This document shows positions 1-57,247 of a stretch of 57,247 nucleotides of DNA, in pieces. This stretch comes from Acidobacteriota bacterium (GTDB lineage: Bacteria > Acidobacteriota > Thermoanaerobaculia > Multivoradales > UBA5704). Location of the stretch: NCBI GenBank assembly GCA_040005235.1, contig JBDTZG010000034.1, positions 1 through 57,247 on the forward strand, written 5' to 3'. The notes beneath the pieces are model-generated. The model made no database searches, was not told where the DNA came from, and saw nothing but the letters and a program-made list of their open reading frames with translations. Every line of letters starts with the position of its first letter. Position 1 is the first letter of the stretch. Both the position numbers and the translations under genes were made by a program.

Positions 1-90
1 GGCTCAGTGGACCTGAACCTCAGGAAAACGGCCCTTCTGCCACGGGCTGCTAGGACTGAACACGGTTCCCCTAGTGCTACAATTCCTTTG

Positions 91-396
91 ATGGAAACAG
101 CATACGTTGAGAGACTCGACGGCGGCTATCGGCTGAGCGGAACGCGCGTGTCGCTCGACTCGATCGTGCATGCGTTCTGGCGTGGAGAGACGGCGGAGAG
201 CATCGCCCAGGCTTTTCCGCCGGTACCTCTCGAGCAGATATACGGCGCATTGGCGTTCTACCTCGCGCATCGGAGCGAAGTGGACGCCAACCTCGCGCAG
301 GCCGACGCGGCGTTCGCTGTGCTCCGCAACGAAGCCAAGCGGCGAGATCCGATGTTCTTCCAACGCTTGGCTGACGCGCGTCGACGCGCCGCCTGA
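91..396 (+). CDS. DUF433-family protein (putative antitoxin)
   Basis: Contains GTRVSLDSIVHAFWRGETAESIAQAFPPVPLEQIYGALAFYLAH, typical of DUF433. ATG at 91 lies 7 nt after TGCTACAAT. Paired with the downstream PIN-like gene. Confidence 0.85.
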   Translation: METAYVERLDGGYRLSGTRVSLDSIVHAFWRGETAESIAQAFPPVPLEQIYGALAFYLAHRSEVDANLAQADAAFAVLRNEAKRRDPMFFQRLADARRRAA

Positions 397-404
397 CTCC
401 TAGC

Positions 405-755
405 GTGAGGGTTCGATTTCAGGCGGATGCCGATCTCAACCAGACCATCCTGATCGCGACTCTGCGCCAGCAACCGGCGGTCGATTTTCGAACGGCGATC
501 TCGGCAGGTCTGCCGGGTGTGCCCGACCCTGAAGTGTTGGCAGCAACCGCACGGGATGGTCGCCTGCTCGTAACTCACGATCGCCGGACCATGCCGATTC
601 ACTTCGGGGAGTTCATTCTTCGCGAAACCAGCCCTGGGCTCCTGCTGATACCGCAGTCTCTCCCGATTGCGGTCGCGGTCGAGGAACTGCTGCTGATCTG
701 GTCCGTGACTGAAGCAGAGGAGTGGGTGAACCGAATCTGTGTCTTGCCTCTATGA
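405..755 (+). CDS. DUF5615-family PIN-like protein (putative toxin)
   Basis: Motifs RFQADADL...DPEVLAATARDGRLLVTHDRRTM. Usual partner of DUF433. Confidence 0.85.
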   Translation: MRVRFQADADLNQTILIATLRQQPAVDFRTAISAGLPGVPDPEVLAATARDGRLLVTHDRRTMPIHFGEFILRETSPGLLLIPQSLPIAVAVEELLLIWSVTEAEEWVNRICVLPL

Positions 756-965
756 CGCTGCTCGAGGGCGGCTGGGCGGAAGGGGTCGGTAGGAAGAAAA
801 ACCCGCGGCTCAACCGCCGGACACCGACAGGACGGAGGGAATCGCCCCTCCCGGGCTTCCTCACACTGCTCCGTGGATCGAATTGAGCCATACGACGGAC
901 TCGGACACCCGTCCGCCGGCCCACGGCAGTGGTTGCCAGATCTCGCACACTACTCCGTTGACCCA

Positions 966-1385
966 GAGGAATACTCCTGAGGTCGAGCGGAGTGCTCCTG
1001 GGTTCTAGCGGAGCATTCCTGAGGCCGAGAGGAGCGTTCCTGGGGTTCAGCGGAATGTTCCTTAGGTCTGGCGGAATGTTCCTGGGTGCCAGCGGAATGT
1101 TCCTGAGGTCGCGCGGAATGCTCCTTAGAACCAGCGGAGTATTCCTGAGGTCCTGAGGAATATTCCTGCGCGCTAGCGGAATCTTCCTGAGATTCAGAGG
1201 AGTAATCCTGAGGCCCAGAGGAATGCTCCTGAGATTTCGCGGAGTATTCCTTAGCCTCCACGGAGTATTCCTGAGGTCGAGCGGAGCATTCCTGAGGTCG
1301 TGCGGAGCATTCCTGAGGTCGTGCGGAGCATTCCTGAGCTCCAGCGGAACGTTCCTGAGCTCCAGAGGAACATTCCGCTAGCCCG
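966..1385. repeat. Tandem array of 20 x 21-bp degenerate units with a palindromic GGARYRYTCC core
   Basis: Units read directly, e.g. gcggagcattcctgaggtcgt. Unit 1 starts at 966 and unit 20 at 1365. The minus strand is open as a QE(C/Y/H/R/D)SxxP-type heptad ORF (950-1450). Confidence 0.95.
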
Positions 1386-1471
1386 GCGGAGTGGTGATTT
1401 TCTCCCGCGCAACACTTCCTCGGCCCGGGGGACCGGTGTCTGCACCGCAAAAACCGCGACGCTCGGCCGAA

Positions 1472-1903
1472 TTACCCCTTGTCGAAGATCTTTTGGGTCT
1501 TACTCACCACGAATCCCTCGCGCTCGTAGAAGCGGTGGGTCCGCTCGCGGACGACGTTGCAGCGGACGCGGACTTTCGGCAACCCGTGGCTCGCCGCCCA
1601 GTCCTCCGCGGCGCGGATGAGCAGCGGACCGACCCCTTGACCGCGCTCGGTGTCTCTTACGACCAGGCCGTAGATCTCGGCGAATGAGTCGCTTTCGACC
1701 ATCTCGATCTTCGCCACGTGGAGCCAACCGACCAGCCGGCCGTCGTGCTCGGCCGCGAACAGTTGTTGGTCCTTGCGGGGTAGTAGGAGGGCGAGCCGCT
1801 CGCGCATCCGCTCCGGCGGGGTCGGATAACCGAGCTGGTCGGAGAGCGAGGCGATTTCTTCCGTGTCGTCGAGGGTCGCTGGGCGGATCGTGGGTTCGCT
1901 CAC
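1472..1903 (-). CDS. GNAT-family N-acetyltransferase
   Basis: Motif A (LVVRDTERGQGVGPLLIRAAE) and C-terminal HRFYEREGF. Overlaps the upstream emfourin stop by 4 nt. Confidence 0.9.
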   Translation of the reverse strand: MSEPTIRPATLDDTEEIASLSDQLGYPTPPERMRERLALLLPRKDQQLFAAEHDGRLVGWLHVAKIEMVESDSFAEIYGLVVRDTERGQGVGPLLIRAAEDWAASHGLPKVRVRCNVVRERTHRFYEREGFVVSKTQKIFDKG

Positions 1904-2229
1904 CGGTCGAGCGGAATCGGCCGAGAGTGTTTTTGGAGCAGAGTGACGAGCGGCGCCACCTCGGGCGGCAGGTCGAGGTCGTCCAGCTCGGTGCGGACGG
2001 TTCCGGAGCTGGTCTCTATCTCGATTTCGTAGTTCGTCAGGTCGCGCGCGGACGAAGCGGCCTTTGGCGCGGGGGTGGCGTCTTTATCCGCGAGGCCACT
2101 GCGCTCGACCAGCCGTTCGAGCTGTGCCCGCTCCCGGCTGTCGAGCGCCTCGGGCACCAACTCGCATCCGCGGATGAATCCGGCGAAGCCCCCCGACTGG
2201 CGAAACCGGATTTTTCGTATCGTCATCAA
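1900..2229 (-). CDS. Emfourin (protealysin inhibitor) family protein
   Basis: IRFRQSGGFAG and RDLTNYEIEIE motifs. Directly downstream of a protealysin-like gene. Confidence 0.85.
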   Translation of the reverse strand: MMTIRKIRFRQSGGFAGFIRGCELVPEALDSRERAQLERLVERSGLADKDATPAPKAASSARDLTNYEIEIETSSGTVRTELDDLDLPPEVAPLVTLLQKHSRPIPLDR

Positions 2230-2272
2230 GGGAGCTTCCTTTCTCGGTGGCCCGAAATGGGCGCCCGGAGGT

Positions 2273-3319
2273 CTAGAAGCCTACATCCTTCCAGGCCTTG
2301 GCGACCGCCTTTTCCTCCGTGCTCCCTACGCCGAACCGCGTGCCCGCCGCCTGCGTGCTCATCGTGACCATGTCGATGAACTGGCTGGTCGAGTGGAGCG
2401 AGCGGAGCGTGTCGTACCAGATCAGCCCGGCCTTCTCCCAAGCATTGCCGCCGAGGGCGGTCGCCACCAGGAAGAACGCGTGGTTCGGAATCCCGGAATT
2501 GATGTGGACGCCGCCCGAGTCCTGGGTCCCATTGTACTTGTCGGCCAGCCGCTTCGGCTGCGGGTCGGTGCCGAGAAGGGGATCGTTCTCATAGGCCTTC
2601 TCGTCCTTGAACGTGCGGAGCGATTTGGCATGCGTCGCCGGGCCCATGATGTCGGGTCCGATCAGCCAGTCGGCCTTGGCGGCCGTCTGCTTCTTTTTCC
2701 ACTGCTTGACCAGCGAACCGAACACGTCGGCGAAATGTTCGTTGAGCGCGCCCGACTCGTTCAGGTACTCAAGGTCGCAGGTGTTGGTGACCACGCCGTG
2801 GGAGAGCTCGTGGCCGACCACGTCGAGCGACTTCGTGAAGCGGATGAAGATCTGGCCGTCGCCGTCGCCGTAGGCCATCTGGCGGCCGTTCCAGAACGCG
2901 TTGTTGTACCGGCTGCCGACGTGGACGCTCGAAACCAGCGGCATGCCGCGGTCGTCGAGCGAGTTGCGGTCGAGCACCTTCTTGTAGAAATCGTAGGTCG
3001 TCCCGGCGTGGTCGTACGCCTCGTTGACCGCCGGGTCCGACGACTTCGGATCGCCCTCGCGGCGGACCAGCTTGCCGGGAAGGAACGTCGAGCCGTTGTT
3101 CTTGTTGTCGTAGACGATCCGGTTTTTCTTGGTGTCCGGGGCAATGAGCGAGGCGCCGGTCGACACCGCGCCGAGCGCGGTGCGGGTGGCGCGCAGAGTG
3201 GCTGACCGGGCGATGGCGTCGATCGCGAGCTTGCGCACCCTCGGATCGCTCGACTCGGCCAGGTGGTCGAGAATGTACGGAGGGAGGATGCAGTGAATCG
3301 GATTAGGGCAGCAGGACAT
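2273..3319 (-). CDS. Protealysin-like M4 metallopeptidase
   Basis: Short propeptide with CILPPY, NNAFWNG, HELSH zinc motif, GALNEHFADVFG and GGVHINSGIPNHAF. Confidence 0.95.
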   Translation of the reverse strand: MSCCPNPIHCILPPYILDHLAESSDPRVRKLAIDAIARSATLRATRTALGAVSTGASLIAPDTKKNRIVYDNKNNGSTFLPGKLVRREGDPKSSDPAVNEAYDHAGTTYDFYKKVLDRNSLDDRGMPLVSSVHVGSRYNNAFWNGRQMAYGDGDGQIFIRFTKSLDVVGHELSHGVVTNTCDLEYLNESGALNEHFADVFGSLVKQWKKKQTAAKADWLIGPDIMGPATHAKSLRTFKDEKAYENDPLLGTDPQPKRLADKYNGTQDSGGVHINSGIPNHAFFLVATALGGNAWEKAGLIWYDTLRSLHSTSQFIDMVTMSTQAAGTRFGVGSTEEKAVAKAWKDVGF

Positions 3320-3525
3320 GGCGATTCTCCTCTCGATGCGCGGGCCGAAAAGACTCGCGCGAGCGCGCGGGCGCTTCGAGCTCTCGAAACTAGACGGCCG
3401 CGTCGGCCGAGTTTTCAGGCGATCGATGGAGGGTAAGTCCGGCCCCGCTCGTTCCTTCGGGTGCTCGGGGATGTGACTTTGTTACAGAGGTGGAGCAAGT
3501 AACTACATCGACTCGGGTTGGAGTC

Positions 3526-4242
3526 TCACGGCGTCTGGGGGTCGGTGGCCCTCTTGCCGGTCTCCTTACCGCATGCCAGCTGCTCGATCAGATCGACTTG
3601 GATCTGCTGCACTTCGAGCAGCTTCTTCCACTGGTGGTGGAGCAGATGGTCGATCCGGCTCGCGATCAAGCGGATTTCCAGCTCCGCTTTAAGGTTGACT
3701 TGATAATCGTTTTCGGCACGCGCCCGATCTTTTTGCTCCTGCCGGTTCTGGCTCATCATGATCACCGGTGCTTGGAGCGCGGCGAGGCAGGAGAGAATCA
3801 AGTTGAGCAGGATGAACGGAAAGGGATCGAACGGCTTGTGCAGCAGGACGTAGGAGTTGGCGGCGATCCAGAGGACCAGGAAGCCGCCGAAGCTCAGGAT
3901 GAACCTCCAGCTGCCGCCGAATTTCGCCACCTTGTCGGCCACCCGCTCGCCGACGGTGGAGCCGCGAGCGAGCTCGGCGTGAACGTTTGAAGACATGAAG
4001 CTCTGCTTCTCGATCACGTCGAGCACTTCGCGTTCGAGATCCGACAGCTCGCCGATCTCGGTTTCGAGCAGCTTCTCGGCCTGGCGCGCCTGATAGCGCG
4101 CGAGGTCCTGCACGCAGATGCTGCTCGTGGGACCCCACTCCGGATTCTCGGTGGCGATCAGCTCGGCGAGCGCCGGCCGGATCAGGTCGGCGCCGATCAG
4201 CTCGCGCTTGGTTTTGCCGCAGACGATGCAGGTGGTGGTCAT
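3526..4242 (-). CDS. DUF1003 membrane protein
   Basis: GERVADKVAKFGGSW, FDPFPFILLNLILSCLAALQAPVIMMSQNRQ and DYQVNLKAELEI. Confidence 0.92.
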   Translation of the reverse strand: MTTTCIVCGKTKRELIGADLIRPALAELIATENPEWGPTSSICVQDLARYQARQAEKLLETEIGELSDLEREVLDVIEKQSFMSSNVHAELARGSTVGERVADKVAKFGGSWRFILSFGGFLVLWIAANSYVLLHKPFDPFPFILLNLILSCLAALQAPVIMMSQNRQEQKDRARAENDYQVNLKAELEIRLIASRIDHLLHHQWKKLLEVQQIQVDLIEQLACGKETGKRATDPQTP

Positions 4243-4940
4243 CGGTGCCTATTTCCGTGGCGTGGCGGATTGTTTGCTCGGTCCGGCGCGGAAACCTCTG
4301 TGTTCTCGAACGGGCGCACGACGGGTTCCGACGCGCTGGGCGTCAGAGTCGGCAACGTGCGGCCACCCCCCAGCGCGCCGAGTGCTTCGTCCAGCTCCGC
4401 CTGCTGCGAATAGGCGTGCAGGCGCCGGTCTTTCTGGTACTTCTCGGCGTGGGCGACCAGCCGATTCATGGTGCGGATATGACGCAGCTCGAACACCCAG
4501 CGGCGTAGCTCCGGATAGACGAAGCCGATCCCGGCCATGACCGGCGCGAGCCCTTTTTCGAAGATCGGGATGAACGGCGCCCACCAGATCAGGCCGCCGA
4601 TCACCAAACCGCCGAGCGCGTAGGCGGCGCGCGAAGCCGGGTCGCCATGCCGCCAGAGGTCGAAATTCGACTGTTCGAGCCGGGTCTGCTCGATCGCGTG
4701 CCTCACATACTGCGGCAAAGAGGCCACCATCACCTCTTTTTCGAGCATCTGCCAATAGCTCCCCAATCCGCCGGCTTCTTCATAGCTCGTGCGGATCTCG
4801 GCGAGCTTCTTGGCCGCGATCTCGTGGAGCTTGCTCTCGGCCTCCGCAGGGAGAAGCGCGCGCCTTTGGTGCTCGCACTCCTGGAGCACGGCGAACAGGA
4901 CGTTGCCGAAATCGAACGAAGTACCGGCGAGGTTGATCAT
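4239..4940 (-). CDS. Hypothetical membrane protein (about 2 TM segments)
   Basis: RBS GGAGG upstream and a hydrophobic hairpin GGLVIGGLIWWAPFIPIFEKGLAPVMAGIGFVY. Coupled to its neighbours. Confidence 0.7.
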   Translation of the reverse strand: MINLAGTSFDFGNVLFAVLQECEHQRRALLPAEAESKLHEIAAKKLAEIRTSYEEAGGLGSYWQMLEKEVMVASLPQYVRHAIEQTRLEQSNFDLWRHGDPASRAAYALGGLVIGGLIWWAPFIPIFEKGLAPVMAGIGFVYPELRRWVFELRHIRTMNRLVAHAEKYQKDRRLHAYSQQAELDEALGALGGGRTLPTLTPSASEPVVRPFENTEVSAPDRANNPPRHGNRHR

Positions 4941-4950
4941 CCGGCCCTCC

Positions 4951-6024
4951 CTATTGGGGCGGCTCGGCGGCTTCGGCCGCTTCCTGGCTCCGCTGGTTGT
5001 AGCGGATCACTCCAAGCTGTTCGAGCAGGCGGTTGCCGTCGATGATCGTGTTGCCGCCGGGGAGCTTCGGGATCTGGCGCAGCTCCTTCTTCTGCAGCGC
5101 CTCGATCAGCTGCAGGTTCACGTAAGCGTCGCCCGCGCTGCCGTTCAACGCGTCGCGTTCGCGGCGGATCCCCTCGGCGCTCGCCTTCTTCTCGGCCAGC
5201 GTCGCGGTCGCCGCCTGTTGGCGCTGCACGAGATAGGCGTCGGCCGCTTTCTGCGCCTGTTGGAATTCGCCGTCGGCGCGGGTCAGTTTTTCAGTCAGCT
5301 CGGCGATCTTCGCCTGGAGGTTCGCCTGGTTCAGCTGCGCCGTCGCCAAGATTTCGGCTTCGAGCTTCTCGGCCTGCTTTTCCGCTTCCTTCCGCTTGTT
5401 GATCAGCGCCTGGTACTCGGCCTTGAACTGGAAATCGCCGAGGAGTACCTGCTCGACCACGACGCCATACGGTTGCAAATGGCCGCCCAAAAGCCGGGTG
5501 GCGTCGGCGGCGGCGGCGAAGCGCTTCGTTGGGTTGTAGAACTCCTCGGAGTCGAGCCGGTTCAGCACGTCGCGCACGTAGGTTCTGGCCTGGGGCCGGA
5601 CCAACCGCTCCTCCACGTCGTCGGTCGAGTTGGCGACGAATTTCCAGACGTAGCCGGCCCGCGTCGGGTCGATCCGCCAACGCACCGTGACGTCGGTCTC
5701 GATGTCATTGCCGTCGCGCGTCTTGAAGCGCAGGTCGTCCTTGCCCGCCCGATCGCCGGAGGTGGCGTTCGCCGTCATCGCGAGATTGCGCAGCGAGATG
5801 TCGAACACCTGCCAGTCGCCGACGATGGGAAAAAAGAAATAGGTCGCTCCCGGCGGGTATTCGGAGTAAGAGCCGGTGAGCTTGTTGAAGCGGACGCCGA
5901 CTTCGGTTGCGCCGGTGTGCGAAGGAAGGCAGCCGCTCAACATCAGAGGAAGCAGAAGCGCCGAGAGCGCGAGCGTCTTCGGGTAGAACTGCGCCCGGAA
6001 GAAGAGGTGAACGAGGGATTTCAT
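4951..6024 (-). CDS. SPFH/band-7 (prohibitin/HflC-like) protein, probable lipoprotein
   Basis: KTRDGNDIETDVTVRWRIDP core, C-terminal coiled coil and lipobox-like LMLSGC. Confidence 0.85.
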   Translation of the reverse strand: MKSLVHLFFRAQFYPKTLALSALLLPLMLSGCLPSHTGATEVGVRFNKLTGSYSEYPPGATYFFFPIVGDWQVFDISLRNLAMTANATSGDRAGKDDLRFKTRDGNDIETDVTVRWRIDPTRAGYVWKFVANSTDDVEERLVRPQARTYVRDVLNRLDSEEFYNPTKRFAAAADATRLLGGHLQPYGVVVEQVLLGDFQFKAEYQALINKRKEAEKQAEKLEAEILATAQLNQANLQAKIAELTEKLTRADGEFQQAQKAADAYLVQRQQAATATLAEKKASAEGIRRERDALNGSAGDAYVNLQLIEALQKKELRQIPKLPGGNTIIDGNRLLEQLGVIRYNQRSQEAAEAAEPPQ

Positions 6025-7061
6025 TCGTGGCCCCCGCCGACGAACTTGTCGAGGTTGGTGGGATCTTCGGTGATGTAGATCGGACCCTGGATGGCGTTCA
6101 ACAGCGCAAGACCGCGGCGCAGACGCAGGAGCTTCGCCGAGCCTGCCCCTTCGAGCGCGCGGTTGATGGCTTCGGTGCCGCTCGCCTCCGCGGTTTTGAC
6201 CAGCAGATCGGCCTCCGCTCGTTTCTGGCGTTGGTAGAGGTCCTTCTTGGCGTTGATCTCGGTAATCTGCGCCTCGAACTCCGAGGTCTTGACGTTCACC
6301 AGGTTCTGTCCTTCGGCGAGGACCTGGTTGAGCCTCGTCTGCACCTCGGCCTGTTTGGTGATCTCGCGGTTGCTCAGGACCGATTGGTCCTGGAGCTTCC
6401 TCTGCTCGGTCAACGTCTGGAAGACCTCCGGGTAGTCGTACTGGCGGACCAGTACGTCCACCAGTTGGAGTCCGTTGGCTTTCAATCTCTCGACCAGCGC
6501 GCCTTTGAGCGCTTTCACCTGAATCAGCCGCTTGGGCTTGTAGAACTCTTCGGCGAGCAACTCGCCGAGAAACTGCTTGGCCAGCGGATCGGTCAGCCGG
6601 ATGACGGCGGCCTCCTCATAGTTCGAGCCGAAGCCGAACTTCGAGACGACCAGGTAGGGATCGGCGATCCGGAACTGGACGGTGACGTCGATGTCCACCG
6701 GATAGCCGTCGACCGTCGGGACTTTGATCGCCGCCATCTGGCGATGCCCCAGCGACTTCTCCTGGGCGTTATTGGTGAACTCGACCACCTGGATGTCGCG
6801 CGGGAAGGTCTCGATCCGCTCGTAGCCGGACACTTCGCGGCGCCAGCCCGGATAGACCGCCTCTTTTTGCAACCCTTTGCTCAGACCGAACGAGATCTGG
6901 CGGATGCCGATCTCGTCCGGCGGCACGTACGTGACGAAGCAGGCCCGCAATAAGAAGATCGGGACGAGCAGGAGCGAGATCCGCTGGCCGATCTTGCCGA
7001 ACCGGCCGCGCAACTGTTGAAGGAATTGGGATTGGACTCGAAAACGCGGGGCGTCAGCCAT
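6021..7061 (-). CDS. SPFH/band-7 domain protein
   Basis: N-terminal TM, YVPPDEIGIR, PTVDGYPVDIDVTVQFRI and coiled-coil tail. Confidence 0.85.
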   Translation of the reverse strand: MADAPRFRVQSQFLQQLRGRFGKIGQRISLLLVPIFLLRACFVTYVPPDEIGIRQISFGLSKGLQKEAVYPGWRREVSGYERIETFPRDIQVVEFTNNAQEKSLGHRQMAAIKVPTVDGYPVDIDVTVQFRIADPYLVVSKFGFGSNYEEAAVIRLTDPLAKQFLGELLAEEFYKPKRLIQVKALKGALVERLKANGLQLVDVLVRQYDYPEVFQTLTEQRKLQDQSVLSNREITKQAEVQTRLNQVLAEGQNLVNVKTSEFEAQITEINAKKDLYQRQKRAEADLLVKTAEASGTEAINRALEGAGSAKLLRLRRGLALLNAIQGPIYITEDPTNLDKFVGGGHE

Positions 7062-7259
7062 GTTCGCTCATACCTCGAAAGATCGGAGCGATCGGGAGGA
7101 GAGTGTTCTCGATCGGTGGCGACGAGTCTAGCGCAAGGGGACCTGCCGCTCCGCTCTTCTCTTAGACACCGCCCTGTGCACGCCGTTTGCAAACTCGGCG
7201 GATTCGAAGCCTTCGCCGCGCCGCTTTGGCCGCTTTGGACCTTGGATTGGAGAGGAACC

Positions 7260-7799
7260 GTGAAACGAACCTACGCCCTGCTCGCCGCCACCTGCTCGCT
7301 CGCCCTGCTGGCCTTCGCCGCGTGGGCGACGCCGGTCCGCACCTCGGGGGGCAAGCCTTATCCGGCTCCGACGCTCCAGTTTCGGACGCTCGACGGCAAG
7401 GAGATCGGCCCCAAAGACTTCGCGGGCAAGGTCGTATTGGTCGACTTTTGGGCCACCTGGTGCGGCTACTGCGCGAAGTCCCGGCCGGAGGTCGAGGCGA
7501 TCACCAAGCGCCACGCCGCCGATCCGTTCGCCCGGATCTCGATCAGCGCCGACTCGACCGAAGAGCCGCTGCGTAAATTCCTGGCTGAGCACCCCCCGAT
7601 GTCGCACCAGATCTGGGACGGAAAAGGTAAGCTCAGCGCCCTGTTCAACGTCCAGGGCCTGCCCACCCATCTCTTGATCGACCCGGCCGGCCAAGTCGTC
7701 CATGCACTGTACGGCTGGCGGGACGGTTATGGACCGGAGCTCGACCAGGCGATCGACGCGGAGCTTGGCAAGCTGAAGCCTGCCCGGGGGAAAGCGTGA
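7260..7799 (+). CDS. TlpA-like thiol-disulfide oxidoreductase, exported
   Basis: GKVVLVDFWATWCGYC and GLPTHLLIDPAG. Signal peptide; GTG start after AGAGGA. Confidence 0.9.
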   Translation: MKRTYALLAATCSLALLAFAAWATPVRTSGGKPYPAPTLQFRTLDGKEIGPKDFAGKVVLVDFWATWCGYCAKSRPEVEAITKRHAADPFARISISADSTEEPLRKFLAEHPPMSHQIWDGKGKLSALFNVQGLPTHLLIDPAGQVVHALYGWRDGYGPELDQAIDAELGKLKPARGKA

Positions 7800-8350
7800 A
7801 TCGAGCCCCCCAACTCCTCGCCGCCTGTTCGGTCGCCGTTCTATCCCTCGCCGCGGCCTTTGCGGCTCCCGTCGTAGTCGAGGCTTCGGCTCCCTACCCT
7901 GCACCGACGCTCGAATTGGCGACCCTCGACGGCCATTTGATCCACGCCAAGGATCTCGCCGGCAAAGTCGTCCTGCTCGATTTCTGGGCCACCTGGTGCG
8001 CCCCCTGCCGCGCGGCCCTGCCGGAGCTGGAGGCGATGACCAAGCGGTACGATCCGGCCAAATTCACCCTGATCTCGGTCAGCGCGGATTTCACCCAGCC
8101 CACGCTTCGCCTGTTCCTCGAACAGCACCCCAGCCCCGCCACCCAGATCTGGGACGGCGACAGCCATCTGCGCAAGCTATACGGGGTAAGAGGTTTCCCT
8201 ACCTATTTCGTGATCGACCCCAAAGGACAAGTCGTCCATCAGCAACTCGATTGGGGGCCGACTTCGGCAGCGATGCTGTCCAAGGCGATTGAGGCACAAC
8301 TGAAAAAGGTCGGATCCGCCGGTCCCGAGACTTCGGTCGCGCGGAAGTAG
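7796..8350 (+). CDS. TlpA-like thiol-disulfide oxidoreductase, exported (tandem paralogue)
   Basis: GKVVLLDFWATWCAPC and GFPTYFVIDPKG. GTGA overlap with the previous gene. Confidence 0.9.
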   Translation: MNRAPQLLAACSVAVLSLAAAFAAPVVVEASAPYPAPTLELATLDGHLIHAKDLAGKVVLLDFWATWCAPCRAALPELEAMTKRYDPAKFTLISVSADFTQPTLRLFLEQHPSPATQIWDGDSHLRKLYGVRGFPTYFVIDPKGQVVHQQLDWGPTSAAMLSKAIEAQLKKVGSAGPETSVARK

Positions 8351-8383
8351 GAAGTAGGGGGATCGGGAGTCCCGGCGATGGCT

Positions 8384-8644
8384 TTACCTGCCGAGCCCCA
8401 GCTCCTCAATCGGTCCGAAATCCAAGATTTTCTCCATCAGGCAGCGCAGCTCCTCGACTGAGTCAATTGCCTGGACTCGCTCCCGAACGTTGGGGGAGAT
8501 TTCCCCGAATCGCTTCCCCAGCATACGGAGTACGTATTGGCGGTGCTGTTCCACGAACGCCATTTCGAGCCCAATCGCAAAGCCCTTTTCGTAACCTCTC
8601 TGCTCACACTCCGCTGCCATCCGCTCGCCCCAGGTCAGCTTCAT
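8384..8644 (-). CDS. Small protein resembling the C-terminal (DUF4351-like) part of Rpn/YhgA-like proteins
   Basis: MKLTWGERM...GYEKG...LRMLGKRFGEISPNVRERVQAIDSVEEL...EELGL, with a GGAGG RBS upstream. Confidence 0.65.
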   Translation of the reverse strand: MKLTWGERMAAECEQRGYEKGFAIGLEMAFVEQHRQYVLRMLGKRFGEISPNVRERVQAIDSVEELRCLMEKILDFGPIEELGLGR

Positions 8645-8717
8645 TTGCCTCCCTTCCTCTGTTTGGGCCGCTTTTGCCCGTGAACACCGCGGGAGGTCGG
8701 CCCTTGAAGCACTGTTC

Positions 8718-9887
8718 CTAAGGTCGGAGCCAGACTATGTGGTGATCAGTCTGGTCGAATTTTGGAGTGCGCTCTTTTCCTTTCAAGCCTGTCACCTCTA
8801 TGAGGCCCGAATTTGTCCACTCCTCGAGCCAAGATTTCAGATCGGATTCCCAAACCAGGGGTGAGCTCAGGGCGATCTCCCAAGCGTCGCTGTAGGCGAT
8901 TCTCCTCCTTTCCCTGAGCGCGCGCTGTACACTCACCTTAGCCTTTCCGAGATAGTGCATCCTGAGCTTATTGTAGTAGATACTTTCGTTAGTCTGGAGG
9001 ATGCCCTGGTCTGCGAATAAGTCTCCCATACCAGTGCTAGCTTCACGCTTTCGAGCTCTCGCGTCGGCTCGAAGCGATTCCATCTTTGCCATCGCCTTCT
9101 TCTCGATCTCTTTAAAGACTCTAACGCCTGTGCGGTGTCGAGTCAGGTAGATCAAATGAAAATGAGTTCTGGCTTTCTCAGGATGAATCACGATAGCCGT
9201 GCGTGCGAAGGCGAAGCGTCCTGCCTCTCTTACTCGGTCTGCGTAAATCCCCACTAAAGTGTCGTCACGTTCGTCGCCATGAAGCCCTTCAAACCATTCA
9301 CGATAGCCGGCAGACCCAAATAGTTGCGCGAAACTCGACTGCGTCTCGCCCTGCTCGACGAATCTGCGGATGAAGCTTGTCATGAAGTTGATTAGGACTT
9401 CGCCCGGACTCACCCGCAGTAGAGGTGAAATCGTATCCAGTGAAAAGCCTGTCCAGCCAGTAGGGTCAATGAAGAAAAACGGAAAAGTGTTTGGTCCTCC
9501 CTGCTTTACGAACTGGAGGATTGCGTCAATAGATTCCTCGAATCTTTTGTTCTCGGTTTTGATCTCCGCATCTCCCACCCGGGCGGCGAAGGCCTCCAAC
9601 TCTCGGTATGCTCGTGGATCCTTCTCAAGAAAAAAACACCGGATCTGCCTCTTGTTGCCGAGTCGATCATGAGTTCCTTGAGCCTTTCTCAACTCGCTTA
9701 ACGCTATAGAAAACGAGCTGTCTTCGTGATCAGCCGATCGGTCCTGCCACGGCCCGGAAAAGCAGTCAACATAGGTGATCGATTCAAATCTTTTGTAGAT
9801 GATGTGCGCGAATCGTTCCAGATAGTTCTTTAAGATCAGATGCTTGACGAGAGTCTGTTCGCGTCCGACGTACCCTTCCTCTTTCAT
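8718..9887 (-). CDS. tcmP: Three-Cys-motif partner protein TcmP (methyltransferase-like fold)
   Basis: QTLVKHLILKNYL, YVDCFSGP, FFFIDPTGW and EVLINFM motifs. Adjacent to DUF5131. Confidence 0.85.
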   Translation of the reverse strand: MKEEGYVGREQTLVKHLILKNYLERFAHIIYKRFESITYVDCFSGPWQDRSADHEDSSFSIALSELRKAQGTHDRLGNKRQIRCFFLEKDPRAYRELEAFAARVGDAEIKTENKRFEESIDAILQFVKQGGPNTFPFFFIDPTGWTGFSLDTISPLLRVSPGEVLINFMTSFIRRFVEQGETQSSFAQLFGSAGYREWFEGLHGDERDDTLVGIYADRVREAGRFAFARTAIVIHPEKARTHFHLIYLTRHRTGVRVFKEIEKKAMAKMESLRADARARKREASTGMGDLFADQGILQTNESIYYNKLRMHYLGKAKVSVQRALRERRRIAYSDAWEIALSSPLVWESDLKSWLEEWTNSGLIEVTGLKGKERTPKFDQTDHHIVWLRP

Positions 9888-9896
9888 TCGTGGCTC

Positions 9897-10703
9897 TCAT
9901 ATAAAGGTCATGGCGCTTTCTGCGACTTCCCGGAGCGCGTCAGGCCATGATGGTGAGTCTGCAACCACTGTTCGCTTCAAAGGCTTCGGGAACTCGTCGT
10001 AGGTTCGACCTTGGAGAATTCTGCCGGTCTTCGACTTCTGACGGCCGCCCCATTGTTTGAAAAAGAAGGGCACTTTGGCGTGTCGGCACTGTTCAAGTAC
10101 TTCGAGGATCCACTCTTCCTTAACCGGCCGCGCCTTCGCGCCGCTTTCTCCACCAACGATCACCCAATCGATCCCTGTTAAGTCGAATGGTCCAAGCGCT
10201 TCAAGGAGAGGCTCGACCGACAAGAATTTCAATTTTGCAGGAGCATTTCTTAGGTGATCGACTCGAGGGAGTCCCTGTTTCTGATTCTCGACGCTGACTC
10301 CCCACCAAACGTGAGGAAGTTGGGCGGCAAATCGGAGTTTGGATGTCAGTAGCGAGCTGAGGCGCTCGGATCTCTTGGTCAGCACTTGATAGGTATGCCA
10401 ATGCGCGAGCTGCATGACACGGGCTACGGACACAATGTACTCATCCGGCACTCTTTCGTGAAAGAGGTCGCTCATCGAGTTCACGAAAATCTTGCGGGGT
10501 CGCTTCCAGAGCAGTGGTTGGCTGAGCTTCGTAGGAACCAGTCGCAGATCAAAGCCTTGCTCGTAGGGATGACCGGGAACGCCACGGAATCTCTCGGCAA
10601 ATGTTTCCGCATAGCAAAATGCGCAGCCGGCGCTGACTTTCGTACAGCCCCGCACAGGATTCCAGGTTGCTTCAGTCCATTCAATCGAAGAGTTCTCGCT
10701 CAT
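9897..10703 (-). CDS. DUF5131 (phage Gp37/Gp68-like) three-Cys protein
   Basis: SIEWTEATWNPVRGCTKVSAGCAFCYAE, FVNSMSDLFHE, WVIVGGESG and PFFFKQWGG. Confidence 0.93.
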   Translation of the reverse strand: MSENSSIEWTEATWNPVRGCTKVSAGCAFCYAETFAERFRGVPGHPYEQGFDLRLVPTKLSQPLLWKRPRKIFVNSMSDLFHERVPDEYIVSVARVMQLAHWHTYQVLTKRSERLSSLLTSKLRFAAQLPHVWWGVSVENQKQGLPRVDHLRNAPAKLKFLSVEPLLEALGPFDLTGIDWVIVGGESGAKARPVKEEWILEVLEQCRHAKVPFFFKQWGGRQKSKTGRILQGRTYDEFPKPLKRTVVADSPSWPDALREVAESAMTFI

Positions 10704-10796
10704 GACCGATTCCTCGGAGTGCCGATAATAGGTGAAACTAGGGCGTAAATCAAGAGTGATAGGTATGCAATGCGGTGCGGTTTTCAGCGCCGCGCC

Positions 10797-11810
10797 CTAC
10801 TCTCCCACTTCGGCCAGCCGGTCGATCAGGTCGACGACCCGGTTCGAATAGCCCCACTCATTGTCATACCAGGCGACGACTTTGACGAAACCGTCTCCCT
10901 TCGCTTGGGTGGAGAGGGCGTCGAAGACGGAGGAGTGCGGGTTGCCGATGATGTCGGAGGAGACGAGCGGCACCTCGCTGTACTCGACGATGCGGAGGAA
11001 CGGTCCCTCGGCTGCCGAGCGGATGGCGGCGTTCACCTCGGATACGTTCGGCTTGGCATTCAGGCGGCAGACCAAGTCGATCGTCGAGCCGTCGGGGACC
11101 GGCACGCGCATCGCCAGGCCGTCCAGCTTGCCTTTTAGCTTCGGCAGCACCTGGCCCACCGCGCGCGCGGCGCCGGTAGTCGTCGGGATGATGTTCTGAG
11201 CCGCCGCCCGGCTGCGGCGGAAATCCTTGTGCGGCACGTCGGCGAGACGCTGGTCGTTGGTATAGGCATGGACCGTCGTCAGGAAGCCTTCGACGATGCC
11301 GAAAGAATCGTCGAGGATCTTTGCGATCGGTGCCAGGCAGTTGGTGGTGCACGAGGCGTTCGAGACTATCTTGTGCGCCGGGAGAAGCGTGTCGTCGTTC
11401 ACCCCGATGACGATCGTGGCGTCGATCTCGTCCTTGGCCGGTACCGTCAAGATCACCTTCTTCGCCCCGGCTGCGAGGTGCTTTTCGAGCTTCTCCCGCT
11501 TGGTGAACACACCGGAGGCTTCAATCACCAGATCGGCGCCCAGCGCGCCCCAGGGGATCAGCGCCGGATCGCGTTCCGCGGTCATCGCGATCTTCCGGTC
11601 GTCGACGTAGAGGAAATCCGCGTCGCTGCGCACGGTGCGCGGAAAGGTCCGCATCAGCGAGTCGTATTTCAACAGATAGGCGAGCTGTTCGTTTTCGTAG
11701 AGGTCGTTGATCGCCACCACTTCGAGATCGGGGCGCTCGGCGAGGATGCGAAACACGCTCCGGCCGATGCGGCCGAAACCGTTGATGCCGATTCGGGTCT
11801 TGGTGCTCAT
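10797..11810 (-). CDS. gap: Type I glyceraldehyde-3-phosphate dehydrogenase
   Basis: INGFGRIGR, SNASCTTNCLAP and WYDNEWGYSNRVVDL. Confidence 0.95.
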   Translation of the reverse strand: MSTKTRIGINGFGRIGRSVFRILAERPDLEVVAINDLYENEQLAYLLKYDSLMRTFPRTVRSDADFLYVDDRKIAMTAERDPALIPWGALGADLVIEASGVFTKREKLEKHLAAGAKKVILTVPAKDEIDATIVIGVNDDTLLPAHKIVSNASCTTNCLAPIAKILDDSFGIVEGFLTTVHAYTNDQRLADVPHKDFRRSRAAAQNIIPTTTGAARAVGQVLPKLKGKLDGLAMRVPVPDGSTIDLVCRLNAKPNVSEVNAAIRSAAEGPFLRIVEYSEVPLVSSDIIGNPHSSVFDALSTQAKGDGFVKVVAWYDNEWGYSNRVVDLIDRLAEVGE

Positions 11811-11813
11811 CTC

Positions 11814-12839
11814 TTAAGCCTCCCCGGCGTCGAGCGCGCGGAACTTCCGCAGCAGATCCACCACGCGGTGCGTGTATCCCCAGCCGTTGTCGAACCAGGA
11901 GAGGGTCTTCGATACCTTTTCACCCAGCACCATGGTGAGCAGCGAGTCGAAGGTGGAGGAATAGGTGCTGCGGATGATGTCGGACGAGACGATCGGATCG
12001 TCCTCGTAGGCCAGGATGTCGCGCCAGCGCTCGCTTTCGGCCGCCGCGCGCATCACCTCGTTGATCGCCGCTACGGTGACCGGTTTTTCGTGCCAGCAGA
12101 CCAGATCGACTACCGAGCCGTTCCCGACCGGCACGTTCATCGCCGATCCGGAGATCTTCCCGGCGAGTTCCGGTAACAACCCCATCAACACCTCGGCCGA
12201 GTTGCTGCTCTGGGGAATGATGTTTTCCGCCGCCGCGCGCCCCCGGCGCGGTTCGTCGGACGGCACGTCGGCCAGCCGTTGCTGGCTGGTGTAGGCGTGG
12301 ACGGTCGACAGAAACGCCCGCTCGATGCCGAACCCCTCGCCCAGGATCTGGAGCAGCGGAGCGGCGGCGTGGGCGGTACACGAGGCGTTCGAGACCAGCC
12401 GATGCTCGGGCCGCAAGTCGCCGTCGTTGACCCCCATCACCACCGTCAGGTCGGGCGGATCGGAGGGGGGCGAGCAGAGGATGACCCGTTTCGCCCCCCG
12501 TTCCAGATGCTTTTCGATCTCGGCGCGCGAGCGAAACCTTGAGGTCGCCTCGATCACCGTTTCGACCCCCAGGTCGCCCCACGGCACGTCGCCCGGCTTT
12601 TCGCCCGAGAGCATTGGAATGCTGCGGTCGGCGACGTGTAGGTTACCGTCGTCCTGGATCGAGATTTTCTCGGGAAAGACCCCGAGGATCGTATCGAAGC
12701 GCAGCAGGTAGGCGAGCGCCGCGTGGTCGGCGATGTCGCTGATCGCGGCGATTGGAAATTCGTCGCTCGAATAGAGGATCCGGAACAGGTTCCGTCCGAC
12801 CCTCCCGAGCCCCATGAGTCCGATGCGGTGGGGCGTCAT
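11814..12839 (-). CDS. Divergent GAPDH-family paralogue
   Basis: GLMGLGRVGR, SNASCTAHAAAP, VHAYT and WFDNGWGYTHRVVDL. 3-nt gap to gap. Confidence 0.9.
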   Translation of the reverse strand: MTPHRIGLMGLGRVGRNLFRILYSSDEFPIAAISDIADHAALAYLLRFDTILGVFPEKISIQDDGNLHVADRSIPMLSGEKPGDVPWGDLGVETVIEATSRFRSRAEIEKHLERGAKRVILCSPPSDPPDLTVVMGVNDGDLRPEHRLVSNASCTAHAAAPLLQILGEGFGIERAFLSTVHAYTSQQRLADVPSDEPRRGRAAAENIIPQSSNSAEVLMGLLPELAGKISGSAMNVPVGNGSVVDLVCWHEKPVTVAAINEVMRAAAESERWRDILAYEDDPIVSSDIIRSTYSSTFDSLLTMVLGEKVSKTLSWFDNGWGYTHRVVDLLRKFRALDAGEA

Positions 12840-13027
12840 GCCTAGACTCCTCCTCTACTTGGCCGTGCGGTCGCGTCGGGCGTGTCGCCCGAATCTCCGC
12901 CAATGGTAGCCCGACGAGCCCTGCGCGAGGGAGCGTCCATGGAACGAAACGGTTTGGCGACACGTTTCGGAGTGCGGCGAGGTGGCAATCCGGGCGATCC
13001 TGCGCCAGGATCTAAGGAGACGCCGAC

Positions 13028-14209
13028 ATGTTGACCGCAACCGCCATGACCCAGAGCCCCAAGATGACCCCTCTCTCGAACCCGAAACGGACGTTGGAAA
13101 GCCCGCCGGACTTGCCCACGGCCAAAAACCTCGACGAAGAGGCCGCCTGGGCGGCGGTCGTCGCCCGCGACCGGGGGCAAGACGGCCGTTTCGTCTTCGC
13201 GGTCGCCTCGACCGGAATCTACTGTCGGCCCTCCTGCCCGGCCCGCCGGCCAGCGCGCGAGCGGGTGGCGTTCTTCGCCGAACCGACGGAAGCGATTACC
13301 GCGGGATTCCGCGCCTGTCGACGCTGCCGGCCGGGGGAGGTGGCCACCGATACGGCGCTCGCTGGAAAAGTCCGGGCGCTGCTCGACGAAGCGGCCGAAG
13401 ACGCCGAAGGGGGCTCGCCCACGCTCGCCCGGCTCGGCCGCGAGGTGGGCGCGAGCCCCTCGCACCTGCAACGGATCTTCACCCGCGTCCTCGGCATTTC
13501 GCCGCGCGAATACCTGGCTGCCCGCCGGGCCGAGCGCCTCAAAGGCCACCTGCGCTCCGGAGGCTCGGTGACCGATGCCCTCTACGATGCGGGCTACAGC
13601 GGATCGAGCCGCCTCTACGAACAGGCGGACGGCCGTCTCGGAATGCCCCCGGGTGCCTACCGCCGGGGTGGAGAGGGGATCAAGCTCCGCTTTACGATCG
13701 CGGAATCGACTCTCGGCCGCGTTCTGCTCGCCGCGACGGAACGGGGAATCGCCGCGGTTGCCCTCGGCGACTCGGAAGAGGCGCTCGAAGGCGACCTCCG
13801 ACGCGAATACCCGAATGCCGAAATCACCCGCCACGCCACGCCGGCCACGTCCGATCCGGAGCTGTCCGCCTGGACCACCCCCGTCCTCGCCGCCCTCGAA
13901 GGGGCAAGCGCCGATCTGGCCGATCTGCCGCTCGATCTCATGACCCTCCGGGCCAGCGCCTTCGCCTACCGCGTCTGGCGCGAGCTGCGAAAGATCCCAC
14001 GCGGCGAAACCCGCACCTACGGAGAGATTTCCGCCGCGATCGGAAGTCCAGGAGCCGCCCGGGCGGTCGGCACCGCCTGCGCCTCGAACCCGGCCGCGCT
14101 GGTTATCCCCTGCCACCGCGTCGTCCGGGGAGACGGAGAGGCCGGCGGCTACCGCTGGGGCCGGGAGCGGAAAGAGCGGCTGCTTGCGCGGGAGGGGGGA
14201 AGGGGCTGA
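13028..14209 (+). CDS. ada: Bifunctional Ada transcriptional regulator / O6-methylguanine-DNA methyltransferase
   Basis: Zn domain TGIYCRPSC...GFRACRRC, AraC-type HTH and C-terminal IPCHRV. Exact start uncertain. Confidence 0.93.
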   Translation: MLTATAMTQSPKMTPLSNPKRTLESPPDLPTAKNLDEEAAWAAVVARDRGQDGRFVFAVASTGIYCRPSCPARRPARERVAFFAEPTEAITAGFRACRRCRPGEVATDTALAGKVRALLDEAAEDAEGGSPTLARLGREVGASPSHLQRIFTRVLGISPREYLAARRAERLKGHLRSGGSVTDALYDAGYSGSSRLYEQADGRLGMPPGAYRRGGEGIKLRFTIAESTLGRVLLAATERGIAAVALGDSEEALEGDLRREYPNAEITRHATPATSDPELSAWTTPVLAALEGASADLADLPLDLMTLRASAFAYRVWRELRKIPRGETRTYGEISAAIGSPGAARAVGTACASNPAALVIPCHRVVRGDGEAGGYRWGRERKERLLAREGGRG

Positions 14210-14218
14210 ACGATTACG

Positions 14219-14242
14219 AGCGAGGGAGTTGACTCCCTCGCT
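14219..14242. repeat. REP-like palindrome / possible terminator after ada
   Basis: AGCGAGGGAGT-TG-ACTCCCTCGCT, a perfect 11-bp inverted repeat. Confidence 0.6.
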
Positions 14243-14244
14243 GC

Positions 14245-14265
14245 GTGTAGCACATATGCTACACT
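14245..14265 (+). promoter_or_regulatory. Probable TA autoregulatory operator overlapping an extended -10
   Basis: GTGTAGCA-CATA-TGCTACAC is a perfect 8-bp inverted repeat overlapping TGcTACACT (14257-14265). Confidence 0.7.
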
Positions 14266-14272
14266 GATGGTG

Positions 14273-14530
14273 ATGAAGACGATACCTCAGCGCGAGCTTA
14301 GGAACCGCAGCGGTGAAATCCTGCGGCAGGCCGAATCCGGGGAGCGGTTTACCATCACCGTAGAGGGTCGGCCGGTGGCTATGCTCGGGCCGTTCCAGAA
14401 GCGACAGTGGATCGCCAAGGAGGAGTTCCTCCGGATTCTAGGAGCGCACCCTCCCGACACCACCCTTCTTGACGACATCGCGGAGATGGGGGGCGATGTA
14501 GGCGACTTGAGCGATCCATGGACGAGTTGA
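14273..14530 (+). CDS. Phd/YefM-family antitoxin
   Basis: MKTIPQRELRNRSGEILRQAESGERFTITVEGRPVAMLGP. Alternative start at 14267. Confidence 0.9.
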   Translation: MKTIPQRELRNRSGEILRQAESGERFTITVEGRPVAMLGPFQKRQWIAKEEFLRILGAHPPDTTLLDDIAEMGGDVGDLSDPWTS

Positions 14531-14925
14531 GCCGGGGTCTGCTCGACACTTCCGTCCTTATCGCCCAGCTCGACGATCCACAAGTAGGTCGGGCGCTTCC
14601 CAAAGAAGTGTCGATTTCTGTGGCCACGCTCGCCGAGCTCCATTTCGGCGTGCTGGTGGCCCGAGACGAGATCACGCGCCGCCAGCGTTTACAGAGACTC
14701 GGATCGGTCGAGGCCATTTTTCAGCCGATTCCCATCGACCCGCCAGTCGCCCGCGCCTTCGCGGCCATTGCCCATGCCGTCAAGATCTCGGGTCGACAAC
14801 CGCGGTCACGGGTCATGGACCTTTGGATCGCGGCGACCGCGCTGGCTCACAGGCTTACCCTTTTTACCCGAAACCCTTCTGATTTCATGGGCTTGGAGGA
14901 GCTGATCGAAGTCCGGGTCGGCTGA
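14518..14925 (+). CDS. vapC: VapC-family PIN toxin
   Basis: LLDTSVLI, SVATLAEL, DLWIAATALAH and TRNPSDF. Confidence 0.9.
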   Translation: MDELSRGLLDTSVLIAQLDDPQVGRALPKEVSISVATLAELHFGVLVARDEITRRQRLQRLGSVEAIFQPIPIDPPVARAFAAIAHAVKISGRQPRSRVMDLWIAATALAHRLTLFTRNPSDFMGLEELIEVRVG

Positions 14926-14952
14926 AGCGATCTCGATCTGAGCTGGGACCCC

Positions 14953-16132
14953 TTACACCAACTCCCGCAGCACCATCCCCACCGCCCGCTCCTTCCCTTT
15001 CTTGCCCTTCACGGTCAGGCCGACCTTCGTCCCTTCCGGATCGTTCGCCAGCCGAATCCGCAAATCGGGGAGAGCGATCTCGGTCGCTTTCTTGCCGTCG
15101 ATTGCGACAATCAAGTCGTCGACCTTGAGGCCCGCTTTCGCGGCGGGACCTCCGGCCGCCACGTCCTTCACCCGTAGGCCCTCCGGGTCGGTCAGCAGCC
15201 AGATTCCGGCGCGGTCGTAGGCGTCGTGGGTTTTGGCATTGCTGTTGGGTTTCAGATACATCACCTGCTTGCCGTAGTCGAACGTGACGTCGAAGCGCTT
15301 GAGCAGGCCGCCGCCGATGTTTCCGGCGAGGTTGGATTTGGCCATCGCTCCTTTTTTCTGGAGCGAGAAGCCGGTGACGATGTTTTCGATCGAGACCGAT
15401 CCTGTTCCCTCGGGTCCCGTGCCCAGTTCCAGTTTTCCGAGCCGGGTGACGCGGCTCTTCGCCGCTCCTCCCACCCCCCAGCCGGTCGTCGATTCGATTG
15501 CCTCCGGGTGCTTGGCGTGCAGGCCGTGCTCTGCCACGAATGGGGCGTTGAGGTCTAAGGTCGAGCGGCTGCCGGTGTCGATCGTGAAGAGGCCGGGCAG
15601 GCCGTCGATCTTCCCTTCGATTTGGGGCGTCTCGCTCTCAAAAGTGAACGGGATCGCGACCGTGTCTTTGGGAGCCACGAATTCGGCCGGCGTGGTGAAG
15701 TTGATCATGCCGCCGTCGTAATCGACTTCGGTGATCAGACGCTTCAACAGCTCGTAGCCGATGATGCCGGAGACCGGCAGCCCTTCCACCTTCGACATCT
15801 CCGAGATCGGAAAGATGTAGAACAGTTGATCGCGGAACAGCACGCCGCCGAGCTTGACCGACGCGACGCGGACGACGGCGATCTCCTCGGATTTTTCGCC
15901 GACGCCCCCTCCTTGAAAGGCTCCCCACGAATGAGCGTTCGTTTTCGGTGCGTGTGCCCAACGGTTCGAGCGATCCCTTGCGCCGTTCCGGATACAAGTA
16001 CGTGAGCGCGGTGAGATAAGCCCGCTGCATCGCGCTCTCGTAGCTCTCGCCCTTCTCGCTACGGATCACCTGACCGGAAGCCTCGACCGTCCACGCCACC
16101 GCGCCGTCGAAGCCGTCACCTCCGTGCACCAC
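14953..16132 (-). pseudogene. Deleted/frameshifted aspartyl-protease (retropepsin-like) + PDZ protein
   Basis: The 3' part has GIIGYELL, FTIDTGS, GNIGGGLLKRFDVTFDY and a PDZ motif (GGPAAKAGLKVDDLIVAIDG). Its frame extends upstream as GAFQGGGVGEKSEEIAVVRV. An N-terminal-like segment (GFDGAVAWTVEASGQV) lies in another frame. No first DTG motif and no signal peptide. Confidence 0.7.
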
Positions 16133-16139
16133 CTAAGAA

Positions 16140-16190
16140 GCGTCCCGGCCAGGGACGCCGTAACCTAGCGAGTGACTTTCAGTCACTCGC
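16140..16190. repeat. Double hairpin, REP-like
   Basis: GCGTCCC-GGCCA-GGGACGC (16140-16158) and GCGAGTGACT-TTC-AGTCACTCGC (16168-16190). Confidence 0.55.
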
Positions 16191-17651
16191 GTCTTCCGCC
16201 CGGGCGCCGCGTCGCTCTATGCCACCCTCCGCGATCGCCGCCCGCAGATCCTCCAAACACGCCTCCATCCGGTCGCGGTGAGTGCGGAACGACAGCACGC
16301 AGATGCGGATCGCGAAAGCACCGCGCAGGTGGGTGCCCGAGAGGTAGACCCGGCCGCGGGCGTTGATCCGGTCGAGCAGGTTGCGGTTCCACTCGTTCAG
16401 AATACCGAGGGCCGCGCCTTCGAGACCCGGCGGCCGGTGCCGGAAGGCGACGACCGAGAGCTGCGGCTCGGCGAGGATCTCGATCTCGGGAATGACTCGA
16501 AGCTCGTCCGCGGCGAATTGGGTGAGCGCGAGCTTTTCTTCTAGCGCGTCGCGGAACGCCTGGACGCCGTGGAGTTGGAGCGCGAGCCAGAGGCGAAGGC
16601 CGCGGAACGGCTTCGACAGCTCGGGGCTGATCTCGCAGAAGTCGACCAGGTCGGGGTCGCTTTGCAGATAAGGCATGTAGTCCGCGCCGACCGCGTGCGC
16701 CCGGCGGAGGGCCTCGCCGTCGCGGACCAGGAGGGCGCCGATGCCGTAGGGGAGAAACAAGCCCTTGTGCGGATCGATCGAGAGCGAGTCGGCGCGCTCC
16801 AGGCCGCGGAAGGTTTTCTTTCCCGCCTCGGTAAGAAGAAAACAGGCGCCGTAGGCTCCGTCGACGTGCAGCCAGAGTTTTTCTCGCTCGGCGAGGTCGG
16901 CGAGATCCTCCAAGGGATCGACTGCACCGGTGTTCGTGGTGCCGGCGCTCGCGACGAGTAGGAACGGCGTGAGACCAGCCGCCCGGTCGGCAGCGATCCG
17001 CTCGGCGACGAGATCCGGGCGCATCCGGTAAAGGTCGTCGGTCGGGATTTCGCGCACCCGGTCGGGCGGGAAGCCGGCGAGCAGCGCGGCTTTGACCATC
17101 GAGTGGTGGACCTGATCCGAGGCGTAGATCGTGCCGGCGAGAAAATTCTCCGGCAGCCGCTCGCGCCGGGCGACGACCAGGGCGCTCCAGTTCGCGAGCG
17201 AGCCGCCGCTGGTGAAGAAACCGCGCGCCGCGGAGGGAAATCCCGCGAGGCTGCCTAGCCAGGCGAGCGCGTCCGCTTCGAGCTGGGCGAGCGCGGGAGC
17301 CGCGGCGAACACCCCCGTGTAGCGGTTCGCGGTGTCCGCGATCAGATCGGCGAGCGCCGCGGCGAATAGGCCACCGCCCGGGATGTAGGCGAGATACCCG
17401 GGGCCGGCGGTATTGAACGACTTCGGAATCGCCCGGTTAAACAGCAGGTCGAGGATCTCGTCGAACGGCTTGCCGGCCTCCGGCATCGGCCCCGAAATCT
17501 CCCGTGCGAGATCGACTGCGCCGAATACATCCGCGCTTTTCTGGTCGGGGAGCGAATCCAGATGCGGCACGATGCGCGCCATGGCCGCTTCGACTTGGGC
17601 GTGCATTAGGGCGGCGGAGGGTTCGAGCGGGTAGGGGGATTCGGCGGACAT
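16179..17651 (-). CDS. PLP-dependent group II amino-acid decarboxylase (aromatic-AADC-like)
   Basis: FTSGGSLAN, SDQVHHS, AGTTNTGAVDPL, WLHVDGAYG and SIDPHKGLF (PLP lysine). Start set to MSAESP. Confidence 0.9.
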   Translation of the reverse strand: MSAESPYPLEPSAALMHAQVEAAMARIVPHLDSLPDQKSADVFGAVDLAREISGPMPEAGKPFDEILDLLFNRAIPKSFNTAGPGYLAYIPGGGLFAAALADLIADTANRYTGVFAAAPALAQLEADALAWLGSLAGFPSAARGFFTSGGSLANWSALVVARRERLPENFLAGTIYASDQVHHSMVKAALLAGFPPDRVREIPTDDLYRMRPDLVAERIAADRAAGLTPFLLVASAGTTNTGAVDPLEDLADLAEREKLWLHVDGAYGACFLLTEAGKKTFRGLERADSLSIDPHKGLFLPYGIGALLVRDGEALRRAHAVGADYMPYLQSDPDLVDFCEISPELSKPFRGLRLWLALQLHGVQAFRDALEEKLALTQFAADELRVIPEIEILAEPQLSVVAFRHRPPGLEGAALGILNEWNRNLLDRINARGRVYLSGTHLRGAFAIRICVLSFRTHRDRMEACLEDLRAAIAEGGIERRGARAEDASD

Positions 17652-17698
17652 GGCGGGGGATTGTGCCACGCTCGCCCGGCGCCTTCGATTGTTGCCGG

Positions 17699-18076
17699 TC
17701 AGTTCGCGGCCGGCGGATCGATCGCCTTTTCGAGCAACGCCTCGAACGGCACGATCTGAAGCGCGGCCTCGTGGGTCGCCGCGAGCACCACCCCGGGAGC
17801 CCTTCCGGCGAGGTGCGCCTCCAGGAAACGCGAAGCGCAGAGGCACCAACGGTCGCCGGGTTGCAAGCCGGGAAAGCCGAAGTCGGCCATCGGGGTGGAG
17901 AGATCATTGCCGCGCGAAGCGGAGAAGGCGAGAAACTCCGCGGTCACCTGGGTGCAGACGGTATGCGAGGCGCGATCCTCCGGGCCGGTATTGCAGCAGC
18001 CGTCGCGGAAAAAGCCGGTGAGGGGGGCGAGCGAGCAATCTTCGAGGGGCGTGCCGAGGACGTTTTTTGCAGGCAT
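17699..18076 (-). CDS. DUF2237-family protein
   Basis: NVLGTPLEDCS, TGFFRDGCC, GNDLSTP and PGDRWCLCA. Confidence 0.92.
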   Translation of the reverse strand: MPAKNVLGTPLEDCSLAPLTGFFRDGCCNTGPEDRASHTVCTQVTAEFLAFSASRGNDLSTPMADFGFPGLQPGDRWCLCASRFLEAHLAGRAPGVVLAATHEAALQIVPFEALLEKAIDPPAAN

Positions 18077-18133
18077 CTGGGAATCTCCTAACCTTCAGGG
18101 AGGGAGCGTATCCTTTCCCGCAGGAGGTGTCTC

Positions 18134-18532
18134 ATGAAAGAAACGTCCGTTGCGTTCGAAGCTGAATCCGCCCAATCGTTCGCCGAGACCGTGGAGGCCT
18201 GCCGTCAGGCGCTCGCCCGGGAGGGATTCGGCGTTCTCACCGAGATCGATATTCAGGCGACGATGAAGAAAAAGCTCGACGTCGATCGCGATCCCTATCT
18301 GATTCTCGGCGCCTGCCATCCCCCGTCGGCCCACCGCGCGCTCACCGCGGAGCCCGCGGTGGGGGTGCTCCTGCCCTGCAACGTCACGGTCTCGATCGAA
18401 GGGGGCAAGACGATCGTCCGGGCGATGAACCCGAAGGCCGCGATGGGCATCCTCGCGAATCCGGAGGTCGAAGCGGTCGCCGAAGAGGTGGCCGCGGCAC
18501 TCGCGCGGGTGGTCAAGGCGGTAGAGGGGTAA
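18134..18532 (+). CDS. DUF302-family protein
   Basis: EGFGVLTEIDIQATMKKKL, YLILGACHP and LLPCNV. Confidence 0.92.
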   Translation: MKETSVAFEAESAQSFAETVEACRQALAREGFGVLTEIDIQATMKKKLDVDRDPYLILGACHPPSAHRALTAEPAVGVLLPCNVTVSIEGGKTIVRAMNPKAAMGILANPEVEAVAEEVAAALARVVKAVEG

Positions 18533-18537
18533 ACCGA

Positions 18538-18567
18538 GCGGTCGCCTTGCGGGCGACCGCCCCTTTC
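18538..18567. terminator. Hairpin between convergent genes (likely terminator)
   Basis: GCGGTCGCC-TTGCG-GGCGACCGC followed by CCCTTTC. Confidence 0.55.
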
Positions 18568-18582
18568 AATTCAAGTTGGTTC

Positions 18583-18759
18583 CTACCAGCAGACGCTCAC
18601 GTCGAGCGAGCAGACGCACTGCGATACGCCGGATTCGTTGCACGCGCAGGTCCTTGGCGCGCTCGGCGGATAGGCGCCGTCGGCCTTCGCGACGGCATCC
18701 TGGGCCAGGTGGCGCAGCGTCTCGGTGTGCAGGCTCAGCTTCTTGGGTTTCTTTTGCAT
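18583..18759 (-). CDS. 58-aa Cys/Ser/Thr-rich RiPP-precursor-like peptide
   Basis: MQKKPKKLSLHTETLRHL leader plus a core with 5 Cys (TCAC...QCVCS...VCW). GAGGAG RBS upstream. Confidence 0.7.
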   Translation of the reverse strand: MQKKPKKLSLHTETLRHLAQDAVAKADGAYPPSAPRTCACNESGVSQCVCSLDVSVCW

Positions 18760-18932
18760 GTGGGCTCCTCGGCCGTTCCGTGCCGAAATTGGCACGACGG
18801 GCAGCGGATCTTGCGGCGCACCGGACCGGATCTCCGGTGCGCCGCAAACCGGTCTAGTAGAGGAAGCGGGGAATCCGAGAAAAGGGGCTCATGCGCGCGG
18901 ACCTCGCTATCGGCGAGGTAGCGGGAAGGGCT

Positions 18933-19661
18933 TTAGTTCCCATCGACGACAGGCTCGAGGCAGAGCTGGCCGCCACGCGAAACCTCGGTCACGCAAGAGG
19001 GTGCTGGGAACCAGGAGCCGCCTTGGCCCTGAGCGAAAAGTTTGAGATTGGTCCTGCCGGTCGCCATGTCCGTTCCCGAGGGAATCAGCGTCCAGGCGGC
19101 GTTCAGGCTCAGGGCGAAGGGATAGGGGATCGACTTCGTGACGCCGGTATTCGTCGAGGTGAAGCGGATGACCGCTGCGATGTCGAGGATCCCGGTCGAG
19201 GTCCCGGTTCGCGGGTTTCTGGGGTCTTCGACGAGTTCGATCTGGGACAGCGGCTGCGTGGCGCCGGGATCGAGTTCGACGGAATAGTCCCAGGTCCCGC
19301 AGGAGGTCGGGTGCGGACGGGGTCCGACCAAGAGAAGGCCCGTGGGCTCCAGAACCATCTGGGTCGTCGCTTCGAGGTGGGCATGCCGGACGATCCGAAT
19401 CTCCAGCGAACGCAGTCCGCTGCCTCCGCCGTCCCCCTGAACCACGATGCCGCCCGCGGAGTGCTCGGAAATCGCGACGCCGCAAAGTTTCAGCTCGAGC
19501 AGCTGCAGATCCACTTTCAGCTCGGAAGGCTCGCGGGCTTGAAGCCGGAGCGCGATGGTCCCGGGATCGATCCCGGTCTCGGAAGTGTGTGCCCATCCGG
19601 CGACCGGTAGGCAGAGGAGCGTGAGGACGGCGCCTGCGACGGTACGATTTCTTCGGGCCAT
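18933..19661 (-). CDS. Hypothetical secreted protein
   Basis: AGGAG RBS, signal peptide MARRNRTVAGAVLTLLCLPVAGWA and beta-rich mature region. Downstream of the kinase. Confidence 0.7.
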   Translation of the reverse strand: MARRNRTVAGAVLTLLCLPVAGWAHTSETGIDPGTIALRLQAREPSELKVDLQLLELKLCGVAISEHSAGGIVVQGDGGGSGLRSLEIRIVRHAHLEATTQMVLEPTGLLLVGPRPHPTSCGTWDYSVELDPGATQPLSQIELVEDPRNPRTGTSTGILDIAAVIRFTSTNTGVTKSIPYPFALSLNAAWTLIPSGTDMATGRTNLKLFAQGQGGSWFPAPSCVTEVSRGGQLCLEPVVDGN

Positions 19662-19731
19662 GGGGCGTTCTCCTGTGGGGCGTCGAATGGTTGATGCGAG
19701 GAGAGGAAGCGGAAATCGCGTGGATTCGGGC

Positions 19732-22635
19732 TCAGCGGTCCACCTCCCGGGGAGGAGTGGCGTGGGCGGCGAGTAGCGCGAGGCGACGAAGACGCTGTTC
19801 GGCGCGGCGGGTGTCGGCGTGCTCCGCGCCGCGTAGAGTGCGGATTCGCTCCAGGCTTGCCGTGAGAAGAGGGCGCGCCTCGTCTTGAGCCCCAAGCTCC
19901 GCCAGGCAGGCGCCAAGCGCGTTCTGCGCCAGGGCGATCGCGATATGGCCCGCGGGAAGCCCCGCCGTGCGGATCGCCAGCGCCTGACGCAGAAGAGGCT
20001 CGGCCAGTCGAGGCTTTCCGCGGGCTACGAGCACGTTGCCGAGCCCCATCCGCGGGGTCGCGAGGTCGACGTGGTCCGGCGGGAGCAGACGTTCGCGGAT
20101 TGCGAGAGCCTCCCGGTAGTCCCGTTCCGCTTCGAAGAGCGCTCCTCTCCTCTCGACCATCGTGCCGAGGGTGATCAGCGAATTCGCGAGGTCGAGCGGC
20201 GGGGTCTCCGGCGCCTTCCTGCGAATCGCCAGCGCCTCGCGCGCGAGCCGTTCGGCGCTTTCGAGGTCGCCCAGGTCGCGGCGCGCCAGCGCGAGCTGGT
20301 TGAGGCCGATGGCGACGTTCGGATGCTTGGGGCCGTAGAGCGCCCGCAGAGCGCCGAGCGCCTCTTCAAACAGCGGTGCGGCCTCTTCGGGACGCCCTTC
20401 CGACTGGAGCGTCGCGGCGAGGTTGTTGAGGGCGGTGGGCAGGTGGGGCGAATGTCCCCCGGCCGCCCGTCGGTCGAGCGCCACCGCTGCGCGGTGGGAG
20501 GCCTCCGCCGCGGCGAGCTTTCCGAGCGCCATCTGCGCCGCGCCGAGATCGCTCCAGCTGCTCGCGATCTCCGGGTGATCCGGCGGCAGCAGGCGGCGGC
20601 GAAGGTCGAGCGCTTCGCGAAGCAACCGTTCGGCGGTGGCGTAGCGCCCCTGGCTATAGAAGATGCGACCGAGGCTCGCGAGATCCTCTGCCGTGAGCGG
20701 ATGGTCGTCACCCAGCTCCCGGCGGCGCAGTTCGCGCGCCTCGGCGAACAGAGGCGCCGCGACGGCCAGCCGGTCGCGATCGAGTTCCACCGTGGCGAGA
20801 TGGCTCAAGGCCTCGGCGAGATCGAGCGGTCGCCGGTTCTTCGCGCCGCGGAAAATCTCCATCGCGCGGCGAAATTCCGCGGCCGCCTGGTCGAGCCGAC
20901 CTTCCGAAAGATGGAGCAGACCGAGGCCGTTCCAACACTCCGCCACCTCCGGGGCGTCGGGGCCGAAGAACGAACGGCGCAGCGCCAGAGCCTCTTCAAA
21001 CCTCCTGCTGCTCGCGAGGTAGTCCGCTTCTTCGCGCAAAACGTGCCCGAGCACCAGGAGCGTTTCCGCCCGCGCGAGAAGGGTCTGCCGATCCTTCGAC
21101 CTGGGCCGCGTGGCGAGCGAGGCCAAAAGATTCGACCGTGCCGCCTTCAGCGCTCCGAGATCGCGATAAACCGTGCCGATCGCGTGCAAGAGGTCGGCGC
21201 GCGTCTCGGGTTGCCGGCTCAGCGCCCGCAGGTTCGCGGGGAGCCAACGGGGAACCCGGGCCGGCGGTGCGCTCAACAGCTCGCTGCCTCGATCGAGGAT
21301 CTCACGGGCGGTGACCGCTTCGCCACGGCTCTGGCCGGGATCGGCGATCGCGAAGATGTCGGTCAAAAAACCGGAGAGCGCCGCGGCGCGACGCAGCTCC
21401 GATTCGGCTCGATCGCGGGCTCTGGCGGCGGCATACCCCTGGACGAGAGCCACAACCACCAGGCCGAGAATGGACAGCGCGCCGACGGTCGCCCCTTTGC
21501 GCCGCCGGACCGCGCGGCCCAGCCGATAGGCAAGGGTCGGACGGCGGGCGACGACGGGCCGCCGGTCCAGGTGGCGTTCGAGATCGGCGGCCAGTTCGTC
21601 GACCGTGCCGTAGCGGCGGGCGGGCTCGGTTTCGAGCGCCTTGCCGACGATCGCTTCGAGATCTCCGGCGAGGGTCTTCGCGAGTCGTACCCGCTCGGCC
21701 GGCGCGAGGTCGTCGCGGAATTCGCGGGCGGCGCGCGGCAGAGCGATCGGCGAGGAAGCTTCGAGGGCGCGCGAGGCGGCGGCCGGATCGCGCCCCGCGA
21801 GCAGTTCGTAGAGCAGGATCCCCAGGCCGTAGACGTCGGTGGCGGTGGTGATCGCTCCCCCCGCGACCTGCTCGGGGCTCGCGTAGTCGGGGGTCAACGG
21901 CTGGCGGCCGGGGAGGGTGGCGCCCGGATCCTCCGCGCCCAGAAGCTTCGCGATGCCGAAGTCGATTACCTTGGGCACCCCGTCCTCGCCGACCAGAATG
22001 TTCGAGGGCTTAAGGTCGCGGTGAACCACCAGACTGCGGTGGGCGTGGGCGACGCCCGCACAGACCGCGAGGAACAGCCGCACTCGAGCGTCGACGCCGA
22101 TCCGACGGTCGCGACACCAGCGGGTGATCGGTACCCCTTCGATCTGTTCCAGGACGAAATACGGCCGGCCATCGACGGTCGAGCCGCCGTCGAGCAGGCG
22201 GGCGATGTTCGGATGGGCGAGCCCGGCGAGAATCTGCCGCTCGTGCCCGAAGCGGCGCAGGATCTCGTCGGTGTCGATGCCGCGTTTGACCAGCTTGATC
22301 GCCACCTGCTGCGCAAAGCCTCCTTCGTCTCGACGTGCGAGATAGACGGCGGCCATCCCCCCTCGCCCGAGCTCGCGGACGATTCGGTAGGGTCCGATCT
22401 GGAGCCCGGGAACCGCGGTCATCAGGTCGCGCCCGACTTCGGCGATCAATTCGCGAGCCCCTACCTCGAACGCGTCTCCCGCGGACTCATGCGCGGCGAG
22501 GAGATCGAGTACCCGTCGCCGCTGGTCGGCGTCCCCCGCCGTGGCCTCGGCGAGGAAAGCGGCGCGTCCCCCAGGAGGAAGTTCGAGAGCGCCCTGGAAG
22601 ATCTCTTTGAGCTGCCGCCAGCGCTCAGGCTCCAT
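19732..22635 (-). CDS. Membrane Ser/Thr protein kinase with C-terminal TPR repeats
   Basis: GRGGMAAVYLA, VAIKLV, HRDLKPSNILV, DFGIAK and YASPEQ, then a TM segment and many ALALRR..G..HP TPR units. Confidence 0.95.
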   Translation of the reverse strand: MEPERWRQLKEIFQGALELPPGGRAAFLAEATAGDADQRRRVLDLLAAHESAGDAFEVGARELIAEVGRDLMTAVPGLQIGPYRIVRELGRGGMAAVYLARRDEGGFAQQVAIKLVKRGIDTDEILRRFGHERQILAGLAHPNIARLLDGGSTVDGRPYFVLEQIEGVPITRWCRDRRIGVDARVRLFLAVCAGVAHAHRSLVVHRDLKPSNILVGEDGVPKVIDFGIAKLLGAEDPGATLPGRQPLTPDYASPEQVAGGAITTATDVYGLGILLYELLAGRDPAAASRALEASSPIALPRAAREFRDDLAPAERVRLAKTLAGDLEAIVGKALETEPARRYGTVDELAADLERHLDRRPVVARRPTLAYRLGRAVRRRKGATVGALSILGLVVVALVQGYAAARARDRAESELRRAAALSGFLTDIFAIADPGQSRGEAVTAREILDRGSELLSAPPARVPRWLPANLRALSRQPETRADLLHAIGTVYRDLGALKAARSNLLASLATRPRSKDRQTLLARAETLLVLGHVLREEADYLASSRRFEEALALRRSFFGPDAPEVAECWNGLGLLHLSEGRLDQAAAEFRRAMEIFRGAKNRRPLDLAEALSHLATVELDRDRLAVAAPLFAEARELRRRELGDDHPLTAEDLASLGRIFYSQGRYATAERLLREALDLRRRLLPPDHPEIASSWSDLGAAQMALGKLAAAEASHRAAVALDRRAAGGHSPHLPTALNNLAATLQSEGRPEEAAPLFEEALGALRALYGPKHPNVAIGLNQLALARRDLGDLESAERLAREALAIRRKAPETPPLDLANSLITLGTMVERRGALFEAERDYREALAIRERLLPPDHVDLATPRMGLGNVLVARGKPRLAEPLLRQALAIRTAGLPAGHIAIALAQNALGACLAELGAQDEARPLLTASLERIRTLRGAEHADTRRAEQRLRRLALLAAHATPPREVDR

Positions 22636-23185
22636 CGCGCGGGGCGGCTCCGGAAATTTCAAGAAACAGCCAGGCTTTCGCCATCGCCCAATCGCGTTTG
22701 ATCGTGGCGGGTGAAATTCCGAGCACTTCGGCGCTCTCCTCCACGGTCATGCCGGCGAAGAAGCGGAGCTCGACGATCCGCGCCTGCTGCGGGTCGAGCG
22801 CCTCCAACCGGGCGATAGCGTCCTCCAGAGCCAATAGATCGACCTCGATCGGCGGTGTCACCGCGGCTGAGTCGACCAGGGTGATCCGCACGTCGCTGCC
22901 GCCCCGCTTCTGAGCCTGGCGTTCGCGGCAGTGGTCGACCAGGACCCGGCGCATCGTCTGGGCGGCGAGACGAAAAAAATGGGACCGATCGTTCCAGGCG
23001 AGGCGCCGCTGTTCGGAAAGGCGAAGATACGCTTCGTGGACCAAACTGGTCGGTTGGAGCGTGACCTTCGCTTCGCCGCGCAGATAGCGTCCGGCGAGTG
23101 CCCGCAGCTCGTCATAGATCTGAGGCAGAAGAAGATCGACCGAAGGGTTGCCCCGCGCGGGTGGCGCGGGTGAGGGCGGAGGCAT
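22625..23185 (-). CDS. ECF-type RNA polymerase sigma factor (STK-associated type)
   Basis: YDELRALA, TLQPTSLVHEAYLRL, MRRVLVDH, KRGG, VELRFFAG and KRDWAMAKAWL. Confidence 0.93.
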   Translation of the reverse strand: MPPPSPAPPARGNPSVDLLLPQIYDELRALAGRYLRGEAKVTLQPTSLVHEAYLRLSEQRRLAWNDRSHFFRLAAQTMRRVLVDHCRERQAQKRGGSDVRITLVDSAAVTPPIEVDLLALEDAIARLEALDPQQARIVELRFFAGMTVEESAEVLGISPATIKRDWAMAKAWLFLEISGAAPRDGA

Positions 23186-23293
23186 GCTGAAAGTCTAACG
23201 CCGAAGCCGCGACGACGTCGGAGGATAGAGGTTTCTACTCAGTGGGGTGAGATTTGGACCTCCCCCGGCCGTTGGCATAGAATCTGCGGCTCT

Positions 23294-24607
23294 ATGACCG
23301 AAAAACTGCCATTCCCAGAGTACCGAGAGCTCAAGGAGTACGTCGGCCAGCAGGTGGAGATCAAAGGCTGGATCGACAATAAGCGTTCGAGCGGCAAGAT
23401 CGCCTTCCTGCAGGTGCGGCTGGACGGCCGGACCGTGCAGGCGGTCGCCGGGCGGAACGACCTGTCCGAAGAGATGTGGGCGGAGGTCGAGCGCGTCACA
23501 CAGGAGTCGACCGTCCGCGTCGTCGGCACGGTCAAGGAAGACAAGCGGAGCCCCAGCGGAGTCGAGATCCAGATGAACGGGTTCGAGATCCTCCAGCTGA
23601 CGGAGGATTACCCGATCACGCCGAAGGAGCACGGCACGGCGTTCCTGATGGAGCACCGGCACCTTTGGCTCCGTTCGAGCCGGCAGCGGGCGGCGCTCCG
23701 GATCCGGAGCGAAGTCGAGCAGGCGATCCGCGATTTTTTCTACACCCGCGACTTCACTCTGATCGACTCGCCGATCCTCACCCCGGCTGCTTGCGAGGGG
23801 ACCTCGAACCTTTTCGAGACCGATTATTTCGGCGACAAGGCCTACCTGTCGCAGTCGGGACAGCTCTACCTCGAACCGGCCGCCGCGGCGCTCGGCAAGG
23901 TCTACTGCTTCGGTCCGACGTTTCGGGCCGAGAAGTCGAAGACCCGCCGCCATCTGATGGAGTTCTGGATGGTCGAGCCCGAGGTGGCGTTCTTGGAGTT
24001 CGAGGGGCTCACCGAGCTGGCCGGAGAGTTCGTCGGCTATCTCGTCGCCCGAGTGCTCGAACGGCGCCGCGAAGAGCTGAAGATTCTCGAACGGGATACC
24101 GCGATGCTCGAAAAGATCGTCCCGCCGTTCCCGCGCATGACCTACACCCGGGCGGTCGAGATCCTGAACGATCAAGAGAATCCGATCGTCTGGGGCGAAG
24201 ACTTCGGCGCCGACGAAGAGACCATCCTCGCGAGCCAGTTCGAGCAACCCGTGATGATCACCGACTTCCCTGCGGCGTTCAAAGCGTTCTACATGCAGCC
24301 TTCCCCCGACTCAACACCTGAGCGAGAGACCGTGCTCGGCATGGACTTGCTCGCGCCCGAGGGGTACGGCGAGATCATCGGCGGCAGCCAGCGGATCCAC
24401 GATCACGACCTGCTGCTTTCGCGGATCAAGCAGCACAACCTACCGATCGAGGCGTTCCAGTGGTACCTCGACGTCCGCAAATACGGCGGCTACCCGCACA
24501 GCGGCTTCGGCATGGGCATCGAGCGCTTCGTTGCCTGGATGTGCGGCCTACCGCACCTGCGCGAGACGATTCCGTATCCGCGGATGCTGTACAAGATTTA
24601 CCCGTAG
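23294..24607 (+). CDS. asnS: Asparagine--tRNA ligase
   Basis: OB fold (KRSSGKIAFL), AYLSQSGQLY, FRAEKSKTRRHLMEFWM, GEIIGGSQR and PHSGFGMGIER. Confidence 0.95.
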   Translation: MTEKLPFPEYRELKEYVGQQVEIKGWIDNKRSSGKIAFLQVRLDGRTVQAVAGRNDLSEEMWAEVERVTQESTVRVVGTVKEDKRSPSGVEIQMNGFEILQLTEDYPITPKEHGTAFLMEHRHLWLRSSRQRAALRIRSEVEQAIRDFFYTRDFTLIDSPILTPAACEGTSNLFETDYFGDKAYLSQSGQLYLEPAAAALGKVYCFGPTFRAEKSKTRRHLMEFWMVEPEVAFLEFEGLTELAGEFVGYLVARVLERRREELKILERDTAMLEKIVPPFPRMTYTRAVEILNDQENPIVWGEDFGADEETILASQFEQPVMITDFPAAFKAFYMQPSPDSTPERETVLGMDLLAPEGYGEIIGGSQRIHDHDLLLSRIKQHNLPIEAFQWYLDVRKYGGYPHSGFGMGIERFVAWMCGLPHLRETIPYPRMLYKIYP

Positions 24608-24615
24608 GGGCGGGA

Positions 24616-25695
24616 TCAAAGAAGCCGCTCGACCAGCCGCCGGTACAGCTCGACCGCCGCCATCAGATCCGCTTTCGCGATCCGCTCTTCCGCGGTATGG
24701 GCGACGTGGATCGTGCCGGGGCCGAGCAGGAACGGCTCGCCCCAGGCGGAGAGGCGTGGCACGTCCGTCGTGAACTTGACCACGGTGGTGGGAAAACCGG
24801 GGAGCGAGCCGAGGCGCACGGCCGGGGTCTCGCTCTTCCGCGAAATGCGAGCTCCGCCGCCTGCCGTAAACGCCGCTTCGAGATCATGGCGTAGCGGCTC
24901 GGTCGGCCCGACTGTCCGGACCAGGATCTCGGCGCTCGCCCGATCGGCGATCACGTTCGCGGCGCGCCCCCCTTCGATCTTGCCCACGTTGATTGTGGTC
25001 TCGCCGAGGATCGGGTCGCTTGGGAGCGGCACTCGACGCATCCGGTCGATCGCGGCGAGCAGCGCGTCGATCGCCGAGATTCCCAGCTCCGGGTAGGCTG
25101 AGTGCGCCGCTTTTCCTTCCGCCTCCAGGCGGTAGAACAGCGTGCCTTTCGAGCCGAGGGCGAGCTGGTTTTCGGTCGGTTCGCCGTTGATCAGGTAGCG
25201 TGGGCGGAGGTCCGTGGTCTGCACCCACCGATTCGCGGTATCGGCTCCGAGGCTGTCGGTCTCTTCCGCGACCACGATCAGCAGGCCGAAATCGCGGCGT
25301 CCGGCCGCGAGCAACTCCTCGATCGCCGCGATCATTGCGGCGAGAATCCCCTTGGCGTCGCAGGCCCCTCGGCCGCGGATGTCATCATCGCTCTCTTCGG
25401 AGGGGAAGTACGGCGGCACGCAGTCCATATGGGTTGAGAGCACGACTTTTGGCTCGCCCCAGCGGGCGAAGAGGTTGAACCGCTCGGCGTCGACCGGGAT
25501 TTTCACCAGCTCCCCGGCGGGCTCGATCTCGGCCAGGCGGGCGAACAGCAGCTCTCCCGCTTGGCGCTCGCGGCCGGTCGTCGAGTCGAGATCGACCAGC
25601 TCTCGGGTGCGGGCGAACAGCCGGGCGGCCGGGTCTTCCGGCAGTTTGGGGAGGGTCGTAATTGGCGCGGGAGGGGGGGGAGGCATCGAGGCCAT
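24616..25695 (-). CDS. M20-family metallohydrolase (acetylornithine deacetylase-like)
   Basis: STHMDCVP, GRGACDAKG, VAEET, INGEPT, GKAAHS and AHTAEE. Confidence 0.9.
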   Translation of the reverse strand: MASMPPPPPAPITTLPKLPEDPAARLFARTRELVDLDSTTGRERQAGELLFARLAEIEPAGELVKIPVDAERFNLFARWGEPKVVLSTHMDCVPPYFPSEESDDDIRGRGACDAKGILAAMIAAIEELLAAGRRDFGLLIVVAEETDSLGADTANRWVQTTDLRPRYLINGEPTENQLALGSKGTLFYRLEAEGKAAHSAYPELGISAIDALLAAIDRMRRVPLPSDPILGETTINVGKIEGGRAANVIADRASAEILVRTVGPTEPLRHDLEAAFTAGGGARISRKSETPAVRLGSLPGFPTTVVKFTTDVPRLSAWGEPFLLGPGTIHVAHTAEERIAKADLMAAVELYRRLVERLL

Positions 25696-25718
25696 GAGTG
25701 AGGATAAGATAGCGCGCC

Positions 25719-26504
25719 ATGATCCCGATCGACCTGGCAGGAAAACGCGCCCTTGTGATGGGTGTCGCCAATTCGCGCAGCCTCGGCTGGGCGATCGCCG
25801 AGCGTCTGCGCGACGCGGGCGCCACCCTCGCTTTCAGCTATCAGGGCGAACGCCTGAGAGCCGACCTCGAAAAGCTGACGGCCGATATTCCCGGCACCCT
25901 GCTCGCGCAGTGCGACGTGACGAACGAGGAAGATCTCTCCGCCCTGTTCGGCCAGCTCAAAGAAGGCTGGGGGAGCCTCGACTACGTGGTCCACGCGATC
26001 GCCTTCGCGCCGCGTCCGGCGATGGACGGCCGCTATATCGAGACGACCAAAAGGGATTGGCTCACCGCGCTCGAAATCTCTGCCTATTCGCTGGTCTCGG
26101 TCGCGCGCCACGCCGAGCCGTTGTGGAACGCGGGCGGCTCGATGGTCACGCTCACGTATTACGCGGCGGAGAAGGTGGTGCCCAAGTACAACGTCATGGG
26201 GATCGCCAAATCGGCGCTCGAAGCGAGCGTCCGCTACCTCGCCTACGAGTTGGGGAAAAAAGACGTGCGGATCAACGCCGTTTCCGCCGGGCCGGTGCGC
26301 ACGGTGGCAGCCCGCTCGATCCCCGGTTTCCTCAAGATGTACAACAAGGTGGGGGAGATCGCGCCGTTGGGCCGCAACGTCACCCACGAAGAGGTCGGCA
26401 ACCTCGGCCTCTACCTGCTGTCGCCGCTCGCTTCCGGCACGACCGGCGAGACGGTCTACGTCGATTCCGGTTTCCACGTCATGGGCATGGAGCTGGGCGA
26501 GTAG
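25719..26504 (+). CDS. fabI: Enoyl-ACP reductase
   Basis: GVANSRSLGWAIA, ISAYSL, YNVMGIAKSALE and RINAVSAGPVRT. Confidence 0.93.
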   Translation: MIPIDLAGKRALVMGVANSRSLGWAIAERLRDAGATLAFSYQGERLRADLEKLTADIPGTLLAQCDVTNEEDLSALFGQLKEGWGSLDYVVHAIAFAPRPAMDGRYIETTKRDWLTALEISAYSLVSVARHAEPLWNAGGSMVTLTYYAAEKVVPKYNVMGIAKSALEASVRYLAYELGKKDVRINAVSAGPVRTVAARSIPGFLKMYNKVGEIAPLGRNVTHEEVGNLGLYLLSPLASGTTGETVYVDSGFHVMGMELGE

Positions 26505-26585
26505 AACCACGAGCTTCGTTCCGTACGGGGTGAAAGTCGGGTGCTACGATCGGCCGACCATCTATTGTCGAGGGGGGGCGTACGC

Positions 26586-27041
26586 ATGAATCCGAACTGG
26601 GCGCACCTGCACATGATCGTCAATCACCTGCCGCTGTTCGCTGCGCTCGCCGCGGTCCTCCTGCTCGGCGCCGGCCTGCTCGGCAAAAACTCCGCCCTCG
26701 CCCGGGCCGGGATTCTCGCCTGCGTGCTCGCCGGAATCGGAACCTGGGCGGCGGTCTTTTCCGGCCAACGGGCGGAAGATTGGGTCAACGACAAGCCGGG
26801 GGTGACCGAGGAGGTCATTGGAGAGCACGAAGAGGCGGCGGAGACCTCGCGCTACGCGGCGTTCCCTTTGGGGGGCCTCGCATTGGTCGCCCTCTTCTGG
26901 CAGAAGGGTCCGCAGCGCGGCCTACAGCTGGTCCTCCTCCTCTTGGCGCTCGCCACCACTGGCCTCACGGGCCAAGCCGCCAACCTCGGCGGCCAAATCC
27001 GCCACACCGAGATCCGCGCGGGGGCGCCCGAGCCGGGATAA
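26586..27041 (+). CDS. Membrane protein with conserved His residues (DUF2231-like)
   Basis: AHLHMIVNHLP, HEEAAE and GGQIRHTEIR, with about 4 TM segments. Confidence 0.7.
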   Translation: MNPNWAHLHMIVNHLPLFAALAAVLLLGAGLLGKNSALARAGILACVLAGIGTWAAVFSGQRAEDWVNDKPGVTEEVIGEHEEAAETSRYAAFPLGGLALVALFWQKGPQRGLQLVLLLLALATTGLTGQAANLGGQIRHTEIRAGAPEPG

Positions 27042-27047
27042 TTGGCC

Positions 27048-28634
27048 CTAGTGCCGGAAGTGCCGCACTCCGGTAAGCAGCATGGCGAGCCCCTGCTCGT
27101 CGGCGGCGGCGATCACCTCGTCGTCGCGTTTGCTGCCCCCGGGCTGGACGATTGCGGTGATACCGGCCGCGGCAAGCGCATCGAGGCCATCGCGGAACGG
27201 GAAGAAGGCGTCGGACGAGGCGGCGGTTCCGGCGAGGTCGAGGCCGAACTGGCGGGCTTTTTCGGTGGCGATCCGGCACGAGTCGAGCCGGCTCATCTGG
27301 CCGGCGCCGATCCCCACGGTCTGGGTCGGATTCGTGACCACGATCGCGTTCGATTTGACGTAGCGGCCGACCTTCCAAGCCAGCTCCAGGGCTTTGCGCT
27401 CCTCCGCGCTCGGCGCGCGCTTCGTCGCGAGCGTCCAGGCGGCAGGATCGTCCGCCACGTCGTCGGCATCCTGCGCGAGGTAACCGCCGGAAATCGCGCG
27501 CAGCTCGATGGGTAGAGGGGCGGCGCGGTCGAACGGACGATGGAGGGGGCAGGCGACCAGGCGGAGGTTCTTCTTCGCCGCGAAGCGCGCGAGCGCGTCG
27601 GCGGAAAACCCGGGCGCCACGAGAACCTCGACGAACAGGTCGCTGATCGCCTCGGCGAACGCCGCGTCCACCTCGCGGTTGACCGCGAGGATCGAGCCGA
27701 ATGCCGAAACCGGGTCGGTCGCGAGCGCCTTGGCGTAGGCCGCCCCGAGATCGTCCCCCAGCCCCACGCCGCACGGGTTGTTGTGCTTGACGATCGCGAC
27801 CGCCGGTTCGTCGAATTGGCCGATGATCCGGCGCGCGGCGTCGGCATCGAGCAGGTTGTTCCAGGACAGCTCCTTGCCCTGGATCGAGGTGAAGCCGCCG
27901 AAGACTCCCCCCGAGCCGCGGGTGGCGTAGACGGCGGCCTGCTGATGGGGGTTTTCGCCGTAGCGCGGCACGAGGACCCGGTCGAGCGAGAGATCGAGCG
28001 CGGCGGGGAAGTGATCCGGCTCGGCCGCGGGAACCGCTGCACCCTGTTCAGTCTCCATCCATCGGGCGATCGCGGCGTCGTAATCCGCGGTATGGCGGAA
28101 CGCTTTGGCTGCCAGGCGGCGACGTAGATCCTCGGAAAGGGTGCTTCCTTCATCCTTCAGGGCGGAAAGCACTTGCGGATAGTCCGCCGGATCGACCACC
28201 ACCCCCACGCCGCCGTGGTTTTTCGCCGCCGCGCGCACCAGGGCCGGGCCGCCGATGTCGATCATCTCGACCACCTCGGCCCGCGCGGCGCCCGGATTCG
28301 CCGCCGCTTCGCGGAAGGCGTAGAGGTTCACCACCACGAGGTCGATCGGCGCGATGCCGTGCTCGGCGATCTGCGCCCCATGCTCCGGCCGGGCTCGGTC
28401 GGCCAGGATGCCGCCGTGGATCTTCGGATGGAGGGTCTTCACCCGGCCGTCGAGAATCTCGGGGAAGCCGGTGACGTCGGAGACCGCGGTGGCGGGCACT
28501 CCCGCCGTGCGGAGCGTCTGGAGGGTGCCTCCGGTCGAGAGGATCTCGAATCCGGCCTCGACCAGGCCGCGGACGAACGGTTCGAGGTCGCGCTTGTCGA
28601 AGACGGAGACCAGGGCGCGGCGGGAATTGGGCAT
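27048..28634 (-). CDS. purH: Bifunctional AICAR transformylase / IMP cyclohydrolase
   Basis: [37 protein letters not shown] and [10 protein letters not shown]. Confidence 0.97.
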
Positions 28635-28770
28635 GGGCGGGAGTCCTTTGTGCGGGGTTCTGGCGAACGGCGGGTGATCATACCTCCCCTTCTAGCGCCC
28701 TACCGTCCGGCCTGTTAGCCTTCCTGCTACTTACAATGGCTCCGGCCTCCTCGAAGGGCTTTCCGACACC

Positions 28771-31473
<2,703 letters not shown>

Positions 31474-31671
31474 AACCTTAGGCTCCCGCTATGAGGGTTC
31501 GTATTTGCGCTCGGAGCCTCGTTTGACCCGCCGCGCGGTGCGAGATAGCGTCCTCTCGATCTTCCGAGTTCCCCTCCCAATCTCCGGCATCGCTTGCTCC
31601 TCGCGGGGCGGCCTTCGCCCGGGCGAGTTGAGAGAACGTCCTCGGTCTACCTTCATTTGAGAGAGGAAGCC

Positions 31672-32883
31672 ATGGCGAACAGCGTTACCGTCACCAGCAA
31701 TCAGTCCTGGGGTTCCCGGTTGGGTGAGTCGATCAAGAGCGTGCTTTTCGGCCTCGTCCTGTTCGTTGCGGCGTTCCCAGTTCTGTTCTTGAACGAGAGC
31801 CGGTCGGTTCGCACGGCGCGGAGCTTATCGGAGGGGCTGGGGGCGGTGGTGGACGTTCAAGCCGACGCGGTGAATGCGGGCAACGAGGGAAAGCTGGTTC
31901 ACGTTTCGGGAGCGGTCGACAGCGGCGAGGAGCTTTCCGACGAGGAGTGGAACGTTTCGGCCAAGGCAGTCAAGCTGATCCGCACGGTCGAGATGTACCA
32001 GTGGAAAGAAACCGAGAAGAGCGAGAGCCGGAAGAAGCTGGGCGGCGGTACCGAGACCGTGAAGACCTATTCGTACTCCAAGGAATGGTCCGACAGCTTG
32101 ATCGACAGCTCGCAGTTCCAGGAAACCGCCGGACACGAAAATCCAGGCGCCTTTCCGGTCGAATCGCAAACCCTCACGGCCGATCCGGTCCTGGTGGGCG
32201 CCTTCACCCTTTCCGAAGAGCAGCTCAATCAGCTTACCAACGCCACGGAATTGAAGATCGATCCGGCCGCGGCCGAGCAACTGCCCGACGAGGTGAAGGA
32301 CAAAGTTAAGGTGGCGGAGGGCCGGTATTACATGGGGGCGAATCCGGCGGCGCCGACGTTGGGCGATGCGCGAATCTCCTTTTCGACCGTCAACCCCTCG
32401 CAGGTGAGCCTGGTCGGCGTGCAGACCGGCGAGACGTTCGCCCCGTATCAAGCCAAGGCGGGGGACACGGTCCTGTTGGTCGAAGAGGGGACACAGACCG
32501 CGGCGCAGATGTTCAAGACCGCCCAGGACAAGAACGCGGTCCTGACCTGGATTCTCCGCGCCGTCGGCTTCTTCATGTTCTTCCTCGGCACGTTCCTGAT
32601 CTTCCGGCCGCTGGCGGTTTTTGCCGACGTGCTGCCGTTGTTCGGCACGATGCTCGGCGCCGGAATCGGCCTGTTCGCGTTCTTGATTGCCGTGGTCCTC
32701 TCGTCGTTGACCATCGCCATCGCCTGGATCTTCGTCCGGCCGGTGCTGGGGATCACGCTTCTGGTCCTGGCGGGCGGTGCGATTTTCTGGCTGATCAGCA
32801 GAGGGCGCGCCAAGAAAGCGCAGCGGGCGGGGACGGCGCAGCCGCCCCTTCCTTCCATCCCGCCGCCTCCTCCGTCCACCTAG
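31672..32883 (+). CDS. TMEM43 (DUF1625) family membrane protein
   Basis: SWGSRLGESIK, NEGKLVHVSG, LIRTVEMYQWKE and C-terminal TMs ending WIFVRP. GAGGA RBS. Confidence 0.88.
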   Translation: MANSVTVTSNQSWGSRLGESIKSVLFGLVLFVAAFPVLFLNESRSVRTARSLSEGLGAVVDVQADAVNAGNEGKLVHVSGAVDSGEELSDEEWNVSAKAVKLIRTVEMYQWKETEKSESRKKLGGGTETVKTYSYSKEWSDSLIDSSQFQETAGHENPGAFPVESQTLTADPVLVGAFTLSEEQLNQLTNATELKIDPAAAEQLPDEVKDKVKVAEGRYYMGANPAAPTLGDARISFSTVNPSQVSLVGVQTGETFAPYQAKAGDTVLLVEEGTQTAAQMFKTAQDKNAVLTWILRAVGFFMFFLGTFLIFRPLAVFADVLPLFGTMLGAGIGLFAFLIAVVLSSLTIAIAWIFVRPVLGITLLVLAGGAIFWLISRGRAKKAQRAGTAQPPLPSIPPPPPST

Positions 32884-32897
32884 AGCCCGCAAACCTC

Positions 32898-32937
32898 GAA
32901 ACGGTCGGTTCCGCCTCGACGGGGCCGACCGCTTTCC
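32898..32937 (+). terminator. Hairpin after the TMEM43 gene
   Basis: GAAA-CGGTCGGTTCCG...CGGGGCCGACCG-CTTTC imperfect inverted repeat. Confidence 0.55.
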
Positions 32938-32960
32938 CGACATTTCCCGAGGAGCAGCCG

Positions 32961-33265
32961 ATGAAAATCTCGGCCGGGATCAATGCTCATAAGGCGTTGG
33001 TGGTGCCGACGTACGGTTCGAAGAGCAAAAGCCCGTCGCGATCGGGATCTTCTTCGTCTTCCTTCCGCTCGCGGCGCACTACGTGGCACCGTTCCTGCTA
33101 ATCAGTCGCCACGTACGGCTGGCGCCTTGGGTTGTGATCCTCTCGAGTTGGGTTTTCGGCTTCTTCCTGCCCAACATGCTGAAAAAGGACAAGTCCCTCT
33201 CTCGCTATACTGAGTTTGCGGCCTATAAGTAACGGACGGGCCTGGTCTTCCCCAAGCTGTTTTAA
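32961..33265 (+). pseudogene. Collapsed remnant of a DUF1295/steroid-5-alpha-reductase-like membrane gene
   Basis: RBS plus MKISAGINAHKALVVP, then in another frame FEEQKPVAIGIFFVFLPLAAHYVAPFLLISR...FLPNMLKKDKSLSRYTEFAAYK*RTGLVFPKLF*. Far shorter than expected, with a frameshift and an internal stop. Confidence 0.65.
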
Positions 33266-33297
33266 ACCGGGATCGCCGGTGGATCGAAGGAGGAAAA

Positions 33298-33480
33298 ATG
33301 TCGAATTTCGGGATTTACATGATTGGGGTCATCGTGGTCGTCGCCGCGCTCGGCTATGGAGCACATCTGGCGGGCGTCAGCTCGACTTGGATCGTGGTCG
33401 GCGCACTCGTGGTGCTCGGTTTGAGCATCATGGGCGGCATCGTCAAGACCCGCCGGCCCGAGCCTCCTGCCGGAGGGTAA
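33298..33480 (+). CDS. Small two-TM membrane protein
   Basis: Strong AGGAGG RBS and two hydrophobic segments in 60 aa. Confidence 0.75.
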   Translation: MSNFGIYMIGVIVVVAALGYGAHLAGVSSTWIVVGALVVLGLSIMGGIVKTRRPEPPAGG

Positions 33481-33604
33481 TACCGTCGCCTCGTTCTCGC
33501 GTCTGGGAGTTGTGGGCCGGCCAGAGTCCGCTTCGAGCGGAGCCTCGGCGCGGCCCACTCAACTCGCAAGGAATGAGCCCATGCCCAGATTTTGCTTTCA
33601 ACGG

Positions 33605-33726
33605 ATGGGCGTGATTCAGGGCGCCGATCCTGCGTTGATCGCTCCGGCGCACAACGATTTCTTCCAGGTGCTCGAGACATCGCGATCACGTTGTCGCAGA
33701 TCGCGGTGACCGGTCCGGGCGCATAG
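33605..33726 (+). pseudogene. Diverged, frameshifted copy of the last ~40 codons of the 34678-37449 gene
   Basis: GVIQGADPALIAPAHNDFFQVL/DIAITLSQIAVTGPGA* versus GAIQGADPQLIVPSHNDYLQTLDIAITLSQIAVNGPGA* (37330-37449), with a 2-nt insertion. Confidence 0.85.
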
Positions 33727-33830
33727 GTCTAATACCTGGACCTCGGTTCCACGTCAGCTAGAGGGAGCCCGCCGATCCGCGATGCCGCGGAAGGTTCGGC
33801 GGGCTCCATTCTCTCTACGAGGAACCGACC

Positions 33831-34652
33831 ATGTTGACCCTTCGATCCGTTAGAGCGTCAAGCGCCCGGGCGGTGCTATGGACTGTGCTTTTCCTCCTCG
33901 CCGGTTCACCGGCTAGGGCCGCCGACACCAGCCTGGAGCCCGCGATCCGCGATTCGCACTTCATCTTCACCGGCACGTTCGAGCGGCTCGGCGCCTCGAA
34001 CTTGTCGCTTCTCCCTGCCTCGGAAGAGACCGCCATCGTGCGGGTGCGCCAGGTGATCGACCAGCCGGAGACTTTCGGCTCGACCCGCGACATCGAGGTC
34101 ACGGTCAAGTTCGCCGACCCCTCCGGCGCTGTCGAAGGGGGCCAAGCGATTTTCTTCACCACCAGCTTGATGTGGGGCGAGCACCTGGGCCTCGCCGAGA
34201 TCCTGCGCCTCTCCAGCCGCTCGCCCGAAACCGAGGCCTCGGATCTGGAGCAGGTGAAGAAAGAAGTGGATCGCGTGCGCTCGTTGGAAGCCGACGAAGA
34301 CCTGTCGGCGCGCCTGACGCGCGCCGCGGTGGTGGTCGTCGGCCGGGTGGGCGATGTTCGGAAGACGGAGCGCAGCGAAGAGGACTTCGGCGAGCACGCG
34401 GCGTCGTGGGCCCTCGCCAAGCTGGAGCTCGAAGGGACGCTCAAAGGGCGCGAGGCCAATGGGGTCTATTTCGCCCAGGACACCGATTTCTTCTGGGGTA
34501 CGACCCCGAAGCTCGCCGCCGGAGAGGACGGGATCTTCCTGCTCCAGCCGTATCGGGGCCGCGATCTGCCGAAAGGCTCCTACGTCGTAGTGGACGCCTT
34601 GGACGTTCAACCCCTGACCGAGCTCGAGCGAGTTCGCGGTCTGCTTCGGTGA
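33831..34652 (+). CDS. Hypothetical secreted protein with two internally similar halves
   Basis: Signal peptide ending ARA. Two segments resemble each other (SHFIFTGTF / AAVVVVGRV; GGQAIFF / GEDGIFLL). Confidence 0.75.
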   Translation: MLTLRSVRASSARAVLWTVLFLLAGSPARAADTSLEPAIRDSHFIFTGTFERLGASNLSLLPASEETAIVRVRQVIDQPETFGSTRDIEVTVKFADPSGAVEGGQAIFFTTSLMWGEHLGLAEILRLSSRSPETEASDLEQVKKEVDRVRSLEADEDLSARLTRAAVVVVGRVGDVRKTERSEEDFGEHAASWALAKLELEGTLKGREANGVYFAQDTDFFWGTTPKLAAGEDGIFLLQPYRGRDLPKGSYVVVDALDVQPLTELERVRGLLR

Positions 34653-34677
34653 TCCGGTTCAGGAACGGAGACATGAC

Positions 34678-37449
34678 ATGAGATCACTTCAACGTTTCTT
34701 TCCGGTGGGCGCGCTGGCGCTCGCCGTTCTAGGCCTTTCGGTCCTGGGCTCCCGTTCCGCGGCGGCCCAGAAAATCACCGTCGTCGACATGATCCCGAAT
34801 TCCATGAGCGACGACCAGAACGAGCAAAGCGAGCCCAACCTGGCGGTCGATCCGGCCACCCCTTCGAAAATGGCGGCCTCGGCGTTCATCATCAACCCGA
34901 AAAAGCCGAATAAAGGATCGATTTTCCTGTCCAACAACGGCGGTGTCTCCTGGAGCCTCCAGCCGATCCTGCCCGGCTCGACCAGTTTTTGCACGACGTC
35001 CTTTTGCGACATCACGCTGCGTTTCGGCGGAACCTCCGGAAAGCTCTACGTGAGCGCGTTGACCGCCAAGCCCGACAATTCGACGAATCCGCCCGGCGAC
35101 CTGATGGCCTACCAGATCAACCGGTTCGACGACGTCTTCGGGAACCCGGTGCCGATCCTCCTCGAACAGCGCACCGGGGTGATTCCCGATTGCCCCGATC
35201 AGCCGTATGTCCAGGCGACGACCACGCTTGGCGGCGAGGGGGCGGACCTTGACCGGGTGTTCGTCGGCGTCAACGACGCGCGCGTCACTCGGGCGCCGCA
35301 GACCGCCACGGTCGACGTCAATCCGAACGCCGGAGCGGCTTCGCCCGCGATGAATCTGGAGCAGGAGATCGAAGCGTCGATGCCGCCGAACCCGCCCGGT
35401 CGCGACGGTTCTGCCGTCCGGACCGCGTTCCATGCAAGCGGCGTGGTCTACGCGGCGTTTTACAGTCCGACTTCGAACAGCAAGGCCAACATCGTGGTGG
35501 TTCGGGATGACAATTGGGGGACGAGCGCGCCGCCTTTTTCGGACCTCGTAGGCGGCTCCGGCGTTTCGGTCGTCGCGGGGACCGCCTATTCCGGGGGAGG
35601 CACCACGCTGGCCAAACAGCGGGTCGGCCGGTCGCAAATCTCGATCGCGGTCGATCCGAATGACGTCAACAGCGTTTGGCTGGTTTGGGGCGATGCGAGC
35701 GTGGCGCCAATCACGCTGCGCCTTCGCCATTCGAAGGACGGCGGAAAGACCTGGGACGACAAAGACCTGTGGACGCTCAGTTTTGCCACCAATCCGGCGC
35801 TGGCGGTCAACAGCCTTGGCCAGGTCGGCCTGCTCTATCAAGCGGTCGACCAGCTCGGTCTTTGGGAGACCCGGGTCGAAATCTCGGGCGACGGCTTTGC
35901 CACTCCACCCGTGCCGCTGGTCCTTTCGATCGCGGACAGCTCCTCGATCGCCTTCGGCGCCAAAAACTTCATCGGCGACTACGACCACATGATGGCGATC
36001 GGCAAAGATTTCTTCGGGGTTTTCTCGGCGATCAACAATCCTTCCCCGATGGGATTTCCCGATGTCGACGATCTGATCTTCCAGCGCGAGCACGACGCCC
36101 AGAAGCTCTACAAGACCGCGGCACACGACTTCAGCATTCCGTTCTCGATCGATCCGTTCTTCTTCCACGTCGAGATGGTGAAGCCGGAGAACGACTTCTT
36201 CGCGCGCGATTGGACGGAGGCGGGCAGCCACGATCCGGGCCTGGAGCCTTCGAGCCACTCCGTCTTCTACAAGACGAGCGACGTGTGGAATCGCGACGTC
36301 AACGTCTCGGGGAGCCCCGCAACCACCGCCGCCCCGTCGCATATCAATCCGCAGCCGGGCCAGAACTTCGCGTTCGTCCGCGTCGGCCGGAAGGCGCCGG
36401 CGATGGCCGCCGCGCCGAACGTCGACGTGACGCCTCATTTCTATTACGCCGACTTCGGCGCCGGCCTGGCGTACAAAGACGCGGGGGGCGCGGCTCCGAT
36501 GCCGATCACTTTCGCGCCCAATCAGAAGGAGCTGACCCTGCCCGACGGCCAAGGGTACGAGTGGACGCTGCCCGACGTTCATTCCACCCACGTCTGCATG
36601 GGGGTGGAGCTCGACTCGACGGACGATCATTTCGCCCAGCCGTCGCTGCTGAATCACGTGCCCGGCTGGCCGACGCTCGACACGGCGGTGTTGTACGACA
36701 ACAACAAGGCGCAGCGAAATATCATCTACCCGGAAATGAAAATGATGTCCAAGGCGCACTACTACGCTTTGGTGAGGAACGCCGCCTCGGTCACGCGCAA
36801 CGTCTGTTTGCGGCTCGACTCGCCGGTGAGCATCTTGAGCAGCTACACCTCAATCCAAATCGACGCCTGCGGTATCGCGACGACTTCGTACCGGCCTGGC
36901 TCGACCGTCTGCCTGCCCGGCATGACGGCCAGCGAAGTGCGGGCGCTTAAAGTTACGGTCGACATGCCGCAGAGCGCCCAAGGGGCGGATTTGGCGCTCG
37001 CCTTCACCGAGGTGACCCAGCCCGGCCCGGCGGGCAAGCCGCGCGATGGTTTTGCGATCTCTCCGGTGGGCACGACGGTTGATGCCGCGGCGTTGGCAAA
37101 CCTCAAGTTCCAGGCGGCGGTCTTCGGCCGGCTCGCCGCGCTGTACAACGATCCGGCGGCGCAGTTCTGGACCACCAAGACCCGCGACCTGGTAGCTTCC
37201 GGTTTCACGCTCTCCCAGTACGTCGCCTTCCTGCAACAGGTCAGGCCCTACCTCAACCGCCTGACCGGCCTCGTACCGCGCTCGACCTCAACCTGCGCGC
37301 CCTCACCGTACGGCGATCTCGACCGGCTGCTTGGCGCGATCCAAGGAGCCGATCCGCAGTTGATCGTTCCCTCGCACAACGACTACCTCCAGACGCTCGA
37401 CATCGCGATCACGCTCTCGCAGATCGCGGTGAACGGCCCGGGAGCGTAG
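34678..37449 (+). CDS. Large secreted protein with Asp-box (BNR) motifs, sialidase-like propeller plus uncharacterised C-terminal domains
   Basis: Signal peptide, EPNLAVDP, Asp-boxes SNNGGVSW and SKDGGKTW, GDYDHM, then FARDW..DPGLEPS..SDVWNR and NNKAQRN segments. Confidence 0.75.
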   Translation: MRSLQRFFPVGALALAVLGLSVLGSRSAAAQKITVVDMIPNSMSDDQNEQSEPNLAVDPATPSKMAASAFIINPKKPNKGSIFLSNNGGVSWSLQPILPGSTSFCTTSFCDITLRFGGTSGKLYVSALTAKPDNSTNPPGDLMAYQINRFDDVFGNPVPILLEQRTGVIPDCPDQPYVQATTTLGGEGADLDRVFVGVNDARVTRAPQTATVDVNPNAGAASPAMNLEQEIEASMPPNPPGRDGSAVRTAFHASGVVYAAFYSPTSNSKANIVVVRDDNWGTSAPPFSDLVGGSGVSVVAGTAYSGGGTTLAKQRVGRSQISIAVDPNDVNSVWLVWGDASVAPITLRLRHSKDGGKTWDDKDLWTLSFATNPALAVNSLGQVGLLYQAVDQLGLWETRVEISGDGFATPPVPLVLSIADSSSIAFGAKNFIGDYDHMMAIGKDFFGVFSAINNPSPMGFPDVDDLIFQREHDAQKLYKTAAHDFSIPFSIDPFFFHVEMVKPENDFFARDWTEAGSHDPGLEPSSHSVFYKTSDVWNRDVNVSGSPATTAAPSHINPQPGQNFAFVRVGRKAPAMAAAPNVDVTPHFYYADFGAGLAYKDAGGAAPMPITFAPNQKELTLPDGQGYEWTLPDVHSTHVCMGVELDSTDDHFAQPSLLNHVPGWPTLDTAVLYDNNKAQRNIIYPEMKMMSKAHYYALVRNAASVTRNVCLRLDSPVSILSSYTSIQIDACGIATTSYRPGSTVCLPGMTASEVRALKVTVDMPQSAQGADLALAFTEVTQPGPAGKPRDGFAISPVGTTVDAAALANLKFQAAVFGRLAALYNDPAAQFWTTKTRDLVASGFTLSQYVAFLQQVRPYLNRLTGLVPRSTSTCAPSPYGDLDRLLGAIQGADPQLIVPSHNDYLQTLDIAITLSQIAVNGPGA

Positions 37450-37463
37450 AGCCGTCCTCAAAA

Positions 37464-37497
37464 CCGGCCGGGTCGAGAGTCGCTTCGGCCCGGCCGG
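37464..37497 (+). terminator. GC-rich hairpin after the 923-aa gene
   Basis: CCGGCCGGGTCGA-loop-TCGGCCCGGCCGG. Confidence 0.55.
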
Positions 37498-37504
37498 GAG
37501 CCTT

Positions 37505-37664
37505 GCGGCTATCGGTCCCAGGAAGCGGCTATGGGTCCCAGGAAGCGGCTATCGGTCCCAGGAAGCGGCCGTCGGTCCTGGAAAGCGGCTATCGGTCCTG
37601 GAAAGCGGCCATCGGTCCTGGAAAGCGGCTATCGGTCCCAGGAAGCGGCCATCCGTCCCGGAAC
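37505..37664. repeat. Tandem array of 8 x 20-bp units
   Basis: Two unit types, GCGGCTATCGGTCCCAGGAA and GCGGCTATCGGTCCTGGAAA, with no spacers. Confidence 0.95.
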
Positions 37665-37910
37665 CGCGAACGCTGTCCCGAAACGCGGCTTTCGGCTGCG
37701 GAACTGGGCGGGGCGCCCGGAAAAGCGCTCAGGCCGGGTCGCTGTGGGCGAACACCTTCGCCGGAGCGAGTTCTGGTGGTCGAGCGGTTCATAGGCCGAT
37801 CTTACTCGCACGGAAGAGCCTGGGATCGCCAGGTTCGCTCGCCATCGCAAGGTGGCGTCGGGTACGCTTGTGGGCCAACGGACCGCCGATCGGCGGCTGG
37901 AGGCCAGGCC

Positions 37911-38363
37911 ATGAATCCAAGCGAAGGTTCACCCGGATTCGAGATCGTCAACGTCCGGGAGTTCAATGCACCGCGCGAGCGCTTGTTCGAGGTGTTCAGC
38001 GACCCGGTTCATCTGGTGCATTGGTGGGGGCCGAACGGCTTCACGAACGAATTCAGCGAGTTCGACCTGCGGCCGGGAGGGGCGTGGCGTTTCGTGATGC
38101 GCGGCCCCGACGGTGCGGAATACCAGATGGAGAAGGAGTTCGTCGAGGTGGCGGTGCCGGAGCGGATCGTCCTGGACCATATGGATCCGATGCACCGCTT
38201 TCGGATGACCATGATTCTTGCGGACCTGGCCGGCCGGACCGGCCTTACCTGGCAGATGCTTTTTGCGGATGCGGAGGAGGGGGCTCGGATCGAGGGCTTC
38301 ATTCGCGCGGCGAATGAGGAGAACTTCGACCGGCTCGAGGATTACCTGGCGAAGCTGGGCTAG
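37911..38363 (+). CDS. SRPBCC/AHSA1-family protein
   Basis: [29 protein letters not shown] and [17 protein letters not shown]. Confidence 0.9.
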
Positions 38364-39853
38364 CCGCCCCCGCGGCGTGGGGTGAGATCGCGCCCGCGGC
38401 GGCGGTAGGCATAGACCGCGGCGCGTTCTTCGCCGACGGCGATCTTCGTGACCAGGCGGTACTTCGGGGAAAACCAGGGCGCGCGAGGATTGATCCGGCT
38501 CCCGCCGGTGAGGACGACGAGGTCGGCGCGGCTTGCGAGTAAAGCGCCGGCCCAGTTGCCTTCTCGTACGGCGGCGACGTATTGCGGCGAGACCAGGCCG
38601 AGCAGGTCGTCGACCGGGCGGTCGGCGTAAAATCCGAGCGTGCCCACCTCGAACGCGGCGATGCGGGCCGAAGGCGGCGCGGATCGGTCGATCCACGCGG
38701 CCGTTTGTCGATAGAGCGCCACCCGGGGACCGGCCTGATCGACGGTTCCCCACGCCCGGACGGCCAGGATGCCGGCCACCAAGAGGGCAAGGAGAGCGGG
38801 CAGGGCGAGCAACCGTCGGCCTACGCTGCCGCCGGAGAGCCTCAAGAGCGCGAGGCATTCGGCCAGGCCGAGCAGCAACGCGATCAGCGGCAAGATCACG
38901 TACCAGGACCAAAACGGCACACCCAGGATCGGATAAGCGATCGCCAGCGCCGCGCCGAAGCCGACCAGGATGGGAAAGACCGGGTCCCTCGCGCGACGAA
39001 GGCGCGCCATCCCCAGCGTGCCCCCCAAAACGCCCCACAGTACTGCGACCGGTGCCAGCCAGTCGCCGAAGGTGCGCGTGAAGACCGGCCACGCCGCGGG
39101 CCAGAACCCCAAGCCGCTTCTCGTTCCCGCCCGCCCCGAGCCCGCGGCGAAAGCTTGTTTGGCCGCGAGGGTGGCCGGCAGCAGGTGGCCGAACCAGAGC
39201 CAGGCGGAAAGCGCCAGGAGGGCGATCGTAAGCGCCGTTCCGGCAATCCAGCGCAGAAATGACTTCTTGGCCCCGACAGGATTCGCGCCGCCGAAGAGGC
39301 CCACGAGCGCGACGCCCAGCAGCGCGTCCGGGCGAAAACCCACCGCGAGGCCGGCCAGCAACCCGGAGAGAAGCGGACGCGGCGCGGCGAAAAGGGCGGC
39401 TCCCGCCAACAGAGACGCCACCCAGGGCCAGGCGAACCCTTGAAGCGACCAGCAGAAGGGGAGAGCCAAGATCAGGCTGCCGGCGACCGCTCCCGGAAGA
39501 GCTCTACCCGAGCGCGCTGCCCCCAGGAGGACGAGCGAGGCTAGGGCCAGCAGCCCGAGCGCGTGAAGCGCCGTCGCGAGGTTTGGCAGCGGCAGGCCCG
39601 AAACCCACCGCGCGGAGCCGAGCAGCACGGCCAGCAGAGGCTCCGTGCAGCCGAACACGCGCTCGCCGGGATTGAACACCAAGCCATGCCCGCGCGCGAA
39701 ATTTTGGGCGTAGCGCAGAGTGATGAACGCATCGTCGGACAGTTCGCCCGCGGTGCGGACCGCCGCCCAGAGGCTCCAACCGGCCCAGGCCGCAATGACC
39801 GCCAAGAGTCTCGGGTCGGGGCGCACGACTCTGCGCGGTTCCATCGGTTTCAC
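38360..39853 (-). CDS. Polytopic membrane GT-C-type glycosyltransferase-like protein
   Basis: [30 protein letters not shown] and EVGTLGFY...DLLGLVSP, with many TMs. Confidence 0.75.
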
Positions 39854-39856
39854 CCG

Positions 39857-40258
39857 TCAGGAAAACCAATCTTCCAGAGTCAGAGATGGGACTCTGGAGA
39901 ATTCCTTGACGTTGTGGGTGATGAGGGTTAGGTCATTCGCCAAGGCGATGGCGGCAATCAGCAGATCGTTCGCGCCGATCATTTTTCCTGAGCGTTTTAG
40001 TTCCGACCGGATTTGACCATAGTGCTCAGCGCACCGGTCGTCAAAAGGAAGGCTCGCAATCGTCCGAAAGAAGATCGAGAGCGTTTCCAGGTTCGAACTG
40101 CGGCGGTCGCTCTGGTGGTAACCGTAAAGAAGCTCCGCCTTGACCACCGAGCAAATCAGGACGACGGTCGGAGAGTGCTTACGGAGACGGCGAGTCAGCG
40201 GAGCATTGCTACCGTTGAGAAAATCGATACAGGCATTGGTGTCGAGGAGGTATCTCAA
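39857..40258 (-). CDS. vapC: VapC-family PIN toxin
   Basis: YLLDTNACI, VVKAELLYG, IGANDLLIAAIA and THNVKEFSRV. Confidence 0.92.
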   Translation of the reverse strand: MRYLLDTNACIDFLNGSNAPLTRRLRKHSPTVVLICSVVKAELLYGYHQSDRRSSNLETLSIFFRTIASLPFDDRCAEHYGQIRSELKRSGKMIGANDLLIAAIALANDLTLITHNVKEFSRVPSLTLEDWFS

Positions 40259-40482
40259 ACGGGGTCTCGGTCCTCAAGGCGTGGCTGAAGTGGTCGCACC
40301 AAGGGCTCCCCTTGCCAGCTTCCGGCAACTCGCTCGAAGAAGCCTTTCGGCCAATCTGAGGGGCCGACTTCTCGTTGGATCAGATCGGCGACGTAAAGCG
40401 ACAGACTTAGGCCAGAATTGGCGGCCCGCTTTTCGACCGATTCTGCGAGTTCATCGGTAAGCTCGATCTGCAATTGGGTCAA
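40255..40482 (-). CDS. VapB-like antitoxin (ribbon-helix-helix-like N-terminus)
   Basis: TTG start after GGAGG: MTQLQIELTDELAESVEKRA...WPKGFFERVAGSW. 4-nt overlap with the toxin gene. Confidence 0.8.
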   Translation of the reverse strand: MTQLQIELTDELAESVEKRAANSGLSLSLYVADLIQREVGPSDWPKGFFERVAGSWQGEPLVRPLQPRLEDRDPV

Positions 40483-40603
40483 AGCCCACCTCCATCCGCG
40501 AAGCCTTACTGCCAACCGGGGTTGACGCCAGGCGATTATCCATCCCATGTCCTAGTCAGGGCAAGGCAGATCCTCCTCCATGTCCGCGATCGGTCAAACG
40601 GAA

Positions 40604-42151
40604 TCACGGACCGATCTCCTCCGCTCGTTGCGGCGACTCGGCCTCCGGGCGCAGCCGCTCCCACTCTTCAGCGGAGCGGACGCGATGGACGCGCATCAGG
40701 TTGGTGAGCGGCCGTTCGCGGATCGGGTGACCCATCAGCACGATGATCCGGTCGCCGGGAACGGCCAAGCCCGCGAGCTGGAGTTTGCGATCGACCAGCT
40801 GCATCATGCCGTCGAGGTGCTCGACGTCGCCGTCGGCGAGCAGCGGCCGGACCCCCCAGATCAGCTGCAACTGGCGGGCGACCCTGGGGTCGGGCGTGAA
40901 CGCCACGATCGGCGCTTCCGGCCGATAGCGAGCGGCGAGCCGCGCGGTGAAACCGCTTTGGGAGAACGCGACGATCCGCCGCACGCCCAGCTCGTCGGCG
41001 GCGAACACCGCGGCGGCCGAGACGAGATCCGGTACGTCGAGCGACGGGTCGCACTCCGGCGCGGTCGCGGTCGGATCGAGAGGGGTGCGGCGACGCACCT
41101 GCTCGGCGCCGAGCGGCCGGAAGGCGGTGCGCGACGGTCGGCGGCGCCGGTCGTACGCCTCGGCTTCGAGGATAATGCCGGCCATCGTCCGCACGACTTC
41201 CACGGGGTAGCGGCCGACGGTGGTCTCGCCCGAGAGCATCAAGGCGTCGGTGCCGTCGAACACGGCGTTCGCCACGTCGGTCGCCTCGGCGCGCGTGGGC
41301 CGCGGCTGCTCGATCATCGATTCAAGCATCTGGGTGGCGACGATCACCGGTTTACCCGCGCGGCGCGCGGCGGCGATGATCTCCTTCTGCCAGACCGGTA
41401 CGGTAGCGAGGGCGACTTCGACGCCGAGATCGCCGCGGGCGACCATCACGCCGTCGGCGGCGGAGCAGATCTCGTCGAGGTTCTTAAGCGCTGCCGCCCG
41501 TTCGAGCTTCGCGATGATCGGGATCGCGCCGCCAGCTTGGAGGGCCAAGGCGCGGATCGCCTCGACGTGCGCCGCTTCGCCGACGAAGCTCGCCGCGAGA
41601 AAATCGGCCTCTTCGGCGACCGCGAACGCTACGTCGGCGGCATCCTTGGGAGAAATCACGAAAGGCAACGTCGAATCGGGCAGGTTCAGACCCTTACGGC
41701 TGCGAATCGTCCCGCCGTTCGCCACCCGGGCGAGCAGGATCGAACCCTCGCGCGCCTCGATCGCCAGCTCGATCAGCCCCGCGTCGATCAGCACCCGCTC
41801 GCCCGGGGCGAGGTGGGCGAGAAACGCCGGGTCGTCTACGGCCAAGTCGGCGCCTTCCGCCGCCTCGCCCAGGCGCACGACCTCGCCCGCGACGAGCATT
41901 CGCCGGTCGCCGGGGATTAGCCCGAGCCGATAGCGCGGCCCCATCAGGTCGAGCACGATCGGCACGTGCCGCCGTACCGCGAGCGCCACCCGGCGCACCC
42001 GGCTGATCGTCTCCCGGTGCTCGCCTTCAGTGCCGTGAGAAAGATTGAGTCGAATCAGATCGACACCGACCTCCAGCAGCTCGCGGAGCACCGACTCCTC
42101 CGAGCTTGCGGGGCCGAGCGTCGCCATGATCTTGGCGCGTCGTTCAAGCAT
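40604..42151 (-). CDS. pyk: Pyruvate kinase
   Basis: RRAKIMATLGPAS, RLNLSHG, IIAKLER, MVARGDLGVE, ATQMLESM and MLSGET. Start set at MLERR. Confidence 0.95.
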   Translation of the reverse strand: MLERRAKIMATLGPASSEESVLRELLEVGVDLIRLNLSHGTEGEHRETISRVRRVALAVRRHVPIVLDLMGPRYRLGLIPGDRRMLVAGEVVRLGEAAEGADLAVDDPAFLAHLAPGERVLIDAGLIELAIEAREGSILLARVANGGTIRSRKGLNLPDSTLPFVISPKDAADVAFAVAEEADFLAASFVGEAAHVEAIRALALQAGGAIPIIAKLERAAALKNLDEICSAADGVMVARGDLGVEVALATVPVWQKEIIAAARRAGKPVIVATQMLESMIEQPRPTRAEATDVANAVFDGTDALMLSGETTVGRYPVEVVRTMAGIILEAEAYDRRRRPSRTAFRPLGAEQVRRRTPLDPTATAPECDPSLDVPDLVSAAAVFAADELGVRRIVAFSQSGFTARLAARYRPEAPIVAFTPDPRVARQLQLIWGVRPLLADGDVEHLDGMMQLVDRKLQLAGLAVPGDRIIVLMGHPIRERPLTNLMRVHRVRSAEEWERLRPEAESPQRAEEIGP

Positions 42152-42256
42152 GGCGGGAAGTGTATGGCAGGCGACCGAGATGAAACGAAGGGAACTCTTA
42201 TTCCGTATTAGTCCTGTAGTACACTGACTCACGGTCGCTGACGCTTCGGAGAATGG

Positions 42257-43159
42257 ATGATCGAGCTGGAAGGCCTCACCAAGACCTATGCCGACGGCAC
42301 GCAGGCGCTCCGGGGGGTGGATCTGCGTCTGGACCGGGGGATGGTGGGCCTTTTGGGTCCGAACGGGGCGGGGAAGACGACGTTTCTGTCGATCCTGGTC
42401 TTGGCGCTGGAGCCGAGCGCGGGGCGGCGAGTGTATGACGGGCTCGATGCCGCGCGCGCCCGGTCGCGGCCGGCGATCCGGCGGTCGATCGGCTACCTGC
42501 CGCAGGACTACCGGCCGCTCGCAGGGTTGACCGGGCGGGAGTACCTGCTCCATTGCGCCCGGCTGCGCGGGGTGCCGCTCTCTCGCCGGGCGCTCGAAGA
42601 GCGGACGCGGGAGCTGCTCTCGGCGGTGGGGCTCGCCGAGGCGGCCGACCGGCGGGCGATCGAGTACTCGGGCGGCATGCAGCGGCGGCTCGGGGTGGCG
42701 CAGGCAATCATCCATTCGCCGCGGCTCTTGGTGGTGGACGAGCCGACGGCGGGGCTCGACCCCGAGGAGCGGATTCGTTTTCGCACACTGATCGGCGAGG
42801 TGGCCGAGCAGACGGCCGTCCTGCTTTCGACCCACATCGTCGAAGACGTCGAGGCGACCTGCCCGCGGCTGGTGGTGATCGGCCAAGGGCGCCTGCTGTA
42901 CGACGGCACGCCCACCGAGCTGCTGCGCGGCGCGTCCGGTCATCTCTTCCGGTTTCCGGCCGGAGAGCCGCTGCCGCCGGGAGCCGTCGAGGTCACCTAC
43001 CGGGCCGACCGGGACGGGGCGGTCGAGCGGGTGGTTTGGAGTGAGACGCCGATCCCCGGTGCTCCCCCGCGCCCGGCCGGGCTCGAAGAGGCGTATGGCG
43101 CGTTCCTCGCGTTGCGCGGCGTGGCGGCCGCCGGTCCCCAGGAGGGGGCTGCGGCATGA
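42257..43159 (+). CDS. ABC transporter ATP-binding protein (ABC-2/DrrA-like)
   Basis: Walker A GPNGAGKTT, signature YSGGMQRR, Walker B LLVVDEPTAGLD and H-loop STH. Confidence 0.95.
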   Translation: MIELEGLTKTYADGTQALRGVDLRLDRGMVGLLGPNGAGKTTFLSILVLALEPSAGRRVYDGLDAARARSRPAIRRSIGYLPQDYRPLAGLTGREYLLHCARLRGVPLSRRALEERTRELLSAVGLAEAADRRAIEYSGGMQRRLGVAQAIIHSPRLLVVDEPTAGLDPEERIRFRTLIGEVAEQTAVLLSTHIVEDVEATCPRLVVIGQGRLLYDGTPTELLRGASGHLFRFPAGEPLPPGAVEVTYRADRDGAVERVVWSETPIPGAPPRPAGLEEAYGAFLALRGVAAAGPQEGAAA

Positions 43160-45978
43160 GGCTCCTCGCAGCGTTCATCCGCCATGAGCTGCGCATCGAG
43201 CGGCGTTCGCTCCGTTTTCGCGCCTTCGCGGTGGGCTACGTCCTGCTCGGATGTGTGCCGGCGGCGGCGATTCACCTGCGCCGCGAACGGCTCGATTACG
43301 TGATCGGCGGTGCCACCTATGCGAGCGCGACGTTGACCTGGCTGCCGCTTTTGTCGGTGCTGCTGGCCGCCCTCCTTTCGATGGATGGGATCAGCCGCGA
43401 ACGCGCCACCGGCGCCTGGACCACGGCGACTCTTTCCGGGGTCACCAACGTGGGGTATCTGCTGCGCCGTTTCGTGGCGCTCTTGACCCTCCTGCTGCCT
43501 TTGACCGCAATCCCCCTGCTTGTCGCGGCGGGCCTCGCGGTGGCCGACGTCGGCGGTGCCGGAGTCGGCGCCGCCTCGAACCTGGCGCCGTTTTACGGCC
43601 CTTGGCTGCTGCACGTCGTGCCGTGGACGGTGGCGGCCTCCGCGCTCGCCCTCGGCCTCGGGACGATCGGCGGCAACGCCGTCGGTTCGTTTCTGCTCGC
43701 GGCTCTGCTGTTCGGCGTCGTTCCGGTGGCGGGAAACGAGGCACTGAACCGGTTCGGGATGCGGTTCGATTCCCCCCTCGCCGGCCTGGACCTGCTACCA
43801 GCGCGGTGGACCGTGATCCTCCTCGCCGCTTCTCTTAAGGCCCAGGACGACCGGTGGACCTGGATGTTCCCTCTGCCGGAGACCGAGGCGGGCTTCGATC
43901 TCGGATCCGCGGCCGAGCAGAACCTGGCCGAAGGGCTTCAGTTCGGCGCATCGGCAGCGGCGGCGCTTGGGCTCGCCGTGCTGTTCTTGCGGCGCACCCG
44001 GCCGGACGTGCGGCCCCAGCGCATCCGGCCGGATCATCCGCTGCGCAACTTCCTGGTCGCGTTCGGCCGCCTGCGCGAGCAGTACACGCCGGACCCCAAA
44101 CCGGCGCCCGCCGATCTGGTCGCCCTCGCCTGCGCCCTCGGTCTGGCGGCGGGAGCCGTGGGACTCGAAGGTGCGCGCGCCGTCGGCTACGAGCGACTGG
44201 CCGAGCGGCGCTATCGGGCGGAAACGGGCGGCAAGCCGGCGCCGATGGCGGTCGCGGTGGTGCCGGAGACCTGGCGCATCGACGGGAGGTTCGAGACCTC
44301 GGGCACGGTCCAGGTCGAGGTTCGCGGCACGTTTAAAAACGGCGGTCGCGTACCGCAGAAGCACTTGGCCTTCTCCCTCAATCCCGATCTGGCAGTGACT
44401 GCCGCAACCGCCGACCGGGGCCGCGTCACCGTCGGCCGTGAGTGGGACCGGCTGGCGATCGAGGTCGATCCGCCGATCCCGCCGGGCGCCCGGCGGGAGC
44501 TTCGCCTTCGTCTTGCCGGTCTCCCGAGGGCGAACCATTTCAGTCTTCCGCAGGGGGGAGATGTCGCCTCCTTCGCGCGCGCCTTTGAGAAAAACCGCAA
44601 CGCGCGGCTCGGCCACGACCGCGCGGACCTTTCGCGCAGCTACCGGGTTCCGGCGATTTCGGGGCTGCGGGTGGATCTTTCGGCCGACGACCTGACCCCC
44701 GTTCCTCGCTACACGACCTGGGCGCAGAAGGGCGACGGCGGAGTCGCCGAAGAGGTCTATTTTCCTGTCGCGCGAGTTGAGATCGCCCTGACCGTACCCC
44801 GCGACCTGCTGGTCGCGGACAGCTGCGGCGGACTCTCCGATCCGGCCGGCCGGACCCGCGGCCGGCTGGACAGCCGGTGCAGCCTCTCGCTTTCCGAGCT
44901 GACGGTCCGCGGCGGGCGCCAGCGACTGCTGGCCCAAAGCACCCAGGACGGCGTGGCGGTGGGAGTCTTCCCGGCCCATCGCGCCGCGGGCGAGCTGCAC
45001 CTGGGGCTCTTCGCCGGCAGCTCGAAGTTGATGGAGGAAGCTTGGCCCGCCCAGGGCGACGATGGCGGAGGCGCTTCGGGAAAGAGCGGCCTGGGCCGCC
45101 TGGTGATTCTGGAGTGGCCGGGCGAAGGGGTGCACGATCGCCAGCATCTGAACCTGATTTCCGGCCGCTATCGCGATCCGTACGAGTCTTGGGTCACGGT
45201 GATCGGCAACCTCGCGTTCTTGGGGGAGACCGATTTGATCGCTACCGCGCCGCTGCCGCCCGAGCGGCTGGCGGCGGAGATCGTCTCCTCGCGCCTGGCG
45301 AGAAGGCGCCGGTTCGCTCCCGACGAGTCGTTGTTCTTCCGCCAGCTTCTTCGGACCCTTGTCCTCGAACGGCTCGGTCTCGGGGCGCAGACCGGCGCGG
45401 TGGTGGGACCGCTGTCGCCGCAGCAGATGGCGTCGGTGCGGACGCCCGCCGTGCATCCCGAGTCCTACGGCTACTGGAACAGCCGCTTCCCTTCGCTGAT
45501 CGCGGCGCTCGGCCGCCGGGCGGGCGCGGAGGCGCTCAGGTCGTCGGTGGAGGAATTGCTCGCCCCCGGTCCCGACCACGCCCAAACCCCGGCGACCTTC
45601 GAGGAGTTTGCGTCGATCTTGAAGCGGCGGAGCGAGCGCGACGTCGAGCCGATGCTCCGCGACTTCTTTCTCGCCGGCAAACTGCCGGAGCTGGTGCTCG
45701 AAGAGGTGAGCTTCGAACCCGCAGGAGGGGGCTGGCGGGTGACCGGCAAGGTCCACAACCTCGCCGACGGCGAGGCGATCTGCCGCCTTGTCCTCACCAC
45801 CGAGCTGGGGCCGGTCGAATTCGAAATCCGGATCGGCACGAACGAGACCACGCCTTTCGCATTTGCGACCGCTCATCGGCCGCAGGGAGTCTTTCTCGAT
45901 CCCGATCAGGAGTGCCATCGCATGGTGCGGATGGGCCTGCCGCGCGACCGGGTCTATCTCCAAGGGGTCCGGCGGTGA
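43156..45978 (+). CDS. ABC-2-type permease fused to a large extracytoplasmic M1-aminopeptidase-like domain lacking HEXXH
   Basis: The N-terminal ~330 aa are multi-TM with ISRERATGAW. The soluble region has FSLNPDLAV and a C-terminal PQGVFLDPD. LAAEIVSSR sits where HEXXH is expected. Confidence 0.65.
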   Translation: MRLLAAFIRHELRIERRSLRFRAFAVGYVLLGCVPAAAIHLRRERLDYVIGGATYASATLTWLPLLSVLLAALLSMDGISRERATGAWTTATLSGVTNVGYLLRRFVALLTLLLPLTAIPLLVAAGLAVADVGGAGVGAASNLAPFYGPWLLHVVPWTVAASALALGLGTIGGNAVGSFLLAALLFGVVPVAGNEALNRFGMRFDSPLAGLDLLPARWTVILLAASLKAQDDRWTWMFPLPETEAGFDLGSAAEQNLAEGLQFGASAAAALGLAVLFLRRTRPDVRPQRIRPDHPLRNFLVAFGRLREQYTPDPKPAPADLVALACALGLAAGAVGLEGARAVGYERLAERRYRAETGGKPAPMAVAVVPETWRIDGRFETSGTVQVEVRGTFKNGGRVPQKHLAFSLNPDLAVTAATADRGRVTVGREWDRLAIEVDPPIPPGARRELRLRLAGLPRANHFSLPQGGDVASFARAFEKNRNARLGHDRADLSRSYRVPAISGLRVDLSADDLTPVPRYTTWAQKGDGGVAEEVYFPVARVEIALTVPRDLLVADSCGGLSDPAGRTRGRLDSRCSLSLSELTVRGGRQRLLAQSTQDGVAVGVFPAHRAAGELHLGLFAGSSKLMEEAWPAQGDDGGGASGKSGLGRLVILEWPGEGVHDRQHLNLISGRYRDPYESWVTVIGNLAFLGETDLIATAPLPPERLAAEIVSSRLARRRRFAPDESLFFRQLLRTLVLERLGLGAQTGAVVGPLSPQQMASVRTPAVHPESYGYWNSRFPSLIAALGRRAGAEALRSSVEELLAPGPDHAQTPATFEEFASILKRRSERDVEPMLRDFFLAGKLPELVLEEVSFEPAGGGWRVTGKVHNLADGEAICRLVLTTELGPVEFEIRIGTNETTPFAFATAHRPQGVFLDPDQECHRMVRMGLPRDRVYLQGVRR

Positions 45979-46721
45979 CGGGGGCGCTTCGGAAGCCTCT
46001 CTCGCTGCCGCCTGGGCTTGGCCGGTGGACGGACCGCGTGAGGCGCCTGCTGCGGACGACGCGCCTGTCGCTGGAGCTGCTGCTCGGACGGCGCCTGCTG
46101 GTGTTTGCCGCGGTCGATTTCCTGGCGGTCTTGGCGGCGCTGTTCTCGATGTTGCTCGGCGCGGGCGACGAGCCGGCGGCGGTCTGGTCGGGAATCCTGC
46201 TGCCGCCGTTCCTGCTGCTCGGCCTGCCGGCTCTTTCCGGCGTCGTCGAGGTCGAACGGCGCGCGGGCTGCCTCGACCTCGCGCTCACCACGCCCGCCGC
46301 GGAAGGGTACTTCCTGCGCCGCGTGGCCTCGGTGTGCGGGGTTCTCTGCGCTCAGGGCTGGCTGCTGATGGGCATCGACTGGCTGCACGAAGGCGGAAAG
46401 GGATTTCCGCTGCTCCCGGTCCTGGTGCAGGTGGCGATCCACTCTCTCTTCCTGGGGGCGGTGGCACTCTTCTGGGCGGTGCGGCTCAAGAGCGGCGGGG
46501 CGGTCTGGCTGGCGTCGATGGGGACCGTCCTCGCCTTCTCCCGCTGGTTTTTCCTGAACCCGGTCCCCGACCGGCATCACGGGGTGTGGAACGGCTGGCT
46601 GCCCGGCCCCGAAGAATCGCTTTCCTGGTTGGGCGGCGCCCTCGTGCTCGGCGCCGCCACGCTGATCCTTTTTCTTTATGCCCGCCGGCGCCTGCGCCGG
46701 CCGGAGACGCTCGTTTCGTGA
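45975..46721 (+). CDS. ABC-2-permease-like membrane protein
   Basis: GTGA overlap with the upstream gene, about 6 TMs, and VEVERRAGCLDLALTTP resembling the ERxxGTLE..L.TP permease motif. Confidence 0.7.
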   Translation: MTGALRKPLSLPPGLGRWTDRVRRLLRTTRLSLELLLGRRLLVFAAVDFLAVLAALFSMLLGAGDEPAAVWSGILLPPFLLLGLPALSGVVEVERRAGCLDLALTTPAAEGYFLRRVASVCGVLCAQGWLLMGIDWLHEGGKGFPLLPVLVQVAIHSLFLGAVALFWAVRLKSGGAVWLASMGTVLAFSRWFFLNPVPDRHHGVWNGWLPGPEESLSWLGGALVLGAATLILFLYARRRLRRPETLVS

Positions 46722-46732
46722 TGGAGATCGCC

Positions 46733-47875
46733 ATGAAGACCCAGGCGCCGAAGATTCGCCTCGTGCTGTTGCCCGCCGTTCTGCTGATGCTCGGGGCCTG
46801 CGCCCAGGCGCCCGCTCCGCCGCCGGAAGAGGCGCCCGCGGCGCCCGTGCGGCTGGAGGTGGCCAAGCGCGAGACCTTCCAACCGGAGCTGATGGTGCTC
46901 GGCACCGTCCAGCCGGGAGGGATGGCCGAGGTGACCGTACCGACCGCAGGGAGAGTGCTCTATCCGGATCGGTTCGCGGCCGGCCTGATCGCGGGCGCCG
47001 ACGTGCGCGCTGGGGAGGTGCTCGCGCGGATTTCGTTCGGCGACGCCGACGCGGATCTGGCCGAGGCACGGCTGCGGGTCAAGGGAGCGGAATCGGAGGT
47101 CGCCCGCCACCAGCGGGCGTTCGACGCCGGGGTCGAGGCCGCCGTGATTCTCGCCTCGTTCAAAGCCGATCTGGAGATTGCCCGAAGTCGCCTCGCCGCT
47201 TCCGAGAACCGGCTCGGCCGGCTGTCGCTGCGGGCGCCGCTCTCTGGACGGCTGATCGTCGATTCCCGGATCGCGCCGCAGTCCGAGGTGGCGGTGGGTA
47301 TGGTCCTCGGACGGATCGCCGCCGCCGGGGCGCTATCGGTCGAGGGCCGGGCCGCAGCGGCGGATCGCGACCGACTGCACGCGGGGCTCGCCGTGCGGTT
47401 CGGAAGCGAGGGACACGAGGCGGGAGCGGGAACGGTGCGCGAGGTGGCACCGGTCGTCGATGCCGGGGGGACGATAAAGCTAATCGTTGCCGTCGGCGAT
47501 CCCGCCGGCCTGCCGGGTCCCGGCGAAGGAGTGGAGGTGCGGGTGGCGCTCGACCGCCACGAGCAGGCGCTCACCGTCCCCGAGGAGGCGTTGGTGGTGG
47601 CCGAGAGCGGCAGCGCGCTGTTCGTCGCCCAGAGGAGCCAAGGCCATCTGATCGCGCATCGGGAAGCGGTCGAGACGGGGGCGCGCGGCGGCGGCCGGGT
47701 CGAGATCCTGCGAGGCTTGAGCCCCGGCGACAAGGTGGTGGTGGGCGGCGCGGCGCTCCTGGCGGAAGGCGATCCGATCGCGGCGATTGAAGGGGGCGAA
47801 GGGAGCGAAGGGGGCGAATCGAGCGCAGCGGGCGCGGCGACCCCGGGCGGAGAAGCGGGAGAGGCGGGAAAATGA
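46733..47875 (+). CDS. RND periplasmic adaptor (membrane fusion protein), lipoprotein
   Basis: Lipobox LMLGAC, GTVQP, LRAPLSG, LTVPEEAL and VEILRGLSPGDKVV. Alternative start at 46721. Confidence 0.9.
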   Translation: MKTQAPKIRLVLLPAVLLMLGACAQAPAPPPEEAPAAPVRLEVAKRETFQPELMVLGTVQPGGMAEVTVPTAGRVLYPDRFAAGLIAGADVRAGEVLARISFGDADADLAEARLRVKGAESEVARHQRAFDAGVEAAVILASFKADLEIARSRLAASENRLGRLSLRAPLSGRLIVDSRIAPQSEVAVGMVLGRIAAAGALSVEGRAAAADRDRLHAGLAVRFGSEGHEAGAGTVREVAPVVDAGGTIKLIVAVGDPAGLPGPGEGVEVRVALDRHEQALTVPEEALVVAESGSALFVAQRSQGHLIAHREAVETGARGGGRVEILRGLSPGDKVVVGGAALLAEGDPIAAIEGGEGSEGGESSAAGAATPGGEAGEAGK

Positions 47876-50800
47876 TTCGCCGCGCCGTCTCCCGGCCGAT
47901 CTCGACGCTGATCGGCGCCTTCACCCTGGTGGTCTTAGGCGCCGTCTCGCTTCTCCGGCTGCCGGTCTCGCTGCTGCCGGCGCTCGAACGGCCGCGGCTC
48001 GACGTCACGGTCACGGTGACCGGCCGCTCGCGCGAGGAGGTGCTCGACCGCTTCACCCGGCCGTTGGAGCGGCGGCTCGCCGCGATCTCGGGGGTCACCT
48101 CGGTGCGCACGACGACGGGCGACGGCTTCGTCCGCGCCCGGGTCGAAAGCGAGTGGCAGACCGATGCCGACCGGCTGCGGATCGAGACCGAGCGGCGGCT
48201 GGCCGACCTCGACCCGACAGGTGAGGCGACGCTCGCGGTCGAAATGACGGCCGGCGATCCGGAGCCGATCATCGAGGTCGCGGTCCTGGGCGGTCCATCG
48301 GAGGGGGGCGGAGCCGCGCGGACCGATTTCGCCAAGAAGCTCCTGGTGCCCGAGCTGGCGCGGATCGAAGGGGCGGGCCGGGTGGAGACGGTGGGGCTCA
48401 CCCCGCGCCACGCGGTGATCTACCCCCAGGCGGCTGCGCTCACCGCCCGCGGCCTGACCGCCGCCGACCTGGTGGCCCGGCTGCGCACCGTGGGGATCGA
48501 CGCCGCCGCCGGCCGGGCGCGCTCGGGCGCCTCGGTCAGGCCGCTGCTGGTTAGGGAAGAGGCGCTGTCGCTCGATGCGCTCCGGGCGCTGCGCATTCCG
48601 GGACCGCGGGGAGAAAGCGTGCTCGGCGACGTCGCGCGGATCGATCTCGAAGAGGTCCAGGATGGAACGTTCTTCCGCCTCGCCCGCCAGGACGGCGCCC
48701 TGGTGCGGGTATTCCGCGCGCCGGAGGCGAACGCCGTCGCCCTGGCGGCGGCGGTGCGGGCGCGCACCGCGGAGCTTTCCGCCCGCGCGGGCTCCGGATT
48801 GAAGCTCGCGGTGGTCGACGACCGCAGCCGCGAGGTGCTCGGGGCGCTCGGCGAGTTGGGCCTCGGCGCGCTGTTCGGCCTGCTGCTTGGGACCGCAGTG
48901 CTGCGCCTGATCCTGGGAAGCTGGCGGCCGACGCTCGGCCTCGCGGTGGTGGTACCCGCTTCGCTGCTCACCGCGTTCGTCGGGTTTTCGCTCTGGGGCG
49001 CGGCGCTCGACGTGGTGTCGCTCGCGGGCCTCGCGCTCGCCGCCGGCATGCTGGTCGACAGCTCGATCGTGGTGCTCGAAGCGATCGAGACCGCCCGATC
49101 CCAGGGTGCGCCCGAGCCGGCGATCGCCGGGGCGCGCCAGATCGCCCTGCCGGTGATCGCGAGCTTCTGCACCACCGCGGTGGTCTTCCTACCTCTGATC
49201 TACCTGCGCGGCCTCGCCCGCGCGTTCTTCGGCGTCCAGGCCTTCGCCATCGTCACCTCGCTCGCCGCTTCGCTCCTCTTCTCCCTCACGGTGACGCCCG
49301 TCCTCGCCGGGAATCGAAGGGAGCGCAGGGAGCGCAAGGAGCGCGGCGGGCTGGAGGAGAACACCGCCGGCCGTAGCGTCGGGCGAGGGCGGTACCTGAG
49401 TCTGCTCGATCGGGTGCTCGCGCGGCCCTCTTTGGTGGTCGTTGCGGCGCTCGCCGTCGCCGCGCTCGCCCTGCTGGCCTTTGCCCGTCTGCCGCGCGAG
49501 CTGGTACCTGAGGCGGTTTCGGCGGATCTCGTCGTCCGTTGGCGCCTCGCGCCGGATCTCACTCCGGAAGCGGCGCGGAAGCTGGGGGTGGCGGTCGAAG
49601 AGCTGGCGGCGCGCACGGTGGCTGTGGCGGAGCCCGGCGAAAAGACGCCGGAACGGACGGCGCTCCAGGCGCTCCAACTGCTGCCGCCCGAGCCGGGCGA
49701 GGACCGCGACGAGACCGGCCGGCTCTTCCTCACCTTTCCCGATGTCGCAAGCGCCGCCCGTGAGCGCCCTCGCCTCGCGGCGGCGCTCGCCCGGCTGCCC
49801 GACGTCGAGACCTGGATCGAGCCCCGCCCGAGCGCTTTCGTCGACGCGATCCAGAGCGCCGGCCGGCGGCTCGAAGTGGTCGCGACCGCCGCCGATCCCG
49901 CCCGGGCCGAGGCGCTCGCCGCGCGCGCCGCCACAGCCTTGGGCGCGACGTCCAAGGAGCGGCGGCGGGCGGCTTCAAGCGACCGGCCGCAGGCCGCCGT
50001 TCTGCTTTCGTGGGATCTCGCCCGCCTCGCCGCCCTGGGTCTGGACCGGGCGGCGGTGGAAACCCAGGTGCGGCAGAGTTTGGGGGATCAGGTCGCCGGG
50101 CGCGTGCATCTCGAAGGGGTCGAGCCGGAGATCCTGGTGCGCGCCGTCGAGCCGGCCGATCCGCGCCTGCTGCCGGTGAGCCTTCCCGCCTCGGCCGAGC
50201 TCGGCGGTTCCGGCGGGGTGGTGCCGCTCGCCGCCCTCGCGCGGCTGGTGCCGGGCGCCCGACCTTCGTATCTCGAACGGCAGGACGGCCGGCCCGCGGC
50301 GCGGCGGGCGTTCGAATCGGTGCATGGCGACCCGGAGGCGGCGCTCGCGCGGCTGAACCAGACGACGAAACGCGGCGCGGGCGAGGAGATCTCGCTCGCC
50401 GGCCAGGCGCTGGAGCTGCGCCGCGCTTTCGGACAGCTTCGGCTCGCGCTCCTGCTCTCGTTCGCCCTGGTCTTCTTGACCGTCGCCGCGCTCTACGAGT
50501 CGTTCCGCATTCCGCTGGTCGTCATGGTCACCGTGCCGGTCGCGCTGGGCGGCGCCTTGGGCCTGCTGCTGCTCGCCGGCCAGAGCCTCAACATTCTTTC
50601 GTTCCTGGGGTTGATCCTGCTCGGCGGAATCGTCGCGAACAACGCGATCGTCCTGGTCCACCGGATCGAAGAAAACCGCCGGGCGGTTCCCATGGCTCCG
50701 ATGGCTCTGGACGCCGCCGCCCCGGCCGAGTCGCCGAGGGATCGAATCACCGCCGCGATTCGCCGCGCCGCCGCCGAGCGCTACCGGCCGATCGTGATGA

Positions 50801-51030
50801 CCACCCTCTGCACGCTCGCCGGCATGCTGCCTTTGGCGGCGCTCGGCGGCCCAGGGGTCGAGCTGCGGCGGTCGCTGGCATTGGCCGTGATGGGCGGGAC
50901 GCTCACGTCGGTGTTCGCTTCTCTCCTTTTGGTGCCGGTGCTTTATCGGGCTCTCGCCGGGAGCCGGGCGGAGGCAAGCTCCGCCCCTACGGCTACGGCA
51001 GGAACGACATTCAAGGCGGAGCGTTCCTAG
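47872..51030 (+). CDS. RND efflux permease subunit (AcrB/HAE-like)
   Basis: LPVSLLP, GMLVDSSIVVLE (TM4), TTAVVFLP, LYESFRIPLVVMVTVP, GIVANNAIVLV and RYRPIVMTT. Confidence 0.92.
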   Translation: MIRRAVSRPISTLIGAFTLVVLGAVSLLRLPVSLLPALERPRLDVTVTVTGRSREEVLDRFTRPLERRLAAISGVTSVRTTTGDGFVRARVESEWQTDADRLRIETERRLADLDPTGEATLAVEMTAGDPEPIIEVAVLGGPSEGGGAARTDFAKKLLVPELARIEGAGRVETVGLTPRHAVIYPQAAALTARGLTAADLVARLRTVGIDAAAGRARSGASVRPLLVREEALSLDALRALRIPGPRGESVLGDVARIDLEEVQDGTFFRLARQDGALVRVFRAPEANAVALAAAVRARTAELSARAGSGLKLAVVDDRSREVLGALGELGLGALFGLLLGTAVLRLILGSWRPTLGLAVVVPASLLTAFVGFSLWGAALDVVSLAGLALAAGMLVDSSIVVLEAIETARSQGAPEPAIAGARQIALPVIASFCTTAVVFLPLIYLRGLARAFFGVQAFAIVTSLAASLLFSLTVTPVLAGNRRERRERKERGGLEENTAGRSVGRGRYLSLLDRVLARPSLVVVAALAVAALALLAFARLPRELVPEAVSADLVVRWRLAPDLTPEAARKLGVAVEELAARTVAVAEPGEKTPERTALQALQLLPPEPGEDRDETGRLFLTFPDVASAARERPRLAAALARLPDVETWIEPRPSAFVDAIQSAGRRLEVVATAADPARAEALAARAATALGATSKERRRAASSDRPQAAVLLSWDLARLAALGLDRAAVETQVRQSLGDQVAGRVHLEGVEPEILVRAVEPADPRLLPVSLPASAELGGSGGVVPLAALARLVPGARPSYLERQDGRPAARRAFESVHGDPEAALARLNQTTKRGAGEEISLAGQALELRRAFGQLRLALLLSFALVFLTVAALYESFRIPLVVMVTVPVALGGALGLLLLAGQSLNILSFLGLILLGGIVANNAIVLVHRIEENRRAVPMAPMALDAAAPAESPRDRITAAIRRAAAERYRPIVMTTLCTLAGMLPLAALGGPGVELRRSLALAVMGGTLTSVFASLLLVPVLYRALAGSRAEASSAPTATAGTTFKAERS

Positions 51031-54000
51031 ATGAGGGCGATCTCCCGCCTGGTGGCGACCTCCGGGCTGCTGCTCCTGGGTGCCGTCGCGTTCGAACGAC
51101 TGCCGCTCGACTATCTGCCGAAGCGGAGCTTTCCGGAGCTGACGGTCGCCTTGACGCTTCCCGAAGCGCGGGAGCCGGCGGTCGTCGCGCGCGATTGGGT
51201 GGAGGAGATCGAAGCCGCGATCCGCTCGCTGGGGCGCGTCCGCGGTACGGCGGGCGAGGTGCGCTCGGACGGCGCCGAGCTGCGCGTCCGTTTCGCCCCC
51301 GGCACCGATCCGGAGAGCAAGGCGGCGCGCCTGGGGTCCGAGCTGACGGCACTGCGCCGCCGGCTGCCGCGCGGCGCGGTTCTTTCGGTCGATCCGGCGT
51401 CTCAGGCGGAGGGGAATCTGCTGGCGCTCGTCTGGCTCTCGGGGGTGACCTCGGATGCCGCCGCCGAGGCGGCGGCCGAGGAGATGCGCGGCGTCCCCGG
51501 CGTGCGCTCGGTGGATGCCCTGGGGGTTCGCCGCGAAGAGCTGCGGGTGGAGCTGGCCGCCGGGACCCTCGATCCGGCTGGCGCCGCCGCGCGGGTGCGG
51601 TCGAAGCTCGACAGCGCGCTCCGGCAGAGCGAGCTGGGCCACGAAATCCAGGGCGACCGCCGGATGCCGGTGATCGTCGCCGCGACCGCTCCCGAGAGCC
51701 TCGGCCAGGTGCCGATACCGCTCCGCGAAAAGAACGGCTCTTTAGGGAGCGGACTCCTTCCCGTTGCCCCTCTGGCGACCGTGGCCACGGTCCGGTCCCG
51801 CTGGCCCGATCCGCTGTTCCGCGTCCGCTACCAGGGCAAGCCGGCGCGCGCGCTGTTCGTCTGGCGGGCCGAAGGCGCGCAGGTGCTCGCCGCCGACCGC
51901 GCCCTGCGGCAAAAGGTCGAACAGATGTCGAGCCGGCCGGGCGGCGTGAAGGGCACCGTCGACTGGAGCGAGGCGGAACCGCTGCGCATCCTTTTCGGGC
52001 ACCTGGGGCTGGGCCTGCTGATCGCGGCGCTCGCCGCCGCCGCCCTGGGCTGGCGCCTGGGCGGCCGGCTCGGAGGTCGTCTGGGAGCCATCACCTTCGG
52101 CCTGGCACTGCCGGCGGGTCTTGCCGCCGCGGCCAACGCTCTTTGGCTCGCGGGCGTTCCTCTCTATGTCACCACGCTGGTCGCCGCGGTGCTCGGCGCC
52201 ACCGCGGCGCTGCCCGCAGCGGCTTTGCGCCTCGGCCGGATCGACGGGCGGGGATTCTGGATTCTCGCGGCCACCACCGCGGCGACCGCCGCCGCGGTGC
52301 CCGTAGCGGTCGGACTGGCCGGCCAGGAGCTGGGGCCGCTGTTGGCCGAGCCCGCTCGCGCTTTTCTTCTCTCGACCGCGGCGGCGGTCCTCGCCGCGGC
52401 CCTCCTGCCGGCTTCTCGTCGATCCGGGTCCGGCGGCGCTGTCTCTCCCACCCGTTCCGGTCGCCTGGGTTCGGCGGCGAACGCCTGGTCGGCCGGCTTG
52501 GCCGGGCTTCAGCGCCGGGCACTGCGCGATCCCGGCACGTCGGTTTTGATGCTCTCGACCGCCTGCGGCCTGGCCGCGGCGCTGTTCGGGCCGGCGCTCG
52601 TGCCCCGGCCGGGCGACCTCTCTCCCGACGGCGGCACCTTCGACATCCGCTTGAACCTGCCCGACGGCGCCACCCTGGCGGAGACCGAGACCCAGGTGCG
52701 TGGGGTGGAAGAGCAGCTCGCCAAGACCGAGGAGGTCGAGCGCTTCTGGAGCAGCTCGCGCGCCGGCCGCGGGCTCGTGAGGGTGGAGGTACGTCCACAA
52801 GATCGGCGCCCCGACCGCCTCGCCTGGCTCGCCACGAACATCCGCTACCGGATTCCGGGAGCGGCTGCGGCGCGGATCGAAACCGGCGCGGGGGCTGCCG
52901 GGGGCGGCGCTTTCGCCGTCGATCTCGAAGACCACGCGAAGGCCGACGAGGAGGGGCTGTTCTATCGCATGGTCCTCTCCGGCGGCGACCTCGATCTGTT
53001 GACCACCGCCTACCGGCGCATCCTCTACCGCCTGGCCGAGTTCCAGATACGGCCGCGCTCGATCACCGGCTGGGAAGATCCGTCCGTGCTGCTCACCCTG
53101 CGGCCCAGGCCCGGGGCGGTGGGACGAGACGTCTCCGAGATCGCGACCGCTTTTGCCCAAACGAGCGGCGGCCCGGTGCCGCTGCCGCTCCCTCCCGGAC
53201 CGGGAGGCGTCTCCCGCTCGCTGGTGGTGGTGCCGGCCGGAGCGCCGGCCGACCCCGATCGCGCCGTGCCGCTGGTGGCGAATCTGATGGAGCGCCCGCT
53301 TCGCCTGGGGGATCGGACGCTCGTGCCGGCCGCAACGCTCGCGCTCTCCCAGGATTCGGTCATCCCCAGGGTGAGCCGGCAGTCCGGCCGCTTCGTGGTG
53401 CCGATCGAGTTTCGCCTGCATCAAAGCGCCGAAGAGGTGCGGGTCGACCGGCGGAAGGAGATCGACCGGGGCCTAGCCCATCTTCGGCTGCCGGCCGGAG
53501 TCGATCTCGAACGGCCAGCCCTCTCCCTCCTCTTCTGGCAGCCGGATCGCCTGCGACTGATCGGCCTGGCGCTCGCCGTGCCGCTGCTCCTATTTGCCGT
53601 CGCCGCCTGGCGCCTGGGGGGGCTGCTCTCCGCGCTTGTGGCCTTGGTGCCCCTCGCGGCGGGACTGTTCGCCGCGACGCCGCTCGTTGCCGCTTCTCTC
53701 GGTCAGGTCGACGAGCTGACGGTTCTAGCGCTGGTCGCGAGCCTTTGCCTCACCCTGCCGCTGTCCGCCGAGGTGGCGGAATCGGCCGAAGCCGGCCGCG
53801 TGAGCCGCGGCCCTGAGGCGGCCGGACCGGCCGGCGCGGGGCAATACCGCGGCCTGCGCCGAGAGACTCCGTGGCTCGCGGCCTCTTTGATCCCCACCTC
53901 TCTGGCGCTCGCCCTGCCCACGATCGGCGCCGATTTCATCCGTTGCCGATGGGTGGTACCGCTGCGCGCCGCCGCCCTGTGCGGCGCGGTGGCCTTGGGC

Positions 54001-55050
54001 GTAACCCTGCTCGTCGTCCCGCCCCTACGCCTGGCCGTCGCCCGTTGGCAGGCCCGCGATCCGGAAGCGATCCGCCGCCGCCGGCAGCCGCCCGAGTGGA
54101 GTGCCGAAGGTGCCGTCGGTCTGCCGACGCTCGCCGTGCGCAGCCTGACCAAGAAGTACGCTTCGGGGCACAAGGCTCTCTCCGGCGTGAGCTTCGAGCT
54201 GACTCCGGGAATCACCGGCCTGCTCGGGCCGAACGGCGCGGGGAAGACCACCCTGCTCCGCCTGCTGACCGGCCTGCTCTCGCCCAGCCGCGGCTCGGTC
54301 TCGTTTCGCGGCGTGCCGGTGACCGCTGACGATCTCGCCGAGTACCGGCTGCGGATCGGCTTCCTGCCGCAGGAGTTCAACGCCTATCCCGATTTCACCG
54401 CCGAGCAGTTTCTCGACCATTGGGCGATGGAACGCGGCCTCGACAACTCCTCCGAGCGGGCGGCCGAGATCGGCAAGCTCCTCGCCGCCGTGGGGTTGGC
54501 CGAGCATGCGGGGCGCAAGGTGCGCGATTTCTCCGGCGGCATGCGGCAAAGGGTGGGGATCGCCCGCTGCCTCCTCGGCGCGCCGCCGATCCTGATCGTC
54601 GACGAGCCCACGACCGGGCTCGACATCGAATCCCGCGGCAGGTTCCGCCAAATCCTGCTCGAACAGGCGGCGGACCGTATTGTTCTCTTCTCGACCCACA
54701 TCGCGAGCGACATCGAAGCCGCCGCTTCGCGCATCCTCCTGATCCACCGCGGCCGGCTGCGCTTCGACGGCCGGCCCGAAGATCTCCTCGCACAAGCCCA
54801 GGGCCGGGTCTTCACCGCCCTGGTCTCCGACGCCGAATTGGCCGCTTTCAGTCACCGCTACAGAGTCACCGCTCGCCTGCGCCGCCTGGAAGGCCTGGAA
54901 GTCCGAGCCGTCGCCCGGCCGGGAGACGGAATCGAAGGCGACCTCACCGAGCCGAACCTCGAAGAGGCCTACCTCGCCGAGATCGAGCGTGTGGATGCCG
55001 CGGAAGGGCGCGAGCGGCGGGCGGAGAGTTTTTCGTTCCTGGGGGGGTGA
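51031..55050 (+). CDS. Degenerate RND permease fused to a C-terminal ABC ATPase domain
   Basis: RND-like N-terminus (LPLDYLPKRSFPELTV, LNLPDGATLAET). One open frame continues into an NBD from about 54121 with GPNGAGKTT, FSGGMRQR, ILIVDEPTTGLD and STH. Confidence 0.85.
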   Translation: MRAISRLVATSGLLLLGAVAFERLPLDYLPKRSFPELTVALTLPEAREPAVVARDWVEEIEAAIRSLGRVRGTAGEVRSDGAELRVRFAPGTDPESKAARLGSELTALRRRLPRGAVLSVDPASQAEGNLLALVWLSGVTSDAAAEAAAEEMRGVPGVRSVDALGVRREELRVELAAGTLDPAGAAARVRSKLDSALRQSELGHEIQGDRRMPVIVAATAPESLGQVPIPLREKNGSLGSGLLPVAPLATVATVRSRWPDPLFRVRYQGKPARALFVWRAEGAQVLAADRALRQKVEQMSSRPGGVKGTVDWSEAEPLRILFGHLGLGLLIAALAAAALGWRLGGRLGGRLGAITFGLALPAGLAAAANALWLAGVPLYVTTLVAAVLGATAALPAAALRLGRIDGRGFWILAATTAATAAAVPVAVGLAGQELGPLLAEPARAFLLSTAAAVLAAALLPASRRSGSGGAVSPTRSGRLGSAANAWSAGLAGLQRRALRDPGTSVLMLSTACGLAAALFGPALVPRPGDLSPDGGTFDIRLNLPDGATLAETETQVRGVEEQLAKTEEVERFWSSSRAGRGLVRVEVRPQDRRPDRLAWLATNIRYRIPGAAAARIETGAGAAGGGAFAVDLEDHAKADEEGLFYRMVLSGGDLDLLTTAYRRILYRLAEFQIRPRSITGWEDPSVLLTLRPRPGAVGRDVSEIATAFAQTSGGPVPLPLPPGPGGVSRSLVVVPAGAPADPDRAVPLVANLMERPLRLGDRTLVPAATLALSQDSVIPRVSRQSGRFVVPIEFRLHQSAEEVRVDRRKEIDRGLAHLRLPAGVDLERPALSLLFWQPDRLRLIGLALAVPLLLFAVAAWRLGGLLSALVALVPLAAGLFAATPLVAASLGQVDELTVLALVASLCLTLPLSAEVAESAEAGRVSRGPEAAGPAGAGQYRGLRRETPWLAASLIPTSLALALPTIGADFIRCRWVVPLRAAALCGAVALGVTLLVVPPLRLAVARWQARDPEAIRRRRQPPEWSAEGAVGLPTLAVRSLTKKYASGHKALSGVSFELTPGITGLLGPNGAGKTTLLRLLTGLLSPSRGSVSFRGVPVTADDLAEYRLRIGFLPQEFNAYPDFTAEQFLDHWAMERGLDNSSERAAEIGKLLAAVGLAEHAGRKVRDFSGGMRQRVGIARCLLGAPPILIVDEPTTGLDIESRGRFRQILLEQAADRIVLFSTHIASDIEAAASRILLIHRGRLRFDGRPEDLLAQAQGRVFTALVSDAELAAFSHRYRVTARLRRLEGLEVRAVARPGDGIEGDLTEPNLEEAYLAEIERVDAAEGRERRAESFSFLGG

Positions 55051-55104
55051 CGGACCCGGCCCCCGCCCTGGTACGATCCGCGTCCCTGTCGGAGGTGTTT
55101 CACC

Positions 55105-56445
55105 ATGGCGATGTTTGATGGTCTGCAAAACAAGCTGCAAGAGGTCTTCCGCAACCTGCGGGGCGAGGGAAAGATCTCTGAGGAGGTGCTCTCGGGCGCG
55201 CTCCGCCAGATCCGGCTCGCGCTGCTCGAAGCGGATGTCCATATCCGCGTGGTCAAGCCGTTCGTCGAGCGAATCAAAGAGCGGGCGCTCGGCGCGGAGG
55301 TGATGGAGAGCCTCAGCCCTGCGCAACAAGTGGTGAAGATCGTCCGCGACGAACTGGCCGAGCTGCTGGGCGAGGAAGGCCAGGAGCTCCGGCTCACCAG
55401 CCGGCCGTCGATCGTCCTGCTCTGCGGCCTCCAAGGCTCCGGCAAGACGACCACCGCGGGCAAACTCGCGAAGCGTCTGGTGGGCAAGGGGCGCCACCCG
55501 ATCCTGGTCGCAGGCGACCTTCAACGCGCCGCGGCGGTCGAGCAGCTCCAACAGGTGGGCAAAATCGCCGGAGTGCCGGTGGTGACGCCCGAACCGGGGG
55601 AGGACGTGATCGGCGTCGCCGAGCGGGCGCTCAAAATCGCGCGCGACCGCGGCAACGACGTGGTGATCGTCGACACCGCCGGCCGTCTCCACGTCGACCA
55701 GGCTCTGATGGCCGAGATCGCCCAGCTCGCGGCGCGCTTGAAGCCGGACGAGGCGCTGTTCGTCGCCGACTCGATGACCGGCCAAGACGCGGTAAAAAGC
55801 GCCGAGCAGTTCGCCGCGGTGGTGCCGCTTACCGGAGCGATCCTCACCAAGCTCGACGGCGACTCCCGCGGTGGCGCGGCGCTGTCGATCCGCACGGTCG
55901 CCAAGGTCCCCATCCGGATGGTCGGAACGGGCGAAAAAGTCGACGACCTGGAGCTGTTCCACCCCGAGCGGATGGCCTCCCGGATGATCGGCATGGGCGA
56001 CGTCCTGTCGCTGATCGAAAAAGCCGAGAAGGGAATCGACGTCGAAGAGGCCAAGCGCCTCGCCGAGCGCGCGGTCTCCCAGGAGTTCTCGCTCGAAGAC
56101 CTGCGCGACCAGCTGCGCCAGATGAGAAAGCTCGGTCCGCTCGCCTCGGTCCTGGAGATGCTGCCCAAAGTGGGACCGCTCAAGGACCTCGACGCCTCGA
56201 AGGTCGACGAAGGCGGGCTGGTCCGCATTGAGGCGATGATCAACTCGATGACCCCCCAGGAGCGCCGCCGGCCGGACGTGATCAACGGCAGCCGCAAGAT
56301 CCGCATCGCCAAAGGCTCCGGCACCTCGGTCCAGGAAATCAACCGCCTGCTCAAGCAGCACAAGATGATGAAAAAGATGATGAAGGGCGTCCAAGGCAAA
56401 TTCATGCGCCGGGCGATGGGGATGAAGGGGAAGATGCGGGGGTAG
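55105..56445 (+). CDS. ffh: Signal recognition particle protein
   Basis: ALLEADV, GLQGSGKTTT, DTAGR, TKLDGDSRGGAA, RMIGMGD and SRKIRIAKGSG. Confidence 0.97.
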   Translation: MAMFDGLQNKLQEVFRNLRGEGKISEEVLSGALRQIRLALLEADVHIRVVKPFVERIKERALGAEVMESLSPAQQVVKIVRDELAELLGEEGQELRLTSRPSIVLLCGLQGSGKTTTAGKLAKRLVGKGRHPILVAGDLQRAAAVEQLQQVGKIAGVPVVTPEPGEDVIGVAERALKIARDRGNDVVIVDTAGRLHVDQALMAEIAQLAARLKPDEALFVADSMTGQDAVKSAEQFAAVVPLTGAILTKLDGDSRGGAALSIRTVAKVPIRMVGTGEKVDDLELFHPERMASRMIGMGDVLSLIEKAEKGIDVEEAKRLAERAVSQEFSLEDLRDQLRQMRKLGPLASVLEMLPKVGPLKDLDASKVDEGGLVRIEAMINSMTPQERRRPDVINGSRKIRIAKGSGTSVQEINRLLKQHKMMKKMMKGVQGKFMRRAMGMKGKMRG

Positions 56446-56523
56446 GCCGGGGCTCCGTTTCAAAGGGTATGTTCAAGAACTGGCTGCTACGATGTGTACG
56501 GACAAATCTCCAAGGAGGAACGC

Positions 56524-57114
56524 ATGCCGCGAATCGCTTGGGTAGAGGACCAGGATGCCACGGGACAGTTGGCCGCCTGCTTCGACGGGCTCAAAGGGAT
56601 GAACCCCTTTGGCGACGGCAAGGTGCCCGAGGTGTTTCGGGCGATGAGCCAGCGCCCGGATTTTCTGGCCGGAGTGATGGGCCTCCTGCCGGTACATTTC
56701 GCGGACGGTCATCTGACCCGTGCCCAGCACGAGATGATCGCCTCGTACGTTTCGGTCCTCAACCGCTGCCACTTCTGACTGAGCGCCCACGCACACTTCC
56801 TGCGGTCGCAGGGAGCCGAGTTCGAAGCGGTGGCGGTGGCGTTGCGCGACGGCAAGCTCGACAATCTGCCGGTTTCTGAGGCCGAGCTTAAACTCCTCGA
56901 ATTCATCAAGGTCCTCACCAACCACGCTTTCCTCATCGACGACTCGATCGTGGCCGGCCTCCGCGAGGTGGGCTGGACCGATCCCCAAATCGCCGAAGCG
57001 GTCTACATCGGTTCGTTCTTCAACATGATGGTCCGAATCGCCGACGCCTTCCACGCCGAGCCACCACCGGTGACGGATGTCGAGGGCGTACCCGCGGCGG
57101 TGGGAGCCGGGTAG
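56524..57114 (+). CDS. AhpD/carboxymuconolactone-decarboxylase-like probable selenoprotein (CxxU)
   Basis: AAGGAGG RBS. EMIASYVSVLNRCHF-TGA(56776-56778)-LSAH continues in frame to LREVGWTDPQIAEAV...FNMMVRIADA. SECIS-like hairpin downstream. Confidence 0.85.
56796..56815 (+). promoter_or_regulatory. Putative bacterial SECIS element
   Basis: CTTCCTGC-GGTC-GCAGGGAG forms an 8-bp stem (one G-U) with a GGUC loop starting 25 nt after the UGA. Confidence 0.75.
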
Positions 57115-57247
57115 GCTGGCCGCAATCTGGAACACACCTGGATTCCTCGAACCATTCCGGAATCCGTGCCTCCGCGCCCTTGTAGCTGGCGTGCCCCGCC
57201 GCGGCTCTATGATGTCCTCTTCCGACAACCGGGTGGCCGAGAAGGGG

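Follow-up and report, generated by a model that had tools for sequence, protein, structure and literature searches.

A conserved Acidobacteriota operon with an RND–ABC ATPase fusion, a candidate composite exporter

ABC-2 exporters and RND pumps each function alone in other organisms. The paralogous RND proteins MdtB and MdtC combine in a 2:1 stoichiometry, YbhGFSR is an ABC exporter that uses an adaptor of the MFP type, and the permeases and ATPases of NosDFY are homodimeric. PMC8277102 divides tripartite efflux systems into ABC, RND and MFS types according to the engine in the inner membrane; it also describes the mdtABC operon as carrying two transporter genes and assigns the proton relay of AcrB to residues D407, D408, K940, R971 and T978. 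According to PMC5673888 and PMC5985334, MacB has a distinct fold, in which an N-terminal ABC ATPase domain (NBD) is combined with four TM helices and one periplasmic domain.

The locus described here encodes two engines of different energy type in one operon, partly as one polypeptide, and this layout is conserved phylum-wide. These pump types are normally taught as alternatives; the hybrid is conserved yet unstudied, and a search of the literature at the level of titles and abstracts found no description of an RND–ABC fusion. The locus lies in a stretch of 57,247 nucleotides from an Acidobacteriota genome, referred to below as the window, for which an earlier note made from the sequence alone had proposed a hybrid ABC–RND export machine. 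Acidobacteriota are abundant in soils.

Gene content and domain assignments

Six tightly packed genes, g1–g6, occupy positions 42257-55050 of the + strand. They overlap or abut one another, the junctions as read from the sequence being ATGA (g1/g2), GTGA (g2/g3), TGATG (g3/g4), ATGA (g4/g5) and a TAG abutting an ATG (g5/g6). The genes and their parts are as follows.

42257-43159, + strand: g1, free ABC ATPase (NBD1), DrrA/GldA-like, 300 aa
43156-45978, + strand: g2, ABC-2 permease with M1-fold domain, 940 aa
43156-44230, + strand: N-terminal part of g2 (about residues 1-358), ABC-2 (NosY-like) permease, TMD1
44233-45978, + strand: C-terminal part of g2 (about residues 360-940), M1-aminopeptidase fold, presumed periplasmic
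45975-46721, + strand: g3, small ABC-2 (NosY-like) permease, TMD2, 248 aa, GTG start
46721-47875, + strand: g4, RND-type periplasmic adaptor (MFP) with lipoprotein-like signal, 384 aa
47872-51030, + strand: g5, full RND permease (RND1), 1052 aa
51031-55050, + strand: g6, diverged RND body fused to an ABC ATPase, 1339 aa
51031-54117, + strand: RND body of g6 (RND2, residues 1 to about 1029), 12 TM helices and two large loops, followed by a linker of about 35 residues
54118-55050, + strand: NBD2 of g6 (about residues 1030-1339), ABC ATPase with C-terminal extension

The open reading frames and directly read junctions bear out the same-strand, tightly coupled operon of the earlier note, and its assignments for all six genes agree with domain searches, orthologue profiles and folds; the Pfam search that it advised, together with one of NCBIfam, places ABC, RND and MFP domains in g1, g4, g5 and g6. 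The flanks, with a pyruvate kinase gene upstream (- strand) and ffh downstream, are unrelated to the operon. In a pattern scan, the six-gene block had 10 terminator-like sites, compared with 7.3 ± 3.1 in shuffled sequences, and no internal sigma-70-like promoter; an Rfam search of the window gave no match. The six-gene arrangement is not due to chance, because related loci show identical genes in identical order (see below).

The g1 product matches ABC_tran (PF00005) at 92 bits, and its best NCBIfam match, drrA at 189 bits, falls under the cut-off of that family. Walker A, Q-loop, signature, Walker B glutamate and H-loop can all be read in the translation, and orthologues of g1 form the first gene of the cassette in the related loci L001, L002, L004, L005, L032 and L033. 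The NBD of g6 (ABC_tran 111 bits, residues 1050-1195) is 44-45% identical to g1. In 44 members of the g6 family, K1072 of Walker A, Q1114, S1168-G1170 of the signature, D1191 and H1223 never vary; at least 90% of the members have E1192. Judged by motif, both NBDs are complete, with all of the catalytic motifs present.

The adaptor g4 scores 119.1 bits against TIGR01730 (RND_mfp; cut-off 94.9) over model positions 1-320 of 322 and 32.6 bits against HlyD_3, and its N-terminus is a lipoprotein-like hydrophobic stretch ending in LGAC. ACR_tran (PF00873) covers g5 at 480 bits over model positions 1-1020 of 1021, the best PDB matches by sequence being AdeB-type, MdtB, MexB and AcrB. In the RND body of g6, Pfam ACR_tran matches at 71 bits and at residues 2-308 only; comparison of the g6 family with the g5/RND1 family by hhalign gives 99.94% (E 5e-37, 921 columns), and the hydropathy profile has 12 TM helices and two large loops, as in the RND superfamily. 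On full-length homology, 12 TM helices and two periplasmic loops, both g5 and g6 belong to this superfamily.

The proton relay of the HAE-1 pumps is complete in neither protein, being partial in g5 and absent from g6. The equivalents of AcrB D407 (D396), R971 (R972) and T978 are kept in g5, with Ser at the position of D408 and Asn at that of K940; with two of the five relay positions of AcrB thus changed, proton coupling by g5 is an assumption here. The TM4 aspartate has been lost from g6 in eight of eight orthologues, and neither Asp nor Glu is among the four commonest residues at any of 20 TM4-equivalent columns in 44 sequences. There is no Lys at the K940 position of g6, and only the Arg of a 'YR' motif aligns to R971.

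Searches of Pfam, ABC2_membrane included, gave no significant match for g2 or g3, and none was found in NCBIfam. Among eight g2 orthologues, ABC2_membrane_3 is matched in four (best E 8e-4), ABC2_membrane_2 in two and ABC2_membrane_4 in two. By hhalign, g2 aligns at 99.4% (E 4e-21) with the permease of a deeper Acidobacteriota family whose members match ABC2_membrane_2/3, and some g2 homologues bear the JGI name 'multi-copper enzyme maturation permease subunit'. From hydropathy and the helices of its AF2 model (pLDDT 90.4, pTM 0.87), TMD1 has six TM helices and a seventh leading outward. For the AF2 model of g3 (pLDDT 91.5, pTM 0.88), all listed Foldseek matches in the PDB are type-V ABC permeases with NosY at the top, at TM 0.52-0.59 and with E values of 0.03-0.8, none reaching 0.001. 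An Atlas feature search places g3 in an 'ABC-2 type permease' cluster (0.97), and hhalign relates it to the wider family's small permease (97.1%, E 7e-11); the Atlas record starts g3 at an in-frame GTG at 46038, which would give 227 aa. A type-V (ABC-2) permease fold for g2 and g3 has good support from these profiles and models, though both fall short of the curated family thresholds.

Beyond its permease part, g2 carries a domain of about 600 residues whose best Foldseek matches in the PDB are ERAP1, IRAP, ERAP2 and APN, with E values from 6e-15 over some 620-650 aligned columns and a sequence identity to M1 aminopeptidases of about 10%. One wider-family protein matches Pfam Peptidase_M1 at 35 bits. 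The zinc-site motif HExxH occurs in 2 of 52 g2-family sequences and GxMEN in none of the 52; neither was found in four wider-family proteins. What g2 has in common with the M1 zinc aminopeptidases is therefore the fold alone, the HEXXH-(18)-E zinc site and GXMEN being absent. Conserved in this domain, which lacks a HEXXH motif, are H608, H615 (48 of 52), E653 (51 of 52) and E691. From the topology, we presume that the domain is periplasmic.

A profile search with g3 returned 126 representatives, three of which (P0204, P0221 and P0242) are g3-type permeases fused to an NBD. Their NBDs score 229, 193 and 138 bits, respectively, against the NBD of g6 and 154, 134 and 100 bits against g1, so that in some relatives the second ATPase is joined to the small permease and not to the RND body, which ties this ATPase to the ABC core. 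Two further matches, P0162 and P0196, are g3–MFP fusions, and a weak match in a 1691-aa protein (P0246) was discarded as an MBG-repeat surface protein. In 151 genomes of the class, a search with P0204 found no full-length permease–NBD fusion; the best match there (L035) is a C-terminal fragment of a g6 orthologue. A metagenome scan with P0204 for the context of the fusion gave generic ABC ATPases only, and it is uninformative because its patterns are dominated by NBD motifs. The genome-scan loci L006-L013 are ordinary ATPases without RND.

Modelling of the NBDs with the permeases had been suggested in the earlier note, and here the pair of g3 and the g6 NBD weakly supports the proposed contact. 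The complex prediction scored a median of 0.54 (runs 0.54, 0.69 and 0.54), with 0.00 for the best of three controls, a partner pLDDT of at least 80 and at least 71% of contacts shared between runs. When the method was calibrated, 58 of 80 solved complexes passed the mark, as did 2 of 110 mismatched pairs; scores of 0.60 or below include 7 of the 80 solved complexes together with both passing mismatches. Since similar permease–NBD complexes have already been solved, the pass may reflect mere likeness to them.

Conservation of the fusion and the cassette

A search with g6 gave 546 matches, the best 120 of which are nearly all 1270-1400 aa in length with both PF00873 and PF00005, at identities down to 41%. 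The fused length and both domains recur in more than 100 independent protein clusters from NCBI, ENA, JGI and Logan, and for this reason the RND–NBD fusion is no assembly error; full-length matches free of internal stops include those in G176, G216 and G070. Within the window's subfamily the fusion is kept from 95% down to 37-41% identity, and it is present in the deeper family as well. In all 13 loci fetched, eight from the window's subfamily and five from the deeper family, NBD2 is carried by the second RND paralogue.

The cassette as a whole is kept in all seven related Thermoanaerobaculia loci that have enough flank. Where 10 kb of upstream flank was available, the six genes were found in intact order in four of four loci, and a fifth, on a short contig, has g5-g6. 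L032 and L033 carry all six genes; L031 has g2-g6, with its g1 just past the fetched stretch. The g6 orthologue of L004 aligns in two pieces 10 bases apart, apparently through a local frameshift confined to that MAG.

The deeper family was sampled in five other Acidobacteriota families. An ATPase gene comes first in its operon, then genes for an ABC-2 permease that carries an M1-like domain and Golvesin_C, for an MFP, for an RND and for a protein of 1571-1917 aa that combines a full ACR_tran match (492-611 bits), extra TM helices and ABC_tran; directly downstream, in four of five loci, lies a g3-like small permease. This separate gene is the counterpart of g3, a role for which the additional TM helices lying between the RND part and the NBD were also considered and rejected (hhalign probability 0.15%). 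All parts of the operon are thus present in a changed order, and the six parts stay linked despite rearrangement. The deeper-family operon is the older form of the cassette. Its fused RND retains the TM4 Asp and TM11 Arg and nonetheless carries the NBD, from which it follows that the NBD fusion predates the loss of the relay. The window's subfamily is in this respect a natural experiment, with a fused RND that lacks the relay aspartate retained by the older form.

Among 81 genomes around the Saprospiraceae genome G513, none had a fusion match at the strict threshold of E <= 1e-150. With the C-terminal 688 residues as query at E <= 1e-60, 12 of 61 Saprospiraceae-centred genomes gave matches, all of them free ATPases of about 300 aa. 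The conserved ACR_tran–ABC_tran fusion and shared synteny that the earlier note had proposed to look for are found in the related loci, and the outcome that it held would count against its model, an RND and an NBD always apart and unlinked to the permeases in homologous loci, did not occur.

A composite exporter and the alternatives to it

The operon probably encodes a heterodimeric ABC-2 exporter that is covalently tethered to a heteromeric RND/adaptor pump and served by an outer-membrane channel in trans. Gene content, folds, motifs, the fusion and its conservation are observed; on these the model would build its proposals for how the proteins assemble and in what ratio (two copies of g5 per g6, for example), for the substrate and the way it is handed over, for the direction of transport and for the coupling of energy, and it would include an RND heterotrimer with the ABC core physically docked onto it. 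The earlier note had counted two TMDs and two NBDs and had one of the NBDs tethered to a protomer of the RND pump; this tally fits the linkage of the six parts across reordered loci, the g3-type permease–NBD fusions, in which the NBD is nearer to that of g6 than to g1, and the type-V ABC permease fold of the g3 model. As that note had also remarked, a TolC-like gene is missing from the operon: an OEP search found none in the cassette or on the window's contig. In the organism's own genome, 21 matches to the OEP repeat (PF02321) exceed the cut-off, in 11 frames, all of them off that contig, and so the outer channel would act in trans. An outer-membrane factor is therefore available in the genome, with the 11 frames as candidate channels.

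In the composite exporter, the first module would be a type-V (ABC-2, NosY-like) heterodimer of NBD1 (g1), the C-terminal NBD2 of g6, TMD1 (g2) and TMD2 (g3), with TMD1 bearing the periplasmic pseudo-peptidase domain of M1-aminopeptidase fold. The second would be an RND pump in which the lipoprotein g4 is the adaptor and the RND permeases are the canonical g5 and the diverged body of g6. With NBD2 on the RND2 chain, only some 35 residues past the last RND helix, the ABC core would be held against the RND assembly. By hydrolysing ATP, g1 and NBD2 would drive g2/g3, and substrate would leave the cytoplasm or the inner membrane; the M1-fold domain would receive or hold it, and the RND/adaptor part, powered through the proton relay of g5, would pass it to the channel encoded elsewhere. 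A bolder version, in which ABC heterodimer and RND trimer are rigidly assembled into a single tripartite pump driven by ATP and, via g5, by the proton gradient, is a doubtful though serious possibility. ATP-driven movements of NBD2 would then be transmitted along the fused chain to RND2, the protomer that lacks the relay, and substrate taken up from the cytoplasm or the inner leaflet would reach the outside of the cell with no release into the periplasm.

Four other explanations were weighed against the composite exporter. That the 1339-aa frame results from an assembly or frameshift error joining two genes is next to impossible: nothing was found in its favour, the two-piece alignment of L004 looks local to that MAG, and the fused length is shared by more than 100 independent clusters and by stop-free matches. 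It is unlikely that two independent transporters merely share an operon, with the NBD–RND joint a neutral fusion of neighbours, NBD2 serving the ABC-2 exporter and the RND pump working alone with no hand-over. Neighbouring genes do fuse, the g3–MFP fusions look like such events, and each pump type works alone elsewhere; against this, the fusion persists across the whole range of identity in the subfamily and into the deeper family, NBD2 sits on the second RND paralogue at every fetched locus, and the six parts remain linked after rearrangement of gene order. Moreover, a degenerate RND2 is retained in the window's subfamily, which suggests a structural role for it.

That same degeneracy could be read as the mark of an ATP-powered RND, in which g1 and the g6 NBD act directly on the RND2 membrane domain, ATP replacing the lost relay, and g2/g3 are accessory or separate. 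The missing TM4 acidic residue throughout the g6 family, the closeness of the NBD to the last RND helix and two NBDs that are catalytically complete by motif all point this way. We nevertheless consider it quite unlikely, as the fused RND of the deeper family keeps its TM4 Asp and TM11 Arg and has the NBD regardless, NBD2-like domains are elsewhere fused to g3-type permeases, and the fold of g2/g3 is one that normally couples to such NBDs; we know of no RND protein with coupling helices for an NBD, which also speaks against it. Finally, the ABC part might be a mechanotransducer or assembly device comparable to MacB, LolCDE, FtsEX or NosDFY, in which ATP moves the M1-fold domain and so gates, loads or processes RND cargo. 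Structurally, g3 comes closest to NosY of NosDFY, a permease that works with a periplasmic partner protein, and the large domain of g2 has its own set of conserved His and Glu residues without HEXXH; this explanation overlaps with the composite exporter in every observed feature, and we hold it to be very improbable.

If the modules of the composite exporter do work as one machine, they would form a new route across both membranes and provide an example from nature of an ATPase coupled energetically to a pump driven by protons. They would also give access to the cargo, perhaps a component of the acidobacterial envelope or one that is secreted.

Comparison with known transport systems

The genetic layout of the RND module resembles that of MdtABC-TolC in E. 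coli and Salmonella, where an adaptor gene is likewise followed by two adjacent RND paralogue genes and the outer channel is encoded elsewhere, and MdtB is among the best PDB sequence matches of g5. Proteins of the MdtB/C type, however, have no ABC domain, and the mdtABC operon has no ABC-2 genes; the second paralogue here lacks the TM4 aspartate and carries an NBD, and what the locus shows is the adjacency of two RND paralogue genes. The match of g5 to AcrB and AdeB (HAE-1, PF00873) spans the whole protein, with D408 replaced by Ser and K940 by Asn. The RND body of g6 is homologous to these pumps over 921 columns and has the same 12-TM, two-loop topology, but it lacks the acidic residue of TM4 and ends in an ABC ATPase.

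On the ABC side, NosDFY, which acts in nitrous oxide reductase maturation, also joins a type-V ABC core to a large periplasmic protein, and NosY is the top match of g3. NosD is a separate periplasmic protein with a fold different from that of the g2 domain, and unlike the operon described here NosDFY has no RND or adaptor partner. The M1 zinc aminopeptidases ERAP1, IRAP and APN share the fold of the g2 domain, which differs in lacking HEXXH and GXMEN and in being anchored to an ABC-2 permease. MacAB-TolC and YbhGFSR resemble the present operon in that an ABC transporter is encoded together with a periplasmic adaptor for envelope export. One NBD here is a free protein (g1) and the other makes up the C-terminal end of g6, behind an RND body, which sets the system apart from the MacB type (type VII); in further contrast to MacB, the permeases are of the six-TM ABC-2 type, the adaptor is of the RND type and two RND proteins are present.

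Layout and recurrence of the operon

The cassette lies between a pyruvate kinase gene upstream, on the opposite strand, and ffh downstream, and comprises six open reading frames:

42257–43159, + strand: g1, 300 aa
43156–45978, + strand: g2, 940 aa
45975–46721, + strand: g3, 248 aa
46721–47875, + strand: g4, 384 aa
47872–51030, + strand: g5, 1052 aa
51031–55050, + strand: g6, 1339 aa

The junctions, in order, read ATGA, GTGA, TGATG, ATGA and a TAG followed directly by ATG, so that the coupling of six same-strand genes claimed in the earlier note, by overlapping or abutting stop and start codons, is found at all five. In a pattern scan of the six-gene block, no sigma-70-like promoter appeared and terminator-like sites were not enriched (10 versus 7.3 ± 3.1 expected). 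The start codon of g3 is the least certain of the six, an in-frame GTG at 46038 being used by one public Atlas record, and the g2/g3 overlap therefore hinges on which start is chosen. The first 21 codons of g3 (45975–46037) are conserved at the protein level in the related loci L001 and L002 and absent or different in L005.

Far from the cassette, the G+C content dips to 0.548 at 8001–10703, against 0.62–0.74 elsewhere. This region, beside a GAPDH gene, may be a small foreign insertion:

8718–9887, − strand: 389-aa ORF without Pfam match, within the dip
9897–10703, − strand: DUF5131 protein (321 bits), within the dip
10797–11810: GAPDH, adjoining the dip

A word-indexed search with g6 returned 546 hits; the best 120, with identities down to 41%, are nearly all proteins of 1270–1400 aa carrying PF00873 and PF00005, and those with names belong to Thermoanaerobaculia or Acidobacteriota. 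Full-length relatives occur at five loci of the species-level genome collection, with all six genes in order at each of the four having 10 kb of flank, the fifth being a 5.5-kb contig with g5–g6. Stop-free full-length matches are present in at least four of 401 Acidobacteriota genomes (G000, G176, G216 and G070), a lower bound, with 594 further matches outside those listed; the 401 take in three unpublished genomes (G152, G024 and G049), of which our claims are independent. All six genes are kept in G216 and G070, and g2–g6 in G176, where g1 falls just past the edge of the fetched stretch. At least nine of 151 sampled genomes of the class have NBD matches within frames of 1269–1451 aa. For Bacteroidota, genomes related to a Saprospiraceae member did not show the fusion at the thresholds used: 0 of 81 matched at E ≤ 1e-150, and with the C-terminal 688 residues at E ≤ 1e-60 the matches in 12 of 61 were free ATPases of about 300 aa. 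The synteny search proposed earlier thus recovers the ACR_tran–ABC_tran fusion with the same six-gene order in related loci. At L004 (10001–13862), the g6 orthologue aligns as two pieces (query 2–739 and 743–1322) 10 bases apart, probably owing to a local frameshift or sequencing error of that assembly.

The RND and ABC components

Searches of Pfam and NCBIfam matched g1 to ABC_tran (92 bits), g4 to RND_mfp (119 bits; cut-off 94.9) and g5, over its full length, to ACR_tran (480 bits). In g6, an ACR_tran match of 71 bits is limited to residues 2–308 and ABC_tran (111 bits) covers residues 1050–1195, so that the domain assignments anticipated for these four proteins, the fusion included, are borne out; g2 and g3 have no match in either database. 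Profile–profile alignment of 44 g6 relatives with g5-type RND proteins spans 921 columns (hhalign 99.94%, E 5e-37), and the hydropathy of g6 follows the RND pattern of one helix, a large loop, six helices, a large loop and five helices. We conclude from these two results that g6 is a complete but diverged RND body (RND2), followed by some 35 residues and an ABC ATPase (NBD2), whose Walker A, Q-loop, signature, Walker B and H-loop motifs are kept across the g6 family.

The AF2 model of g3 is confident (pLDDT 91.5, pTM 0.88). The PDB matches listed are all type-V (ABC-2) ABC permeases, none reaching E 0.001, and are headed by NosY of NosDFY (TM 0.52–0.59), then ABCG25, PmtCD, ABCG2, CcmB-type and others; an Atlas feature search points in the same direction ('ABC-2 type permease' cluster, 0.97). 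The N-terminal part of g2 matches ABC2_membrane_3 in four of eight orthologues, and in its model (pLDDT 90.4) the 600-residue C-terminal region resembles the M1 aminopeptidases ERAP1, IRAP and APN (E from 6e-15, ~620–650 columns). The g2 family lacks the zinc and exopeptidase motifs: of 52 sequences, 2 contain HExxH and none contains GxMEN. The M1-fold domain follows six helices, an Arg-rich loop and a seventh helix, a topology from which we infer a periplasmic location. Between residues 608 and 691 (44977–45231), H608 (52/52), H615 (48/52), E653 (51/52), E691 (52/52) and W630–P631 (52/52) are kept, and these may form a non-canonical metal or ligand site in this HEXXH-less domain.

A deeper family and the proton relay

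In many genomes of other families among the 401, the NBD match lies in a frame of 1580–2010 aa with a free ATPase 9–13 kb away. This deeper family was sampled by five fetched loci. Four have the order ATPase, 1118–1180-aa ABC-2/M1-like/Golvesin_C permease, MFP (periplasmic adaptor), RND and a large RND–ABC protein of 1587–1917 aa, and the fifth has a divergent ATPase. The permeases, with ABC2_membrane, Peptidase_M1 and Golvesin_C matches, align with the g2 family over 795 columns (99.4%, E 4e-21). The large protein (1571–1917 aa in the family) combines a full ACR_tran (492–611 bits) with ABC_tran and has additional TM helices in a segment of ~270 residues between the two. A conserved stretch resembling NBD strand 1, VRxLxKxYGxPGP, leads into the extra TM region, where ~190 residues, including several TM helices, separate it from Walker A:

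L026, 14127–14948: stretch and TM region
L027, 3611–4411, − strand: the same
L028, 7289–8009, − strand: the same
L029, 13349–14158: the same
L030, 13262–14074: the same

Since the strand-1-like stretch precedes it, the membrane segment may be an insertion within the NBD. It was rejected as a counterpart of g3, to which it is unrelated. A g3 homologue (237–245 aa, six TM helices) instead lies directly downstream of the fused gene at four of the five loci and aligns with g3 over 220 columns (97.1%, E 7e-11). With the other parts present, all six functional parts are common to both forms, the position of g3 having changed; two elements of the deeper family, the Golvesin_C end and the TM region separating RND2 from the NBD, are absent from the window's form.

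PMC8277102 gives the AcrB proton relay as D407, D408, K940, R971 and T978. Alignment of E. coli AcrB with 24 RND sequences of these loci, checked against phmmer alignments to solved pumps, places equivalents of D407, R971 and T978 in g5 and, in the deeper family, in RND1 (the g5-type full permease) and the fused RND2, with D408 replaced by Ser or Asn and K940 by Asn. The TM4 acidic residue is absent from the g6 bodies of all eight orthologues of the window's subfamily, and across 44 g6-family members Asp and Glu are not among the four commonest residues at any of 20 TM4-equivalent columns. RND2 of this subfamily is probably unable to translocate protons itself, and proton coupling by g5 is assumed from its retained Asp and Arg. 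As the deeper family's fused RND2 keeps the relay Asp and the window's g6 does not, the fusion is older than the loss. In the window's genome, 11 frames carry a total of 21 above-cut-off OEP repeat matches; the contig has none, in keeping with the claimed absence of a TolC-like gene from the operon, and the outer channel is possibly supplied in trans.

The probable partner of the fused ATPase and the proposed transporter

An exhaustive profile search with g3 (E ≤ 0.001) identified 126 database representatives, nearly all free-standing and of 220–260 aa; five are longer. In three (P0204, P0221 and P0242) a g3-type permease precedes an ABC NBD that is closer to the g6 NBD, C-terminal extension included (229, 193 and 138 bits), than to g1 (154, 134 and 100 bits). 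One ATPase lineage thus occurs fused to RND2 in some proteins and to the small permease in others, the pattern that would be expected if RND2, g3 and NBD2 share a complex and NBD2 is cognate to g3. In the remaining two (P0162 and P0196), a g3-type permease is in frame with an MFP adaptor (HlyD_3), whose lipoprotein signal would become a TM helix within the fusion; these may be real fusions or gene-calling read-through.

Of the NBD–TMD modelling suggested earlier, a contact between g3 and g6 residues 1025–1339 is predicted, with weak support from a median score of 0.54 (runs 0.54, 0.69 and 0.54). The best of three controls scored 0.00, partner pLDDT was at least 80 and contacts agreed by at least 71% between runs. 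When the method was calibrated, 58 of 80 solved complexes passed the mark, as did 2 of 110 mismatches; only 7 of the 80, and both of those mismatches, did so at 0.60 or under. Similar permease–NBD complexes being already solved, this pass may reflect likeness only.

Overall, we favour, with some confidence, a model in which the g6 polypeptide tethers a heterodimeric ABC-2 exporter to a heteromeric pump of RND and adaptor subunits (g4, g5 and RND2). Here g1 and NBD2 would energise g2 and g3, and the M1-fold pseudo-peptidase domain of g2 would hold or transfer cargo in the periplasm. That the ABC and RND modules, though fused, are functionally independent is improbable in our estimation; direct driving of RND2, with its missing TM4 acid, by ATP is slightly more improbable still, and a role for the ABC part as a mechanotransducer more doubtful again. 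Given its recurrence in related loci, we can hardly credit that the fusion is an artefact.

A full-text literature search of incomplete coverage found no published description of an RND–ABC fusion. The closest characterised systems share parts of the cassette architecture only: MdtABC has an adaptor with two RND paralogues, in NosDFY a periplasmic partner accompanies a type-V ABC core, and MacAB and YbhGFSR combine an ABC transporter with an adaptor. In none of them are RND and ABC joined, as they are in the cassette.
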